From: an uncultured Acidobacteriota bacterium
Lineage (GTDB): Bacteria > Acidobacteriota > UBA6911
DNA length: 64,000 nt
Assembly: GCA_963843575.1 (NCBI GenBank)
Contig: CAWJKZ010000013.1
Span: 128,001 to 192,000 of the forward strand
Direction: 5' to 3'
Position 1 is the stretch's first letter, and each line of letters opens with the position of its first letter. The notes beneath the pieces were generated by a model, which was given only the letters and a program-made list of their open reading frames with translations, made no database searches and was not told the DNA's origin. Shown piece by piece: positions 1 through 64,000 of this stretch. The position numbers and the translations under genes are program-made.

Positions 1-10
1 AATACCTCAT
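1..10 (-). CDS. Probable start of a gene running off the left edge
   Basis: Minus strand reads GGAGG-tcgat-ATG AGG TAT, an RBS 5 nt before an ATG at position 10. Only three codons are visible. Confidence 0.35.
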
Positions 11-274
11 ATCGACCTCCGCGGTCCCGGCGAGCGCACAGCCGCGCAGGCTGCCTCGAGCTCCCGCGCCGGGAAGAGGAGCGTCCTCGGGGCAGGTGAC
101 GTGCTGAACCGGGAACGCCCGAAATAGTCCGACCAAAAACAAGCGATTGTCACCCCGGGTGGGGGCCTTCCCTGAATTGCGATCCTCTCAGAATGTAGGG
201 CTTGGGCCCCGGAGACCGGAGTCCTCTTATTTATATATCAGTACGGTCCGGTAAGAAAAACAAAATGTGCGGCT

Positions 275-2926
275 TCAAAGAACGGACCAGCTGGGCGGCT
301 CGGTTGCCGCGGTCAGGATGGCGTTGAAAAGCAGCTTGAAGGTCCCGAAGGTCTGCGCCCGGTGTTGCACCCTGAGTGGAATCAGCACCATTCGGCCCTT
401 GCCCAGCCGCACCTCCGCGACTGCGACCTTGTTGCTGAGGTACGCCTCGCCCTGCAGCCACCCGCTCTTCAGCAACCTGTTGTTCGGGTAGCGCACCACA
501 ATCGAACTCTGCATCGACGAGAATGAAGGGACGGGTTCGAGGACCAGCGATTCGGCAAAATAGGCGCTCGCCTCGTCCTTCATGCCGAATCCGATCGGGT
601 GACTCGAGTCGACCATGACTCGCAGGATCGAGCCCGGACAGAAGAACTCCTCCCGCCGCACTCCCCGCAACGCGTCGCGGAACGGCGCCCCAAAACTATC
701 CACGGGCAGAAGCGCACTCTGGCCGAGGGTGATGAGGGTCCCTCCTCGTTCGACGAAGGCCCGCAGCGCGCTGGTCCCGCTGCCTTCGATCCCTCCTCTG
801 TATTCGGCGGGCATGGCCGGGGCCGAAATCCCGTTGAGGATCTGGTCGGGATTCATATCCGGCAGAACGATCGCGTCGAAGCCTGAGATGTCCCCTTTGC
901 GCACGTCCTCGGGGTGGATGGTGGTGTAGGGGAATTCGTTCTGCTCGAGCAGCCAGCGCGTCCACCCTTCGTCGATGCTGCCGCCCCAGGGCTGGTACAG
1001 GGCGGTGCGGGGTGCGCGCACCCTGAACGAGCGCGCAGCCGGTGGCCTGTCGGTCGCACGCGCGTCCACGCCGAGTTCCCGGGTGACGCCCGCGATTGCC
1101 GCCGCGAGGTCCCTGCCGCCGCGCACAAGGATCCCGCCCGGCGCATACTCGAACTCGCCCGCGAGGGTTTCCTTGTCCATCAGCCACGAAACGTCGAAGC
1201 CTGCCTTCAGCAGGCGATTGACGGCCACGAGGCTGTTGTTGGCCTCGTGGCCGATCAGGTACGCAGCGCCCGTCCCGGTAACCCGGCCGGCCGAGGGTTC
1301 CACGCTGTCGACCTTCGTCAACGCCGCCTGGAAAGACCTGGCCACGAAGGGCGTTTCGATCCCCATTTGCATGCCGAGCGACCAGCCGGCCGCGTCGTAC
1401 GGGGGCCGGGGGGGCATGCCCGGCGCTGCGGAGATCTTCGGGTAGACCTGCGCCTCGAGCATGTCCTTCACGTAGGCCCGGAACGGCTGAGCCATCAGGA
1501 TAACGAACGTTCCCGCGGGATAACTCCTATCGTCGGCCGTGAAGGCCTGCTCTGCCCGATGAACTTCGACCCCACCGTAAATGAGAGTCTGAAGCAGCTT
1601 GGCCACCGTGGGGCGATCCGGCTGATCGGGCGGGATCACCACCGCGTAGGGGTTGCCGGCCTTGCCGGCGTCGACCTGTCGCCTCCCCACGGTGTAGAGA
1701 CCCTCGAGCAGTGGGACGCGCAGGCGCGCGGCGGTCTCGAGCAGCCCGAAAGTCGCGATCAGTTCATAGTCCACGATGTCTCGCAGGGTCCACCGCCCGC
1801 CAAGCCAGGGACGGGGATAGCTTGCGCGGGCCTGCACGTCGCCGGGCGGAGGCAGCACCCCACCTTCGTCCCACCGGGGTCGCCGCTGCTCTTCAGGGGT
1901 GACAGCTGTGGCCGCTGCGCTCTGACGTTCCGGGTCCGCCCTTTGTTGCTCGACGGGCGTGGCGAGGCGGGCCGAAGCGACCTCCGTGAGCAGCCCGAGC
2001 ATGTTGTGCCACCAGCCGCTCCAGGCCATCGCCCCTTCCCACCAGTAGGTGTACAGCTCGCCGTGGATGATTCCTTCCTTGCCCGCCTTCTCGAGTGCCG
2101 CGGCCTGAGCGAAACCGAGGAGGCCGACGTTGCGGTAGATCAGCGGATCGACGTTGGGGTTGATGGGGTCCGTCGCGGGCATGACAAACATGCGCGGTCC
2201 GAGCCCTCCCATCTGATGCTCGTCGAGCCAGATAACCGGCAGCCAGTCTCGGTACAGGATCTTCCCCATCAGTCGCGTCTCGACCTGGGTGAACATGTAG
2301 GCGTCGCGGTTGTTGTCGTGTCCGACATATGGGTGATAGAGCCACGGGAGCGGCGCGTTTTCGTGGGCCGTGCCGAGGTTGCGGTTGTACCAGTCTGTCA
2401 CCAGGATCTGGCCGTCCGGGTTGAGGCTCGGGACCAGCAGCAACACGGTCTCGTCCAGGATCTTGCGGATCTCCGGGGTATTCTCCGTGGCCAGCCGGTG
2501 CACGGCTTCGAGTGACATCTGGGTCGCCCCCACCTCGGTCGCGTGGATGCTGCAGGTGACCAGCACAAAGATCTTCGCCTGCTCGATCAGTCGCCGGGCC
2601 TCCTCCTCCGTCCTGATGGTTCGGGGATCGAAGAGCCTTCGGTTGATCGCCTTGAGGCTTTCGATGTCTTTCAGGTTCGATGGCGACGAGATTACGACGA
2701 GCACGAAAGGGTTTCCGTTCGTGCTGCTCCCGACTTCCTGCAGCAGCACCCGGTCGGACTCGCGGTCCACGAGCTTCATGTATTCGACGATCCTGTCCCA
2801 CCGGGCGAGCTTCTTTTCCGTTCCGACGCGGAAGCCGAGAAAATCCCCCGGCGAATGAATTCCCTGTCCGAAACAGAGGCCGGCTGCCAGGACCAGTGCA
2901 ATGAGTGCTGCAGATCGTCGATGCAC
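275..2926 (-). CDS. Secreted M14-family zinc carboxypeptidase-like protein with C-terminal GATase-like domain
   Basis: Signal peptide, SIHATE (HxxE), GHDNNRD and DEHQM motifs; C-terminal DEGWTRWLLE segment typical of this family; GGAGGAG RBS. Confidence 0.85.
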   Translation of the reverse strand: MHRRSAALIALVLAAGLCFGQGIHSPGDFLGFRVGTEKKLARWDRIVEYMKLVDRESDRVLLQEVGSSTNGNPFVLVVISSPSNLKDIESLKAINRRLFDPRTIRTEEEARRLIEQAKIFVLVTCSIHATEVGATQMSLEAVHRLATENTPEIRKILDETVLLLVPSLNPDGQILVTDWYNRNLGTAHENAPLPWLYHPYVGHDNNRDAYMFTQVETRLMGKILYRDWLPVIWLDEHQMGGLGPRMFVMPATDPINPNVDPLIYRNVGLLGFAQAAALEKAGKEGIIHGELYTYWWEGAMAWSGWWHNMLGLLTEVASARLATPVEQQRADPERQSAAATAVTPEEQRRPRWDEGGVLPPPGDVQARASYPRPWLGGRWTLRDIVDYELIATFGLLETAARLRVPLLEGLYTVGRRQVDAGKAGNPYAVVIPPDQPDRPTVAKLLQTLIYGGVEVHRAEQAFTADDRSYPAGTFVILMAQPFRAYVKDMLEAQVYPKISAAPGMPPRPPYDAAGWSLGMQMGIETPFVARSFQAALTKVDSVEPSAGRVTGTGAAYLIGHEANNSLVAVNRLLKAGFDVSWLMDKETLAGEFEYAPGGILVRGGRDLAAAIAGVTRELGVDARATDRPPAARSFRVRAPRTALYQPWGGSIDEGWTRWLLEQNEFPYTTIHPEDVRKGDISGFDAIVLPDMNPDQILNGISAPAMPAEYRGGIEGSGTSALRAFVERGGTLITLGQSALLPVDSFGAPFRDALRGVRREEFFCPGSILRVMVDSSHPIGFGMKDEASAYFAESLVLEPVPSFSSMQSSIVVRYPNNRLLKSGWLQGEAYLSNKVAVAEVRLGKGRMVLIPLRVQHRAQTFGTFKLLFNAILTAATEPPSWSVL

Positions 2927-2944
2927 GTGACTCCTCCACGTCGG

Positions 2945-3889
2945 TCAACGCTTCACGGCGTCCATTTTATCGGGACGCGTGAGCCGGCGCAGCCGTTTCT
3001 GGCGCAGAATCGAGTCAGCGACGAGGCACGTTAGGATGACGAAACCACCGATGACGGTGCCGGCGCCGGGGACCTCGCCTGTTCCAACCATCACCCAGAC
3101 CGGATTCAGGATCGGTTCGACAAACGCCAGGAGCGTGGCCCGCAGCGCGGGCACGAGCCGCAGTCCGGCCGAGAACATGATGTAGGGGACGGCGAGTTGC
3201 AGGGCGCCCAGGGAGGCGAGGATCAGCCACTCCCGTCCCCCCAGGGCGGGGAGACCGGACACCATCCACGGCGAGCAGGCCACCACGCAGAGTCCGTTGC
3301 CTACGACCACCGCCGCCACGCCCGCCGAGTGAGTCTCCTGCTTTCCCTGGTGTCTCAGCCCGATGATGAGGACGGCCATGGTGCAGCCGGAGAGGATCGC
3401 GAAGATATTGCCGAGCCACCCGGCAAACGTCAGCTTGTCCAGGAAGAAGAACACCAGCCCCGTCAAACATCCCGCCGCGACCAGATAATCCCGTCGTTGC
3501 GGGCGCTCGTGCAGGACGGGCACCGACAGCGCGATCACCCAGATCGGGCAGGTGTACTGGAGCAGGATCGCGTTGGCCGCCGTGGTGAGGCGCGTCGCGG
3601 ACACGAAGAGGGCGAGGGTCGCCGCGTACGCGGCCGCCGTGGCGACCAGCGCGGGCTTCCGCAGCAACCCCGGCGCGGTGTGACGAAGGCCCCCCAGCGC
3701 GATCAGGACCGGGATGGCGAAGAAAGAGCGCCACCCCGCCGTGGTCAGCGGGTGCACTGCCAGGGATTTGATACCGAGCCCCCCGCTGCTCCAGAGTACC
3801 GCGGCAGCCACGATCAGGAAGGGCCCGAGGTGGGCCGCCGCGGATCGACGCGGCCCCCGTGACGAGGCAGATCCGGTGGGGCGGCTCAT
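2945..3889 (-). CDS. DMT/EamA family transporter
   Basis: About 10 hydrophobic helices in two repeats; ANAILLQYTCP and EPILNPVWV motifs. Confidence 0.88.
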   Translation of the reverse strand: MSRPTGSASSRGPRRSAAAHLGPFLIVAAAVLWSSGGLGIKSLAVHPLTTAGWRSFFAIPVLIALGGLRHTAPGLLRKPALVATAAAYAATLALFVSATRLTTAANAILLQYTCPIWVIALSVPVLHERPQRRDYLVAAGCLTGLVFFFLDKLTFAGWLGNIFAILSGCTMAVLIIGLRHQGKQETHSAGVAAVVVGNGLCVVACSPWMVSGLPALGGREWLILASLGALQLAVPYIMFSAGLRLVPALRATLLAFVEPILNPVWVMVGTGEVPGAGTVIGGFVILTCLVADSILRQKRLRRLTRPDKMDAVKR

Positions 3890-6114
3890 CGGGGCGGGGG
3901 CGGGCCGCCCCCGCCCACCCGGCTCAGGGCGGCGAATTCGCTTTCCGAGAACAGGGATTTTACGGCCTCCATCTCCTGTGGGCTTTGGAACCGGTATCCC
4001 GCCTCCAGGGCCCGTTGAATCTCCCTCCTGGCATTATCCCGCTGGTTGTCGGCCATCAGCGACAGGCCAAGGAACCAGTGACCCAGCCCGAAGTCGGGAT
4101 CAGCCTCGACCATCCGTCGGTTGAGCTCGACGGCCTTCCGGGGTTCGCCGGCTATGACGTAAGTCCGCGCCAGGGTAAACATGGCCTCCTGGCGGTTCGG
4201 GCTAAGTTCCAGGGCCCTGCGGCCGAAGGCTTCCGCCTGCGCGCCAAATCCCTTGTCCGCGTACATGGTCAAGCCGTTGTACATGTCGTTCAGCAGCACG
4301 TAGTACTGGGCGTCGTTCGGGTGGGCCGCCAGCGCCTCCCGGGAGAGCCTCAGGACGAGTTCCCCCGCGTCGAAGGAGCGGGAGGCTGCGCGGTTGGTGA
4401 TCACGCTGTTGACCGCGAGATAGGCGCAGTTGAGTTTCTCGCCGGCGTGGTAGGGGGAGAAACGGCGGAACGCGTCTTCATAACGGGAAATGCCGGCTGC
4501 GGGATCCTGCAGGAAGGCGCTCCTGGCCAGGAAATAGCCGTGGATGGCGCGAGCCATCTCCACGTTGGCGTACAGGGCGCAGAGCGCCAGCACTCCCGCG
4601 CCGCACGCCGCGAAGACACGCACGCCTTTTGCGGAACCGGGACCTTTGTCCTTGGTGCGCTCGTGCCTGCTCAGATGCCTGCGGCGGCTCGGTGGTATCG
4701 GATCCTCGAAGATGCTCACCGCTCCCAGGGTGAGGAACAAGCCGAAAAGCGAGCCGAAACCGTCGAAGGCGACGGCGTTGCCGGCCAGGTACCCCGCCAA
4801 TGCGCCGGCAGCGCAAAGCGCCATGGAGCGGTCGGGCAGACGCCGGAGGCTGCCGACAACCGCAAAGACGAGAGCCAGGAACGCAAGCACCCCCGCCAGG
4901 CCTTTTTCGACCAGCAGGTCAAGATAATAGTTGTGGGTCTTGTCGTACCACGTTTCGCTGCGCTGCGTAAAATTCTCGGCGAACTGGACCTGCCTCGGAT
5001 CGTAATACCGATTCAGGACATAGTAGACGTTGTCGTGGCCCGAACCCAGGAGGGGATCTTGCTGGAAACCGCGAAGCGCGCTGCGCCACGCCAGCAGGCG
5101 GTTCTTGGTGGTCGTGCTTTCGCCCGGGGACATCCGTGTCAGACGCGTCAGCACGGGAACGCGCTTGACCAGGGGCGCATCCCGAAAATACCAGAGCGCC
5201 GGGCCGGCGGCAGCAAGCAGCAACAACGCCGATGCCGTGCCGAGCCGCGCAACGGCGTTCAGGGAACGGGAGAAAGTCGCGTACAGCGCGAGGACGAGCA
5301 GCCCAGCCGCCATGCCCAGGATCACACCCCGCGTCTGGCCCGCCAGGATCGCGGTGACGATCAACGCCTCCCCGGCCACCAGGGCGGCCACCCGGGCGGC
5401 CCGGAAGCGTCCGGGAGCGCGGAGCGCGGCACTCGCCAGGAAGAGGCCCCAGAAGAAATGGATCATGAGGTACGGCCCGGTCAGTATCGGGTTGCCCATG
5501 ACGCCGCCCGGCCGACGCGCCGTGCTGCCCAGGATCCTGCCTACGAGCGAAGCTCCCGCCTCGGGGTTGGCCTGGTACCCCTGCCACACCACGGAGAGAG
5601 CCGCGACGACGCTCACGGAGAACGAGACGGTCAGGTAGCGCACCAGCAGACGCTGCCTCTGCCCCGAATCCCAGGTCCGGAGGTGCCAGTCAAACACGAG
5701 AAGCCAGGCGAGACAGTGGGCGAGAAGGACCAGTCCGTCCTGGCGGTCCAGAAAACCCCACAGGCTGCGATTCGGGTCGGTGCCGAACAGCGCGGAAACC
5801 AGGGAGACCAGGAGGAACATCCCCGCCATCATTGGTGTCGCAGACAGCCACGAAACACCCACGGGCGCCGTGGCGGGTCCCGGGCGGATCAGGGCCGACA
5901 ACAGGGCCAGGCCGCACAGGATCTCCACCAGCGCCTGGAACAACAGCACCTTCGGGGTGACATGCGGGAACAGGGCCCCGTTCCATACCGGCAGCGGGGT
6001 GAGCAGGGCGAGGTAAAGCCCGATGCCGATGGCCCGTGTGATCGATGCGTGCAGTCTCTCGTTGCCGCGTTTGGCCCGGACGGCGGTTTCGGCGCGGCTC
6101 GTCCCACGTTTCAT
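3886..6114 (-). CDS. O-antigen ligase/Wzy_C family membrane protein with C-terminal TPR repeats
   Basis: Multi-TM; GNP, TRG, RLLAW..ALRGF..PLLGSG and THNYYLDLLVEKGLAG motifs; TPR-like helices (RRALELSPN, VEADPDF) at the C-terminus. Confidence 0.82.
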   Translation of the reverse strand: MKRGTSRAETAVRAKRGNERLHASITRAIGIGLYLALLTPLPVWNGALFPHVTPKVLLFQALVEILCGLALLSALIRPGPATAPVGVSWLSATPMMAGMFLLVSLVSALFGTDPNRSLWGFLDRQDGLVLLAHCLAWLLVFDWHLRTWDSGQRQRLLVRYLTVSFSVSVVAALSVVWQGYQANPEAGASLVGRILGSTARRPGGVMGNPILTGPYLMIHFFWGLFLASAALRAPGRFRAARVAALVAGEALIVTAILAGQTRGVILGMAAGLLVLALYATFSRSLNAVARLGTASALLLLAAAGPALWYFRDAPLVKRVPVLTRLTRMSPGESTTTKNRLLAWRSALRGFQQDPLLGSGHDNVYYVLNRYYDPRQVQFAENFTQRSETWYDKTHNYYLDLLVEKGLAGVLAFLALVFAVVGSLRRLPDRSMALCAAGALAGYLAGNAVAFDGFGSLFGLFLTLGAVSIFEDPIPPSRRRHLSRHERTKDKGPGSAKGVRVFAACGAGVLALCALYANVEMARAIHGYFLARSAFLQDPAAGISRYEDAFRRFSPYHAGEKLNCAYLAVNSVITNRAASRSFDAGELVLRLSREALAAHPNDAQYYVLLNDMYNGLTMYADKGFGAQAEAFGRRALELSPNRQEAMFTLARTYVIAGEPRKAVELNRRMVEADPDFGLGHWFLGLSLMADNQRDNARREIQRALEAGYRFQSPQEMEAVKSLFSESEFAALSRVGGGGPPPPR

Positions 6115-6348
6115 CTTCAGGTTCTTCGAAAAGAAGTTTTGCCTGCCCGGAGCACGGCAAGGGCGCTCCGCATCCCGCGTGCGGGCCGTGGAGCAGGCCG
6201 GAGTTTCGGAACCGGCGCCACTCGTGCACGGGCGATCAGACGGCTGCTGACCTCATAGCGTATTCTGCCTGAAATCCCGACTCCTGGCTTCGTCCTTCTC
6301 ACACCACCGGGATCCTTGTGTCCAGGCGCGATGCGCCGGGACCCGGAC

Positions 6349-9309
6349 TTACTCCGACGCGGCCAGCGAGGCGCGGGCACGGTTGTAGGAGCCGACCCTG
6401 TCGTAACGGTCGACTGCGCAGAGGGCGAGGATTTCCTTGCTTGGGGTGTATTCCGGCACGATCTCCTGCAGCTTGGTGACTAGCCCGTTGACGTTTTTCG
6501 ATTCCAGCAGCGAGGCGAGTTCGTCCAGCCACTTGCGTATGCTGTCGAAGCTCACCGGCCCGCCGTCGAGGACCCGGATCTTCGGGTGGCTGGTCTGCTT
6601 GATGCCTTCTCCGTCGAGCTTCAGTTCCTCGAAGAGTTTTTCCCCCGGCCTGAGCCCCGTGAAAACGATCGGAAGGTCCCGTCCCGGCTCCAGACCGGAG
6701 AGCCGAAGCAGAGTGGTAGCCAAGTCCACGATCTTCACCGGCTCGCCCATGTCGAGGACGAAGATCTCGGCCCCCTGGCCCATCGTGGACGCCTGCAACA
6801 CCAACTGCACCGCTTCGTGAACGGTCATGAAATAGCGCTTCGCCTCGCGGTCCGTGATGGAGATCGGTTTGCGGGCCGCGATCTGTTTTTCGAACAGGGT
6901 CAGCACGCTTCCCCGGCTTCCAAGGACATTGCCAAACCGCACCGAGACGAACCGTGTCGACTGGCGCTGCAATCCCAGGGTGATGAGCTCGGCCACCCGT
7001 TTGGTTACGCCCATGACGTTTGTCGGGTTTACGGCCTTGTCCGACGAGATCATCACGAAATCCTCGGCCTCACACTGTTTTGCGATGAGCGCGACGTTGT
7101 AGGTGCCGAAGATGTTGTTGTTCACCGCTTCGAAGCAGTTGCCCTCCATGACGGGGACGTGCTTGTATGCGGCTGCGTGGAATACGGAGTGCGGCCGATG
7201 GTTGGTGAAAACCTCCCGCAGCCTCCCGACGTCGAGGATGTCGCCGATGACCGCAACCTTGTTCAGTCCCGGGAAGCTTTCGGACAGCTCCAGGTCGATG
7301 TTGAACAGGTCGGTCTCGGAGCGGTCCAGCAACACCAGTTTCCCCGGGTTGAAACCGGAGATCTGCCGTGTCATCTCCGAGCCGATCGAACCGCCCGCGC
7401 CCGTGATGAGGACGGTCTTCCCCTCGAGTTTTTGCCGTATCCGGGTCAGCTCCAGGCGGACCGGTTCCCGGACCAGCAGGTCTTCCACTCGAACGGCGCG
7501 CATGCTGCCCAGGGACACGGAGTTCGTGATCAGGTCGCCAATGGCCGGCAGCGTCTTGAACTCCACCTTGCATTGCCTGCACTTGTCGATGATTCGCTGG
7601 ATCTGTTTTCCGCTGGCGGATGGAATCGCGATCAGGATGTGCGAGATGTCGTGCTCGACGATGAGTTCGTGCAACTCGTCGGTGGTGCCGAGCACCTTCA
7701 GACCCTGTACCTTGACGCCTATCTTCGTCCGGTCGTCATCCACGAAGCCGATCGGTGTGTACGCGAGCGTTCTGTTGGACTTGAGCTCTCTCGCGATAGA
7801 GCTGCCCGCGCTGCCGGCGCCGACGATCAGCGTGTTCGGGTCGATCAGGTGCAGCCGTGCGCTTTCGTAGTATGCCCTGACGGCGAACCGCATGCCCCCG
7901 ACGGCAAATATGGTCAGGATGGGATCGATAATGAATACCGAGCGCGGCAGGCCGGCCAGGCCGCGGAGCCAGTACGTGCCTCCGTAGATGACGGGGGCGC
8001 TCAGGGCGGCGGCCTTTATTATGTCGAGCAGGTCGCTCATGCCGACGTACCGCCACCACCCGCTGAAAAGTCGGAAGTAGGAGAACACAAGCAGCTTCGT
8101 GAGCAGCACAAGCGGCAGCGTGACCAGGAACGCGTCCAGATACGGCGGCTCGAGCTTGAAATCGAGGCGCAGGAGAAAACTCGTGTAGTAGGTCAGCGCC
8201 AGGAGGGCCATCTGCGACAGGATGATCGCCGCCCGCCGGTACCTCAGCAGATGGGCCTGCAGGAATGGGGTCGAGAACGCCCCGCGCTCGTATTCGCGCG
8301 CGCTGCCCCAGAGCAGCAGGCCGAGGAACAGGGCAGGCAGGATCCCGGCGCCGCTGCCCCTCGGGGCGTCCACGTCCCAGACCTTGCCGAAAATGAGCCC
8401 CATGAGCCCGAGGGCCAGATACAGACCGGTGACCGACTGAGGGTCCGCTCCTGCCGTGACGAGTCTCTGGTACAGATGTGACTTATGGGCGGTGAAGACG
8501 TTTTCACGGGCCTTGAGGCGGCGCAAGAACGTGAAGACCGCGTCGAAAACGAAGGGCCACACCAAGAGCACACCCAGCACGGGCACCGCCCCGGACGTGC
8601 CTGGGCCGGACAACGAGTAGAAAAGTACCGGTATTGCGGCGAAGGTGTAGCCGAGGAACGCGCTGCCGACGTCGCCCATGAAGATCTTGGCGGGCGGCCA
8701 GTTGTGGCCGAGGAAACCGAGACTGCCGGAGCCGGCCAGCAAGGCCAGGGTGCCCGCGAGCGGCTGGTTCCCCAACCAGCCGAGGATGGCCCAACCCAGC
8801 CCGGCGGTCACCGCCTGTCCCCCGGCGAGACCGTCGATTCCGTCCATGAAGTTGTAGGCATTGGTGAGTGCGACGATCCAGATGAAGGTCAACACCACAC
8901 CCACCCACCCGAATTCCACGGTGCCAACCAGGGGGATGGTGATCTGCCGAAAGCCACCCGCGGTCGCCAATATGCAGACGGCAGCGAGGCTGTGGGCCGC
9001 GAACCTGACCCAATTCGGCAGCGGGCGCAGGTCATCGAGCCAGCTGATGTTGGCGACCAGAACGGCGCCGAGCGTGTAGGCCAGGAGCAATCGCCAGTGC
9101 GGAAGCAATCCCAGGGGAGAGGCGAGCACCCACACGCCGACCAGCGTGACGGCCACTATTACCAGTCCTCCGCCCCTTGGAGTCGGAACGACATGCGAAC
9201 TGCGGGCGTTGGGGACGTCGATGATGTCCCGCTTCCTGGCCCACAGGCGGAACGCACCCACTCCCAGGTAAGAGAACAAGAACGCGAGAAAACCTATGCT
9301 GGTTAGCAC
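6349..9309 (-). CDS. Fusion of MraY/WecA/WbpL-type polyprenyl-phosphate HexNAc-1-P transferase and CapD/WbpM/PglF-type UDP-GlcNAc 4,6-dehydratase
   Basis: N-half: DVPNARSSHVVPTPRGGG, NAYNFMDGIDG, IFMGDVGS, HLYQRL. C-half: TGAGGSIG, HAAAYKHVP, SSDKAVNP, RFGNVLGS, GLRPGEKL. Start moved to the GTG at 9309; the ORF track begins at 9495. Confidence 0.88.
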   Translation of the reverse strand: MLTSIGFLAFLFSYLGVGAFRLWARKRDIIDVPNARSSHVVPTPRGGGLVIVAVTLVGVWVLASPLGLLPHWRLLLAYTLGAVLVANISWLDDLRPLPNWVRFAAHSLAAVCILATAGGFRQITIPLVGTVEFGWVGVVLTFIWIVALTNAYNFMDGIDGLAGGQAVTAGLGWAILGWLGNQPLAGTLALLAGSGSLGFLGHNWPPAKIFMGDVGSAFLGYTFAAIPVLFYSLSGPGTSGAVPVLGVLLVWPFVFDAVFTFLRRLKARENVFTAHKSHLYQRLVTAGADPQSVTGLYLALGLMGLIFGKVWDVDAPRGSGAGILPALFLGLLLWGSAREYERGAFSTPFLQAHLLRYRRAAIILSQMALLALTYYTSFLLRLDFKLEPPYLDAFLVTLPLVLLTKLLVFSYFRLFSGWWRYVGMSDLLDIIKAAALSAPVIYGGTYWLRGLAGLPRSVFIIDPILTIFAVGGMRFAVRAYYESARLHLIDPNTLIVGAGSAGSSIARELKSNRTLAYTPIGFVDDDRTKIGVKVQGLKVLGTTDELHELIVEHDISHILIAIPSASGKQIQRIIDKCRQCKVEFKTLPAIGDLITNSVSLGSMRAVRVEDLLVREPVRLELTRIRQKLEGKTVLITGAGGSIGSEMTRQISGFNPGKLVLLDRSETDLFNIDLELSESFPGLNKVAVIGDILDVGRLREVFTNHRPHSVFHAAAYKHVPVMEGNCFEAVNNNIFGTYNVALIAKQCEAEDFVMISSDKAVNPTNVMGVTKRVAELITLGLQRQSTRFVSVRFGNVLGSRGSVLTLFEKQIAARKPISITDREAKRYFMTVHEAVQLVLQASTMGQGAEIFVLDMGEPVKIVDLATTLLRLSGLEPGRDLPIVFTGLRPGEKLFEELKLDGEGIKQTSHPKIRVLDGGPVSFDSIRKWLDELASLLESKNVNGLVTKLQEIVPEYTPSKEILALCAVDRYDRVGSYNRARASLAASE

Positions 9310-9759
9310 TTGTAGAACCCTGATCCTGCCGGTTGAGTCTAATTCCCGGCGCAAGCCCGCAGGCGGCCACAGGCCGCCGGTGCCGCAGGGAGGGGGGATC
9401 CCGCTTGCACCGATTCGGATCCAGTTAAAGCATGACGAGGCGCCGAGGCACCCACTCGGGCGTCCTGCCGGCACGTCGGGTGGCGGCGCACCCAATTTTT
9501 CGAGCGCATTATAAGCCGGATGGCGTCGATTTCGCAGTATTTAACCTCTTGCTCCGCGTGGCGGATGCCGATAGCCTCGGCAAGGCCATGTCCGGCGGGA
9601 AGTAGCAGGGAGGCGCTTCGGAACCCGGCGTCCGGGGACAAACCGCCACGACGCCGACCGGACAGGAGGTCGAGAAATGTACCAAAGTGGCGGGCGAATG
9701 TGGTAAGTAATGTTCGTGAAATATCCGGCCGACGCGCCGGGGTTGCACGTTGGCGGAAA

Positions 9760-11727
9760 ATGAAACTCTCGGTTGCGTTGTTTGTCTCGTCGCTCCTGCT
9801 CACTTCCCCCGGCATCACCCACGCCCAGACTGCGAAGCCCTCTCACTGGCTGCCCGTCTCGTGGCAGGCCGCCTTCAGTCGCCGTGACACTGCTGACGGG
9901 TTTGTCTTCGGCGGCAAGATGTGGCTCAGCAACGGGTACTACTGGGATGGCGAGAATCGCTCCAACAGGGATCTGTGGTCTTCTGCGGACGGCAAGCTGT
10001 GGACGCTCGTAAACGGTGCCACCCCCTACGACGAGTTCAGTCAGATGACGGTGTTCAACAACATGATGTGGGCCGTCGGGGACAGCGTGTGGCTCTCCAA
10101 CGACGGCGTCCGCTGGTTGGAGGTGAACCCGCAGACCCCTTTCGGGCTGCGGCCATACGGCGAGCTCGTGGTTTACGACGGCAAAATGTGGCTGCTCGGG
10201 GACGGAAGCGACGTCTGGTATTCGTCCGACGGCACCCGCTGGACCTGCGCCACCGCGTCCGCGCCGTACGGCAACCGCAGCGGCGCAGCGGTCGTCGTGT
10301 TCGCCGGGAAGATCTGGGTCATGGGCGGCCGCACCAACGGGGCCAATACCCCCCCGGAGAGCTTCTACCCGGGCGTCACCACCTACAACGACGTCTGGTG
10401 CTCGGCGGACGGCGCGCACTGGACCCGCGTTTTAGAGCAAGCCCCCTGGAAGCCCCGGATTTGGAGCAAGGCCAAGTACTACCTCGACCGGATGTGGATC
10501 ATCGCCGGCTTCGACAACGTGGATGGCGCGAACCTGAATGACGTCTGGTACAGCGCCGACGGCGTAATCTGGACACGACTGGTTTCCTATTCGACGTTTT
10601 CTCCCCGGCACGAGGTCACTCCCTACGTCTTCGACGAGAGCCTCTGGGTAGTCGCAGGAAACGGCTGGCCGCTGCTGAACGACGTTTGGCGCCTGGACGT
10701 CGGCACGCTGTCCCCGGCACAGACGCAGCTTTCGGTGTCGTTCTCGGGCGCCGGATCGGGCACCGTGACCAGCACGCCTGCAGGCCTGCAGTGCGCGTCG
10801 GGATGCTCGAGCGCGTTCAACCTCGGCACGGTGGTGACGCTGAAGGCGACTGCGGCGCCTTGGTCGGTCTTCACGGGCTGGAGCGGGGAGGGCTGTAGCG
10901 GAACGGGTGACTGTTCCGTCGTCATGTCCGCGGCGCGGAACGTGGCGGCTGCTTTCGCCAGCGTTCCATTTGGGCCGCTGGATTTCAACGGGGACGGGCA
11001 ACCCGGCATCCTGTGGCGGAACGTGCGCACGGGCGAAGATTACGTGTGGTACATGAACGGCACGGACCGCTCCGGCGGAGAATCGCTGGAGACCGTCGCC
11101 GAGCGGGCGTGGGAGATCGTCGGCACGGGCGATTTCAACGGCGACCGTAAGCCCGACATCCTCTGGCGCAATTCAGCCACCGGACAGAATTACCTCTGGA
11201 TCATGAACGGGGTTTCCCGCTCGGCAGGAGCCTTGCTGGAGGCTGTGCCCGACACCGCCTGGCGCATCGAGGGCGTCGCCGACCTGAGCGGCGACGGCAA
11301 CCCCGACATCCTGTGGCGCAACGCGACCACGGGCGACAACTACGTCTGGTACATGAACGGCATCACGCGGGTGGGCGGCGAATGGCTCGAGCCCGTGCCC
11401 GATCTGAACTGGGAAATCACGGGCGTCGCGGAATTCAACGGCGACGGCAATCCCGACCTCCTGTGGCGCAATACAGCCACAGGCGAGGACTACGTCTGGT
11501 TCATGAAGGGCGTCTCCCGCTCAGGCGGGTGTTGGCTCGAAGCCGTCCCCGACCTGAACTGGAGAATCGTCGCGGTCGCGGACTACAACAGAGACGGCCA
11601 GACCGACATCCTCTGGCGCAACGCAGCAACAGGCGAAAACTACGTCTGGTTCATAAACGGCACCCTTCGCTTCGGCGGCTCGTTTCTCCTACCGGTTGCA
11701 GACCTGAACTGGCACATCGCACCCTAG
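9760..11727 (+). CDS. Secreted Kelch-like propeller + InlB-B-like domain + FG-GAP/VCBS repeat protein
   Basis: Signal peptide MKLSVALFVSSLLL; repeated KMWLxG / NDVWxSxDG blades; GSGTVTSTPAG..FTGWSG..C domain; five DFNGDGxPDILWRN repeats. Confidence 0.78.
   Translation: MKLSVALFVSSLLLTSPGITHAQTAKPSHWLPVSWQAAFSRRDTADGFVFGGKMWLSNGYYWDGENRSNRDLWSSADGKLWTLVNGATPYDEFSQMTVFNNMMWAVGDSVWLSNDGVRWLEVNPQTPFGLRPYGELVVYDGKMWLLGDGSDVWYSSDGTRWTCATASAPYGNRSGAAVVVFAGKIWVMGGRTNGANTPPESFYPGVTTYNDVWCSADGAHWTRVLEQAPWKPRIWSKAKYYLDRMWIIAGFDNVDGANLNDVWYSADGVIWTRLVSYSTFSPRHEVTPYVFDESLWVVAGNGWPLLNDVWRLDVGTLSPAQTQLSVSFSGAGSGTVTSTPAGLQCASGCSSAFNLGTVVTLKATAAPWSVFTGWSGEGCSGTGDCSVVMSAARNVAAAFASVPFGPLDFNGDGQPGILWRNVRTGEDYVWYMNGTDRSGGESLETVAERAWEIVGTGDFNGDRKPDILWRNSATGQNYLWIMNGVSRSAGALLEAVPDTAWRIEGVADLSGDGNPDILWRNATTGDNYVWYMNGITRVGGEWLEPVPDLNWEITGVAEFNGDGNPDLLWRNTATGEDYVWFMKGVSRSGGCWLEAVPDLNWRIVAVADYNRDGQTDILWRNAATGENYVWFINGTLRFGGSFLLPVADLNWHIAP
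10981..11724 (+). repeat. Intragenic tandem repeat, about 150 bp x5 (FG-GAP/VCBS units)
   Basis: Recurring gacatcctctggcgcaa and tacgtctggt..atgaacggc units at roughly 150 nt spacing. Confidence 0.8.
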
Positions 11728-11735
11728 GATTTTTT

Positions 11736-11858
11736 GGAGTGCGGCGCCTTGGCGCCGCCTTCAACTACGTCCCAGGGCCGAATGCCGGGCGCCTCGGCGC
11801 CGACCTGCGAGATGGCGTCGGCAACCTCAGGTTGCGGCGGCGCCGAGCCTCCGCACTA
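11736..11858. repeat. REP-like palindrome pair (GGAGTGCGGCG family)
   Basis: ggagtgcggcgccttggcgccgccttc with a degenerate inverted partner gcggcggcgccgagcctccgcact, between convergent genes. Confidence 0.6.
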
Positions 11859-11872
11859 GCGGCCCAATTGTT

Positions 11873-13000
11873 TTAATCGTACCGCCGGGTGTACTTCATA
11901 TAAAAGCTCTTCGGTACCAGGTCTGCCTTGTACATGCACCAGAAGAGAGGTTTCATCCTTTCAAACCGCTTCTTGTAGGTGGGGTAGTCCCGGTGGGTCT
12001 TCGCCGGCAACCCCATCAGCCTCTCGAACTCTTCCTCCGACAGGTCCAGCCGCTTGTAGATTTCCTGCAGGATGCTGTGGTCAAAAGGAAATGGCTCCCG
12101 TATCCGGCACAGAGCCTCGTCCCGTGAGATCTGTCCGGACCGGGCGAGCGCGGCGTACTCGCACCGGCGCAGGTCGATGCGATATTTCCTGGGCAGAAAG
12201 TAGTTGTTGGCAAAATACGCCGTGCGGTTCTCCATGTGATGGCCGCCGTACCACTGCCACCCCAGCTCCTTTGCCAGGAACGCCTTGATCTCCTCCTTGC
12301 GGTAATCGATGTAGTAAAGCGGCCGGATCTTCCGGATGCCGTCGAGCACCGTCCACTTGAGCCATTTTCCCATCCAGAGGTTCGGGAAGGTGCGCATCGG
12401 GACAGTACCGAACATACGGTGGACAGCCTGTATGTACCTCGCGTCCATGTAGACCCACCCATGCGGCGTGATCCCCTCTGTCCGGAACGAGTGCCCTTCG
12501 AAGACCCACTTCACCCGGTATTTCGCCGCGGCGAGGTAATGAGTGGTCGCCAGCCCTATGTCGGCAGGCGCATCCACTTCGGGAACGGAGGCTCTCAGAA
12601 AAGCCCTGAAGATGTCGCAGTATTCGCGGTTGTCGACCACGTGGGTGAACAGGTCCACGTTCAGACGCCGCAGCACCGTCTGGATGTTCTCCACGGCCGT
12701 TTTGGAGTTCCAGGTGTTGTCGAAGTGGGCGGCGAGGGGGCGCAGACCCAAGTCCTTGGCCAGGTACAGCAGGTAGGACGAATCGGTGCCGCCGCTGACC
12801 CCGACCACAACGTCGTACGCTCGCCCCTGGCCGTCCCTCTTGATGCGTTGGGCCAGCGCCTCGAGACGCTTTCTTCCTTCCGGACCGGTCGGATACTCCC
12901 GGTCGAGCTGATCGTGCTGGTGGCAGTAGTTGCAGACCCCCGCGGCGTCGAAGCTTATGTAGGGGATCTCGTCATCGTAAACGCATCTGGAACAAATCAT
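11873..13000 (-). CDS. N-acetyl sugar amidotransferase (WbpG-like), copy 1
   Basis: CxxC..CxxC N-terminus, PP-loop SGGTDS, HFDNTWNS and WQWYGGHHMEN motifs. Confidence 0.88.
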   Translation of the reverse strand: MICSRCVYDDEIPYISFDAAGVCNYCHQHDQLDREYPTGPEGRKRLEALAQRIKRDGQGRAYDVVVGVSGGTDSSYLLYLAKDLGLRPLAAHFDNTWNSKTAVENIQTVLRRLNVDLFTHVVDNREYCDIFRAFLRASVPEVDAPADIGLATTHYLAAAKYRVKWVFEGHSFRTEGITPHGWVYMDARYIQAVHRMFGTVPMRTFPNLWMGKWLKWTVLDGIRKIRPLYYIDYRKEEIKAFLAKELGWQWYGGHHMENRTAYFANNYFLPRKYRIDLRRCEYAALARSGQISRDEALCRIREPFPFDHSILQEIYKRLDLSEEEFERLMGLPAKTHRDYPTYKKRFERMKPLFWCMYKADLVPKSFYMKYTRRYD

Positions 13001-13019
13001 GCCGTCGGGCGTCCCTTCG

Positions 13020-14246
13020 TCAACGGAGGTCGTGGTCGCGGGTCGGCCCGTCCATAGTCGAGCGCCCCCGGTTCAGAAAGATATCGGTCCAACTCAGTAT
13101 CCGGGTGCTGCTGCGCAGCCGGGGAGGAAAACCGGCGATGATGCGGTCGCCGAACGACGCGCTCATCACGAACAGGCAGTCCGGGGGATTGTCGACAAGG
13201 TCCGCCCGGGATTCAATCGGAGTGCGCCACCCGGGGAAAAAGCACCCCTTGAGGCTCGGGTCGTCATCGAAGAAGCGCAGCGAGCGCACCTCCTGCCCTG
13301 CCATCGACAGCAGGTTGACTGCTCGGCCGGGGACGTACACACCCAGGCTTTCGCGGGCCCGGTTGAGCTTGTCGACATAACCTCTCACGAATGAAACCGA
13401 CTCCTCGACCTTTATCCTATAGCGGCGTGCGGCGGCTGCACGCTGCCGCACGCGTTCTGCTGGGGGGGTGGCCGCCGTCCCGGTGCGGGCGGCAGCATAC
13501 AGTATCTTGCTGATGTCGGGCTTGACGATCTGGATGGACTGGAATCCGCAGAAGCGCAGCACGTCTTCGAGCGTGGTCGCCGTGAGATAGCTGAAGTGTT
13601 CGTGAAAAAGGATCGAAGGGTCCCCCGCCTCGATATAGTCCTCCTCGTCCTCGACCGAGAGAAAAAGCCACCCGTCCGGTTTCAGGGCGCCGCGCACGGA
13701 GATGAGGGCCTGGATCGGATCGTAAAGGTGTTCGTACACCATGTACAGCGCGACCGCGTCGAAGGGTCCTGGGGCGGATTCGGATGGGAAGAAGTCCCGC
13801 ACGACGCGCAGCCCGAGACGCTCGGCCCCCGCCTGGCCGTGGGCCCCCGGCTCGATACCGCACACCTCGGCGCCCAGATCCCGGAAACGCGACAACAGGT
13901 AGCCCTTGCCGCAGCCGATTTCGAGCATCTCAAGCCCCTGCAGGGAATTCCGGCGCGCGGCGGACTGGACGAAGCGGAGGAAATGCTCGGTGTTGCCCCT
14001 GCCCGTCTCGCTGTCGTCGGCTGCCCCGGCCATAACGGAGCCGGCCCTATAGGCTTTCTCCAGGATCCCCCGTTGTCCGTCGCGCATCGCCTGGACGAGC
14101 AGTCCCGTGTCCGGGTCGACCGCGAGCGAGAAATCGAGGACGTCGGGAAATTCCGGTGCATTGGTGGCGTTGCGCGTAATGGAGAAAACGAATGGGAGGG
14201 CGCCCACCTTCCAGTAGAATGGATACTCCGCAGCGGTTCGGGTCAT
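13020..14246 (-). CDS. Class I SAM methyltransferase, NDP-sugar C-methyltransferase-like
   Basis: LEIGCGKG, GIEPG and HEHFSY motifs; C-terminal DDDPSLKGCFFPG..PI domain. Confidence 0.72.
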   Translation of the reverse strand: MTRTAAEYPFYWKVGALPFVFSITRNATNAPEFPDVLDFSLAVDPDTGLLVQAMRDGQRGILEKAYRAGSVMAGAADDSETGRGNTEHFLRFVQSAARRNSLQGLEMLEIGCGKGYLLSRFRDLGAEVCGIEPGAHGQAGAERLGLRVVRDFFPSESAPGPFDAVALYMVYEHLYDPIQALISVRGALKPDGWLFLSVEDEEDYIEAGDPSILFHEHFSYLTATTLEDVLRFCGFQSIQIVKPDISKILYAAARTGTAATPPAERVRQRAAAARRYRIKVEESVSFVRGYVDKLNRARESLGVYVPGRAVNLLSMAGQEVRSLRFFDDDPSLKGCFFPGWRTPIESRADLVDNPPDCLFVMSASFGDRIIAGFPPRLRSSTRILSWTDIFLNRGRSTMDGPTRDHDLR

Positions 14247-14290
14247 AATGCTCGACAAAGCGGTCTGCCTGATTTCACGGGGCGTAACCC

Positions 14291-15193
14291 CTATCCCTCG
14301 AGTGCGGGCCGCGAATGCGATTTTTTCATCGCCAGGGCAAGCGACCGGAGTGCCTCCCCGAGCGGCGCCTGGGGCCGGTAGCCCAGATCCCGACGCGCTT
14401 TTTCGGAAGAGTAGCGCGCGCGGAAGGTCTCCTGCGGATCGTCGCCCCGGAATACCACCTCAACGCTTCGCCCGGACACCTGGCGGCAGAGGTCGGCGAG
14501 AGCGCGCATGCTGATCGCCTCCCCCGTCAGGTTGATGGCCCCCTCCGCCCCGCAGGACAGTGCGAGGGAGACCGCGCGGGCGACATCCTCCTCGCGGACG
14601 AAATCCTGGGTGCGGCCGCCGGATCCCCACACTTCTATCCGGTCTTCAAACAACGCCTGGCGCATGAACCTGGTGACTACCGTAGCCACCCTCTGACTCG
14701 GTCCGAACGGGGCCGAAATCCTCAGGTGGCATGCCCGCACCCCCTGCGGTTTCAAAACCGCGTCGAACAGCAGCTCGCAGGCGAGTTTGCTGATCCCGTA
14801 CAGGCTCTCAGGGGCGGACATTGTTTCGGTGGCCTCCGACATCTCGCACGATCTCCCGTAGACGGCGCAGCTGGACAGATGCACCAGCCGTCCGACCTGC
14901 TGACGCCGCATCCAGAAGGACAGGTTGAGGGCCACCTGCTGATTATGGATCAGCACCCGATCCTCCGGGCAATGGTTGGGCACTAAGGCCGCGGCGTGGA
15001 CGACCGCGTCGAGAGGCAGCACCGGGGTGAGCGCCTCATACTGATCGCTGCGCTCGAGGTCTATCGTCACGTGCCCGGCCTCCGCATCGCTGCCGCGCAC
15101 GTCTGCCCCGAAGACAGAGTGACCCTCGGCCCGGAGACCTCGTCCGATCACGCCTCCCAGGAATCCTCCGGATCCCGTCACCAGCACCCTCAA
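14291..15193 (-). CDS. NAD-dependent sugar epimerase/dehydratase
   Basis: TGSGGFLG, SSCAVYG and YGISK (YxxxK) motifs. Confidence 0.88.
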   Translation of the reverse strand: MRVLVTGSGGFLGGVIGRGLRAEGHSVFGADVRGSDAEAGHVTIDLERSDQYEALTPVLPLDAVVHAAALVPNHCPEDRVLIHNQQVALNLSFWMRRQQVGRLVHLSSCAVYGRSCEMSEATETMSAPESLYGISKLACELLFDAVLKPQGVRACHLRISAPFGPSQRVATVVTRFMRQALFEDRIEVWGSGGRTQDFVREEDVARAVSLALSCGAEGAINLTGEAISMRALADLCRQVSGRSVEVVFRGDDPQETFRARYSSEKARRDLGYRPQAPLGEALRSLALAMKKSHSRPALEG

Positions 15194-15406
15194 AACGTGT
15201 CCCTCCTGCTATCCGTGTGCGCGCCGCTATTATGGGGAACGGAGGATGCGTCTGCAAGCCCGGGTAATCCCCGGCCAGCCCTTTACGCTGCACCCCTCAT
15301 GAACCCTGGTGGGCTGCCGCGGCTCGAGGTCGGTCCTGGAGCCAGGGGAAATCGGCACATCGGACGGGGTTTGCGTTTACAATGGCGGCCGCGACGGGAG
15401 GTTGGG

Positions 15407-16615
15407 TTGAGAGTCGTGTTCGTTTCGGTGATTCCGCTGTGGAGCGGTGGCGAGGACGCGTCGGGCGGGCCGGCGTTTTCCCGGACCGTGCGGGCGTATC
15501 TCGACTCGGGCCACGAGGTACACCTCATCACCCTGGATCCCGCCAGCAGCCGGCACGCCTCCGGCAATTTGCACGTGCACGTCGTAGCCGGCAACCTGCG
15601 CGGGCTACCGGACCGCGTGATAGTCAACTACTTGCGCTACAATGTCGTCTTCCCGGTCTTCGCCCTCTTCTGCTTTTTCCGGATCCGTCTGCGGATGCCG
15701 GTCGACGTGATCTACGGGTATGAGGTCGACGGGATCCTGGCCGGACTGCCGATGAGCCTGCTGTCCCGGCGGCCGCTGATCAGCAGATTCCAGGGGACCG
15801 TCCTTGCCCCGCTGTTGGCCGATGGGACGCCCATCAAGGCGAAGCTCCCCTACATGGCGCATTTCCTCGGATTCAAAGTTCCGGCGGACCTCGCGATCAT
15901 GACGGACGACGGGACCCTCGGGGACCAGGTCATGCGCCGCCTCAACCCCAAACTCGCGGGGAGGATGAAGTTCTGGCGCAACGGCATCGATCCGAGGCCG
16001 GAGTCGCCACCGGCAGCCAGGATGCGTTCGCAGCTGGGGATCGGGCCCGGCACCCTGGTGCTGCTGACAGTGTCCCGGCTGGTCGGCTGGAAACGTGTGG
16101 ACCGTGCGGTCTCGGCGCTTCCCCGGATCGTGAGCAGGGTGCCCGACGTCGTGCTCGTCATCGTGGGCGACGGCCCGTCGCGGCGACTGTTGGAGGAATC
16201 CGCCCGCGACCTAGGAGTCGAGCACCGCGTGTTCTTTGTCGGCAACGTACCGCACTCCAAGGTCTTCGGCTATTACGAGGACACCGATGTCTTCCTGTCG
16301 CTCTACGACCTGTCGAACGTCGGAAACCCTCTGCTGGAGGCGATGCGCTGCGGAAGAGCGATAGTCACCCTCCGGAACGGCGGTACAGCCGCCGTCATAG
16401 AGCACGGCGTCAACGGGATCCTGCTGGAAAAGGGGACCCCCGACGAAGTTGCGGATGCCGTGGTGTCGCTGTTGAACGACCCCTCGGAGCGCAGCCGGCT
16501 CGGCCAGAGTGCGATGCGTTATGCGCAGGAGAAGCTCTGGACCTGGGAAGAGCGCATGCGGGAGGAGTTGGCGGCAGTCCGGGAAGTCGCAGAGCGATCT
16601 TTCGGCAAGCGGTAG
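15407..16615 (+). CDS. Glycosyltransferase family 4
   Basis: TTG start after GGGAGG; VSRLVGWKRVD, VGDGP and NPLLEAMRCG motifs. The ORF track extension to 14996 overlaps the divergent gene. Confidence 0.85.
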   Translation: MRVVFVSVIPLWSGGEDASGGPAFSRTVRAYLDSGHEVHLITLDPASSRHASGNLHVHVVAGNLRGLPDRVIVNYLRYNVVFPVFALFCFFRIRLRMPVDVIYGYEVDGILAGLPMSLLSRRPLISRFQGTVLAPLLADGTPIKAKLPYMAHFLGFKVPADLAIMTDDGTLGDQVMRRLNPKLAGRMKFWRNGIDPRPESPPAARMRSQLGIGPGTLVLLTVSRLVGWKRVDRAVSALPRIVSRVPDVVLVIVGDGPSRRLLEESARDLGVEHRVFFVGNVPHSKVFGYYEDTDVFLSLYDLSNVGNPLLEAMRCGRAIVTLRNGGTAAVIEHGVNGILLEKGTPDEVADAVVSLLNDPSERSRLGQSAMRYAQEKLWTWEERMREELAAVREVAERSFGKR

Positions 16616-16633
16616 GGAAAGGGCGCGCAGGCC

Positions 16634-17836
16634 ATGCACATACTTGTGATGCCGTCGGAGCGATTCGTTGCGGAAGACAACCCCGTCGGGGGGATCTTCC
16701 AGCGGGATCAGGCCCTGGCGCTGCATCGCGCCGGTCTCCGCATCGGGGTCCTTGCCGCGGCTCCGCGCCCTTGGGGGGCGCTCCGCCGTAAACTCACGGG
16801 GTGGCCTTCGGGGATCGAGGTCGGCGTCGAGCAGGGCATAGCGGTCTACCGCTACCAGGGGTGGAATCCCGTCCGTGGACACGTCCGAGTCGTCACCCCT
16901 ATCGCCTGGTCCCGTGGCGGCAGGATGCTGTTTGACCGGTATGTCCGGGAACAGGGTAAACCCGACCTGCTTCACGCCCACAATTCCCTCTTTGCCGGAT
17001 ACCTCGCGGTGCGGCTCGGACAGGAACACGGGATCCCGGTGGTTGTTACGGAGCACTCGACCCGGGTCGCGCTCGGCATGACCCGGCCGTGGGAGGACCG
17101 GCATGTGTTGCGAACCTTGCGGTCTTCCCGGGCCCGGATCTTCGTCAGCTCTGCGCTGGGCCGGGCGCTTGAGGCGAGGTACGGCGATGCGGCAATTCCC
17201 TGGCAGATGATTCCCAACATCCTCGACCGCCTGTTCGAGGTGCCGCTCAGGGAACCCGAGGTGTCAGCAGCCAAGGGAGACCGGTTGCGCATTCTCAACG
17301 TGGCCGGTCTGGTGCCCCGAAAGAACCACTCGGTTTTGCTGCGGGCGTTCGCGCGTGCCTTTTCGACGGAATCGGGCGTTGAGTTGCGCATCGCCGGCGA
17401 CGGACCGTTGCGCTCCCAACTCCAGCGGGAGGCGAGGGGATTGGGGATCGGGCCCCGCGTTGTCTTTCTCGGCGAGGTCGAGCGGGACAAGGTCTTGCGC
17501 GAGATGCAGGCGTGCGACCTGTTCGCCCTCTCGAGCGATTACGAGACGTTCGGGGTAGTCCTGATCGAGGCTCTGGCCTGCGGCAGACCCGTGGTATCGA
17601 CCCGTTGCGGGGGGCCGGAGGATGTCGTTCATGACGGCAACGGCCTGCTCGTGCCTGTCGGGGACGTGGAGGCGCTCGCCCAAGCCCTGCGGGAAATCCG
17701 CGCCAGCATCGCCCGCTACGGCGCCGACGATGTGCGCAGGGATTGCCTCGGGCGTTTCGGCGAGCAGGCCGTCGTCGGGAAACTGACGGGCGTCTACCGC
17801 CAGCTGCTCTGCCCAAACGCTCCTGGCGGCCGATGA
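16634..17836 (+). CDS. Glycosyltransferase family 4
   Basis: VVTEHS, RKNH and ETFGVVLIEALACG (E-x7-E) motifs. Confidence 0.9.
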   Translation: MHILVMPSERFVAEDNPVGGIFQRDQALALHRAGLRIGVLAAAPRPWGALRRKLTGWPSGIEVGVEQGIAVYRYQGWNPVRGHVRVVTPIAWSRGGRMLFDRYVREQGKPDLLHAHNSLFAGYLAVRLGQEHGIPVVVTEHSTRVALGMTRPWEDRHVLRTLRSSRARIFVSSALGRALEARYGDAAIPWQMIPNILDRLFEVPLREPEVSAAKGDRLRILNVAGLVPRKNHSVLLRAFARAFSTESGVELRIAGDGPLRSQLQREARGLGIGPRVVFLGEVERDKVLREMQACDLFALSSDYETFGVVLIEALACGRPVVSTRCGGPEDVVHDGNGLLVPVGDVEALAQALREIRASIARYGADDVRRDCLGRFGEQAVVGKLTGVYRQLLCPNAPGGR

Positions 17837-18115
17837 CCCTGGCTGTTCCGGCCGCGCGGTGCCCGGAGTTTTTTGTTGCCCCGACCGCGCCGGCGCACGT
17901 AGACTCTTGCCCGTAACGTAACTTGCCGATCGCACTACGCCAGGAACTCGCTCAGGGTATTGAGCCCGGCCGCAATATTCTCGCCGTCCACAGAGCGGAT
18001 CATACGGACGACCAACCAGGCTGGAGATGCTCGCGGGAGAGCTTCTGCCGCACTGCGGACGATGTCTTTATTCGGTGTCGGCGACAACGATACATCTTGG
18101 GAGTCGGGCAACTCC

Positions 18116-19072
18116 ATGATTGAGGGCAAGACCGTTTTTATAACCGGAGGCGCAGGCTTTATCGGGGCGACAATCCTCGGCCGCCTGGTAGACCGCAACC
18201 GCGTGGTCGTGTATGACAATCTGACGCGCAACTCGCTGAAAGACAGGGAGTTCAAAGATCATCACAACCTGACCCTCATCAATGGCGACATCCTGGACCC
18301 CGACGCACTCGCCCGTGCCATGGAGGGAGCGGACATCGTTGTGCACTGCGCGGCCATCGCCGGCATCGATACCGTGATCCAGCGTCCGGTCCACACGATG
18401 CGGGTGAACATGGTCGGTTCCGCCAACGTCCTGGAGGCGGCTTCCCGGCTGACGCATTGCGACCGGGTGGTCTGTTTTTCGACCAGCGAGGTGTTCGGGC
18501 AGTATGCCTTCCGGGCTTCCGAGGGCGACAATACGGTTACCGGCAGGATCGGCGAGGCGCGGTGGACTTACGCAGTCAGCAAGCTGGCGGAGGAACACCT
18601 CGCCATTGCGTACCACCAGCAGCAGGGGTTGCCGACGACGGTGGTCCGGCCCTTCAATATATACGGTCCCGGGCAGGTCGGCGAAGGGGCCATGACCATT
18701 TTCATCCAGCGGGCATTGAGAAACCAACCGCTGGAGGTGCACGGCGACGGCACGCAGATACGCGCCTGGTGTTACATCGACGACATGGTGGATGGAGTGC
18801 TTCTGGCCATCATGCACCCGAACGCCGTGGGCGAGTCTTTCAATATCGGCAACCAGGAGGCCATCATCACCATCTACGGGCTCGCGAAAGCCGTCGTGCG
18901 CGTGCTCGGGTCTCGCTCGGAGGTGACTTTCTCGGGGAGAAGCACGATTGACGTGGAACTCCGGGTTCCCGCGGTCAAGAAAGCGCGGGAGTTGCTGGGT
19001 TTCGAGGCGAAGGTCGACCTGGAGTGCGGCATCGGCCGGACGGCCGACTATTACCGGAATCTTGGGACATGA
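18116..19072 (+). CDS. NAD-dependent epimerase/dehydratase
   Basis: ITGGAGFIG, STSEVFG, YAVSK and RPFNIYGP motifs. Confidence 0.9.
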   Translation: MIEGKTVFITGGAGFIGATILGRLVDRNRVVVYDNLTRNSLKDREFKDHHNLTLINGDILDPDALARAMEGADIVVHCAAIAGIDTVIQRPVHTMRVNMVGSANVLEAASRLTHCDRVVCFSTSEVFGQYAFRASEGDNTVTGRIGEARWTYAVSKLAEEHLAIAYHQQQGLPTTVVRPFNIYGPGQVGEGAMTIFIQRALRNQPLEVHGDGTQIRAWCYIDDMVDGVLLAIMHPNAVGESFNIGNQEAIITIYGLAKAVVRVLGSRSEVTFSGRSTIDVELRVPAVKKARELLGFEAKVDLECGIGRTADYYRNLGT

Positions 19073-20250
19073 TTCGGCTGACCATACCTTCCATTGAAGA
19101 CGACGACCTGAATGCCGTCCGCGAGGTTCTGGCTACGGGGTACCTGGTCCAGGGTGCGCGGGTTGCCGCTTTCGAGGAGAGTGTCGCGTCACGCGTCGGC
19201 ACCCGGTACGCCGTCGCGGTCAGCAGCTGCACTGCCGCCCTGCACCTGACGCTGCTCGCCCTGAACGTGCGCCCCGGCGACATCGTCGTCGTTACCGCTT
19301 ATTCCTTCGTGGCGACGGCGAATGCGATCGAGTTGTGCGGAGCGCTCCCCGTGTTCGTCGATATTCAGCCGGACACGTTCAACATCGATCCCTCCGGCCT
19401 CGGGCTCGCCTTGGACCGCCTCATGGCCGAGCGCGATTCCGCCTGCCGGGTGAGAGCGATCCTGCCGGTGCACGCCTTCGGCCACACCGCGGACATGCCC
19501 GCCATCATGCAGGCCGCGGGCAGGTACTCCCTGCCGGTCATCGAGGACGCCGCTTGCGCGCTGGGCTCGGAGACGGGGGGCAGAAGGGCGGGCAGCTGGG
19601 GAAAGGCGGGGTGCTTCAGCTTTCACCCCCGCAAGGCCGTCACCACGGGCGAAGGCGGGATGATCACGACCGACGACGAGCGGCTGGTTCGGGATCTGAA
19701 GGCACGGCGGAATCACGGGCAGGACCCTTCCACGGGCACTACGGATTTCATCATGCCCGGATTCAATTACCGGCTGACCGAGTTCCAGGCAGCGCTTGGT
19801 CTGACACAGATGTCCAAGCTCGATCGGATCATCGCCAGACGCCGGGAACTGGCGGAGAACTACGACCGACTGCTTGCCGGGATGCCCGTCAGGCCCCCGG
19901 CCCGCCGCGGCAACCGGCACGTGTTTCAGTCCTATGTCCTCCTCCTCGATCCGGCCTATGCGGACCGGCGGACGGAGATCATCGCACAGCTCAAAGCAGG
20001 CGGCGTGGAATCGACCATCGGCACCTGGCACATCCCCCTGACCACCTACTACCGGCGCAAATACGGCTACCAGCCCGGCGATTTCCCCAACGCCGACCTG
20101 GTTTTCAGGAGTTCGCTTTCATTGCCCATGTATGAGTCCCTGACCCTTGAGCAGCAGCAGGAGATCGTGCGGCTGCTGCAGCTGGTGCTGGACGGTCAGG
20201 GTTCCCTGCGATCGCACACCGGGAATCCCGAAGTGCGGCGGCCTCTCTAA
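19069..20250 (+). CDS. DegT/DnrJ/EryC1/StrS family PLP sugar aminotransferase
   Basis: SSCTAALH, IEDAACALG, SFHPRKAVTTGEGG and GFNYRL motifs; ATGA overlap with the upstream gene. Confidence 0.92.
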   Translation: MIRLTIPSIEDDDLNAVREVLATGYLVQGARVAAFEESVASRVGTRYAVAVSSCTAALHLTLLALNVRPGDIVVVTAYSFVATANAIELCGALPVFVDIQPDTFNIDPSGLGLALDRLMAERDSACRVRAILPVHAFGHTADMPAIMQAAGRYSLPVIEDAACALGSETGGRRAGSWGKAGCFSFHPRKAVTTGEGGMITTDDERLVRDLKARRNHGQDPSTGTTDFIMPGFNYRLTEFQAALGLTQMSKLDRIIARRRELAENYDRLLAGMPVRPPARRGNRHVFQSYVLLLDPAYADRRTEIIAQLKAGGVESTIGTWHIPLTTYYRRKYGYQPGDFPNADLVFRSSLSLPMYESLTLEQQQEIVRLLQLVLDGQGSLRSHTGNPEVRRPL

Positions 20251-20402
20251 CCGGGGACTGGTTTTGCCTTGAGCGGTCATATCTCATCAGCGGCGCTTCC
20301 GGTATCCACGGCGGATGAGCCGGGAGGCTCCTGTCCGCGGCGGGGCGCATTGTGCTCTCCCGGCTGCTCGGGCCCGGCCGGTCGGCCAGATATGAGCGTT
20401 TC

Positions 20403-21080
20403 ATGAAGTTGGCGGTACTGTCGGACATCCACGCGAACCTGCCGGCCCTCGATGCGGTGCTGCGCCATGTCCCGTCGCCCGACGCTTTCCTGTGCTGCGG
20501 CGACCTGGTCGGCTACTACCCCGACGCGAACGAAGTCTGCGACCGGTTGCGCTCCATCGGCGCGCACGTCATCCGCGGCAACCACGACGCGTATGTCACG
20601 GGACAGCTTGAGCCGGATCCGGTAAAATCGCCGCTGTATCGAACGGAATGGACGAGGGAACACCTTCAGAAGAAGCACCTCGCCTGGTTGCGCGCACTCC
20701 CGGCCGAGCTTCGGTTCGACTGGGACTCGCTCCGGATCACCATGCGCCACGCAAGTCCGTGGGACGAGGAAACCTATCTGTATGAGGACAGCCCGGCACT
20801 CGGAGCCGTCAAGACGGGCGCCGGAGACCTCCTGATCCTGGGCCACACGCACCGTCCTATGTTGAAGCGCACCCCTGACTGCTCGGTGCTCAATCCCGGC
20901 TCGGTCGGTCAGCCGCGGGACTGGGATCCGCGCGCGAGCTATGCCACGGTTGACACGAAAAGCGGGGAGGTCGGCCTCCATCGGGTTGTCTACGATTTTC
21001 CCGCTCTTCAGCGGCGCTTGCGGGCGCTGGCCTGGGAGCGGGAAACCATCGACATCCTGGGCCGGGAGAAAGTGCTCTAA
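20403..21080 (+). CDS. Calcineurin-like metallophosphoesterase
   Basis: SDIHAN, GDLVGY, RGNHD, GHTH and NPGSVG motifs. Confidence 0.9.
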   Translation: MKLAVLSDIHANLPALDAVLRHVPSPDAFLCCGDLVGYYPDANEVCDRLRSIGAHVIRGNHDAYVTGQLEPDPVKSPLYRTEWTREHLQKKHLAWLRALPAELRFDWDSLRITMRHASPWDEETYLYEDSPALGAVKTGAGDLLILGHTHRPMLKRTPDCSVLNPGSVGQPRDWDPRASYATVDTKSGEVGLHRVVYDFPALQRRLRALAWERETIDILGREKVL

Positions 21081-22141
21081 TGACGGGGATCGTCCGGGTG
21101 CTGGTGACGGGTGTTTCCGGGGGTAGTATCGGCGAACAGGTCTGCAAGGCCCTGCGCTGCGGGCGCAGGTCTTACGAGATTGTCGCCGCGAACACCTCGC
21201 TCCCAGCCATGGCAGCCGTCCGGGCGGAACACTACGAAATTCTCCCCCCCGCGGACGCCGCGGATTACCCGGAGAAGTTGAGGGAGGTCCTGTCCCGGCG
21301 CCAGATCCACTTCCTCGTGCCCGGCAGCGAGCCGGAACTGATCCGAATATCGGAGGACCACGACCAGTTTGTCCCGGCTGGACTGCCGATCCTCATCAAT
21401 TCGACCGGGGCCATCCGCATCTGCGTGGACAAGTGCGCGACCGCGCGGTTTCTGGCCGGCCGCGGGTTCCCGGTCCCCGCAACCCTGCAAATCGAATCTG
21501 CCGCCGACGTGGCGGGCCTGGAGGCCTTCCCCTACATAGTCAAGCCGGTGCGCGGCGGTGGGTCCGCCTCCACATTTCTGGCCCAGGATGCCGCGGAACT
21601 GCAGTTTTTCGCCGAGTACCTCGTCAAGTACGGGCGAAAGGCGGTCGTTCAGGAGTATTTCGGCAGCCCCGACGAGGAATACACGGTCGGGGTGCTGCAC
21701 TATCCCGACGGCACGCTGTCCGGTTCGGTTGTCCTGCACCGCAGCATTCTCGACGGCCTCTCCAACCGGCTCAAGTTGCCGAACCGCACCGGCAGGGGGG
21801 AGCTGGGAAGCACGCTCGCCGTATCTTCGGGCATCTCGCAAGGCCGCATCGTGTCGTGCGAACCCATAAGCAGTCAGTGCGAGGCGATAGCCCGCGCCCT
21901 CGGTTCCACCGGACCGCTGAACATCCAGGGGCGCTGGTTCAACGGCACGTTCATGCCCTTCGAGATCAACCCCCGGTTTTCCGGGACGACACCGATGCGG
22001 GCCCAAGCCGGTTTTAACGAGCCCGAGTTGCTGATCGACTGGCACAGGGGCGAACGCGACCGGGCCTGTCCGCGGATCCGCTACGGCGTTTTTTCCAGGG
22101 GACTCGTCGAATGCTTCACCGAAGATCCGCCGCCAGCCTGA
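21080..22141 (+). CDS. ATP-grasp domain protein (carbamoyl-phosphate synthase-like)
   Basis: DKCAT..L, IVKP..GGGS, VQEY and FEINPRFSG motifs. Confidence 0.85.
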   Translation: MTGIVRVLVTGVSGGSIGEQVCKALRCGRRSYEIVAANTSLPAMAAVRAEHYEILPPADAADYPEKLREVLSRRQIHFLVPGSEPELIRISEDHDQFVPAGLPILINSTGAIRICVDKCATARFLAGRGFPVPATLQIESAADVAGLEAFPYIVKPVRGGGSASTFLAQDAAELQFFAEYLVKYGRKAVVQEYFGSPDEEYTVGVLHYPDGTLSGSVVLHRSILDGLSNRLKLPNRTGRGELGSTLAVSSGISQGRIVSCEPISSQCEAIARALGSTGPLNIQGRWFNGTFMPFEINPRFSGTTPMRAQAGFNEPELLIDWHRGERDRACPRIRYGVFSRGLVECFTEDPPPA

Positions 22142-22151
22142 GGAGCGTCGA

Positions 22152-22769
22152 ATGATTGTGATCGTCGATTACGGGATGGGAAACCTCGGCTCCATCCTGA
22201 ACATGCTGCGCAGGGTGGGTGCGGAGGCGATGGTCTCCTCCCGGGTCGCGGATATCGAGTCGGCCGCGAAACTGGTGCTTCCCGGCGTGGGGTCATTTGA
22301 CGCCGGCATGCGCCGCCTGAGGGAGCTTGGGCTGGTGGACGTCCTGAGTGAAAAAGTCCTGCGGCTCAAGACGCCCACGCTGGGCGTGTGTCTCGGCATG
22401 CAGCTCCTGACGACTTCGAGCGAAGAGGGGACCGAGCCGGGGCTCGGCTGGATCGAGGCGCGCACGGTAAGGTTCCGCTTCGAGGGAGAGCAGTCGAGAC
22501 TGAAAATCCCGCACATGGGCTGGAACACGGTGACCATCCGGAAGAAGGCGAACCTCTTCGCGGGCATGGACGATCAGAGCCGCTTCTACTTCGTGCATTC
22601 TTACCACGTCGTGTGTGATGACCCGGAAGACGTCGCCGCAACCACCGAGTACGGCTACGAGTTCGTCTCGGCGGTCGAGCGGGGCAATATTACGGGCGCG
22701 CAGTTTCATCCCGAGAAAAGCCACCGGTTCGGCATGAAGGTCTACACGAATTTCGTGAGTGCGTGCTGA
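22152..22769 (+). CDS. hisH: HisH-like glutamine amidotransferase (polysaccharide-locus paralogue)
   Basis: DYGMGN, PGVG, GVCLGMQ, FYFVHSY and QFHPEKS motifs. Confidence 0.9.
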   Translation: MIVIVDYGMGNLGSILNMLRRVGAEAMVSSRVADIESAAKLVLPGVGSFDAGMRRLRELGLVDVLSEKVLRLKTPTLGVCLGMQLLTTSSEEGTEPGLGWIEARTVRFRFEGEQSRLKIPHMGWNTVTIRKKANLFAGMDDQSRFYFVHSYHVVCDDPEDVAATTEYGYEFVSAVERGNITGAQFHPEKSHRFGMKVYTNFVSAC

Positions 22770-22770
22770 T

Positions 22771-23532
22771 ATGCTGAAGACCCGCGTCATGCCATGCTTG
22801 CTGCTGCAGGAAGGCTCGCTGGTCAAGACCGTGCGGTTCAGGGACCCGTCTTATGTCGGGGATCCGGTCAACGCCATCCGGATCTACAACGAGAAGGAAG
22901 TCGACGAGCTCATTTTCCTCGACATCGGCGCCACCCGGGAAGATCGCCGTCCGCCCTTCAAGATCCTCTCCGAGATTGCCAGCGAGTGCTTCATGCCGGT
23001 GGCCTACGGCGGCGGGGTGCGCGACCTCGACGACATCCGCACCATCTTCAGTCTGGGGATAGAAAAGGTCGCGATAAACACGCACGCCGTGGAAGATCCG
23101 AATTTCATACGGGAGGCGGCGGCCAGGTTCGGCAGCCAAAGCATCGTCGCGTCGATCGATGCCAGGAAGAAGCTGTTCGGCGGGTACGAAGCTTACACTC
23201 GCGGCGGGCGCAAGGCGACCGGACTGGACGCCGCGGCGCTGGCGAGGCGGATGGAGGCGGCGGGGGCCGGTGAAATCCTGCTGACCTCGATCGACCGCGA
23301 CGGGACACAGACGGGGTACGATCTGGCGCTCCTGCAGCGCGTCGCCCCCGCCGTCAATATCCCCGTGATCGCCTGCGGCGGTGCGGGACGCGTGGAGGAC
23401 TTCGGGGCTGCCGTCAAACAGGGCGGAGCCTCGGCTTGTGCCGCCGGCAGCATGGTCGTCTACTTCGGCCGGAACCGCGCGGTCCTGATCAATTTCCCGA
23501 GCCGCGCCGAACTCGAGGCCACGCTGGGTTGA
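22771..23532 (+). CDS. hisF: HisF2/AglZ-type cyclase-like subunit (acetamidino modification)
   Basis: LVKTVRF..YVGDPVNAIRIYNEKEVDEL, TSIDRDGT and AVLINFP motifs; located in a glycan locus, not a his operon. Confidence 0.88.
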   Translation: MLKTRVMPCLLLQEGSLVKTVRFRDPSYVGDPVNAIRIYNEKEVDELIFLDIGATREDRRPPFKILSEIASECFMPVAYGGGVRDLDDIRTIFSLGIEKVAINTHAVEDPNFIREAAARFGSQSIVASIDARKKLFGGYEAYTRGGRKATGLDAAALARRMEAAGAGEILLTSIDRDGTQTGYDLALLQRVAPAVNIPVIACGGAGRVEDFGAAVKQGGASACAAGSMVVYFGRNRAVLINFPSRAELEATLG

Positions 23533-23596
23533 GCGGTCGACCGATGTGATCATCCGGCTCGCTCCGAACCAGGGCTCTCTGCCGGAGTCATTGAGC

Positions 23597-24751
23597 ATGC
23601 GTGTTTTCATCGGGGTGTCCGAGATCGCGAATCTCGTCAACTCGTACCGTGCCGGGTTCGAGCAGCTCGGCTGGGAGACCTACACCGTCGTCGCTCGCAG
23701 CAACCCCCTGTACCCGGAAAACCGGTACGACGTCGTGCTTTTGGGGCCGGACGGTTCCGCGCCTGCCTCGTGGACCGGGCGGGCCGCACGATCGCTCAGG
23801 GCCCGCCTCCGTTCCTGCCATTGCTTTCTCAGGGGGCTGCGGACATGCGACCTGTTCATTTACAACACGGGAGGATCGCTGCTGCCCGCCTACCTGGACT
23901 ATGTCCTGATCCGGCTGCTGGGCAAGCGCCTTGTGGTCATGTTCGTGGGGAGCGAGATCCGTCATTGGTATGCCTACCAGTGCGAGATGGACGCGCTGGG
24001 GAGAACCGAGACGGTTCGTCCCTTTATCGACGCCATCCGGGACCAGCGCTACGGCTCGTACCGCCAGATGCTCCGCCGTATCGCGGCCGCGGAGCGCCAC
24101 GCCCACCTGATCCTGTCGCAACCCGGCCACGGCCAGCTGCAGAAGCGTCCCTACATGCGGGTCAACGTCGCGCTCGACCTCCGCAGGTTCCGGTTCAACG
24201 TGCCGGCGCGTGAAACGCCGCTGATTCTGCACGCTCCGAGCAGCCGGGGCATCAAAGGCACGGAATACGTCCTGCCCGCCGTCGAACGGCTGCGGGCGGA
24301 GGGTCTCAGGTTCGAATTCAGGCTGATCGAGCGGATCGCTCACACCCAGTTGTGCGAGCTGTTGTCGGAATCCGACATCGTCGTGGACGAACTCTTCAGC
24401 GACACGGTCGGGGTTCTTTCGACGGAGGCGATGGCGACAGGCAACGCGGTGTTGACGAGCTATATGCGCGATTACGCGAGGGTGCCGGCCGGCTGCCCGG
24501 TTGTCAACGTCGACAAGGACAGCGTCACAGACGAGCTCCGGCGCGTCATCCTTGACGTGGAGGTGCGGCGAGAACTCGCCCGCAGCGGGCGCCGGTACGT
24601 GGAACAGCATCACGATGCCGCTAAAGTGGCGGGACAGGTGCTTGCCTGGCTGGAGCCCGGCCGCATCACCGAGTACGATTTCACGCCCGTGTTTTATCGC
24701 GACTTCCGCATGCCCGCAGGTATCGCGGGATCGGATCGGGAGCGACGATGA
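23597..24751 (+). CDS. GT-B glycosyltransferase
   Basis: HAPSSRGIKGT, DIVVDE and EAMATG motifs. Confidence 0.75.
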   Translation: MRVFIGVSEIANLVNSYRAGFEQLGWETYTVVARSNPLYPENRYDVVLLGPDGSAPASWTGRAARSLRARLRSCHCFLRGLRTCDLFIYNTGGSLLPAYLDYVLIRLLGKRLVVMFVGSEIRHWYAYQCEMDALGRTETVRPFIDAIRDQRYGSYRQMLRRIAAAERHAHLILSQPGHGQLQKRPYMRVNVALDLRRFRFNVPARETPLILHAPSSRGIKGTEYVLPAVERLRAEGLRFEFRLIERIAHTQLCELLSESDIVVDELFSDTVGVLSTEAMATGNAVLTSYMRDYARVPAGCPVVNVDKDSVTDELRRVILDVEVRRELARSGRRYVEQHHDAAKVAGQVLAWLEPGRITEYDFTPVFYRDFRMPAGIAGSDRERR

Positions 24752-26241
24752 AACCCGGAGCGCTGATCGCGAGGCTCGGCAAGGACACCCTGGTCTATGG
24801 GCTGAGCAGCGCCATCCAGAAATTCATCGTCTTCCTGCTCTTCCCGATCTACACACGCCTCCTGAGCCAGTCGGATTTCGGAGTCCAGGACTTGGTCGTT
24901 ACCTCGGTCGCCCTGGTCGGGATGCTCCTGGTGCTCGGCATGGATTCGGGCGCGATGCTCTCTTACTACTCCGCCGACGAGGCCGGCAGGAGTGGCATTC
25001 GTTCCTCCTGGTTGTGGGCGGAACTCCTGCTCGCCGTCCCCGTCTGCGCGCTGCTGTGGTTTGCCGCGGTACCGCTGTGCTCTCTCCTTTTCAGCAATCC
25101 AGAAATCGCGCCGTACTTCCGGCTGGGGGTCCTTTCCATCCCCTTCTCGCAGGGCGTGCGCGCGATCATGCTCGTGATGCGCCTGAGGTTTCAGACCGCC
25201 AGGTTCCTGCTGCTCTCGGTTTTCGGCGTCCTTGTTCAGGTCGGAGGAGCCATCCTGATGGTCGGGGTGTGGCGGATGGGGGTGCGCGGCGTCTTTCTGG
25301 CGATCCTGATCGCGAATGCCGCCCAGATGGCGCTCGGCCTGATCGTGTCCGCCGGCAGCTTCCGGCTGGACATCTCCATGCGATGGCTGAGGTCGATGCT
25401 TCGGGTCGGGTTGCCGCTCGTGCCGGCGGCGCTCTCGGTCTGGGTCCTGAACTACTCGAACCGCTACTTCCTCGTGCGTTACGGCACCCTCGCCGACGTC
25501 GGCCTGCTCGGTGTCGCGGTCCGGATCAGCAGCATCCTGCTTTTCCTGCTCTCGGCCTTCGAGACGGCCTGGGGCCCGTTTGCCTACTCCCTCGCGGAGG
25601 ACAAAGAACTTGCCCGGCGAACCTACGCGAAGGCGCTGACCTACTTTCTGCTGACGTCCCTGGTCGGCGCCGCCCTCCTGTCCGTCTTCGGTCGCGAGGT
25701 CACCCTCATGCTTGCGACCGAGTCGTACGAAGGATCGGCGGATCTGATCCCCATCTACTGCTATAGCGCCATTTCGTGGGCTTCCGCTTACATCGTGGGG
25801 ATGGGGACCGGCATCGCCCGCAGGACATACCACAGTACGGTGGCCGCGAGCCTGGGTGCCGCCGTGAACATCGCCCTCAATTTCCTGGTGATCCCGGGTT
25901 GGGGAATCGCCGGCGCCGCAGTGGCGACCCTGGTCGGGAACCTTGTATCCCTCACCTACATGTACGTGGCCGGGCAGCACTACTTTCCGGTGCAATACGA
26001 GACGGGCCGCATAACGAGGCTCGTGGCCGCCGCGACCATCGCAATCGGCCTGGCGCTGCTGATCGACTACCTCCGTTTCGCCACCCTCTCCCAGGGAGTG
26101 GTCATCAAGACCGGGATCTGTGCCGCATTCGGCGCCAGCCTGTTCCTTTTGCGCGTTCTGGGCCGGGAGGACTTGAGCGTCGCCTGGGCCCTGGTACAGG
26201 CCAAGTTCGGGGGAAGCCTGGCGGAGGAGGACCGGTTGTGA
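24748..26241 (+). CDS. wzx: Wzx-type oligosaccharide flippase
   Basis: 12-14 TM segments; PIYTRLLS..FG and NIALNFLVIP.WGIAGAAVAT motifs. Confidence 0.88.
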   Translation: MKPGALIARLGKDTLVYGLSSAIQKFIVFLLFPIYTRLLSQSDFGVQDLVVTSVALVGMLLVLGMDSGAMLSYYSADEAGRSGIRSSWLWAELLLAVPVCALLWFAAVPLCSLLFSNPEIAPYFRLGVLSIPFSQGVRAIMLVMRLRFQTARFLLLSVFGVLVQVGGAILMVGVWRMGVRGVFLAILIANAAQMALGLIVSAGSFRLDISMRWLRSMLRVGLPLVPAALSVWVLNYSNRYFLVRYGTLADVGLLGVAVRISSILLFLLSAFETAWGPFAYSLAEDKELARRTYAKALTYFLLTSLVGAALLSVFGREVTLMLATESYEGSADLIPIYCYSAISWASAYIVGMGTGIARRTYHSTVAASLGAAVNIALNFLVIPGWGIAGAAVATLVGNLVSLTYMYVAGQHYFPVQYETGRITRLVAAATIAIGLALLIDYLRFATLSQGVVIKTGICAAFGASLFLLRVLGREDLSVAWALVQAKFGGSLAEEDRL

Positions 26242-27647
26242 CGGATCCCCAGGGCGCCAATAGCGCGGTTCGTGGCGGCCTCGGAGCCGCGGTCGGGGGA
26301 CGGCGACTGAAGAGAACACTTGTGTTTGAGAGGGTGCTGATCTACGCGGCGGCGGGCTTCGGGATCATCGGGCCCGGGTTCGGGTTCGTCCAGACCGGTC
26401 CACTCAAGCTTTACCCCTTTCGCGTATTGCTGCCCGCCGTGTTTGTGCTGTTCGCCATACGGACGTTGAGCAGCCGGTTTCCAGAGTACGTCCGAAGCCC
26501 CTCGGTGAAGCGCTTCCTTTGGTTTCTTGCGGCCTGGTGGACGTACGCCGTGGGATCCACGTTGTGGGCGGCGGACAAGGGGCTGGCCGTCCAGAACATC
26601 CTGCTGCTCTCTGTCGGGATCACCCTGGAAGCGGTCATCGTCTACTACATCGGCTCCATGCGCCAGTTGCGGCGACTCTGCGACGTGTGGCTGCTCGTTT
26701 CCGCACTCGCCATGGCGGTAGGTGTCTGGGAGACCGTGACCGGCGACCACCTTGCAGTGTCGGGCTACGTCTTGGAGGAGAACTATTTGAGCCGGTTCTC
26801 CCCTTCCGCCTTCTTTTACAACAAGAACGATCTCGCGACGTTTATCGCCTTGACCGTCCCCTTTGCCCTGGTCTGGATGTTCCATGCACGCAGGCGCGGT
26901 CCGCGCTTCATGTGCGCCGTCCTGCTGGTTGCCTCAGCCTATGTGCTGGTGCAAACCAAGTCGCGCGGCAGCGCGCTGGCCGTGGTCCTCGAACTGGGCT
27001 GCCTGTATGTGTTCCGGCGACCCTACCGAAGCGCCTGGAGGCTGGCGGTCGCCGTGGCGGTGTTCCTGTTGCTGGGGGTGTCCGTATGGGTCGGCATCGA
27101 CACCACGGGTGAGGAAGGACTGCTCGCACGCTTTAGCGAACTGCGCGAGGATCTGGCGCCGGACAGCGTGAGATACAACCTCTACCGGAACGTGCCCTGG
27201 TTCGTGCTTCGGTCGTATGGTCTCGGGGTGGGTGCGGGCAACGCCGAGTATCACCTTGAGCATCAACCCTTGTACGACACGTACGGCTACTACAATGTCC
27301 ACAACTGGTGGCTCGAGATCGTCACGAACTACGGCCTCCCGGTGTTTTTCCTGTACGTCTATTTCTATCTCAAACTCGGGGGGGAACTGATCAGAACGCA
27401 GCGGCGGAGTCGGACTGCCACGGGGAAGATGGTCGGCCGCGCCCTGGTAGCGGGCTGGATCGGATTCTCCGTCGCCAGCCTGAGCTCAAGCTCGATCATG
27501 CCGTTTGTGCCCCAGTGGCTCTTCTGGGGGGTCGCGCTGGCCTATCTCAACGTGTCCGCAGCCAGCGGAGTCGACCCCAGGCGGAAGGCGCCCCGGCCAC
27601 GAACCGTGGAGAGGCTGGCGGCCGCTCCCTCACCGAACACCGGTTGA
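26238..27647 (+). CDS. Wzy polymerase / O-antigen ligase family protein
   Basis: GTGA overlap with wzx; multi-TM; NKNDLA, SRG, GVGAGN and HNWWLEI motifs. Confidence 0.8.
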   Translation: MTDPQGANSAVRGGLGAAVGGRRLKRTLVFERVLIYAAAGFGIIGPGFGFVQTGPLKLYPFRVLLPAVFVLFAIRTLSSRFPEYVRSPSVKRFLWFLAAWWTYAVGSTLWAADKGLAVQNILLLSVGITLEAVIVYYIGSMRQLRRLCDVWLLVSALAMAVGVWETVTGDHLAVSGYVLEENYLSRFSPSAFFYNKNDLATFIALTVPFALVWMFHARRRGPRFMCAVLLVASAYVLVQTKSRGSALAVVLELGCLYVFRRPYRSAWRLAVAVAVFLLLGVSVWVGIDTTGEEGLLARFSELREDLAPDSVRYNLYRNVPWFVLRSYGLGVGAGNAEYHLEHQPLYDTYGYYNVHNWWLEIVTNYGLPVFFLYVYFYLKLGGELIRTQRRSRTATGKMVGRALVAGWIGFSVASLSSSSIMPFVPQWLFWGVALAYLNVSAASGVDPRRKAPRPRTVERLAAAPSPNTG

Positions 27648-27669
27648 GTCAACCGCCGCGCCCCGGAGG

Positions 27670-27954
27670 GCTGACGGCTCCGTCAATAGAAATCTCCTAG
27701 TGTTGGTTGCTGGAGGATCTGGTGGCTTAAAAGCCAAAACAGAACGCAGATTCCGCGGATTCAACGGATTCACGCGGATCGGACGCGGCCTCTCGCCAGG
27801 TCGATCCGTGGGGATCCGCGCGCATCCGCGTCCTGAAAAATACGTCAGCGTATTTGTGGACATCATACTTAGGGTCTGTCCCAGCTGACGGCTCCGCTAA
27901 TAGAAGTCTCTTATCGTTGCTTGCTGAGGATCTGTTGGGTCGGGAGCCGTCAGC
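27670..27954. repeat. Composite repeat region: ~50 bp imperfect direct repeats (27670-27720, 27884-27933) flanking a family-C element
   Basis: gctgacggctccg..aatagaa.tctc...ttgctg.aggatct occurs twice; the second copy is closed by a perfect 12 bp inverted repeat ggagccgtcagc at 27943-27954. Confidence 0.75.
27729..27844 (+). repeat. Dispersed palindromic element, family C (ACGCGGAT-periodic), copy 1
   Basis: 116 nt with 6 mismatches by eye to the reverse complement of 55354-55469; internal (a/c)cgcggat / atccgcg arms. Confidence 0.9.
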
Positions 27955-28057
27955 AAAATGTGGAGTTATTCTTGCGCGAACCCTTAGCTTGGGTTCGGGG
28001 CATCGATCGGGCGAAAGCAGTGTATACTTTTCGGCCATGGCGGTATCGTCTGAGCTG

Positions 28058-29200
28058 ATGACCAAGCCCTCACCCGGCGTCCGGCAGGACTACAGGATAT
28101 GCCGGCGCTGCATCATGGATACCTCCGATCCCGGCATCGTGTTTGACGCCCAGGGCGTCTGCAACCGGTGTCGCGAGTACGAACTTCGCCTTCAGCGCTA
28201 CGTGCTTCCGGCGGAGCGGCGCGAGGAGGCCCTGAATCGTCTGGTCGAGGAAATCCGCGCACGCGGCCGGTCCCTTCTCTACGACTGCATCATCGGGGTC
28301 AGCGGAGGGGTCGACAGCACCTACGTCGCCTATCTGGTCAAGGCGCTCGGGCTGCGCCCGCTCGCGGTCCACCTGGACAACGGCTGGGATTCCAACCTCG
28401 CGGTCACCAACATCGAGAGGGCGCTCAGGAAACTGGGGATCGATCTGTTCACACACGTGCTCGATTGGGAGGAATTCCGGAACCTGCAGCTCGCGTTTCT
28501 CAAGGCATCCACCCCCGATTCCGAGATACCCACCGACCACGCGATCATGGCCGCTTTGATGCACAAGGCCCGGAAGCTCGGGGTCAAGTACATCATCTAC
28601 GGCAGCAACGTCCTTACCGAGGGACTGTACAGCCCGGAATGGTCTCAGGGGCACTACGACTGGAAGTACATCAAGAGCATACACGCGCAATTCGGAACGG
28701 TCCCGCTCCGGCGCTTCCCGCACATTACGCTGGCGCAGTATTGTGTAGACCGGTACATCAGGGGGCGGCAGTTTGTCAGCATCCTCAACTACGTCGCCTA
28801 CGACAAGGCCGCCGCCGTCGACACCATCCGGCGCGAGCTGGATTGGCAGCCGTACGAGGGCAAGCACCACGAGTCGATCTACACGCGCTTTTTCCAGAGC
28901 TACATCCTTCCGCAGAAGTTCGGCGCGGATAAAAGGCGCATGCACCTGTCGGCTCTGATCGTCTCCGGACAGATGGTTCGCGAGGAAGGGCTCAGGAGGG
29001 TAGCGGCTCCGCCGTGCTCCCCGGAACAACTGGCAGAGGACAAGGTCTACGTCTGCAAGAAGCTCGGCATCGGCAGGGAAGAGTTCGATCGGATCATGGC
29101 GCTGCCGCCGAGGAGGTTCTGGGACTACCCTTCCAACGAGAAATCAACCGTCATCCAATGGTATCGAAGACACAGATCGCTCTTCCCGCAGCAGAGGTAG
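28058..29200 (+). CDS. N-acetyl sugar amidotransferase (WbpG-like), copy 2
   Basis: CRRCIMDTSDP..CNRC, SGGVDS, HLDNGW and YEGKHHES motifs. Alternative ATG at 28037. Confidence 0.9.
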   Translation: MTKPSPGVRQDYRICRRCIMDTSDPGIVFDAQGVCNRCREYELRLQRYVLPAERREEALNRLVEEIRARGRSLLYDCIIGVSGGVDSTYVAYLVKALGLRPLAVHLDNGWDSNLAVTNIERALRKLGIDLFTHVLDWEEFRNLQLAFLKASTPDSEIPTDHAIMAALMHKARKLGVKYIIYGSNVLTEGLYSPEWSQGHYDWKYIKSIHAQFGTVPLRRFPHITLAQYCVDRYIRGRQFVSILNYVAYDKAAAVDTIRRELDWQPYEGKHHESIYTRFFQSYILPQKFGADKRRMHLSALIVSGQMVREEGLRRVAAPPCSPEQLAEDKVYVCKKLGIGREEFDRIMALPPRRFWDYPSNEKSTVIQWYRRHRSLFPQQR

Positions 29201-29255
29201 ACGGAGGTGCCTCTCGCAGGCCAGCCGTCCCCGCGCCCGAAGTCCCGGAGCGCCG

Positions 29256-30467
29256 ATGATTTCCCCACCGCATGTGTGCATTGTCACGACGGCGCACCCG
29301 CTGGACGACGTCCGCGTTCACCACAAGGTCGGGCAGTCGCTCAAAGAAGCCGGATTCAGGGTCACGTGGGTGGGGCCGGATTACGCCTTCTTCGATCAGG
29401 AGTGCCGGGCAAGGAACCATTATCAGTACCGGCTGTTCAAGCGCCGGCGAGGGATCCCGGGCAGGATCGCGGCCTGCCGGACGGTGTCGGCGCTTGCCGC
29501 CCGGGTTCCCGACGTGGACGCGTACTACGCCCCGGACCCAGATTCTGCCGCAGTCGCGGTGCGGGTCGCCCGGCGCATCGGCGCGCGGGTCATCTTCGAT
29601 GTCCACGAGATGTACCACGAGGCGATGCTTCAGCGCTGGGTCGGCGAGAAACTCGGCCGGCTGCTCGGGCGGGCGGTCGTGGCGCAGATATCCCGGACGT
29701 GTTCCCGGTCGGACCTTGTCATGGGGGTCAGCGCCTCGGTCGTGGAACCGTATTCCCGGACGCAGACGGAAAAGATGGTGGTGCGGAGCTTCGCCCCTTC
29801 GTGGTTCGCCCGGGATCGGGCGGCCGATGTGTGCGGACCCGCCCGCGCGCGGTTCACCCTGATGCACGGGAAGAGCAACCTCCAACGCGGGACCGGGCTG
29901 GTGCTCGAAGCGGCCCGCCTGGCCAGGCGAGAGGTGCCCAACCTCCGTTTCGTCATGCTCTCCAACTTCATCGAGGCGGAGAATTTCACTGGCGAGGATT
30001 TTGCCGCCCGGGTCGCGGAGTTCGAGTTACGGGACGAGATCGACCTGCAGCCGGGCGTGCCGATGGAGGCGATGCCGGCGATTCTGAGGCAGTGTGACGT
30101 CGGCCTCATTGCGTACGGACGCTCGCTGGGGGAGGACAGCCTGCCGAACAGGCTCTTCGAGTACATGGCGGCCGGGCTGGCCATTATGGCCCCGACCTAT
30201 GCCCGCGAGATCGCCCGGATCGTCGAATCGGAAGGGTGCGGCCTGCTGGTCGATTTCGAAAAGCCCGAGACGGTTGCCGCCGGCATCGTCTACCTGCGCA
30301 ACCGGCCCGAGGAGTGCAGGGCCATGGGGAGGCGGGCCAGGGAGGCCTTCCTGAAGCGGTACAACTGGCAGGTTGAGATCCAGCCGGTTCTCGAACGAAT
30401 CCGTCGATGGCACCGCCAGGGCCCCCGGGGGGGGACGCATCGTGGCGAAGCGGAGTCGAAATGCTGA
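29256..30467 (+). CDS. Glycosyltransferase family 4
   Basis: TAHPLDDVRV, FDVHE and PNRLFEYMAAG motifs. Confidence 0.87.
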   Translation: MISPPHVCIVTTAHPLDDVRVHHKVGQSLKEAGFRVTWVGPDYAFFDQECRARNHYQYRLFKRRRGIPGRIAACRTVSALAARVPDVDAYYAPDPDSAAVAVRVARRIGARVIFDVHEMYHEAMLQRWVGEKLGRLLGRAVVAQISRTCSRSDLVMGVSASVVEPYSRTQTEKMVVRSFAPSWFARDRAADVCGPARARFTLMHGKSNLQRGTGLVLEAARLARREVPNLRFVMLSNFIEAENFTGEDFAARVAEFELRDEIDLQPGVPMEAMPAILRQCDVGLIAYGRSLGEDSLPNRLFEYMAAGLAIMAPTYAREIARIVESEGCGLLVDFEKPETVAAGIVYLRNRPEECRAMGRRAREAFLKRYNWQVEIQPVLERIRRWHRQGPRGGTHRGEAESKC

Positions 30468-31033
30468 GGCGCCTGCTCAATCATTGTCGCAACTGGCTCA
30501 TGTTCGGCTTAAGGTACCGCTGGGTGAAGCACGGTCGCAACACCCACTGCCAGGCCAGCACCCGGTTCTGGTCGCCTCACAAGCACATCGTCCTCGGGAA
30601 CGACGTCGGTATCGGCTACCGCTGCCTTTTTCAGAGCGACACCGAGATCGGGAACCAGGTATTGATCGCCTCCGACGTCGCCTTCGTGAATTCGGACGAC
30701 CACGTCTATCGCACGGTGGGGCGCCGCATGTGGGACTCGGGACGCGGGGACAAGTATATGATCGTGGTCGAGGACGACGTCTGGATCGGTCACGGGGCCA
30801 TCCTGCTCTCGCCGGCGCGCGTCGGGCGCGGCGCGATCGTCGCCGCCGGGGCGGTCGTGACCCGTGACGTCCCGAGGTACGGAATCGTGGGGGGCAATCC
30901 CGCCAGGCTCATCAAGATGCGTTTCACCGAGGACGAGATCGCCGAACACGAGCGGATCCTGGGAATCGGTGAACAGGGAGGAGCCTCCGGGCCCGCGCGC
31001 TCGGTGTCGGGCCGCGAGGGGGACGAGCAGTGA
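30461..31033 (+). CDS. Hexapeptide-repeat O-acyltransferase
   Basis: VEDDVWIGHGAILL..VGRGAIVAAGAVVTRDVP..IVGGNPAR left-handed beta-helix signature. Confidence 0.9.
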   Translation: MLRRLLNHCRNWLMFGLRYRWVKHGRNTHCQASTRFWSPHKHIVLGNDVGIGYRCLFQSDTEIGNQVLIASDVAFVNSDDHVYRTVGRRMWDSGRGDKYMIVVEDDVWIGHGAILLSPARVGRGAIVAAGAVVTRDVPRYGIVGGNPARLIKMRFTEDEIAEHERILGIGEQGGASGPARSVSGREGDEQ

Positions 31034-32349
31034 CCATGGACATCCCGCAGCACTCCGCACCGGCGCTTCCCCTGCACGAGGGTGCGGCCGGACCACCGGT
31101 GCGAGTCGCCTTCCTCACCCTGGTTTTCTCTCCCGACGGGGTTTCGACATCAACGCTGGTCACCGCGCTGGCCGTCGGGCTGAAATCGAGGGGACACGAC
31201 GTAAGGGTGCTGACGAGCACTCCCCATTACAATTTCGAGCCGGAGACGAGGGCGGAGCAGCCCCTGCGGTCGAAGTGGGGCAGACTCCTCTTCCAAAGCG
31301 ATTGCCAGGGCATCCCGGTCCTGCACGCGTCAATACCCGCCAAGGCTTCCCGCGTGGGGTCCCGGATCTTCGACTATGTCAGGTTCCACGCGATCACCAC
31401 GATTGCCGGCCTCACGGTGCTCGGTCGCCCGGACGTGATCTTTGCCCCCTCGCCCCCCCTGACCATCGGGCTTGGGGCCTGGCTGCTAGCCCTGCGCTGG
31501 CGCGTCCCGTTCATTTATAACGTCCAGGAGATATACCCCGACGTGGCCGTGAGCCTCGGGGTGTTGCGCGGCCGCACCGTTATCCGCTTGCTCGAGGTGC
31601 TCGAGAAGTTCATCTACGCGCGCGCCGCTTCTGTGGTGACGATAAGCGAGAGGTTCCTCCGCAAGCTGATCGACAAGGGCGTAGCGCCCTCGAAACTCCT
31701 CGTGATCCCGAACTTCGTCGACACGGAGGGACTCCAGCCGGGCGACCGCAGGAACGATTTCTCGGCGCGCCACCAACTGGACGGCAGGTTCGTGGTGCTG
31801 TACGCTGGAAATATCGGACTCACCCAGGGATTCGAGACCGTTCTGGCGGCCGCAAGGCAGCTCGAACCGTTCGAAGACATCGTCTTTGTCATCGTCGGGG
31901 ACGGGGCCCGCCGCTCCTGGCTGGAAAACGAGCTGGCGCGAGCCTTGCAACGGAACGTCCTGTTGCTGCCCTACCAGGCGAAATCCGTCGTGGCCCTGAT
32001 GTATGCGTCCTCCAACGTGTGCCTCGTGCCGCTGAAGAGGGGCACGGCGCAGGACACGTTCCCCTCCAAGATTTACACGGCCATGGCCGCCGGCCGGGCC
32101 GTGGTCGCCGCTGCCGACGCGGAATCCGAAACGACGCACCTTGTCCAATCGGCCGGTTGCGGATGGGCCGTGCCTCCCGACGACCCTGAGGCGCTCGCGG
32201 CCGTCCTCCGGGATGCCCGGCTGCGCCCTGCGGAGGCGGACGCCAGAGGCCGGTGTGGACGGGAATACGTTGCCGCCCACAATTCCCGGAACGCCGTTCT
32301 CGAGCAGTACGACCGGCTCGTGCGGCGCCTGGCCTCCGGTGAAAGATAG
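31030..32349 (+). CDS. Glycosyltransferase family 4 (WbuB/WcaI-like)
   Basis: PHYN, SPPL, QEIYPD, YAGNIGLTQG and PSKIYTAMAAG motifs. Confidence 0.87.
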   Translation: MTMDIPQHSAPALPLHEGAAGPPVRVAFLTLVFSPDGVSTSTLVTALAVGLKSRGHDVRVLTSTPHYNFEPETRAEQPLRSKWGRLLFQSDCQGIPVLHASIPAKASRVGSRIFDYVRFHAITTIAGLTVLGRPDVIFAPSPPLTIGLGAWLLALRWRVPFIYNVQEIYPDVAVSLGVLRGRTVIRLLEVLEKFIYARAASVVTISERFLRKLIDKGVAPSKLLVIPNFVDTEGLQPGDRRNDFSARHQLDGRFVVLYAGNIGLTQGFETVLAAARQLEPFEDIVFVIVGDGARRSWLENELARALQRNVLLLPYQAKSVVALMYASSNVCLVPLKRGTAQDTFPSKIYTAMAAGRAVVAAADAESETTHLVQSAGCGWAVPPDDPEALAAVLRDARLRPAEADARGRCGREYVAAHNSRNAVLEQYDRLVRRLASGER

Positions 32350-32443
32350 CCCCGGATTGCCGCCAGTCGCCGGTTCGCTATGAAATACCGCCCCGCGGCC
32401 TTACACTGGGGGCGAGCGTTAACGAGAATCGCATGGTGACCCA

Positions 32444-33904
32444 ATGAAAGACGAATTCGATCACGCAGGCGCAGGCGCCGAGGCGGACGTCGACTCGCAA
32501 GGCCCCGGTTTGGCGGATGCGGTCCGCTTCCTTTATCGAAAGCGCATCAAACTCGGTGTCTGGTTCATCCTGTTCTTCGCGGGCGGCTCCGTGCTGGCGA
32601 TCCGCAGCTACCTGGCTTCGCCGAGACTGGTACAGGGGACCTTGGGCCTGAATTTTCGCGGTATCGAAAAACACGAGTACCCGAGCGGCAAGAAATTCAG
32701 CGTCGAAGATCTGCGAGGACCCGATGTGCTGGTTCGAGCCCTGGGGGACGCCGGGTTTTCGGAGGAAGGGATCGACGTCAGGCAATTCGCCGCCCACGTG
32801 TACGTGACCCCCCTCGTCCCGTCGGAGATCCTGTCGCGGTGGAAAAAACAGGAGCGAGACGGCGTCCGCCGCGAAGAGTATTTCCCGAACGAGTTCCAGC
32901 TGGCGCTCGACGTCGGTAAGGCCACCGATCACCAGCGTATCCGACTGTTCGACGCGCTCGTCGAACGCTACCGCGAGCGCATCAAGTTCGACGTCAACCA
33001 GAAGCCCTCGCTCGGGTTTGTCGCGCTCTGGAACACTTCCTACGAGAAGCTTGCCGAAAAGTACGATTTCTGGGATATTCCCGCCCTTTTCGACGGCACG
33101 TCCCAGGCGCTCGCAACCCAGATCGAGAGCCTCATCGAGGAGTCCCTCGAATTCCACGAGTCGAAATACCAGCTCGCGTTCAGGGATATCGCCCGGGATC
33201 TCGGCACGTGGCAAACCACGCGACTTGAGGCGCTGCAGGCCCTGACCTATCAGGGACGGCTGGTGAAGAACCGCGATCTGCTGGAACGCCGCCTGCAATA
33301 CCAAGTCCATGACCTGGACATCAGGATCCGTCAGAAGTCCGAGGAGGCCAACGAAAACATCCGTCTCATCGGGGTGGTTGACCGTCCGAAGACCCTGCTC
33401 GCGGACCAGCTCGGCAACCGCAACAAGGAAGGCATGCCGGTCCTGGACGTGACCGTGCTCGAACGGCTTCTCAAGAGCGACTACGTGGGCCCCGTGGTGG
33501 AGCGGATCATCAAGCTGCAAACCGAGATGCAGGCGATGAAGGCGACGAAGGAACGGCTCGAGCAGCAGCTGACCTGGCTTCCCAAATCGAGCAACATCAC
33601 CCTGGCGCAGCTCCCGGCCGGGCACAAGGAACTGATCCAGTCCCTGACCTCGGAACTCGACGGGATCATCAAAGGCTACAACAAGGTCCTGGACCAGTAT
33701 GTGACCAGCACCATCACCGGCCTGGTCGTCGTCCAACAGGCGCCTACGATCTCGCGCCTGGGCTATCCAATGATCTACATGCTGCTGGGGGTCGCCGGGG
33801 TGAGCGTCTTAGCTTCCGTCTGTGCCCTGGGTCTCGAACACCTCTTCCAGAGCGCCCTACAAGGCGAAGGGCGGGCCAGGAACGTACCGGGACAGAAGTT
33901 CTGA
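32444..33904 (+). CDS. Wzz-like chain-length/co-polymerase membrane protein
   Basis: One TM near each terminus flanking a long coiled-coil region; last gene of the Wzx/Wzy operon. Confidence 0.55.
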   Translation: MKDEFDHAGAGAEADVDSQGPGLADAVRFLYRKRIKLGVWFILFFAGGSVLAIRSYLASPRLVQGTLGLNFRGIEKHEYPSGKKFSVEDLRGPDVLVRALGDAGFSEEGIDVRQFAAHVYVTPLVPSEILSRWKKQERDGVRREEYFPNEFQLALDVGKATDHQRIRLFDALVERYRERIKFDVNQKPSLGFVALWNTSYEKLAEKYDFWDIPALFDGTSQALATQIESLIEESLEFHESKYQLAFRDIARDLGTWQTTRLEALQALTYQGRLVKNRDLLERRLQYQVHDLDIRIRQKSEEANENIRLIGVVDRPKTLLADQLGNRNKEGMPVLDVTVLERLLKSDYVGPVVERIIKLQTEMQAMKATKERLEQQLTWLPKSSNITLAQLPAGHKELIQSLTSELDGIIKGYNKVLDQYVTSTITGLVVVQQAPTISRLGYPMIYMLLGVAGVSVLASVCALGLEHLFQSALQGEGRARNVPGQKF

Positions 33905-33945
33905 CCGCAGGGCGTCACCACGAGCAGGGGTGGGTGCCCAGGGCA

Positions 33946-34950
33946 CTACAATTCGCCCCTGCTTCTCATCTCCGAGATGGCTTCGTTCCAACCGGCGCGC
34001 AGGTCGTAGGCGCTGGTGAAACCGAGCTCCCTGCGGATCCGTTCACTGACCACGGGGGCGTTCTCCGCGTACTTGTCGATGGCTGCCTGGGTTACGGGAG
34101 GGCGGAACCCGAGCAGGGCGCCGCCGGCCTCGAGCAGGCCCGCCGCGAGGCGCGCTCCCGCCAGCGGGACCGCGAAACGAGGGGGTGTCCGTCCCAACGC
34201 CCGGCACATGGCGTCGATGATCTGCGCCAGCGCGTGCGTCCTGCCGTCCGAGACGTTGAACACCTTGCCCGGGGCGTCCGAGTGCTCCGCCGCCAGCACC
34301 GCCGCCGCCGCCGCGTCGCGGTCATAGACCAGGCTGCGGACGTTCTCCCCCTTGCCCAGCGGCACGAAACGGTGCCGCGCCAGCGCCTCGGCGAGGCTGC
34401 GGTAATTGCCTTTCATACGTGAGCCGTAGACCGCGGCCAGCCGCAACACCACCCCCAGGGGTTGCCCGTCCGCCCTCCTGGCCTGCAGCACGATCCGTTC
34501 GGCGGCGTGCTTGGTCCTGGCGTAGGCCGTGTCGGGATTGGGCGGCGATTCCTCGGAGGCGGCCTCCCGCAGTCGCGAGCCGTACACAGTTATCGTGCTG
34601 GTGAACACGAACCGGGCGACGCCGGCGCGGAGCGCCTCCTGGACCATGACCTCGGTCCCGGTGGTGTTGACCCGCTCGTACTCGGGCGACTGCTGCTGGT
34701 CCGCGTCGGTGATGTGAAGCCGTGCGGCCAGGTGGAAGACAAGCCTGACTCCGGCCGAGACGGATCGTGCCAGGTCGGGGTCGGTGATATCGCCCACGTG
34801 CGCATCCACGTCCGCGGGAAACAGCCCCGGCGAGGGGCGATCCAGGCAGAGGACGCGAACGCGATACCCGCGCCCGAGCAGGGCGTGAACCAACCGCGGG
34901 CCCACAGCACCCGTCGCACCGGTCACCAGGGCGACCGGATCAGCAGCCAT
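33946..34950 (-). CDS. NAD-dependent epimerase/reductase (WbpV/WbpK-like)
   Basis: TGATGAVG, HLAARLH, YARTK and VYG..MKGN motifs. Confidence 0.82.
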   Translation of the reverse strand: MAADPVALVTGATGAVGPRLVHALLGRGYRVRVLCLDRPSPGLFPADVDAHVGDITDPDLARSVSAGVRLVFHLAARLHITDADQQQSPEYERVNTTGTEVMVQEALRAGVARFVFTSTITVYGSRLREAASEESPPNPDTAYARTKHAAERIVLQARRADGQPLGVVLRLAAVYGSRMKGNYRSLAEALARHRFVPLGKGENVRSLVYDRDAAAAAVLAAEHSDAPGKVFNVSDGRTHALAQIIDAMCRALGRTPPRFAVPLAGARLAAGLLEAGGALLGFRPPVTQAAIDKYAENAPVVSERIRRELGFTSAYDLRAGWNEAISEMRSRGEL

Positions 34951-34966
34951 CGAGTCCGTCCAATCT

Positions 34967-35070
34967 GGAGTGCGGCGCCTGGGCGCCGCTTTCCGAGCAC
35001 CGACAATCAACAACTTGCCACGGAAGGCACTGAAGGACTTGTCGGGATCCGATTCCGCGTTCTTCCGCGT
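34967..35070. repeat. REP-like palindrome plus family-B (CCACGGAA) element
   Basis: ggagtgcggcgcctgggcgccgcttt followed by caacaacttgccacggaaggcactgaa, which matches 41720-41746. Confidence 0.65.
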
Positions 35071-35141
35071 CCCTGCTTTTCCCCCGTTCCTCGCATCGAG
35101 AGGCGTGTATGGCGTTTAAGGCGAACCGCCGCACTTCCTGC

Positions 35142-38100
35142 TCAGAGCACTGTCACCGACAGGCCCCGATTATCGATGTCGAGGTCGAAAAACCGGGCCA
35201 GCGCGTTGGGGGGATGCACCGCGAGGTGGCGGCGAACGCGTCCCGCTGCCTCCTCGTCGCGCGCCACCATCAGGAGGAAACCGCCGCCACCGGCTCCCGG
35301 CAGCAGCCGGCCCGTCAGATACCGGTTCAACGGCCTGATCAGCGCCTCGATCCTGGCATTGGTGGAGCCGGGGTCGATCTGTTTCTTGAGTTCCCAGTAT
35401 CTGTCGATGCCACGGCCGAACCCGTCGGCGTCGCCCGAGCCTAGTTCGCTCTCCATGCGTTCGGCGGCACCCTTTAACTGGTGAATGATCTGGATGGTCT
35501 CGGCGTCGCGCGCCAGATATCGTGCGACCACGTTCTGCAGGATGTTCCTGGCCATGCGGGTGTATCCGGTGTAGTAGAGGAGCATCCGGGAACGGAACGA
35601 GCCGCCGGGCGAGAAATCGAACGCGATGCGGTGGATGCTGGGAGTCTGGTCCACTGCGGCCCTGGTGCGTATGAGTTTCACTCCCGGTTCAATGCCGCCG
35701 ATCTGGTCCTGCCATCCTCCCCCCGTGGTCATCATCTGTTCCAGGATGCTGGTCCGGGCGATCAGCGTCTCCCTCGGCAGGGATTCGCCGAGCACCCGCG
35801 CCATGCAGGCGAGCACGGCCGCACCCAGGATTGAGCTGGTACCCAGGCCCGAGCCCTTCGGCAGGGCGGAGAAAAGCGTGATGTCCAGGCCTCCCCCGAG
35901 GCGGTGCAGCCACCTCCGGAGGGGCACCCGGGGATCCCGTGGGCAGATCCCGGCGAGGATCAGCGCCGCCTTCGGGAGAGCGGCCCAGTGGCGCGGATCG
36001 ACGCACTCTTCAGGCGAGGGGGTGGTCAGGATGTCCACCCTTTCTGCCAGATCCAGGCTCGTCAGGGTGATGCGCGGCTTCTCCTGCAGCTTGGCGATGA
36101 CCTGGACCGGGTACTGGCCATTGAGGGTCACCGCCGCGTTCAGCACCGTCCCGCCCATTTCGGTACAGATCGGGGGCGTGTCCGACCATCCTCCCGAAAA
36201 GTCGGTTCGCACAGGACAGGTGACCCACACGACCTGGTCCGGCAGCACCTTGGCCGGGCGGGGCTCATCAGGGATCTGGACATTTCGGGACACGGCCTGT
36301 GCGACGAGCGCGAAGGCGTTCTTCTCCATGGAGCCGCGGCGCATCCCGTGCTGTGACGGGAGCCCCCGGCGGTGCCGGCGCGCGACGAGATGCGCGAACT
36401 CGTAGAGGTGGGCCCGGAGCAGTGAATCTTCGCTGCGGTCGAGCAGCCTGGCGATCTGCGCCTGGACCAGCCCGGCTTCGCGGCCGTCCTTGATCATGCC
36501 TAGCAGCCTGGAAGCCGGGAACCGGGGACCGCCTTCAAACCGGCGCTCCAGAGTGAACAGTTCGGCCACGCGCCGATTCTCCTCCCGCTGATTGCGCATG
36601 CGGTCGTGATCAACCCTTCCCAGCACTTCGTCCATGCAGAGCCGCGGCCGCTTCGCCCAGCGCGCGACCCGGTCCTTTCGCGGCGGGCCGCACATCCAGA
36701 GCGTCGCCTCGAGGACGCCGTCGATCTCCCCGACGCTCCACAACCTCGCGTTCCACAGGGTGCGCCGCGCCGGATCGATGCCTGGCCAGAGGCTGGACTC
36801 CGAGAGTCCCGTGGACCCCAGGAATTCGAGGAGGGGGCGATTGCCGAACGTCCCGCCCTCGCCCGCCGGAGTCTTGAAGTCGTCCGCTATGCCGAAGAGG
36901 ACGACAGCCCAGGAGTCTTGCGGGGCCGGCCGCTTCCTTCCCGCGCGGGTCCTCCGAGCAGTCGCCGCCCGGACCGGCAGGCACACTGCCCCCCATCCTT
37001 CCGGCAGCCTCAAGGCGGTACTGGCCTCGTGCGGCCACCCCACCACCACGTTCGAGCGAGGCAGGTCCACGGCCTGCTCCGTACGCACCGATTCGAGGAG
37101 CACGCCGGGGCCCGCGTTGATCTGCGCTGATTCCAGCACGCTGTTGTAGACGAACGCCCCCTCCACCGAAGCCCGCGCCGCGACGTACGACTGGTCGAAG
37201 TTCGCGAAGCCGTGGGCCCTGGCGGTCCGGTTGAGGGTCCCGACGTTCGAGAGGAGCTCTCGGGTCGTCCCGACGTGGAAGAAATCGCAGAAAGGCAGGA
37301 TGTTTACCTGGAACGGCTGCCGGTGCAACGACCGGTGCAGCGCCACGAGGCGGGTGCGATTCCACCGGGCTCCGCTTCGCGTGCGGGCCAGCGCTGCCCG
37401 CACGTAGGCTTCTTCGTCGAGCGCGGGGACGAAGGCCATCAACCACTGTTCGTAAAGATCCAGCGGGGGACCGACGCCGCGCAGCAAGTCGTCGAGGAGG
37501 CCGCGGGCTATCGACAGCCGGCCGCCCGCCAGCCGCGCGCCCGCAGCCTTGAGCCAGAGCGCCACGCTTTCCGGGTCGAGGCTCAACAACCCGGTGTCGA
37601 CCAGCACTCGCCCGGCTTCGTCGACAGCTCCCCGGGCCAGCGCCGTGGCCTCGTCGGGCTTCTGGAGGAAATCCAGCACACGACCACCCCGGTCGGCCAC
37701 GTAGACTCCGTGCCTGCTGCCGCGTTCGATCGTGCCGGGGTAGGCTACTCCGGTCACGCCCGGCCTGTCGAAACGGACCGCTTCGGGGGCGAATGTCAGC
37801 AGCACGTCCCCCGCCGCAATCAGGACCTGCCCCTGCGCCGGGGCGCTCAGGGAGGCGAGGCCGGAGACGATCAGATCGAAGAGTGCGGCGGGAGCGCCGT
37901 CGGCGGTGGTGCAGGGAAGGGGGAGAAACACCTTGCCCTGGGCGGCATAGCTGCACAGCCGGCGGCTGTCGCCGCCGGAGTGGATGATGAGGATGCGCTG
38001 CTTTTCGAAGAGGCTGCGAATGGAAGGGGCGTCCGGCCGGCGGCGTAACAGGTTCCGGGCGAGGCACAGGAGAACCCAGAGGGTCGACCCGCCGGACCCG

Positions 38101-38249
38101 GCGCGGCGGCCGCGAGGGTCCGGAATGACGAGCACGCGCGCAGGAACGGGGAACGGGTGGCGGCCTCGCCTGGCCTGGATCTGCGCTCGGTATGCGCGCG
38201 CCTGCGCCCGATTGGATGCGGTGACCACCAGCCAGTCGACGTCCGGCAT
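35142..38249 (-). CDS. fkp: Bifunctional L-fucokinase / fucose-1-phosphate guanylyltransferase (Fkp-like)
   Basis: N-terminal GSGGST and HSGGDSRR; C-terminal GHMP kinase motifs DFSGGWSDTPP, PKGSGLGTSS, GGGWQDQ and GAGGGGF. Start at ATG 38249. Confidence 0.85.
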   Translation of the reverse strand: MPDVDWLVVTASNRAQARAYRAQIQARRGRHPFPVPARVLVIPDPRGRRAGSGGSTLWVLLCLARNLLRRRPDAPSIRSLFEKQRILIIHSGGDSRRLCSYAAQGKVFLPLPCTTADGAPAALFDLIVSGLASLSAPAQGQVLIAAGDVLLTFAPEAVRFDRPGVTGVAYPGTIERGSRHGVYVADRGGRVLDFLQKPDEATALARGAVDEAGRVLVDTGLLSLDPESVALWLKAAGARLAGGRLSIARGLLDDLLRGVGPPLDLYEQWLMAFVPALDEEAYVRAALARTRSGARWNRTRLVALHRSLHRQPFQVNILPFCDFFHVGTTRELLSNVGTLNRTARAHGFANFDQSYVAARASVEGAFVYNSVLESAQINAGPGVLLESVRTEQAVDLPRSNVVVGWPHEASTALRLPEGWGAVCLPVRAATARRTRAGRKRPAPQDSWAVVLFGIADDFKTPAGEGGTFGNRPLLEFLGSTGLSESSLWPGIDPARRTLWNARLWSVGEIDGVLEATLWMCGPPRKDRVARWAKRPRLCMDEVLGRVDHDRMRNQREENRRVAELFTLERRFEGGPRFPASRLLGMIKDGREAGLVQAQIARLLDRSEDSLLRAHLYEFAHLVARRHRRGLPSQHGMRRGSMEKNAFALVAQAVSRNVQIPDEPRPAKVLPDQVVWVTCPVRTDFSGGWSDTPPICTEMGGTVLNAAVTLNGQYPVQVIAKLQEKPRITLTSLDLAERVDILTTPSPEECVDPRHWAALPKAALILAGICPRDPRVPLRRWLHRLGGGLDITLFSALPKGSGLGTSSILGAAVLACMARVLGESLPRETLIARTSILEQMMTTGGGWQDQIGGIEPGVKLIRTRAAVDQTPSIHRIAFDFSPGGSFRSRMLLYYTGYTRMARNILQNVVARYLARDAETIQIIHQLKGAAERMESELGSGDADGFGRGIDRYWELKKQIDPGSTNARIEALIRPLNRYLTGRLLPGAGGGGFLLMVARDEEAAGRVRRHLAVHPPNALARFFDLDIDNRGLSVTVL

Positions 38250-38260
38250 GCGGGCTCCGG

Positions 38261-38821
38261 CTACCAGAGTTTGTAGAACTCCCGCTCGGACAGAACCCCA
38301 TTCCGATCGCGGTCCAGGCGCTTGAACGCGTCGTCGGTGTCCTGCCACTCGCTGCGCGTGATGAGGCGGTCCCTGTTGACGTCCATGTTGGCGAACACCT
38401 CGTTCCACGATCGGGCGTTGGGCGAGCGGTACTCTTCCCGGGTGATCAGGCCGTCCCGGTCGGCGTCGATGTGCGCGAAGGCGCGTTTCGTCCCCTTCCA
38501 CTCGATGGCGGAGATCGTCCCATCCTTGTCCGTGTCCAGTTTCGCGAAGCGTTCGTCGACGGCGGGGTCAACGGGGTACCCGCCGCGCTCCTGACCTTCT
38601 TTCCCGGCCGCCTCGTCGCGTGACAGCATGCCGTCCTTGTTTTCGTCGTTGTTCGCAAAATAGCGGTTCCATTCGTCGCGCGTGATGAAACCGTCGCGGT
38701 CGGCGTCGATGCGGCGGACCAGGTCGGTCGGGTTCAGGTCCGGATCGAGTCGCTGCTGGGCTAATCCGAATGATGCGGAAACGGCCAGGCCGATTCCGAC
38801 AAGCATGGCTCTGAACTTCAT
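38261..38821 (-). CDS. Exported EF-hand calcium-binding protein
   Basis: Signal peptide; six DxDxDG-type loops (DADRDG, DENKDG, DTDKDG, DADRDG, DVNRDR, DRDRNG); GGAGG RBS. Confidence 0.85.
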   Translation of the reverse strand: MKFRAMLVGIGLAVSASFGLAQQRLDPDLNPTDLVRRIDADRDGFITRDEWNRYFANNDENKDGMLSRDEAAGKEGQERGGYPVDPAVDERFAKLDTDKDGTISAIEWKGTKRAFAHIDADRDGLITREEYRSPNARSWNEVFANMDVNRDRLITRSEWQDTDDAFKRLDRDRNGVLSEREFYKLW

Positions 38822-38865
38822 GTTTCCTCCGAATGGTCGAATTCTACCGCAAAGTCGGGTTGATT

Positions 38866-38898
38866 GACGCGGGGATTTGCTGGGCAGATCCCCGCGTC
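38866..38898. repeat. Intergenic hairpin in divergent promoter region
   Basis: gacgcggggatttgc-tgg-gcagatccccgcgtc, a 15 bp stem with one G-U pair. Confidence 0.55.
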
Positions 38899-39114
38899 TG
38901 CCCCTATTTACTTCTGTCCACGCGGTCTTCGGCCGAAAAGTACAGAGTGGGCCGCGGCGGCTCGACGCGACCCGTGGATTTTGTCAGACCGCCCCCGCCG
39001 ACCCCAGAGGGGTAGCCGCGGCCGGTGGTTTTCACGGTCCTGTCATAGTCTGGGAGCACTGTCATTACGCGACGCCGCGACAAGGTAAGAAATCACTCCG
39101 GCTGCTTCGATGGA

Positions 39115-39801
39115 TTGGATCTGGCTGCGGCACTTCGGATCCTGCGCAACGCCGGCCGGCCGGACCCATGCGATTTGGGCGGCAGCTCGGCCGAGGTGCT
39201 GCAGGCCGTCATCGACAGCCTGTGCGATCTTTCGGTGCACGACGGCCTGACGGGGCTGATGAACGCGACCTTCTTCCATGCGGCCCTGATGAGGGAAGTC
39301 GATCGGAGCTCCCGGACCGGCCGGAACTGCGGGCTGCTGGTCCTCGACATAGACCATTTCAAGACGATCAACGACACCCACGGCCACGGGGCAGGGGACA
39401 CGATCCTGCAGCTCTTTGCTGCCCGCATGCGGGAACTCCTTCGAACCATGGACACCGCCGCCCGAATTGGCGGGGAGGAATTTGCGGTGATCCTTCCCGA
39501 GTGCACTCCCGAAGGGGCAGTGCGGGCGGCCACGCGAGTCCACTCCGCCCTGTGTCCGCTCAACCTCCGGATAGGCGCGACGGACGTTTCCATAACGGTG
39601 AGCGCCGGGCTTGTCTGGACCGACGTGCGGGCGGTGCTGGGTCCGGCCTCGCTGCTGGCGCTGGCCGACCAGGAGATGTACCGCGCGAAACGGTCCGGGC
39701 GCTGTCGCCTTTGCCATCCGCCGCTCGGGACGACGCAGGTCAGCCGCGAGGAGAGACTGCTGCTCGCATTCCCTCGCCGGGGAGGGCCCGATGCGGCCTG
39801 A
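39115..39801 (+). CDS. Diguanylate cyclase (GGDEF domain)
   Basis: DGLTGL, DIDHFKTINDTHGH and GGEEF motifs, with an RxxD I-site (RTMD) five residues upstream of GGEEF. Confidence 0.9.
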   Translation: MDLAAALRILRNAGRPDPCDLGGSSAEVLQAVIDSLCDLSVHDGLTGLMNATFFHAALMREVDRSSRTGRNCGLLVLDIDHFKTINDTHGHGAGDTILQLFAARMRELLRTMDTAARIGGEEFAVILPECTPEGAVRAATRVHSALCPLNLRIGATDVSITVSAGLVWTDVRAVLGPASLLALADQEMYRAKRSGRCRLCHPPLGTTQVSREERLLLAFPRRGGPDAA

Positions 39802-40567
39802 AGGGGGCGCGCGGCGCTACGCGGTGCTGAGCGGCAAAGGGGGCGTGGGCAAGTCCGTCGTCTCGGCCAACCTTGCGGCCGCCTTTTCGGCTGCCGGCCT
39901 GCGGACACTGGTGATCGACGCCGATCTGGGACTCGCCAGCCTGGACGTGATCCTGGGTATCGACGCGACTGCGACCCTGCACGACGTGCTCCGGGGAACG
40001 CACCGTTTCGAAGAAGTCGTGGTTGCCACGCCCGGGCACTTCGATCTGTTGCCCGCCGGCACCGGGCTGCTCGAGGGCACCGTGCTGACGGCCGACACGT
40101 CAGCGTCGCTGACGACCCTCCTGGATTCGGTGGATCGTCTGTACGACGCTGTCATCTACGATGTGGGCGCCGGCATTGGAGACATGGTCCTGTTCTTTGC
40201 GCAACAGGCGGACCTTGTCCTGGTCGTGGCCAACCCGGAACCCACCTCGGTAATGGACGCCTATGCGACCATCAAGGTCCTCGTGCACGAATACGGCCGC
40301 CGTGAGGTCCACCTGGTGGTGAACCGGGGCGACCCGCGCGACCCGGCCCGCACCGGAGCTACCGTGGCGGCAAACTTGCAGCAGGTAGTGTCGCAGTTCC
40401 TGCGCCAGGACGACGGTCCTCCCGTGCGGGTCGTGCTCGCGGCATCGATCCCTTCCGATCCGGCGCTGGCGCGCTCGGTTGCGGCCCAACGACTCCTGTA
40501 TGCCTCCGATCCCCGCGCACCCTCCATGCGCGCCGTCACACTACTGGCCCAGGCCGTCCGGCCCTGA
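39791..40567 (+). CDS. MinD/FlhG(FleN)-like ATPase
   Basis: SGKGGVGKS, DADLGLA, DVGAGI and PEPTSVMDAYATIK motifs. Confidence 0.87.
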   Translation: MRPEGGARRYAVLSGKGGVGKSVVSANLAAAFSAAGLRTLVIDADLGLASLDVILGIDATATLHDVLRGTHRFEEVVVATPGHFDLLPAGTGLLEGTVLTADTSASLTTLLDSVDRLYDAVIYDVGAGIGDMVLFFAQQADLVLVVANPEPTSVMDAYATIKVLVHEYGRREVHLVVNRGDPRDPARTGATVAANLQQVVSQFLRQDDGPPVRVVLAASIPSDPALARSVAAQRLLYASDPRAPSMRAVTLLAQAVRP

Positions 40568-40668
40568 GAAACAACACCGCTCGGCAGCCGTTCCCTGGAC
40601 CCTGAAAAAAGTGTGATTCGACCGGCACGGCGATTGTTATAGACTGATCCGAACAGGAGGGCGGCACA

Positions 40669-41688
40669 GTGGACACCACACCCGTTACCGCCTCGGCCGG
40701 AGAGCGCCGAGAAGCACCATCCATCGGCCTGGTTCGAGAGGCGGCGGCTGGGGATGCCGACGCCCTGATCCGGCTGTACGACACGACGGGCGCAGCTGTC
40801 CTGGGGTTCATCCTCAGCCTGCTTTCCACCCGAGACGCCGCCGAGGAGGTGCTGCTTGACACCTACACCGACGCGTGGCGCCAGGCGCCCTCGGTGGATC
40901 CCGGCCGCGGCGATGCCCTCGATTGGCTCAAGACCCTCACACGCGCCCGCGTGATCAAAAAACTGCACTCCGGCGACGCCGGCGTCAGCCCGGTCGGCAA
41001 GGACAGCGCCGATCCGGCTCCGGTGTCTCCACCGGAATACCTCAAAGACCTGCTGCTCGCTCGGCTCGCCCGCGAACCCCAGAATCCTGCGCCAAACCCG
41101 CCCTTCGCGGTCCCGCGTCCGTCCGGACCCGGAGCCGCCGACCCGGGGCGCGCCTGGTCTCCCTGGATTTTGTCGGCTGCCCTGGCCGTGGCGGCCGCCC
41201 TGGTCTTCTTCAACTGGCGCGCGGCCGAGCGGGCGAGCGAAGAACTCTCCAGTCAGGTTGCGGAGACGCTGCGCGACGCCGAGCAGATGCGGGAAAAGCT
41301 GAAGGCTCAAACCGCCAGGACCGACGAACTCGACCAGATCGACGCCCTGCTGCGGAGCCCCGGAGTGCGCATCCTTTCGGTGGAGAGCCTACCTGCCGCA
41401 CCGCATGTTTCCCTGTCGGTGTTCTGGGATGCCCAGGCGGGCAGATGCCTCCTGATGGGCATGCTGCCGGTGCCGCAGGCCGGTAAGCAGTATCAGCTCT
41501 GGCTCGTGACGCCCTCGGGCAAGGCAAGCATCGCGCTGCTCGAGCTCGACACGGCGGGGCGCGTCTTTATGAAGGTCCCTTTCCCTGCGGTCGTCCCCAG
41601 ACCCGCGAGCCTGCAAATCACGCTGGAACCTCGGGGCGGTTCGCCCCAGCCGTCGACTGATACGTATGCGGCCGGCAAGATCGGCTGA
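40669..41688 (+). CDS. ECF sigma-70 region-2-like domain fused to RskA-type anti-sigma TM and C-terminal domain
   Basis: N-terminal GDADALIRLYD..AAEEVLLDTYTDAWRQA..DPGRG..LDWL; then PPEYLKDLLLARL, one TM, a coiled coil, GKQYQLWL and ITLEPRGGSPQPS; AGGAGG RBS. Confidence 0.75.
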   Translation: MDTTPVTASAGERREAPSIGLVREAAAGDADALIRLYDTTGAAVLGFILSLLSTRDAAEEVLLDTYTDAWRQAPSVDPGRGDALDWLKTLTRARVIKKLHSGDAGVSPVGKDSADPAPVSPPEYLKDLLLARLAREPQNPAPNPPFAVPRPSGPGAADPGRAWSPWILSAALAVAAALVFFNWRAAERASEELSSQVAETLRDAEQMREKLKAQTARTDELDQIDALLRSPGVRILSVESLPAAPHVSLSVFWDAQAGRCLLMGMLPVPQAGKQYQLWLVTPSGKASIALLELDTAGRVFMKVPFPAVVPRPASLQITLEPRGGSPQPSTDTYAAGKIG

Positions 41689-41689
41689 G

Positions 41690-41790
41690 TCGGCGTGCGG
41701 CGCCGCTCAAATACAACTGCAACAACCTGCCACGGAAAGCACCGAAACCACGGAATTTCAAATGTCAGTCTTCCGTGCCTTCCGTGGCGA
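41690..41790. repeat. Family-B palindromic element between convergent genes
   Basis: gccacggaaagcac (41729-41742) with inverted partner gtgccttccgtggc (41775-41788); shares its left arm with 35008-35034. Confidence 0.65.
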
Positions 41791-41825
41791 GGCTTTTGGA
41801 TTTTCCCCGTTTCCTGCACGAGGGC

Positions 41826-42308
41826 CTACACCCGGTTCAGCTGCCAGATCGCATAGTTGAGCGCCGCCGCGAAAGTGACCCACAGAAGGTAGGGGACGAG
41901 GAGGAATCCCGCCAGAGCGGAGGTGCGCCAGAATGCAACGGTGGTCGCGAGAATTGCGCCCCAGAGTACGACGATTTCCGCAAACGCAGGCCCGGGCGAC
42001 CGGGCGCCGAAGAATATCACTGACCAGAGCACATTCAGGCCCAGCTGAATGAAGAACCACCACAGTGCCCGGGACACGCCCGGAGCATCCGTCTTCCAGA
42101 CCAGCCAGCCGGCCACTGCCATGCACAGATAGAGGACTGACCACACCGGACCGAAGACTCGGGCCGGCGGGTTCCACGCGGGCTTCCTCAGGGTCGGATA
42201 CCAGGAGCCCACCGTAGTGGATGTGGCCAGCGAACCCACACCCGCCGCTGCGAAGCAGACGAAGATGAACAACACCAGCGTGGCCCAGCCGCGCACACCG
42301 CCTGTCAT
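41826..42308 (-). CDS. tspO: TspO/MBR tryptophan-rich sensory protein
   Basis: WYPTLRKPAWNPP..VFGPVWSVLY, QLGLNVLWS and PYLLWVTFAAALN motifs. Confidence 0.92.
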   Translation of the reverse strand: MTGGVRGWATLVLFIFVCFAAAGVGSLATSTTVGSWYPTLRKPAWNPPARVFGPVWSVLYLCMAVAGWLVWKTDAPGVSRALWWFFIQLGLNVLWSVIFFGARSPGPAFAEIVVLWGAILATTVAFWRTSALAGFLLVPYLLWVTFAAALNYAIWQLNRV

Positions 42309-42444
42309 ATATGGATCCTCCCGTGGACATAGGAATATTGCACGAGCCCGAAGCCATATGCCAGTGGCCCGCAAACCGCCTTGACTCCCGTGGAGCGTTC
42401 CCGGAAGATGGCGGCAGAACCTTCCCAACCCCACGGAGGCACGA

Positions 42445-43314
<870 letters not shown>

Positions 43315-43457
43315 AGGCTGCGAGTGCTGGGCAGCGAGCCCGGGGCCTGCCGGCTTCCCGCCGGGATTCCAGTTACGAATTTTGATTTCGTAATCCCCGG
43401 GGCGCTGTGCGGCCAAACCCATTTAACATCGGCATTTGGGCGTTGTCCGTGAATGGC

Positions 43458-43487
43458 TTGACACCCGTTCGCCTTGGGGTGTAAACA
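43458..43487 (+). promoter_or_regulatory. Possible sigma-70 promoter of the two-component cluster
   Basis: TTGACA at 43458 and TAAACA 18 nt downstream; the -10 element is weak. Confidence 0.35.
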
Positions 43488-43535
43488 CATAACCGTCAAG
43501 TGCCGCATTCATACGTTTCTTCCGGAGGTCGAATC

Positions 43536-43982
43536 ATGGCCACCACAGAAGGTACAATTCTCGTCATAGACGACGACTCGGACTTCCGGGCATCGGTGAC
43601 GGTGGTGCTGGAGGCTCAGGGTTACAGGGTGCTGGGCGCCGCAAGCGCCAGGGAGGGGCTGGCGAAGATCGCCGCTGAGAGTCCGGACCTGCTCATTCTC
43701 GATATCATGATGGAACACGACTCAGCGGGGTACGAAGTCAATCAAGCGGTGAAGTTCCGAGACGAGTATCAGCTCGCGCACGACATACCCATCGTAATGG
43801 TTTCATCCATCCCGCTTGACCCTGCCACTCGCTTCGACCGGGCCGCCGAAGTGGGAATGATCACTCCGGATTGCTACATGACGAAGCCGCTCAATTTCAC
43901 GGACTTTGTCGCACAGGTGCGCGACCTGCTGGCACGACGCAACAGGCGGGCAGCCGCCAAGGCTGGAACGTCCGCGTCCTGA
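43536..43982 (+). CDS. Single-domain response regulator
   Basis: VIDDD, LDIMM, VSS and KP receiver motifs; GGAGG RBS. Confidence 0.88.
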   Translation: MATTEGTILVIDDDSDFRASVTVVLEAQGYRVLGAASAREGLAKIAAESPDLLILDIMMEHDSAGYEVNQAVKFRDEYQLAHDIPIVMVSSIPLDPATRFDRAAEVGMITPDCYMTKPLNFTDFVAQVRDLLARRNRRAAAKAGTSAS

Positions 43983-44125
43983 AATCGTCGGCCTTCGGCG
44001 AGCTGGTCGGGATTCCCGGCACTGCACTCCCAGGCGGGGCTGGGATCTTCGACCCACTGACCCGCATCGACTCCCCGGGTGCGGGAAGGGGCGGATGTCC
44101 GCCCGGGATGCGTGAGACACCTCAA

Positions 44126-45280
44126 ATGGCCAAACCTGCCCTGGAAAAGCCTGTAATCGTCATAGACGACGACGAGATCATGCGGCTCTCGTGCGAGCAG
44201 ATCCTGCGCAAATGCGGCTACACGGTCGAAACCTTCGGCAACGGTCACGACGGCATCCGGCGTGTCCGCGAGCTGCGCCCGCCCCTGCTGATCGTGGACA
44301 TCAAGATGCCCGAGCTGGACGGGTTCGAGGTCATCGAGATCGTCCGACAGATCGACCGGGACCTGGTCATCGTCGTCATCACGGGTTATGCAACCATCGA
44401 GACTGCCGTCGACGCGATGAAGGCCGGCGCCTACGATTTTCTCCCGAAGCCTTTCACGCCGGGAGAGCTGCGCCTTATCATCGATCGCGGCTTCGAACGC
44501 TGGCGCCTGACTAGGGAGGCGCAACGGCTGCGCGACGAAAAGGAGGCGGTCGAACACAGGTTTGCGACGCTCGTCTCGCACCAGCTCAAATCCCCCCTGG
44601 TGGCCGTCAAGCAATACCTCGACGTCCTGCTGTTCTCGATGAGAGACCAGCTCCCGGACAAGGCGGTGGAATGGATTTCGCGGTCGCAGCTGCGGCTCGC
44701 GGAAATGCTGACCATCATTCACGACTGGTTGGCGCTTGGAAAGATCGAACGGGGAGCCTTGTGCGACAAGACGGCGTCGACCGATCTGGCCGAGGCGGTG
44801 AACGCGGTCATCCGGGAGAACCAGCAGCTGCCGGCGGCTGCCGACATCGCCTTCGAAACGGCGCTCGCCCCGGACATGCCGCCGGTGGCAGGGGACGCTG
44901 TCAGCATCACCATGCTGGTCGCGAACCTGGTGGGAAACGCGGTCAAATACAACCGCCCCGGAGGGAAAGTGGCAGTCCGGAGCCGGTGCGAAGGGGAGCA
45001 TGTGTTGCTCGAGGTGCACGACACCGGGATCGGCATTCCGGAGAGCGCGCTCCCACGCCTGTTCGAGGAGTTTTTCCGAGTCAGGAACGAGGCGACCCAG
45101 GACATACCGGGGACGGGACTGGGGCTCCTGATCTGCAAGAGGATCGCCGACGAACTCGGCGGGTCGATCGAGGTGGCCAGCAAAGAGGGGGAGTGTACAA
45201 CCTTCCTTGTCCGACTGCCGCGGCGGGAAGCGGGCAAACGCCCGTTGGACGGGCGTGGCCAGGAAGGTGAGATGAGATGA
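44126..45280 (+). CDS. Receiver-HisKA-HATPase hybrid kinase
   Basis: Receiver (DDD, DIKMP, KP), then SHQLKSPL, NLVGNAVKY, DTGIGI and GTGLGL. Confidence 0.9.
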   Translation: MAKPALEKPVIVIDDDEIMRLSCEQILRKCGYTVETFGNGHDGIRRVRELRPPLLIVDIKMPELDGFEVIEIVRQIDRDLVIVVITGYATIETAVDAMKAGAYDFLPKPFTPGELRLIIDRGFERWRLTREAQRLRDEKEAVEHRFATLVSHQLKSPLVAVKQYLDVLLFSMRDQLPDKAVEWISRSQLRLAEMLTIIHDWLALGKIERGALCDKTASTDLAEAVNAVIRENQQLPAAADIAFETALAPDMPPVAGDAVSITMLVANLVGNAVKYNRPGGKVAVRSRCEGEHVLLEVHDTGIGIPESALPRLFEEFFRVRNEATQDIPGTGLGLLICKRIADELGGSIEVASKEGECTTFLVRLPRREAGKRPLDGRGQEGEMR

Positions 45281-45714
45281 GCGACTCGAAGTCGGTGCTG
45301 ATCGTCGACGACGACCGTGACTACGTCACCGCCATTGCCGCCCTGCTCGAAGCGGGCGGATACCGGACCCTCAGCGCAAGCAACGGGCGCGCCGGCTTGG
45401 AGGTAGCCAAAGAGCACCACCCCGACCTGGTCCTGCTCGACGTGATGATGACCGAGAGGACCGAGGGCTTCTCCACCCTGCAGGAGTTCCGCAGGATACC
45501 CGGGCTGACCGACACCCCCGTCATCGTTATCTCCTCGATCTACACCGATCAGCCGATCTTCCAGGTCAGCCCCGAGGCGGGCGGGCTTCCAGCGGACGTT
45601 TTCCTGCCAAAGCCCGTGGACCCGGCGCGCCTCCTGGAGGAAGTGCGGCGCTTGACGGGGGACGACTACCGCAAGTCCAGATACCTCGCAACCGACGGCG
45701 GGAGGAACTCATGA
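45277..45714 (+). CDS. Single-domain response regulator
   Basis: VDDD, LDVMM, ISS and KP motifs; ATGA overlap with the upstream gene. Confidence 0.88.
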   Translation: MSDSKSVLIVDDDRDYVTAIAALLEAGGYRTLSASNGRAGLEVAKEHHPDLVLLDVMMTERTEGFSTLQEFRRIPGLTDTPVIVISSIYTDQPIFQVSPEAGGLPADVFLPKPVDPARLLEEVRRLTGDDYRKSRYLATDGGRNS

Positions 45715-45838
45715 AAATCTCGGGAATCTCAGAGCCCCTGGGGTCCCGGAGGTGAGCTCTTTCATACTGCCTCGCAGGCGCGAAGTACTCGAGGCCCCGC
45801 CAAGTCCGGAGCGCCCGGCGCCGGGGTTGTGAGAACCC

Positions 45839-47836
45839 ATGATCAGCCGACTTCGCGACATATCCCTCCGCGCTAAAATCACGGTCAGCTTCGTCCTGAT
45901 CGTTCTGGGCGGGACCTTCGTCTCCACTTCCATCGGCTCCCGGATCATCGCCAACGCGATGCGCAAAGAGGCCCTGAAGCAGGCGAGCCGCGGGCTCGAG
46001 ACCGCCGGGACCGTCTACACGGCGAGGCTCGACGGATTGCGCAAGTCCGTCGTCGCCGCAGCGGCCCAGGAACGGCTGGCCGCCGCGTTCTCCGGCGGGG
46101 ACGGGGAGGCGCTCCAGCAGGTGCTGTCCGACATCGCGCAAGAGAACGACCTCGACTTTCTCACCGTCGTCGCCCCGGGGACGGGTCCGGCAGCGCCCGC
46201 TGCGGATCCTGCCGCCCCGGACTCCCCTGGAGGTTTCCCCTCCCAGGCGATCCTCGATGCGCTCGGGGCCGGCAAAAGCTTCGCCGGAACGGAAGTGCTC
46301 GACCTGAACGCGCTCCGGGCAGCAAACCCGGCTCTGCCCGGGAGGGCTACGGTGACCGCCGATGGTTCGGGACGGTCGACCCGTGCGGGAATGGCCTTGG
46401 TCGCCGCGGCTCCTTTGCGCGTCGCCCGCAGAGCCTACAAGGGCGAGTCCTTTCTCTACGGCGGCATCCTGCTCGACGGCAACCACGAGTTGATCGATCA
46501 AATGGTGCGCCTCATCTACGGCCGTGATCAGGCGTCCGGGAGGGATACCGGCGCGGTCTCGATCTATCTGGGCGACCGGCGCATCTCGACCAATATCGCA
46601 AACGACCCGGCAAGTCGCGCCGTGGGGGTACACGTCTCGCCGGAAGTCGCTCGCGCGGTCCTGCGTGAGGGGGGGCGCTGGTCCGGCAGGGTACTGGAAC
46701 CCGACGGCTGGCATATGGCGGCCTACCAGCCGATCCGCGACCACTCCGGCGGCATCGTCGGCATCCTGGGCGTCGGGCTGCTCGAGGCGCCGTTCCTTGC
46801 CGTGCGGACCGACATGATGCTCACGTTCCTGATCGTGGCGGTGGCCGGCGTGCTCGTCGTTCTAGGTCTGACCTACCTGATCACCCGCAGCATGATCCAC
46901 CCCCTGGAAGAAATGGTCGTCGCCAGCAACCGGATCGCCGCGGGCGATCTCGATCACCGTGTAAACGTCAGGTCACAGGACGAGATCGGTCTGCTCGCCG
47001 GCTCCTTCAACAAGATGCTGGCCAGCATCAAAACCATGAAGCTCGAGCTCGAGGAGTGGGGCCGTACCCTAGAGGAGAAGGTCAGGACCCGGACCGAGGA
47101 ACTCGTCACCGTGCGAACCCAGATGGTGCAGTCCGAAAAACTTGCGTCCTTAGGGCGTCTGGCTGCCGGCGTCGCCCACGAGATCAACAACCCTCTCGGG
47201 GGAATCCTCTCGTTCAGCATGCTTGCGCTGGAAGACTGCCCTGCCGACCACCCGATGCGACAGAACCTGGAAATCATCGTCAAGCAGACCTTGCGTTGCC
47301 GCGAGACGGTGAAGGGGCTGCTCGATTTCGCCCGGCAGTCGAGCACACCCGCCAGTGCCATAGAGGTGAGCGCGGTCGTGGACAAGACGCTCTCCCTGCT
47401 GGAAAACCAGTCTATCTTTCACGACATACGCATCGTAAAGGCGCTGCAACCGGCGCTTCCCAATGTTCTGATCGATGCCGGGCAGTTGCAGCAGGTCGTC
47501 GTCAACATCGTCCTCAACGCGGTCGACGCGATGGAGGAGAGCGGCGTCCTCACGGTCGAAACCCTGAAGTCCGGGCAGACGGAAGAGGTGCTTCTGCGCA
47601 TCAGCGATACCGGGAAAGGCATTGCGGAGGACGTGCTCCCCTTCATATTCGAACCGTTCTTCACCACGAAGAAGGTCGGGCGGGGCACCGGGCTCGGGTT
47701 GTCCATCGTGCACGGGATCGTCACGCGCGCCGGGGGGAAGATCGATGTGGCGACCTCACCCAAGGGCACCGTCTTCACCGTCCGAGTCCCGATCGCGGAC
47801 GAGGAGAAGGGCGCGGGTGCCGGCTCGAGACCCTAG
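45839..47836 (+). CDS. Membrane sensor histidine kinase (Cache-like, HAMP, NtrB-type HisKA)
   Basis: Two TM segments, RRISTN Cache-like segment, DEIGLLAGSFN, AHEINNPL and FEPFFTTK..GTGLGL motifs. Confidence 0.9.
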   Translation: MISRLRDISLRAKITVSFVLIVLGGTFVSTSIGSRIIANAMRKEALKQASRGLETAGTVYTARLDGLRKSVVAAAAQERLAAAFSGGDGEALQQVLSDIAQENDLDFLTVVAPGTGPAAPAADPAAPDSPGGFPSQAILDALGAGKSFAGTEVLDLNALRAANPALPGRATVTADGSGRSTRAGMALVAAAPLRVARRAYKGESFLYGGILLDGNHELIDQMVRLIYGRDQASGRDTGAVSIYLGDRRISTNIANDPASRAVGVHVSPEVARAVLREGGRWSGRVLEPDGWHMAAYQPIRDHSGGIVGILGVGLLEAPFLAVRTDMMLTFLIVAVAGVLVVLGLTYLITRSMIHPLEEMVVASNRIAAGDLDHRVNVRSQDEIGLLAGSFNKMLASIKTMKLELEEWGRTLEEKVRTRTEELVTVRTQMVQSEKLASLGRLAAGVAHEINNPLGGILSFSMLALEDCPADHPMRQNLEIIVKQTLRCRETVKGLLDFARQSSTPASAIEVSAVVDKTLSLLENQSIFHDIRIVKALQPALPNVLIDAGQLQQVVVNIVLNAVDAMEESGVLTVETLKSGQTEEVLLRISDTGKGIAEDVLPFIFEPFFTTKKVGRGTGLGLSIVHGIVTRAGGKIDVATSPKGTVFTVRVPIADEEKGAGAGSRP

Positions 47837-47940
47837 TACGCAGTTTCACAATTCTGCTGACGTGTTCTCAGGATTGCCCAGAATAACGCGGCTGTGATTG
47901 GTGTTCATCTGCGGCTGGACCGGTCAAGGAAGACAAGGGC

Positions 47941-48042
47941 AAAAGCAGAACGCGGATCAACGCGGATGCACGCGGCCTGACACCAAAGCCTCTGTTTTTG
48001 ATCTGCGCGAGTCCGCGTCCATCCGCGTCCGAAAAAAACGTC
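47941..48042. repeat. Family-C palindromic element, diverged copy
   Basis: cagaacgcggatcaacgcggatgcacgcgg ... atctgcgcgagtccgcgtccatccgcgtccgaaaaaaacgtca. Confidence 0.7.
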
Positions 48043-48263
48043 ATCTTATTTATTCAATTGACCACTTATCCCGGATGGGCCGCGAACATCGTCGCGGGCG
48101 ACCGGACCCAGCAGCCGGCCGCCTTCCCACTTGACACTTTAGCGCGCCAGTTCATCCCATCGCGCACGCGGCGGGGTGATATGCTTGGCTGGCCGCAGAA
48201 GGCGATTCGGAGCATCGGCGGGTGCCGATGCTCCGCCGAACTCTACATGGAGGACAGCTGACG

Positions 48264-51084
48264 ATGCCCGGGTATGAGCCGCAAGCCATTGAGCTGAAAT
48301 GGCAGCAATTCTGGGAACGGAACAAAACGTTTCGCGCGCTCGAGGATACCAGCCTGCCGAAGCTCTATGTGCTCGACATGTTCCCTTACCCTTCCGGCGA
48401 GGGGCTGCACGTCGGCCACCCCGAAGGGTACACCGCGACCGACATGTACTGCCGGTTTCAGCGGATGCGCGGCTACAACGTCCTGCACCCGATGGGCTAC
48501 GACGCTTTCGGCCTGCCCGCGGAGCAGTACGCCATCCAAACCGGGACGCACCCGAGGATGACCACCGAACGCAACATCGCGAACATACGGCGCCAGATCA
48601 AGCAGCTGGGTTTCAGCTACGACTGGGACCGCGAGCTGGCGACGACCGATGTCGGGTACATGCGGTGGACACAGTGGATCTTCCTGGTGCTGTTCGACAC
48701 CTGGTACGATCCGGACTTCGAGTGGGTGGCGGCCGACGGCAGGCAGCGCCGGGGGAAGGGTCGGCCCATCGCGGAGTTGCCGATCCCGGAGGCCGTTGCC
48801 GCGGCGGGAGCCGAGGCGCGTACGTCGCTACCAGGACTCGTTTCGCCTGGCGTACCAGGCCGAGTCTCCCGTGAACTGGTGCCCCGCACTCGGCACCGTC
48901 CTCGCCGACGAAGAGGTGATCAACGGACGCTCCGAGCGCGGCGACCACCCCGTGCAGCGCATCCCGCTGCGCCAGTGGATGCTGCGCATCACCGCCTACG
49001 CCGACCGGCTCGTCGAAGACCTCGACGAGCTGACGTGGCCGGAGCCGATCAAGGAGATGCAGCGCAACTGGGTCGGGCGCAGCGAGGGGGCGGAGGTGGA
49101 TTTCTACGCCGGCACCGCCGGCGCCGGATACGAGGCGTGGCGTGCGGCGCGAGCCGCAAAAGGATATCCTGGAGCGCGCTGGCGTCGATGCGATCCGCGT
49201 TTACACGACCCGGCCGGACACGCTCTTCGGCGCCACCTACATGGTGCTCGCGCCCGAGCATCCGCTGGTCGACCGGATGACCACCGCCGAACACAAGGGC
49301 GAAGTCGACGCCTACAGGAACCGGGTCGCGACCATGAGCGAAGAGGATCGCATCGCCGGACGCGGCGAGAAGAGCGGCGTCTTCACCGGCGGCTTCGCGA
49401 TCAATCCCGTCACCAACGAAGCAGGTCCCGATCTGGATCGCGGACTACGTCCTGATCAGCTACGGCACCGGCGCCATCATGGCGGTTCCCGGTCACGACC
49501 AGCGCGACTTCGAATTCGCGTCGAAGTTCGGACTGCCCGTCCGGGCCGTGGTCATGCCCCCGAAGAGCTGGCTGGAAGTGCGCCATGCCACCGTCGAGGA
49601 CTTCGGGCGGCGGGTCGGCGAATTGACCGACTCCTTCGTCGACGAGGGCACCGCGATGAACTCCGCGAACCCGCAGGTCTCGCTCGACGGCCTGCCGACC
49701 GCGGAGGCCAAGAAACGCATCACAGCGTGGCTGGTCGCCGCCGGTCTCGGCCGTGGCGCCGTGAAGTACAAGCTGCGCGACTGGCTTTTCAGCCGGCAGC
49801 GCTACTGGGGCGAGCCGATCCCCATCCTGCACGAGCTGGACGCCTCAGGGAAGCCCTCCGGCCTCACCCGGGCCGTCGCCGAATCCGACCTGCCGGTGCT
49901 GCTTCCCGAAATGGAGGATTTCAAGCCGACCGGACGGCCGGGCGGGCCGCTGGAAAAGGCGACCGACTGGATCCGAGTGCACCGCGACGGCCGCGACTAC
50001 CTGCGCGAGACCAACACGATGCCCCAGTGGGCGGGTTCGTGCTGGTACTACCTCCGTTTCTGCGATCCGCGAAACCAGGATGCGGCCTGGGATCCGGCCA
50101 AGGAGCGCTACTGGATGCCGGTCGACCTCTACGTCGGCGGCGCCGAGCATGCCGTCCTGCACCTGCTCTACGCCCGGTTCTGGCACAAGGTGCTCTTCGA
50201 CCGCGGGCACGTCTCGACCGCCGAGCCGTTCCGGCGCCTCATCAACCAGGGGATGATCCTCTCGATCACCTACCGCACCGCCGAAGGACGGGTCGTTCCC
50301 TACACGAAGATCGATTTTACCGACGGCAAGGCGCTCCACGCCGACAACGACGAGGAACTCCAGGGCGTCACCGAGAAAATGTCCAAGTCGCGCGGCAACG
50401 TGATCCCGGTCGATGTCCCGCTCAAGCAGTACGGAGCGGACACGACCCGGCTCTACGAGATGTTCATGGGCCCGCTCGAGGTGACCAAGCCCTGGAGCAT
50501 GCAGGGCGTCGAGGGGATCAGCCGCTTTCTCAACCGGGCCTGGCGACTGATCATCGACGAGGATGCCGACTCGATGGGCTTGAGCCCGCGCATCGTCGAA
50601 CAGCCGGCGACGGAAGAGCAGCTCCGGGTTCTGCACAAGACTATCCGGACCGTCACCGAGGACATCGAAGCGCTGCGCCTGAACACCGCCATCAGCCGGC
50701 TCATGGAGTTCGTCAACTACTTCACTTCCCAGGCGGCCCGACCCCGTGCCTGCATCGAGCCGTTCGTCCTGATGCTCGCGCCTCTGGCCCCCCACATCGC
50801 CGAGGAACTGTGGCAGGCGCTGGGCCATGCCGAGTCGCTCGCATACGCGCCCTGGCCCGTATTCGACGAGCGCTACACCCGGGAGGATACGATTGCGGTT
50901 GCCGGTTCAGATCAACGGGAGGCTCCGCGGCCACGTCACGATGCCCGCATCGGCCGGCAACGAACAAATACGCGAGGCGGCCCTGTCCGACCCGAAGATT
51001 CAGCGGTACATTGAGGGGAGCACGATCCGCAAGGTGATCGTGGTCCCGGGTAAACTGGTCAGCATCGTGATCGGTCAGAAATAA
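48264..51084 (+). CDS. leuS: Leucine--tRNA ligase, interrupted by four apparent +1 frameshifts (~48819, ~49171, ~49420, ~50898)
   Basis: [49 protein letters not shown] and PVQINGRLR motifs spread in order over five successive reading segments. Confidence 0.93.
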
Positions 51085-51095
51085 GGGAAGAAGCC

Positions 51096-51715
51096 ATGAA
51101 AATAGCCCGCAGCTTGTCCATTACCGCGCTGGCGCTGGCGGCCGCGGCGACGGCCTGTTCTCGCCGCGAAGAGCCGCAGCCGGCGGCCTCCGACGCGTTG
51201 AAACCCGCAGCAGCGCACGGTACCGCCCAGGTTCCCCCGGCGGCTGCCGAGGCTGGACTCAAGTTCACCACTCCCGACGGTTGGATTGAGGAGGCGCCGA
51301 AGTCGGCGATGCGCAAGGCCCAGTACAGGCTGCCCAAGGTCGGGGAAGACCCGGAAGACGCCGAGTTGGTCGTTTTCTATTTCCAGGGTAGCGGCGGCGG
51401 CGCCCAGGCGAACATCGACCGCTGGATCGGCCAGTTTACCCGGCCCGACGGCAGCCCCATCGGCGACGCGGCCCGAACCAGCAAGCGCGCAGGTCAACGG
51501 CCTTCCCCTGACGACCGTCGACGTCGTCCGGCACCTACCTGGCAGCCAGTGGCCCGATGCTGGCGGAGGTCCAGAAGAAACCAGACTTCCGGATGCTCGG
51601 CGCCGTGGTCGAAGCGGGCAACGGCCCCTGGTTTTTCAAGCTGACGGGTCCGGCGAAGACCGTCGCCAGGTGGCTACCGTCCTTCGACACATTCCTCGGC
51701 AGCATGAAGCAATAG
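51096..51715 (+). CDS. Hypothetical lipoprotein with two apparent +1 frameshifts (~51489, ~51526)
   Basis: Lipobox-like AATAC; ANIDRWIGQF; after removing two bases it continues VDVSGTYL..RMLGAVVE..WFFKLTGP to TAG at 51715. Confidence 0.65.
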
Positions 51716-51829
51716 CTCCGGTAACCTGGCGGACCGCTGCGTGTCGGAACGTCCCCGCGGTTTCGCCCGCTCGGTTGCCCTGCGCACCCTATCTTTGAGG
51801 ATAGGGTCAGGGCCGTACACTAAGACGAC

Positions 51830-52820
51830 ATGATCGAAGAAGGGAAACACCGCTACGGCCTGGAGACCCTCGCAGACAGCATACGTTCCGGGCTGGCCGT
51901 GAGCGGCCAGAAGAGACTGCAGTGCAAGTTCCTGTACGACGAGGTCGGCTCCGCGCTCTTCGAAGTCATCAGCGCGCTCCCGGAGTACGGCCTGACCCGT
52001 GCCGGGGAGCGGCTCATGCGGCGGTGCGCGGGCGAGATCGTGCGGCGGCTGCCGCGGCCCGTCATCGTGGCCGAGCTCGGCAGCGGCAGCGGGCGGAACA
52101 CCCGCTGGCTCCTGGAGGAGCTTTCCCGCCGCCAGAGCACCGTGTATTGTCCGATCGAAATCTCGCCCACCGCCTTGAAACAGTGCGAGCTCGAGATGAG
52201 CCGCATCGAGTCGGTCAGCGTCCTCGGCTATGAACAAGAGTACCTGGAGGGGCTCCTGCGCGTCGCCGCCGAACGCCCGGCCGGTGAAAGCCTGCTGGTG
52301 CTGTTTCTCGGCAGTACGATCGGAAACTTCGATCGGGCCGAGAGCCTCGTGTTCCTGCGGCAGGTGCGCGAGACCATGAGGGACGGTGACGCGCTCCTGC
52401 TCGCCGCGGACTTGGTAAAGCCCGACCGGCAGCTGCTGCAGGCCTACGACGACCCAATCGGGGTTACGGCCGCCTTCAACCTCAACCTGCTGGCACGCAT
52501 CAACCGGGAACTCGGCGCCGACTTCGACCTGTGCGCTTTCCGGCACGAGGCGCGCTACAACTGCGTCGAGCGCCGCGTTGAAATGCACCTGCGCTCGAGC
52601 TTCGAACCAGACGGTGAGGATCCCCGGCGCGGAGCTGGAAATCTCCTTTCGCGAGAGCGAGACCATCTGGACGGAGAGCTCGTACAAATACACTCCGGCC
52701 GAGCTGGTCAGCATGGGCGAGAAGGCTGGATTCCGCTGCGACGCCCAGTGGCTCGAGCAGGAGTGGCCCTTCGCTCAAACCCTCTTCTTCACCCGTGCGG
52801 TGTCGGGCCTCGAGGACTGA
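51830..52820 (+). CDS. egtD: L-histidine N-alpha-methyltransferase with an apparent +1 frameshift at ~52601
   Basis: KFLYDEVGSALF, PEYGLTR, FLGSTIGNF, AYDDPIGVTAAFNLN and RVEMHL motifs, then ETIWTESSYKY in the next frame. Confidence 0.88.
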
Positions 52821-52851
52821 ATCTCCGGGCGCGGGAAACGCGGGAACCCGA

Positions 52852-53925
52852 TCACGGGCGCGCTTCGAAAACGCGATTGAACGGCGTTTCCGTCGCGCGC
52901 CTGAACCGGGTCAGCCCCGCGTCGGCCGCGACGGCGCGCAACTGCGGCTCGGTCGCGATCGTCCCCAGCGCCGTCTGACCGGAGGCGATGGCGTTGGGCG
53001 TGCAACAGAGCACGGATGCGCCGGCGTAGACGCGTCCCACGGGGTTGAAGTTCCCCTCCACGCTGTCGGAAGCCATCGGTTCCACGATCATGACGCACCC
53101 GCCGGGATTCAGCGTCTCGCGTGCGCGCCGCAACGATCCCGTAGGGTCCCCGAGGTCGTGGAGGCAGTCGAAAAACGCCACCAGGTCGTACCCGGAGCCG
53201 GGGAAGTTGGTCGCACCGGCGATGTCGAACCGGATCCGGTCCGCCACCCCGGCCGAGAACGCCGCCTTCCGGGCGTGCACGATCGACGGGGCATGGTTGT
53301 CGAACCCCCAGAACTGCGAGTTAGGGAAAGCCTGGGCCATGATTATGGTGGACGCCCCGTGCCCGCACCCGACATCCGCGACCCTCGCGCCGGACTGCAG
53401 CTTTTCGCGCACGCCGTTGAGGGCGGGAATCCAGTTGTCGACCAGGTTGGCTGCGTACCCCGGTTTGAAGAACCGCTCGGTCCCTTCGAAGAGGTCCGGA
53501 TGATGCTCACCCCAGAACATCCCCTCCCCGGTCTGGAAAGCCGTGGAGATGCGATCGCTGGCCTTGATCATCGCGGTCACCACCTGAAACCCGCCTCCGA
53601 CGAAAAACGGGCTGTGATCGTCCGCCAGCGCCGCCGCGTGTTCGTGAGGCAGGGAGTACTTCCCGGTGGCCGGATCGTACTCGATGTATCCGCTCGCGGC
53701 CTGGTTGACCAGCCACTCGCGGACGTAACGTTCCGAGGTGCCGGTGCGTGCGGCCAGGTCTACCGAAGTCATCGGCGCGGAGCCCGCCATGGCTTTGTAT
53801 AGCCCCAGCTTGTCGCCGATCACAACCAGCGCGGCGCTCACGGCCGCCCCGAAATCCTCGACCGCTCTTGACAAAAAAGTCTCCAGCTTTACTTGGTTGA
53901 ATGGTTGAGCGACTTGAGTTGCCAT
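52852..53925 (-). CDS. wHTH-class I SAM methyltransferase (Rv2258c-like)
   Basis: IGDKLGLY, ERYVREWL, DVGCGHG, FDCLHD and ETPFNRVFEARP motifs; GAAAGGAAGG upstream of ATG 53925. Confidence 0.87.
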   Translation of the reverse strand: MATQVAQPFNQVKLETFLSRAVEDFGAAVSAALVVIGDKLGLYKAMAGSAPMTSVDLAARTGTSERYVREWLVNQAASGYIEYDPATGKYSLPHEHAAALADDHSPFFVGGGFQVVTAMIKASDRISTAFQTGEGMFWGEHHPDLFEGTERFFKPGYAANLVDNWIPALNGVREKLQSGARVADVGCGHGASTIIMAQAFPNSQFWGFDNHAPSIVHARKAAFSAGVADRIRFDIAGATNFPGSGYDLVAFFDCLHDLGDPTGSLRRARETLNPGGCVMIVEPMASDSVEGNFNPVGRVYAGASVLCCTPNAIASGQTALGTIATEPQLRAVAADAGLTRFRRATETPFNRVFEARP

Positions 53926-54126
53926 GGATCCTTCCTTTCGATCACCCTGCGTCACCGCTGCATCGCTCCAGCCAGGCGGCGGGAACAAGGCTGCAAGTTG
54001 GTTTTGCTGCCGAGACACCGTTGTGGCCGGTGCCGCGACACGAGCGGTGGCTTGGACGTCCACCCGAGTTGGCATAATTGTAGCAATCCGGGAGACCCGC
54101 GTCCAAGCTCGGTGAGACCGCCGGGG

Positions 54127-54242
54127 CAATCTGGGGTGCGGCGCCCTGGCGCGGCCCTTTCGCTTGCGTCCTATGGCCGGAATGCTCGGAGCCTGGGCGT
54201 CATACCGAGTCAAAGTGCGGCGGCGCAGAGCCGCTGCGCTCC
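54127..54242. repeat. Degenerate REP-like pair (GGAGTGCGGCG family)
   Basis: caatctggggtgcggcgccctggcgc matches 34961-34987; inverted partner gcggcggcgcagagccgctgcgctcc. Confidence 0.55.
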
Positions 54243-54272
54243 GTCAGGGGACCTTTGGGCTACAATGCTGTC

Positions 54273-55244
54273 ATGCAACTGATCAGCTGCGACTGGGGGA
54301 CCTCGACGTTTCGCATACGCCTGCTGCGTGGGGAGGCGGCGCCCGCGCTCGTGGCCGAACGCAGCAGTGCTGCCGGCGTCGTCGTTTTTGCGCACGGGGC
54401 GGAGGCAGAGTACCGGTCATTCCTGTCGCGCGAGATCTCGGCGCTGTTTGCGGGCGCCCACCTCCCGGCTGAGCCCGCGCCCGTGCTGCTCTCGGGCATG
54501 ATCACCTCGTCGCTGGGCTGGAAGCAGCCCCCCTATGCGGAGTTGCCGTTCCCGCTGGACGGTTCCGCCGCCGTGATCGAGCGCGACCGGCTGGAGACCC
54601 CATACGGGGGCCACGATCTGGTGTTCGTGTCGGGGGTCAAGGGGAGCGAAGAGGTGATGCGGGGAGAAGAGTGCGAGTTGGTCGGAGTCTATGCGCACCC
54701 GGAGGCCGCCCGGTTCGCAGGGTCGTCGGTAGCCCTCCTCCCCGGCACACACAGCAAGGTGCTTGAGATAAACTCGGCGCAGCTCACCCGGTTTCGGACC
54801 TTCCTCACCGGCGAACTGTTCGACGTGCTCTGCCGCCATTCCATCCTGAGGCACTCGGTTGCCGGCGTCGACGCGGACGCGGAACCCGGCCCCTCCTTCG
54901 AAGAGGGGATCGAACGGGTGGCCCGGCGCGGGCTGCTGGGTTCGCTCTTTTCGGTGCGCGCCCGGCAACTGCTGGACGGCGTCGCACCCGCGGCGAGCCA
55001 CGCCTACCTCAGCGGGCTAGTGATCGGCGACGAGCTGACGACGCTGTTGCGGTTGTATCCCCCCGACGTCCCGCTGCTCATGTGCGGCAACGCGCGGCTT
55101 GCCCGACTTTACCGGCGGGGGCTCCTGGCGCTAGGCGAGGGCGCGCGCGCCCACGTTCTCCCCGAGGACGTGACGGGCCTGGCCGCCGGGCTGGGGCACT
55201 GGCGCCTTTGGGGATACTTGATCGGTCGCATGGCTTCGGGCTAA
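54273..55244 (+). CDS. dgoK: 2-dehydro-3-deoxygalactonokinase
   Basis: DWGTSTFR, GMITS..GW, VMRGEE, PGTHSK, TGELF..L..HSIL and YLSGLVIG.E motifs. Confidence 0.85.
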   Translation: MQLISCDWGTSTFRIRLLRGEAAPALVAERSSAAGVVVFAHGAEAEYRSFLSREISALFAGAHLPAEPAPVLLSGMITSSLGWKQPPYAELPFPLDGSAAVIERDRLETPYGGHDLVFVSGVKGSEEVMRGEECELVGVYAHPEAARFAGSSVALLPGTHSKVLEINSAQLTRFRTFLTGELFDVLCRHSILRHSVAGVDADAEPGPSFEEGIERVARRGLLGSLFSVRARQLLDGVAPAASHAYLSGLVIGDELTTLLRLYPPDVPLLMCGNARLARLYRRGLLALGEGARAHVLPEDVTGLAAGLGHWRLWGYLIGRMASG

Positions 55245-55353
55245 TACCAAGATCGCGGCGCGGTCGTCAGGTCCGGCCCCGGGTCGACTGCCTCGACTGC
55301 TGGTTCGAAGAAGGCGACCACGGCCGCCAAGTTAAGGGCTCGCGCAAGCATAA

Positions 55354-55469
55354 CGTATTTGTCAGAACGCGGATGCGCGCGGATCCCCACGGATCGACCT
55401 GGCGACAGGCCGCGGTCGATCCGCGTGAATCCGTTGGATCCGCGGAATCTGCGTTCTGTTTTGGCTTTT
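55354..55469 (-). repeat. Family-C palindromic element, inverted near-identical copy of 27729-27844
   Basis: By-eye alignment gives 110 of 116 identities; an extra end fragment gcgtcctgaaaaatacgtc lies at ~55494-55512. Confidence 0.9.
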
Positions 55470-55602
55470 GCTTTTCATCGCCCGTGTTGTTCTGCGTCCT
55501 GAAAAATACGTCCGCGTACTTATGAGACTGTGCACTAAGTACCCCATTTCGCAAGTCCGCTAACATATTCTTGGGATGGAGCTGGTCACCGGTTGACAAC
55601 AG

Positions 55603-55890
55603 CAGAACGCGGATCTGTCGCGGATTTTACGGATTCACGCGGATCGGCCGCGCCCGGCATCCCTCCCCGAGGGCCGGCGCTTCGCGCCGATGCATCAAAG
55701 CCCGGCTCCCGCAGGAAAGCGCGCGGTTGAAAGGATGCTGCTTCGATTCAAGGTCCCCGTTTTCCTGCGGGAGCCGGGCTTTGATGCGTGCCAAAGGCAG
55801 CCCTCGGGGAGGAATGCCGGGCGCGGCCTGCCACCAGGTAGAAATCCGCGTGCATCCGCGCAAATCTGCGTACTGGAAACGTTAGCGTAT
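55603..55890. repeat. Family-C element carrying an internal palindromic insertion
   Basis: Left arm cagaacgcggat..ttcacgcggatcgg, right arm atccgcgtgcatccgcg..acgttagcgtattt. Confidence 0.75.
55653..55821. mobile_element. MITE-like non-coding palindromic insertion
   Basis: Terminal inverted repeats cccggcatccctccccgaggg / ccctcggggaggaatgccggg, an internal perfect 27 bp inverted repeat (55692-55718 / 55761-55787), and CGCG on both flanks. Confidence 0.55.
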
Positions 55891-55954
55891 TTCCGGAGCA
55901 CGAGTACCAAGGGTTCGCGCAAGCAGGTGGACCGAGGCCATGACCTGCGGTCGC

Positions 55955-57212
55955 TCAGGCGCGGGCGCGCCTGTCCATTTCCCGTATCTTCAGGACGAGC
56001 AGGACAATCAGCGCGGCAATGATCACTACGGAAACCGCCAGCCCCTTGCGTCTGTAGCTGAGTTCGCCCAGCGCGTTCCAGCCGCTGGACTCCGATGCCG
56101 CGGCGATCTTGTCTCCCTCGGCCAGCACTTTAACGAGCGCGGCGGGGTCGAACCGGTGGATCTCCACGCGGGCCCGTATCAGGTGATCCCGTCCCTCCGC
56201 CAGATCGTACAGCGGCCGGCTGACTTCCATCCCGGCGCGTTCCGCCCGTTTGAGCACTCCCTCCGCCGAACTCAGGTGGTTCCGCAGCCGGACGATTCCC
56301 TCCTTCATCTCGACGGCGGCCTTGTGTCCCGGGGTGCCGCTCTCGTGGCAGGTGGCGCAGGTTGCCGGTTCCTGTCCTCCGAGCATGTCGTCCGACGTGG
56401 CGGTGACAGCATGGTGCTCGTGACATGTCGAGCAGGCGAGCAGTTGCTGGTCGGCGAAGGCTTTCTTGTGAGGACTCGCCCCGAACAGGTCCCACTGGCT
56501 GACGTGGCACTGCCCGCAGACGTTGGCGACCGTGTCGACGCCGGGGGGGGCTGCCCCGTGGTTGCCGTGACAGTCGTTGCAGGTCGGGGCCGACATGTCG
56601 CGCTTCCTGATCAAGGCCTCGCCGTGGACACTCTTGATGTACTGCTCCATCTGGTTGGTGGGGATGCCATAGCTCGACATCCGCTTCGGGTCGGCGTGGC
56701 ACCGGCCACAGGTTGCCGCCACGTTCGTAGCGTACACGGGGCTGGTAGGGTTGGCCACGGCCTTCACGCCGTGGGCGCCGTGGCAGTCGATGCAAGTCGC
56801 CACGTTCGGATCCCCCGCCACATACTTCTTTCCGTGCACGCTCGTGAGGTATTCCGTGTATTGGTCGACCCGCGGCTGCGGGTTGTAGCGGCGCATGACC
56901 TCGGGCTTGCTGTGGCACGAGGCGCACAGCGCCGCAATCTGCCTGCGCTGCGGCCGGCCGATGAAACCCTTCGCCCGGCTCATCGAATCCTCGGCGCTTC
57001 CGGTCTCGATCCCCACGGTGGGGTCGCCCCCGTGGCAATTGTTGCAGGACAGCACCTTTCTGAAAGTGGATGTCCTGGACCGACAGGCGGACCGGGTCCT
57101 GCATTTCGGCGTTCAGATCGCGGTGGCACCTGACACAGGTGCTCTCTGCAACGCTCGCACCCTGCTGAACCGGAGCAACCCCGACCAGCAATACGAGAAC
57201 GACTTGCCACAT
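55955..57212 (-). CDS. Membrane-anchored multiheme cytochrome c (9 CxxCH) with an apparent +1 frameshift at ~57053
   Basis: Signal peptide and CVRCH in one frame; eight more CxxCH motifs, a helical stalk and a C-terminal TM in the next frame. Confidence 0.85.
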
Positions 57213-57223
57213 GGGAATGAGTC

Positions 57224-58294
57224 CTATGTCAGATACGCGAGCGCCGAGAGCGCCACGATGTAGACAAGGGCGGCCAACCCCGCGACCGCAAGCAGGTTCG
57301 CGCGGCCTGGTTCGCGCCTGGGCGCCGCGACAAATGGCGTTATGATCAGGAGCAGCCCGAGCACCCCGAAAAACAGGATGCCCAGCACCTCACCGTCCAC
57401 TCCCAAAATCTTGCCGGGAATGTATTTGAGCGTCTGAAACATGAAGACGAAATACCACTCGGGCTTAATGCCGGCCGGGGCCGGGGCGAAGGGGTCGGCC
57501 TTTTCCCCGAGTTCCCAGGGAAAGATGGCAGCGAGAGACGCCAGCACGGCGATGGCGGCGAGCCAGCCGACCAGGTCGCGCATCAGGAAGTCGGGAACGA
57601 ACTTCATCCGGGGTACGCTCTTTTCGTCGACCGAAGAGGGCGTGCTCATGCCGTGCTTCTGCACCAGGTAGACATGCAAGGCGAGGACGACCGTCGTGAG
57701 AGCCGGCAGTATGGCCACGTGGAAGCCGAAAAACCGCGTCAGGGTGGCTCCGGTTACCTCGTCTCCGCCGCGCAGAAAGCGCAGCAGGAAAGGTCCCGCC
57801 ACCGGCACGACACCCGCGATGTCGGTCCCGACCTTCGTCGCAAAAAAGGCCAGTTTGTTCCAGGGCAGGAGATAGCCGCTGAACCCGAAACCCAGGGCCA
57901 GAAACAGCAGCAGGGCGCCCGAGACCCAGGTCAGCTCGCGCGGACGCCGAAAGGCCCTCAGGAAGAGCGTGCTGAACATGTGGACGAAGGCGGCGGCGAT
58001 CATCAGGTTGGCCGACCAGCTGTGCACGGAACGGATCAGCCAGCCGAATTGAACCTCGGTCATGATGAACTGCACGCTCTCGAACGCCGCCTCCGCACTC
58101 GGGCGGTAGTAGAGGAGCAGCAGGATTCCCGTACCCACCTGGACGCAGAACAGGAACAGCGTCATGCCGCCGAAGTAATACCAGAGCGAGTGGCGATGCC
58201 GGGGCACTTCCTTGTGCTCGATGAGTTCCCGGGCGACGCGCCATCCGAGGCGTTCTTCCAGCCAGTCTCCCAGGCGCGGTGCGCTGGAGTTCAC
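57224..58294 (-). CDS. Cytochrome b/b6 subunit of a Rieske/cyt b complex (subunit IV fused)
   Basis: Four heme-b His ligands (RSVHSW..VHM, FHV..LHV), GYLLPW and IKPEWYF motifs. Confidence 0.93.
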
Positions 58295-58297
58295 GTC

Positions 58298-58741
58298 TTA
58301 TCCTCGCGAAACGATGATTTCCTGCCCGCGCACGTTGACTTGGAACTGCTCGAGCGGACGCGGCGGCGGTCCTGAAACGTTTTTCCCGCTGAGGTCATAA
58401 CGACCGTTGTGACAGGCGCACCAGATCATTTTTTCGTCGGCGCGGAACTGGACCGTGCAGTCGAGATGGGTGCACGTCGCGCTGAAGGCCCGGTACTCCC
58501 CGTCCGCCGTTTGAACGAGGATGCCTGGCTTGCTGCCGAACTTGAATATGCGGCCCTCGTTGGGTTTGAGATCGGTCGTCTTTGCGGCGACCACCGAATT
58601 CGCGCTCGACTCCACGACCCGCGGAGGGATCATGAAGCGGACGACCGGGTAGAGGATTGCACCGAGCGTTGCGACTGTTCCCGTCCCCAGAAGATAGTTC
58701 AATATCGAACGACGGCCAGGCGTAGGATTGGGAAGCGTCAT
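58298..58741 (-). CDS. Rieske [2Fe-2S] protein
   Basis: RR-containing N-terminal anchor; CTHLDC and CACH boxes; SGPPPRPL motif. Confidence 0.93.
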
Positions 58742-58844
58742 ATCGGAACCCGCATGCAAAGCACCATGGATTCGCTTCGTTTCGCCACTTTAGGGGCAAA
58801 GGGGTCGAAGGGTCAAGAGGCAAAGGACGTCGTCAGGCACCCGC

Positions 58845-58967
58845 CTCGTGTCCTGGGAGTTGTCCATACACCCACCGTGCGCCTTTTAACCCAATCCGGC
58901 GTCCGAGCGGAGACCATCGACGGCCGCTTTGGTCAGTCGACTTTCGGCGCAGGCCACCGGGAGAGAG
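58845..58967. other. Candidate structured non-coding element in the divergent intergenic region
   Basis: Nested complementary segments tcctgg/ccggga, tgcgcc/ggcgca, tccg/cgga and tcgacggcc/ggtcagtcga; no family recognised. Confidence 0.3.
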
Positions 58968-59278
58968 TAGCAGTAGCCCTCAGCCGAGAAGATATTTATA
59001 ATTCACCCCCTGACAAATCGCGAGCGCCGGCAGTGTCGAAACACTGCCGAATAGCCAAAAGCTTAATCGATTGTGCTATATGCCCCAACCTGGCCGACTG
59101 GGGAGAAATTCACCGTTAGCTGTTGAATAGTGCAACATGCAATTCTACTGAACTTTACGTCGATTCGGAGCCGGGTGGCTGCGAGCGGTGACGAAATTGC
59201 TTTTTATCCACCGAACTTCCCATTGGTTTTTGCAGTTGAACAAGCCGCTGCCCAGGCGGCCACGGAGGGCACGACATT

Positions 59279-61324
59279 ATGACTATGAGGGCGAAGAGAC
59301 CGACGGCGGTTCTTCTCTTTCTTTCTTTTTTCTCGATGGCGGCGCTAGGAATTGCCGCGTTTGTGAATGACTCGGAGAAGGTTTACAGTGCCATGGAGAA
59401 GGCCTTTTATCTCTCTCCTGAGGATGGTATCTGGATCCGCCCGGGTGTGAATCTAGCGATCCAGAACATCACGATACCGGCAGACCGCAAGCCGGTGGTT
59501 ACGTTCAGGATCACCGACGACAAGGGGCAGGGGTTGGATCGGACGGGTACGCTCACTCCCGGCACCGTCACGACCAGCTGGGTTTTCGCCTACATCCCGG
59601 AGAATGCCACGCAATACGTCGCCTACACGGTCCGAGCCCAGAAGAGCCCGATCACGAACGTGACGGAAATTCAGGCGTCGAGCGACCAGAACGGCAAGTA
59701 CGCCAGCCTGGGCGACGGGACCTACACCTACACATTCGGCACGACGCTCCCGGCCGCGTACGACACGACCGCGACCCACACGCTGGGCGTCTACTCGGTG
59801 CGTGACCTGCGCGAGTTCGGCCTGAGCCGCTACATCACCAACGTGCTGAACACCTTTGTGCCGGACGGCCGCGCGGTCACGAAGACCCGCGACGTCGTGC
59901 GCACCGCGGCCTGCAACCAGTGCCACGACCCGCTCGGGCTTCACGGCGGTTCGCGCCAGGACGTGCTGCTCTGCAACCTCTGCCACACGCCGCAATCAAA
60001 GGATCCTGACACGGGCAACACCGTCGACATGAAGGTGATGACGCACAAGATCCACATGGGCGCGGACCTGCCCAGCGTGCAGGCCGGGCAGCACTACCAG
60101 ATCATCGGCAACCAGCAGAGCGTCAACGATTACTCCGACGTCGTCTTCCCGCAGGACATTCGCAATTGCACGACCTGCCACAAGGACACGACCCAGGTCA
60201 ACAACTGGCTGCTCAACCCGACCCGGGACACCTGCGGCTCCTGCCACGACAACATCGACTGGACGAGCGGCAAGAACCACGTGGCCGGCCCCCAGCCTGA
60301 CGACCGCTACTGCGCCAATTGCCACTGGCCGGAGAGCGACTACGAGTACGACGCGACCATCGCGGGCGCTCACGTCCCACCCTACAAGTCGAAGCAGCTG
60401 TTCAACCCCAAGTTTGAAATGCTCGAAGTGACCAACACGGCTGCGGGCCAGTCCCCGACCGTCAAGTTCAAGGTCACGGATAAGACCGGCAAGGCAATTG
60501 CCCCCGCCATCATGGGCGGGACCTCGGGCCGCCTGTCACTGACCCTTGCAGGCCCGACCTCTGATTACCGCTGGTACCTGACCGAGGCGGCTAACACCGC
60601 GGAGTACGCCGACGGCGTGGCCACCTACACCTTCAAAGGAGTGATCCCGGCGACGGCCACGGGCACCTACGCCGTGGAGGCGGAGGGCTATCTTAACGCC
60701 ACTCTCAATCCCGGTACCGAGAAGCAGTTGAGCTACCGCGACGCATTTGATAACGTTGTAAAGCCGTTCGCGGTGACCGGAACGCTGGAAAACCGGCGCA
60801 CTGTGGTCGATCTGGCGAAGTGCAACAAGTGCCACGACAAACTGCAGCTGCACGGCAACAACCGGAACCAAATCGAAGCGTGCGTGGTTTGCCACAACCC
60901 GGCGACCACCGACGCGGCCCGCAGGCCCGCGGCAGCCCTCCCCGCGGAAGCGATCGACATGAAGATCATGATTCACAAGATCCACACGGGGGCGGAGCTG
61001 GCGAACGATTACACCGTCTACGGCTTCGGCAACACCGCAATCAACTTCAACGAAGTCGGTTACCCGGGCGACCGCCGCAATTGTCTCGGCTGTCACGTCG
61101 GGACTTCCTACCAGGTGCCCCTTGCTGCCTCGGTCACCTCGTCCACGACGCCGCGCAGCTTCTGGGATCCCATGAAGCCCACGTCGGCGGCGTGCCTGGG
61201 GTGCCACGACTCTGTGGACGCGGCCGCGCATGCGTTCGTCAACACGGCGACGTTCGGAGAGGCCTGCTCGGTCTGCCATAAGGAAGGTGCGGACGCTGCG
61301 GTGACAAAGGTCCACGCCCGATAG
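59279..61324 (+). CDS. OmcA/MtrC-family decaheme cytochrome c
   Basis: Ten CxxCH motifs in two clusters of five, each preceded by a beta-rich domain (PVVTF.ITD, PTVKF.VTD); HKIH motifs; GGAGG RBS. Confidence 0.88.
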   Translation: MTMRAKRPTAVLLFLSFFSMAALGIAAFVNDSEKVYSAMEKAFYLSPEDGIWIRPGVNLAIQNITIPADRKPVVTFRITDDKGQGLDRTGTLTPGTVTTSWVFAYIPENATQYVAYTVRAQKSPITNVTEIQASSDQNGKYASLGDGTYTYTFGTTLPAAYDTTATHTLGVYSVRDLREFGLSRYITNVLNTFVPDGRAVTKTRDVVRTAACNQCHDPLGLHGGSRQDVLLCNLCHTPQSKDPDTGNTVDMKVMTHKIHMGADLPSVQAGQHYQIIGNQQSVNDYSDVVFPQDIRNCTTCHKDTTQVNNWLLNPTRDTCGSCHDNIDWTSGKNHVAGPQPDDRYCANCHWPESDYEYDATIAGAHVPPYKSKQLFNPKFEMLEVTNTAAGQSPTVKFKVTDKTGKAIAPAIMGGTSGRLSLTLAGPTSDYRWYLTEAANTAEYADGVATYTFKGVIPATATGTYAVEAEGYLNATLNPGTEKQLSYRDAFDNVVKPFAVTGTLENRRTVVDLAKCNKCHDKLQLHGNNRNQIEACVVCHNPATTDAARRPAAALPAEAIDMKIMIHKIHTGAELANDYTVYGFGNTAINFNEVGYPGDRRNCLGCHVGTSYQVPLAASVTSSTTPRSFWDPMKPTSAACLGCHDSVDAAAHAFVNTATFGEACSVCHKEGADAAVTKVHAR

Positions 61325-61330
61325 GTTCTT

Positions 61331-62260
61331 ATGTTCACAAAACGTGTTCTGCAGATCACGCTTTTGTTTTCCACCCTGTTCGTCCTGGCGGGGATTCTGA
61401 CCGGCGCGCAAGCGCCGGCGCAGAATCCCCCCCAGGGGGCCGCCCCGGCGACCGGGAGCGTCAATAACGAGGACTGTGCCGTTTGCCACGAGGACGTCGC
61501 GAAGGCATTCGACAAGAACCCCCACGCGGTGCTCGAAAAAAGCCCGAAGTTCAGCATGAAGAACTCGTGCGAATCGTGCCACGGCCCCGGGGAAGCCCAC
61601 GCGAGCAACGACGGCGACCGCACCAAGATCATCACGTTTCGGGATCAAGCCAAAAAGCTCTACAACGAGCAGTGCCTGACCTGCCACCGGAAGCACCCCG
61701 AGGTGAACGGTTTCGCGGGGAGCGCGCACTCGAAGTTCGGGCTTTCCTGCACCGATTGCCACCGCGTCCACCGCCCGGCCCCGACGACTCGCCTGCTGCA
61801 GCAGCCGGTTAACAACCTGTGCTTCAGCTGCCACGTGCAGAGCCGCACCGATTTCTCGAAGCCCTTCCATCACCGGGTGCGCGAAAACTCGATGCGTTGC
61901 ACCGATTGTCATCAGCCCCACAGCGGCATCGATTCGCGTCAGGTCCGGACCACCAGCTTCGGCGACTCTCCCTGCTTCAAGTGCCACACCGACAAGGAGG
62001 GCCCGTTCGTATTCGAGCACGCTCCGGTCGTGATACGCGATTGCCAGGCCTGCCATCAGCCCCACGGGTCGAACAACTCCAAGATGCTCGTGCGCGCCAC
62101 GGTGCGGGCGGTTTGCCTCGAATGTCACACGACCAGCAACGGTGTCCTTGGGGCCTCTCCGCCGGCATTCCACGACATCCGCAGCCCCCGGTTCCAGAAT
62201 TGCACTACCTGTCACGTGAAGATTCACGGCTCAAACGCCGACGTGAAATTCCTCAGGTGA
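61331..62260 (+). CDS. DmsE/MtrA-family periplasmic decaheme cytochrome c
   Basis: Signal peptide; ten CxxCH motifs; CESCHGPG, GPFVFEHAPV and CHVKIHGSN signatures. Confidence 0.92.
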   Translation: MFTKRVLQITLLFSTLFVLAGILTGAQAPAQNPPQGAAPATGSVNNEDCAVCHEDVAKAFDKNPHAVLEKSPKFSMKNSCESCHGPGEAHASNDGDRTKIITFRDQAKKLYNEQCLTCHRKHPEVNGFAGSAHSKFGLSCTDCHRVHRPAPTTRLLQQPVNNLCFSCHVQSRTDFSKPFHHRVRENSMRCTDCHQPHSGIDSRQVRTTSFGDSPCFKCHTDKEGPFVFEHAPVVIRDCQACHQPHGSNNSKMLVRATVRAVCLECHTTSNGVLGASPPAFHDIRSPRFQNCTTCHVKIHGSNADVKFLR

Positions 62261-62280
62261 GGACACAGGAGCTAACAACC

Positions 62281-64000
62281 GTGATGCGCATGGCCCGCCA
62301 ACATATGTCGCCTGCTGCCCGACCCTCGTATTTGACCGCCGCGGCGCTCATGATGCTGCTGGCTGTCGTTGCGGCGCCCCTGTCAGGACAGTCCCCCCCG
62401 CCGCAGGAACAGAAGCAGGAGCCTCCGAAGGAGTCCGCCAAGGAGCAGTTCCGTGCGGACAGGGAGGGGCAGATCCTGGCCCCGACCCAGACCCCCTCCA
62501 TTCCATCCGATGAAGGCTTCACCCTTGGCGCCTACCAGGGTCATGCCGACGTCGAACTCGGATATCGCTGGCGTTCGGACGTCTCGGGTAACACCGATGT
62601 CTACCGGAGCATGGTCAACCTCGGGAGCGGCCCGAAACTGCTTCGGTCGAACTTCTCGTTGCGCTCCAACTACGGTGCCGGTACCCTGTTCGACCGGTTG
62701 GACGTTTCCGCAAACAGCTGGGGCGGCGACCCGTACAACACCCTCCGCATCAGCTTCGGCCTTTCGGACAAGTACGAATTTCGCGCGAACTACCGCAACC
62801 TGAACTACTACAACTATCTGCCGCAGTATGCCAACCCGCTGCTGCTCACCCGCGGCATCGCCTTCGGGCAGCACAGCCTGAATGTCACCAACCGCACGAG
62901 CGACTTCGAATTGAAGCTGTTCCCCAACAGCAGGGTCCGCCCCTTCGTGGGCTATTCGCGCAGTTCCGGCTTCGGCCCCGGCTTCACCACCGCGGAGTTC
63001 ACGGGGAACGAATTCCTGGTGGAAACGAACTGGCGCTACTCGTCGGACGACTATCGGGGCGGCGTCGAAATCTCGCTCCCCAAGACCGTCTTGACAGTCG
63101 AGCAGGGCTATAGGACCCTGCGCAACGACACCGGCGTCGATTCCGGCCCGAACAACGGCAACAACCCCAATGCGAGGTTCCTCGGAAACCCGGTCTTCCT
63201 GACCTCGCTCGACCGCGGCTACCACGACCGCACTACCCTGCCGTTTACCAAACTGGTAGCGAAATTCACCCCTTTCCGGTCGCTGAAGGTCACCGGCCGG
63301 TACATCTACTCCATGGCCGACCTCGACTCCAGTTACGGCGAGGTCACGTCGGGAGCGTTCGCCAACCTCGCGGAACGGCTGGTTTACCGGGCTGGTCTGG
63401 ACAACTTCGACACCCACGCCAAGCGGCCGGACCACAACGGCAGCTTCCTGGTCGAATTCTCACCCTTCAGCAGGCTGACCCTTCTCGACCAGTTCGAGAG
63501 CCGCAACAATCACACGAGCGGGTCCGCCCTGCTGGCGTCGATCTTCTACGGCTCACGCTCGTTGGCCGGACCCGGTCCGACGAGCGATGCCACGATCACC
63601 GACCTCGCCCGCTCGTACCTCGCGTTCAACCGGCTGAGCAACCTTGCCGAGGCCGAGTTCGACCTCCGGTGGGGCTTTGCCGTCCGCGGCGGCTACCGGT
63701 ATACCAATGCGGATGCCACGGTGGGCGACGCGGAGGGGAGTGACCTCATCGAAGGGGAAAGTTCCTCATACTCGCAAAACACGGGCATCGTCGGGGTGAC
63801 CTACCGGAAAGCCCGCTGGCTCCGCCTTGGTTTCGATTACGAGAAGAACGACACGAACGGCACGCTTACCCGGACCGATCTCCTGAATTTCGATCGTCTC
63901 CGGTTCGACTGGCGCGTCGGCTCCTGGCATCACTTCAGCACCAGCGGAAGGATCTGGGGTCTGCGCAACAGCAACGACCAGAGCGACATCGATCTCCAAT
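62281..64000 (+). CDS. MtrB/PioB-like outer-membrane beta-barrel (partial, runs off the right edge)
   Basis: Open frame absent from the ORF track because no stop lies in the window: signal peptide, then ELGYRWRSDVSGNTDVYRSMVNLG, WGGDPYN and alternating aromatic beta-strands; AGGAG RBS; directly after the MtrA-like gene. Confidence 0.78.
   Translation, partial: MMRMARQHMSPAARPSYLTAAALMMLLAVVAAPLSGQSPPPQEQKQEPPKESAKEQFRADREGQILAPTQTPSIPSDEGFTLGAYQGHADVELGYRWRSDVSGNTDVYRSMVNLGSGPKLLRSNFSLRSNYGAGTLFDRLDVSANSWGGDPYNTLRISFGLSDKYEFRANYRNLNYYNYLPQYANPLLLTRGIAFGQHSLNVTNRTSDFELKLFPNSRVRPFVGYSRSSGFGPGFTTAEFTGNEFLVETNWRYSSDDYRGGVEISLPKTVLTVEQGYRTLRNDTGVDSGPNNGNNPNARFLGNPVFLTSLDRGYHDRTTLPFTKLVAKFTPFRSLKVTGRYIYSMADLDSSYGEVTSGAFANLAERLVYRAGLDNFDTHAKRPDHNGSFLVEFSPFSRLTLLDQFESRNNHTSGSALLASIFYGSRSLAGPGPTSDATITDLARSYLAFNRLSNLAEAEFDLRWGFAVRGGYRYTNADATVGDAEGSDLIEGESSSYSQNTGIVGVTYRKARWLRLGFDYEKNDTNGTLTRTDLLNFDRLRFDWRVGSWHHFSTSGRIWGLRNSNDQSDIDLQ

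Follow-up and report, generated by a model that had tools for sequence, protein, structure and literature searches.

A Rieske/cytochrome b/nonahaem operon divergently paired with an MtrCAB-type conduit in an uncultured Acidobacteriota bacterium: a probable link between quinone pool and cell surface

How does the quinone pool reach an outer-membrane cytochrome conduit whose neighbour is a Rieske/cytochrome b operon? The question is raised by a locus at the right end of a 64,000-nucleotide stretch of DNA, hereafter the window, from an uncultured Acidobacteriota bacterium. Open reading frames and translations confirmed the divergent six-gene arrangement that an earlier note on this DNA had described there (Table 1). 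The arm encoding the Rieske protein, cytochrome b and a membrane-anchored nonahaem cytochrome lies on the minus strand, and the MtrC-like, MtrA-like and beta-barrel genes are present on the plus strand; as a correction, the nonahaem gene is frameshifted. Profile matches place the family identity of five of the six proteins, the barrel excepted, at or well above curated cut-offs. CxxCH motifs, counted by script, number 8 in the main-frame part of the nonahaem cytochrome and 10 in each of the MtrC-like and MtrA-like proteins.

Table 1. Features of the divergent locus, in window coordinates.
Feature	Position	Strand	Basis
Nonahaem c-type cytochrome, frame broken	55955..57212	minus	translations, sequence, relatives
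Cytochrome b, 356 aa	57224..58294	minus	PF00033 + PF00032
Rieske 2Fe-2S subunit	58298..58759	minus	PF00355 + PF25471
Divergent intergenic region, 519 bp	58760..59278		alignment with two relatives
OmcA/MtrC-family decahaem cytochrome, 681 aa	59279..61324	plus	TIGR03507 + PF22113
DmsE/MtrA-family decahaem cytochrome, 309 aa	61331..62260	plus	TIGR03508
Outer-membrane beta-barrel, 719 aa	62281..64000, runs on past window	plus	predicted fold

The plus-strand arm resembles Shewanella MtrCAB in its gene order (mtrC, mtrA, mtrB), and its two cytochromes score above the curated cut-offs for MtrC (TIGR03507, 521 bits against 209; PF22113, 176 bits) and MtrA (TIGR03508, 245 bits against 192). The MtrC-like sequence matches the solved structures of MtrF, OmcA, UndA and MtrC; unlike in Shewanella, its N-terminus is a signal or anchor sequence without lipobox cysteine. 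RNA-library contigs span positions 59235-61250, over this gene. The mtrA-like gene starts 6 nt downstream of the mtrC stop codon, and residues 46-303 of its product match chain A of the solved Mtr complex (6r2q_A, E 1.5e-37). The barrel gene overruns the window by 440 nt, to a position equivalent to 64440. The barrel has no Pfam or NCBIfam match even at E<=1, the MtrB/PioB model included. Its AlphaFold model (pLDDT 75.5) has about 26 strands, and the best Foldseek match of this model was MtrB itself (6r2q_B, E 4.7e-16, TM 0.61/0.67; second-best match 1.1e-9, TM 0.40), with 13% identity to Shewanella MtrB in the structural alignment. A comparison with canonical MtrB_PioB barrels by hhalign gave a probability of 91.5% (E 8.8e-7). 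By predicted fold and profile-profile comparison, the barrel is a distant relative of MtrB. A further difference from the Shewanella system (PDB 6R2Q) is that no CymA/NapC gene stands beside the conduit, the Rieske/cytochrome b module being found there instead.

In a profile search, the Rieske protein scored 52.7 bits on PF00355 and 38.3 bits on the TM_PetC anchor PF25471. Translation more likely begins at an ATG six codons downstream of the listed TTG, and the N-terminus is a twin-arginine signal anchor (GRRSIL). Cytochrome b (PF00033, 177 bits; PF00032, 30.6 bits) has a b6-like N-terminal part fused with a subunit-IV-like C-terminal part, and among solved structures it is closest to cytochrome b6 (6rqf_I, 203 bits); the alignment shows the two histidine pairs conserved. 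By translation and alignment, the Rieske cluster boxes (legible as CTHLDC and CACHNG), the four haem-b histidines and the PEWY motif (as KPEWYF) are all intact. Between the two arms, two sigma-70-like sites are oriented toward the Rieske operon, and no sigma-54 consensus site was found in the intergenic region with up to two mismatches allowed. Blocks 5' of mtrC are kept in two relatives (alignment A3); a conserved inverted repeat, TGTTG-N7-CAACA, lies in the block upstream of mtrC, and the hairpin-like CCGCTGCCCAGGCGG, directly 5' of the mtrC start codon, is also conserved.

We propose that the two arms specify the inner- and outer-membrane halves of a single pathway of extracellular electron transfer, most likely outward, and give this reading a probability of about 0.55. 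The inner-membrane half would be a quinol oxidoreductase of the Rieske/cytochrome b type. Its nonahaem cytochrome, kept on the periplasmic side by its C-terminal membrane helix and helical stalk, would replace the usual single-haem cytochrome c1 or f. In the outer-membrane half, the MtrA-like decahaem would be threaded in the MtrB-like 26-strand barrel, with the MtrC-like decahaem at the cell surface. Electrons from quinol oxidation at the Qo site would pass by way of the Rieske protein, the nonahaem wire, MtrA and MtrC to an external acceptor, protons being released outside the membrane by Q-cycle chemistry. Rieske centres have a potential above that of most Mtr haems, and a Q cycle therefore suits only acceptors of fairly high potential; Mn(IV), chelated Fe(III) or humics would be such acceptors here. 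The hand-over of electrons between the halves, the direction of flow and the conservation of energy are what we infer in this scheme.

The earlier note's quinol-to-surface pathway is supported as regards a functional link of the two arms, for which recurrent adjacency argues; its exclusivity, obligate coupling and novelty were overstated. A synteny survey, set beforehand as a refuting test, found the adjacency conserved in relatives and recurring in several Acidobacteriota lineages. Three gene orders occur in this phylum, and the neighbourhood persists through them: divergent arms (the window, L008 and L051); one strand reading Rieske, cytochrome b, nonahaem, MtrC, MtrA, barrel (L149 and L150); and MtrCAB followed by extra multihaem cytochromes, then Rieske, cytochrome b and nonahaem (L146, L147, L148, L089, L099 and L100). 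L094 is ordered as in the L146 group, its sequence ending after the barrel. Four Chloroflexota loci carry cytochrome b, nonahaem, Rieske and a bona fide OmcA/MtrC (442-448 bits) on one strand; MtrA and barrel were not found in these four. Canonical MtrAB only, without MtrC, stands beside the Rieske/cytochrome b operon in Eisenbacteria L057 (one strand: MtrA-like, MtrB_PioB at 244 bits, Rieske, cytochrome b, multihaem cytochrome) and in Acidobacteriota L056 (MtrA and MtrB_PioB, 293 bits, divergent from the Rieske operon). Distant nonahaem homologues are found in Planctomycetota loci, and those of L059, L061 and L063 lie beside Rieske and cytochrome b. FastTree trees of MtrA, cytochrome b, nonahaem and Rieske all recover a clade of the window, L051 and L145 (support 0.93-0.999). 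Gene identities, intact redox-ligand motifs, predicted folds and this recurrent clustering are the observed basis of the proposed route.

We quantified the association in a sample of 401 Acidobacteriota genomes, 31 of which bear MtrC (29 at E<=1e-100, plus 2 with the gene in pieces). A nonahaem homologue was present in 20 of these 31 genomes, against 82 of the 370 others. Where MtrC and nonahaem share a contig (contigs of 0.1 to 3.2 Mb), they lie 0.35 to 16.1 kb apart in 7 genomes out of 7, spanning four families. They are on different contigs in 13 of the 20 genomes with both genes, at least 4 of these 13 assemblies (G033, G305, G336, G353) having 30 contigs or fewer. The two arms are not obligately coupled: 11 of the 31 MtrC genomes have no nonahaem match at E<=1e-30, among them G063, a 99%-complete genome of the window's family whose MtrC is 68% identical to the window's. 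At loci retrieved with MtrC as query, Rieske and cytochrome b were found within the fetched flank in 6/43 cases, and in 2/20 of those where each flank reached 9 kb or more. Among loci with Rieske, cytochrome b and nonahaem together, 8/27 had a conduit component within 10 kb.

Such counts bear on another reading, in which the complex would be a general-purpose quinol:cytochrome c oxidoreductase for several periplasmic acceptors, and the adjacency a respiratory gene island rather than a dedicated pair. MtrCAB would then be an occasional client, or be fed mainly by CbcL-like or NapC/NrfH-domain proteins encoded elsewhere. We hold this to be possible, if on the unlikely side. It agrees with the 82 genomes that have a nonahaem homologue and no MtrC, with the 19 of 27 Rieske-cytochrome b-nonahaem loci without conduit component within 10 kb, and with the locus cytochrome b being the sole PF00033 match in the 88%-complete genome. 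In other phyla the Rieske operon also adjoins CbcL-like and NapC/NirT-domain multihaem (ImcH-like) genes. The window does lack CymA/NapC, ImcH and CbcL genes, as first claimed: PF03264 matches lie only on contigs C15, C17, C10 and C14, and the single PF01292 match on the window's contig is a sub-threshold one to the locus cytochrome b itself. Neither was a cymA or imcH gene, whose presence just past the right edge had been raised as a possible refutation, found there; that flank encodes a CDF transporter, a histidine kinase with a PAS domain and a sigma-54 regulator. Elsewhere in the genome, however, are a NapC/NrfH-like protein (C15), two 9-haem proteins with an NrfH-like domain (C17) and a CbcL-like protein with 13 haems and a b561-type domain (C10), so that the idea of Rieske/cytochrome b as the exclusive quinol link went too far. 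What speaks for a dedicated pair is the tightness of the seven same-contig cases across four families, and the position of conduit genes directly beside Rieske/cytochrome b in the co-directional arrays of L149, L150, L057 and Chloroflexota. Moreover, a separate ACIII-like cluster adjoins cytochrome oxidase genes in the genome, and the aerobic chain therefore does not need the Rieske/cytochrome b complex.

Electrons may also flow inward, the conduit having Fe(II), reduced humics or a cathode as its donor and the Rieske/cytochrome b complex then running in reverse, driven by the proton-motive force, and reducing quinone. In acidophilic iron oxidisers, a bc1 complex working in this reverse sense has been suggested, and electron uptake would fit the high Rieske potential. 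The MtrAB-only loci L056 and L057 resemble PioAB/MtoAB-type conduits. Castelle et al. (2013, Nat Commun 4:2120, PMC3903129), who described the Mtr/PetAB genes of Zixibacteria RBG-1, favoured Fe(II) oxidation there because, in their account, no extracellular cytochrome homologue was present. In contrast, the window encodes a full OmcA/MtrC decahaem. Because of this extracellular MtrC, and because the genome, at 88% completeness, yielded no RuBisCO, we lean toward outward flow and consider the inward direction unlikely. Mixotrophic or bidirectional use is compatible with the presence of MtrC and the missing RuBisCO.

The nonahaem cytochrome carries a signal peptide and a three-helix stalk, and is anchored in the membrane at its C-terminus; its intact orthologues have nine CxxCH motifs and a C-terminal transmembrane helix. 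The model of a 69%-identical orthologue (pLDDT 88; long helices at 294-325, 331-353 and 356-413) finds its best structural matches in the HAO family (Kuenenia HAO 4n4j, Z 11.1, rmsd 5.4, 278 residues; Brocadia HAO, Z 10.7; hydrazine dehydrogenase, Z 10.1), with octahaem nitrite reductases and NrfA at Z 8-9. Together with a count of just some eight invariant or near-invariant His/Met outside the nine CxxCH motifs, this might suggest an enzyme of the HAO/octahaem-reductase type, the complex being a quinol-dependent reductase or oxidase of N or S compounds that merely neighbours the conduit. We find this very improbable: a Z of about 11 is middling for helix-rich models, as the structure-comparison tool itself notes, Foldseek E-values are weak (1e-3 to 1e-2), and profile searches gave no match of the protein sequence to the HAO or NrfA families. 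All nine motifs are CxxCH, and the gene is last in the Rieske-cytochrome b operon, the usual position of the c-type cytochrome gene. Anammox Rieske/cytochrome b complexes have multihaem subunits, including HAO-like ones, which the HAO-like fold of the nonahaem subunit echoes.

In the assembly, a 1-nt insertion near 57055 interrupts the nonahaem gene, leaving the N-terminal 53 codons (57053-57212), with the signal peptide and the ninth haem motif CVRCH, in one frame and the other 366 codons (55955-57055) in another. None of the public sequencing runs compared covers the site. On the same contig, leuS and the genes of a histidine kinase and a sigma-54 regulator are likewise frame-split. The L008 relative (87% identical, 2416/2781 nt) is shorter by one T at about 57055, where its frame stays open, though its nonahaem and cytochrome b genes are broken elsewhere, and the nonahaem genes of L051 and L145 are unbroken. 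The frameshift is therefore probably an assembly indel rather than the mark of a pseudogene, and since essential leuS is split too, we give very little credence to a dead inner-membrane half whose adjacency to the conduit is a relic.

Gene-level precedents for the proposed route are in print, so its novelty had been overstated: the RBG-1 Mtr/PetAB cluster (2013), and the Geobacter ext cluster, with Rieske, cytochrome b and multihaem genes beside a porin gene. In the published description, RBG-1 has a separate ACIII beside an aa3-type oxidase, much as a separate ACIII-like and oxidase cluster exists here; compared by description only, the window differs in its barrel, outside the Pfam MtrB/PioB model, and in its phylum, Acidobacteriota. 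In Geobacter sulfurreducens, extHIJKLMNOPQS (GSU2930-2940; Butler et al. 2010, PMC2825233; Jahan et al. 2018, PMC5877670) combines a Rieske protein (ExtO) and cytochrome b (ExtP) with 4-, 5-, 10- and 12-haem cytochromes (the 4-haem one given 2 CXXCH motifs in Butler et al.), beside an outer-membrane porin-like gene. It was proposed in these papers as a quinol-oxidising link to the periplasm, with a possible extra proton-translocating site. ExtI is described there as small and phosphate-porin-like, not MtrB-like, whereas the window barrel is MtrB-like by fold; the ext cluster, described without MtrC or MtrA homologue, is linked to selenite and tellurite reduction, whereas the window has both cytochromes. 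The window cytochrome b was rejected as an ExtP orthologue, since its score against the ExtP equivalog model, 208 bits, falls short of the cut-off of 290.

Within the phylum, Baker et al. (2022, mBio, PMC8805035) list five acidobacterial mtrCAB matches, from Bryobacterales and unclassified Acidobacteriia. Relative to these Group 5 Acidobacteriia clusters as described there, the window stands out by its direct neighbour, the Rieske/cytochrome b/nonahaem operon; no tetrahaem gene was found downstream of its barrel. Early anaerobic bc complexes with multihaem subunits were proposed by Dibrova et al. 2013 (cited in PMC5317091), a multihaem cytochrome taking the Rieske electrons in place of c1 or f, as would be the case here. 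Unlike the window's, complexes of the anammox or Dibrova type are not known to be encoded beside outer-membrane conduits, and our literature search found no experiment on any such Rieske/cytochrome b-multihaem-conduit complex. In this acidobacterium, the paired arms probably connect the quinone pool with the cell surface.

The gene identities, ligand motifs, predicted folds and recurrent clustering reported here describe a module that is real and recurrent: a full MtrC-bearing conduit, with a divergent barrel, paired with a Rieske/cytochrome b complex whose nonahaem subunit may be HAO-like in fold. The earlier note had placed a Rieske, cytochrome b and multihaem cytochrome arm opposite an mtrC-mtrA-barrel arm, and all six genes were indeed found, in two arms on opposite strands. 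The conduit arm follows the Shewanella mtrCAB order that had been claimed for it, mtrC, mtrA and mtrB forming a tight operon with intergenic gaps of 6 nt and 20 nt. By script, CxxCH motifs number 8 in the multihaem cytochrome as assembled, 10 in MtrC and 10 in MtrA. The window occupies bases 128001-192000 of a contig of 830,890 bp (C13) in an assembly of 6.68 Mb, 27 contigs and 88% completeness, and its closest public records are MAGs of uncultured Acidobacteriota. In L008, one of the loci fetched for comparison, MtrC is 93% identical at the protein level and the Rieske arm 87% identical at the DNA level.

Genes of the two arms in window coordinates, with the gap that separates them.
Feature	Position or length	Strand	Remark
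Multihaem (nonahaem) cytochrome	55955-57212	minus	begins 11 nt past the cytochrome b stop codon
Cytochrome b, 356 aa	57224-58294	minus	nearest to cytochrome b6 in its N-terminal part
Rieske protein	58298-58759	minus	PF00355 and PetC-type anchor PF25471
Intergenic gap between arms	519 bp	divergent	
OmcA/MtrC decahaem cytochrome	59279-61324	plus	TIGR03507, 521 bits
DmsE/MtrA decahaem cytochrome	61331-62260	plus	TIGR03508, 245 bits
Barrel, 719 aa	start 62281; end 440 nt past window	plus	no Pfam/NCBIfam model

An HMM check of the conduit proteins had been proposed, and MtrC and MtrA both came out above their curated TIGR cut-offs. The match of MtrC (cut-off 209 bits) covers profile positions 5-672 of 672; that of MtrA (cut-off 192 bits) is accompanied by a match to chain A of the solved Mtr complex (6r2q_A, E 1.5e-37). 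Shewanella MtrC is a lipoprotein with a lipobox cysteine. The window protein carries no such cysteine: its first ~200 residues hold no Cys, and the earliest one belongs to the first CxxCH. For the barrel, the same check failed, as neither the MtrB/PioB model PF11854 nor any other Pfam or NCBIfam model matched the window protein, even at E<=1. PF11854 was touched by 2 of 22 barrel homologues adjoining MtrA genes (best E 0.0015), and a profile of the barrel family matched nothing among PDB sequences at E<=10. When the family was compared by hhalign with two canonical MtrB_PioB barrels, the C-terminal 306 columns aligned with a probability of 91.5% (E 8.8e-7). The AlphaFold model (pLDDT 75.5, pTM 0.70) is predicted to be all-beta from residue 80, with ~26 strands counted by DSSP, and MtrB itself (6r2q_B, E 4.7e-16, TM 0.61/0.67) ranks first among its Foldseek matches in the PDB, the runner-up standing at 1.1e-9 and TM 0.40. 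A language-model look-up, which is a lead only, also groups the protein with MtrB/PioB clusters. Judged by its modelled fold and by profile-profile comparison, the barrel is a distant MtrB relative missed by the curated sequence model.

The Rieske protein matches PF00355 at 52.7 bits and PF25471 at 38.3 bits, and possesses both the CxH/CxxH boxes (CTHLDC and CACHNG) and the membrane anchor expected of a Rieske 2Fe-2S subunit; a twin-arginine motif, GRRSIL, is also readable in its translation. In cytochrome b, the four histidines of haems bL and bH are conserved, both pairs aligning with spinach-type cytochrome b6 (6rqf_I, 203 bits), and the Qo-site PEWY motif is present as KPEWYF in the C-terminal, subunit IV-like part (PF00032, 30.6 bits; TIGR01156, 41.6 bits over residues 242-303). 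The haem ci cysteine of the b6f/Firmicutes type is absent from the alignment, the query reading WYYFGG where cytochrome b6 reads FYCLGG, and none of the curated b6f/bc1 equivalog cut-offs was reached by the window proteins. No canonical single-haem cytochrome c1 or f serves as third subunit: in that place the operon encodes the 9-CxxCH cytochrome. This cytochrome b is the sole PF00033-type one found in the genome, which also carries an ACIII-like cluster adjoining CoxB and CoxA.

That the third protein has nine haem motifs in one frame holds for its orthologues, and not for the window gene as assembled, which is frame-broken and shows 8 CxxCH in its main frame. The first haem motif and the signal peptide lie in one frame, and the remaining eight motifs in another. 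At ~57055, L008 has one T fewer than the window and reads HFQKGLSCNDCH in frame. Nine CxxCH were counted in 27 of the 33 homologues listed, nearly all of which have a C-terminal membrane helix. Elsewhere in the window, leuS (48222-51037) is split over at least three frames: one encodes the N-terminal catalytic region, a second the beginning of the editing domain, and a third the remainder of that domain plus the anticodon-binding domain. This pattern indicates that indel errors are frequent in the assembly; the genes for a histidine kinase and a sigma-54 regulator, on the same contig, are likewise frame-split. Given that L008 is in frame at this site, the intact homologues and these split genes, we read the break in the nonahaem gene as a probable assembly indel; the bin 56970-57183 had zero depth in each of four public runs.

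The structure was modelled for the intact orthologue of L051, 69% identical to the window protein (pLDDT 88, pTM 0.74). A haem domain is predicted, followed by long helices at residues 294-325, 331-353 and 356-413, with the membrane anchor within the last helix. The top structural matches of this model are members of the HAO family (VIA Z 11.1, rmsd 5.4, 278 residues aligned to 4n4j), at Foldseek E values of only 1e-3 to 1e-2, and octahaem nitrite reductases and NrfA gave Z 8-9. No sequence family was matched by the nonahaem subunit (Pfam, NCBIfam, PDB), the sole PDB match of the orthologue by sequence being a marginal one to NrfB (E 0.016). The nonahaem gene is the last of the Rieske-cytochrome b operon. 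Such operons usually end with the gene of their c-type cytochrome, and cytochromes c1 and f bear a C-terminal anchor, as the nonahaem protein does. In an alignment of nonahaem orthologues (A2), a histidine is invariant at position 352 (L051 protein numbering), inside the second stalk helix; it may be a haem ligand, and so fix the helical stalk to the haem domain.

A synteny survey had also been proposed, and non-conservation of the adjacency was the outcome that would have spoken against a functional pairing. The pairing recurs. Among species-representative genomes, the MtrC query gave 43 loci, six of which (L008, L024, L030, L032, L035 and L042) hold Rieske and cytochrome b within the fetched flank, and in L031 a cytochrome b gene lies right at the edge of the locus; when counting is limited to MtrC loci flanked by 9 kb or more on each side, 2 of 20 have both genes. 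With the nonahaem query, 80 loci were kept, and Rieske and cytochrome b are adjacent in 27. MtrC is found in 4 of these 27, an MtrA-like protein (at least 33% identity) in 7, and a barrel of the window type in 5; the barrels of L056 and L057 are canonical MtrB_PioB ones (293 and 244 bits). Gene orders comprise divergent arms, one co-directional array, and an arrangement in which additional multihaem cytochrome genes stand after MtrCAB and ahead of the Rieske operon. Trees of four proteins all share a clade made of the window, L051 and L145.

A sample of 401 genomes of the phylum was searched for MtrC at E<=1e-100 and for the nonahaem homologue at E<=1e-30. MtrC is present in 31 genomes, in 29 of them at its threshold and in the other 2 as a fragmented gene. 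The nonahaem homologue was found in 20 of these 31, against 82 of the 370 others; the genomes are related and non-independent, and the counts stand without a test statistic. Both genes lie on one contig in seven genomes belonging to four families, and in all seven they are 0.35 to 16.1 kb apart. These same-contig distances across four families speak against chance adjacency of the arms, and that reading was dropped. In the other 13 of the 20 genomes with both, the two genes are on separate contigs, and since some of these assemblies have only 10 to 30 contigs, the genes must be truly apart in some of them. No nonahaem match at E<=1e-30 was obtained in 11 of the 31 MtrC genomes, including G063, a 99% complete genome of the window's own family.

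The main new comparative point is the form found in Chloroflexota. Four loci from MAGs (L030, L032, L035 and L042) carry, on one strand, cytochrome b, a split subunit IV, the nonahaem cytochrome, Rieske, and one or two OmcA/MtrC genes, the latter bona fide (442-448 bits). Neither MtrA nor barrel was found in these four loci by tblastn at E<=1e-5, which would fit cells without an outer membrane. In other phyla, the Rieske operon lies beside CbcL-like genes and genes for multihaem proteins with a NapC/NirT domain (ImcH-like), and an Eisenbacteria locus (L057) shows the pairing. Over positions 3490-14808 of an Ignavibacteriota locus (L067), a CbcL-like gene, an ImcH-like gene of the NapC/NirT-domain multihaem type, Rieske, cytochrome b, the nonahaem cytochrome, a further multihaem cytochrome and two genes without family match all follow on one strand, in what looks like an electron-transfer supercluster.

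The absence of CymA/NapC, ImcH and CbcL from the window, as the earlier note had it, extends to the contig: no PF03264 (NapC/NirT) match occurs on it, and its one b561-type match is sub-threshold and falls on the window's cytochrome b. A cymA or imcH gene just past the right edge, which might have been the true partner, was not found in the 8 kb beyond that edge; the genes there encode a CDF transporter, a XylR_N/V4R-PAS histidine kinase, a sigma-54 regulator and an FG-GAP protein. The kinase and sigma-54 response regulator genes lie 2 kb downstream of the barrel (4314-7884 of L002, the right flank, equivalent to window positions 66314-69884), and both are frameshift-split. In L055, a sigma-54 regulator and a protoglobin-domain kinase adjoin the Rieske operon. 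Because a sigma-54 regulator is a neighbour of the Rieske operon there too, the downstream pair may regulate the module. Sigma-54 sites were searched for on account of the regulator downstream: no intergenic site was found at <=2 mismatches, and the whole window gave 14 sigma-54-like matches, fewer than shuffled sequence (mean 23.6). Upstream of mtrC, at ~59140-59262, blocks are retained both in L008 and in L051, which is more distant. They consist of an inverted repeat TGTTG-N7-CAACA, of AAAATTGCTT, and of a hairpin-like CCGCTGCCCAGGCGG directly 5' of the start codon, and may represent an operator and a 5'-UTR element.

Other contigs of the genome encode further multihaem proteins, those of C15, C17, C10 and C27 being candidates for a link to quinol. 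On C15 (128186-129895, L138), a NapC/NrfH-type tetrahaem domain (PF03264, 93.6 bits) shares one frame with a formylglycine-generating-enzyme (FGE-sulfatase-like)/PvdO-like domain, an unusual fusion. C17 encodes two 9-haem proteins with an NrfH-like domain; on C27, an octahaem cytochrome is joined to an NrfD-like membrane protein in a single fusion. On C10 (348383-350612, L135), a 13-haem cytochrome is followed, in a neighbouring frame, by a b561-type membrane domain (PF01292, 43.9 bits), which makes this protein a candidate CbcL-like quinol oxidoreductase. Two overlapping frames on C18 (110882-116577), with 23 and 43 CxxCH, are probably one giant cytochrome of ~60 haems split by a frameshift.

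Transcription of mtrC is weakly suggested by RNA contigs, which come from two libraries of a single sediment study and align, at 95-100% identity, to 59235-61250 and to parts of mtrA. For the Rieske arm, they amount to one 23-nt partial piece, and such contigs are unable to show absence.

In textbook models, extracellular electron transfer exits the quinone pool via CymA, ImcH or CbcL, and none of the three is known to run a Q cycle. In the module described here, the most likely route would be outward, from quinol to the cell surface, with an entry complex of the Q-cycle type and the nonahaem cytochrome passing electrons on to MtrA; this transfer, the direction of flow and proton translocation are what we infer. 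Rieske centres are higher in potential than most Mtr haems, so that the route would suit high-potential acceptors, or would run in reverse for electron uptake. Two features tip the balance somewhat towards outward flow: MtrC is present, and no RuBisCO was found in the 88%-complete genome.

The idea of a Rieske/cytochrome b link to a conduit is already known. In the Zixibacteria genome RBG-1, one cluster encodes MtrAB together with multihaem cytochromes and PetAB (Castelle et al. 2013, PMC3903129), and in Geobacter a Rieske/cytochrome b/multihaem cluster beside a porin gene was proposed as a quinol-oxidising link (Butler et al. 2010, PMC2825233; Jahan et al. 2018, PMC5877670). Compared by published description, the window agrees in gene content with the RBG-1 type (MtrA/MtrB homologues, Rieske/cytochrome b, multihaem cytochromes). 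It differs from the Geobacter ext cluster, as its cytochrome b scores 208 bits on the ExtP model NF040969, below the cut-off of 290, and as the model of ExtQ, a separate membrane subunit in Geobacter, gives 16.6 bits (NF040970, cut-off 150), on the fused C-terminal part of the window's cytochrome b. In a survey of MtrCAB, the acidobacterial clusters had no quinone oxidoreductase of the inner membrane in their vicinity (Baker et al. 2022, PMC8805035), and Rieske and bc complexes go unmentioned by Zhong and Shi (2018). In openly available main texts, we found neither a description of the pairing for Acidobacteriota or Chloroflexota nor an experimental test of a Rieske/cytochrome b entry to extracellular electron transfer. 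The idea being published and such a test not having been found, the worth of the present finding lies in a sharper comparative case and better-defined parts.

The most far-reaching reading, to which we give a probability of only about 0.35, is that Rieske/cytochrome b together with a stalk-anchored nonahaem cytochrome of possibly HAO-like fold would add a third class to the inner-membrane quinol oxidoreductases that serve extracellular electron transfer, one that conserves energy and stands next to the CymA/NapC and ImcH/CbcL classes. It would then be the partner that the survey did not find for acidobacterial MtrCAB, and in Chloroflexota it would hand electrons directly to MtrC-type surface cytochromes. 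The Chloroflexota form, in which MtrC but neither MtrA nor a barrel was found, is a natural variant in which to ask whether MtrC-type proteins receive electrons straight from the nonahaem cytochrome. If true, a Rieske/cytochrome b entry would yield more energy per electron with high-potential external acceptors, and its reversal would provide a defined uphill route for electron uptake. For Acidobacteriota, a phylum abundant in soil and sediment, the window locus and its relatives offer a concrete inner-membrane candidate to serve MtrCAB.
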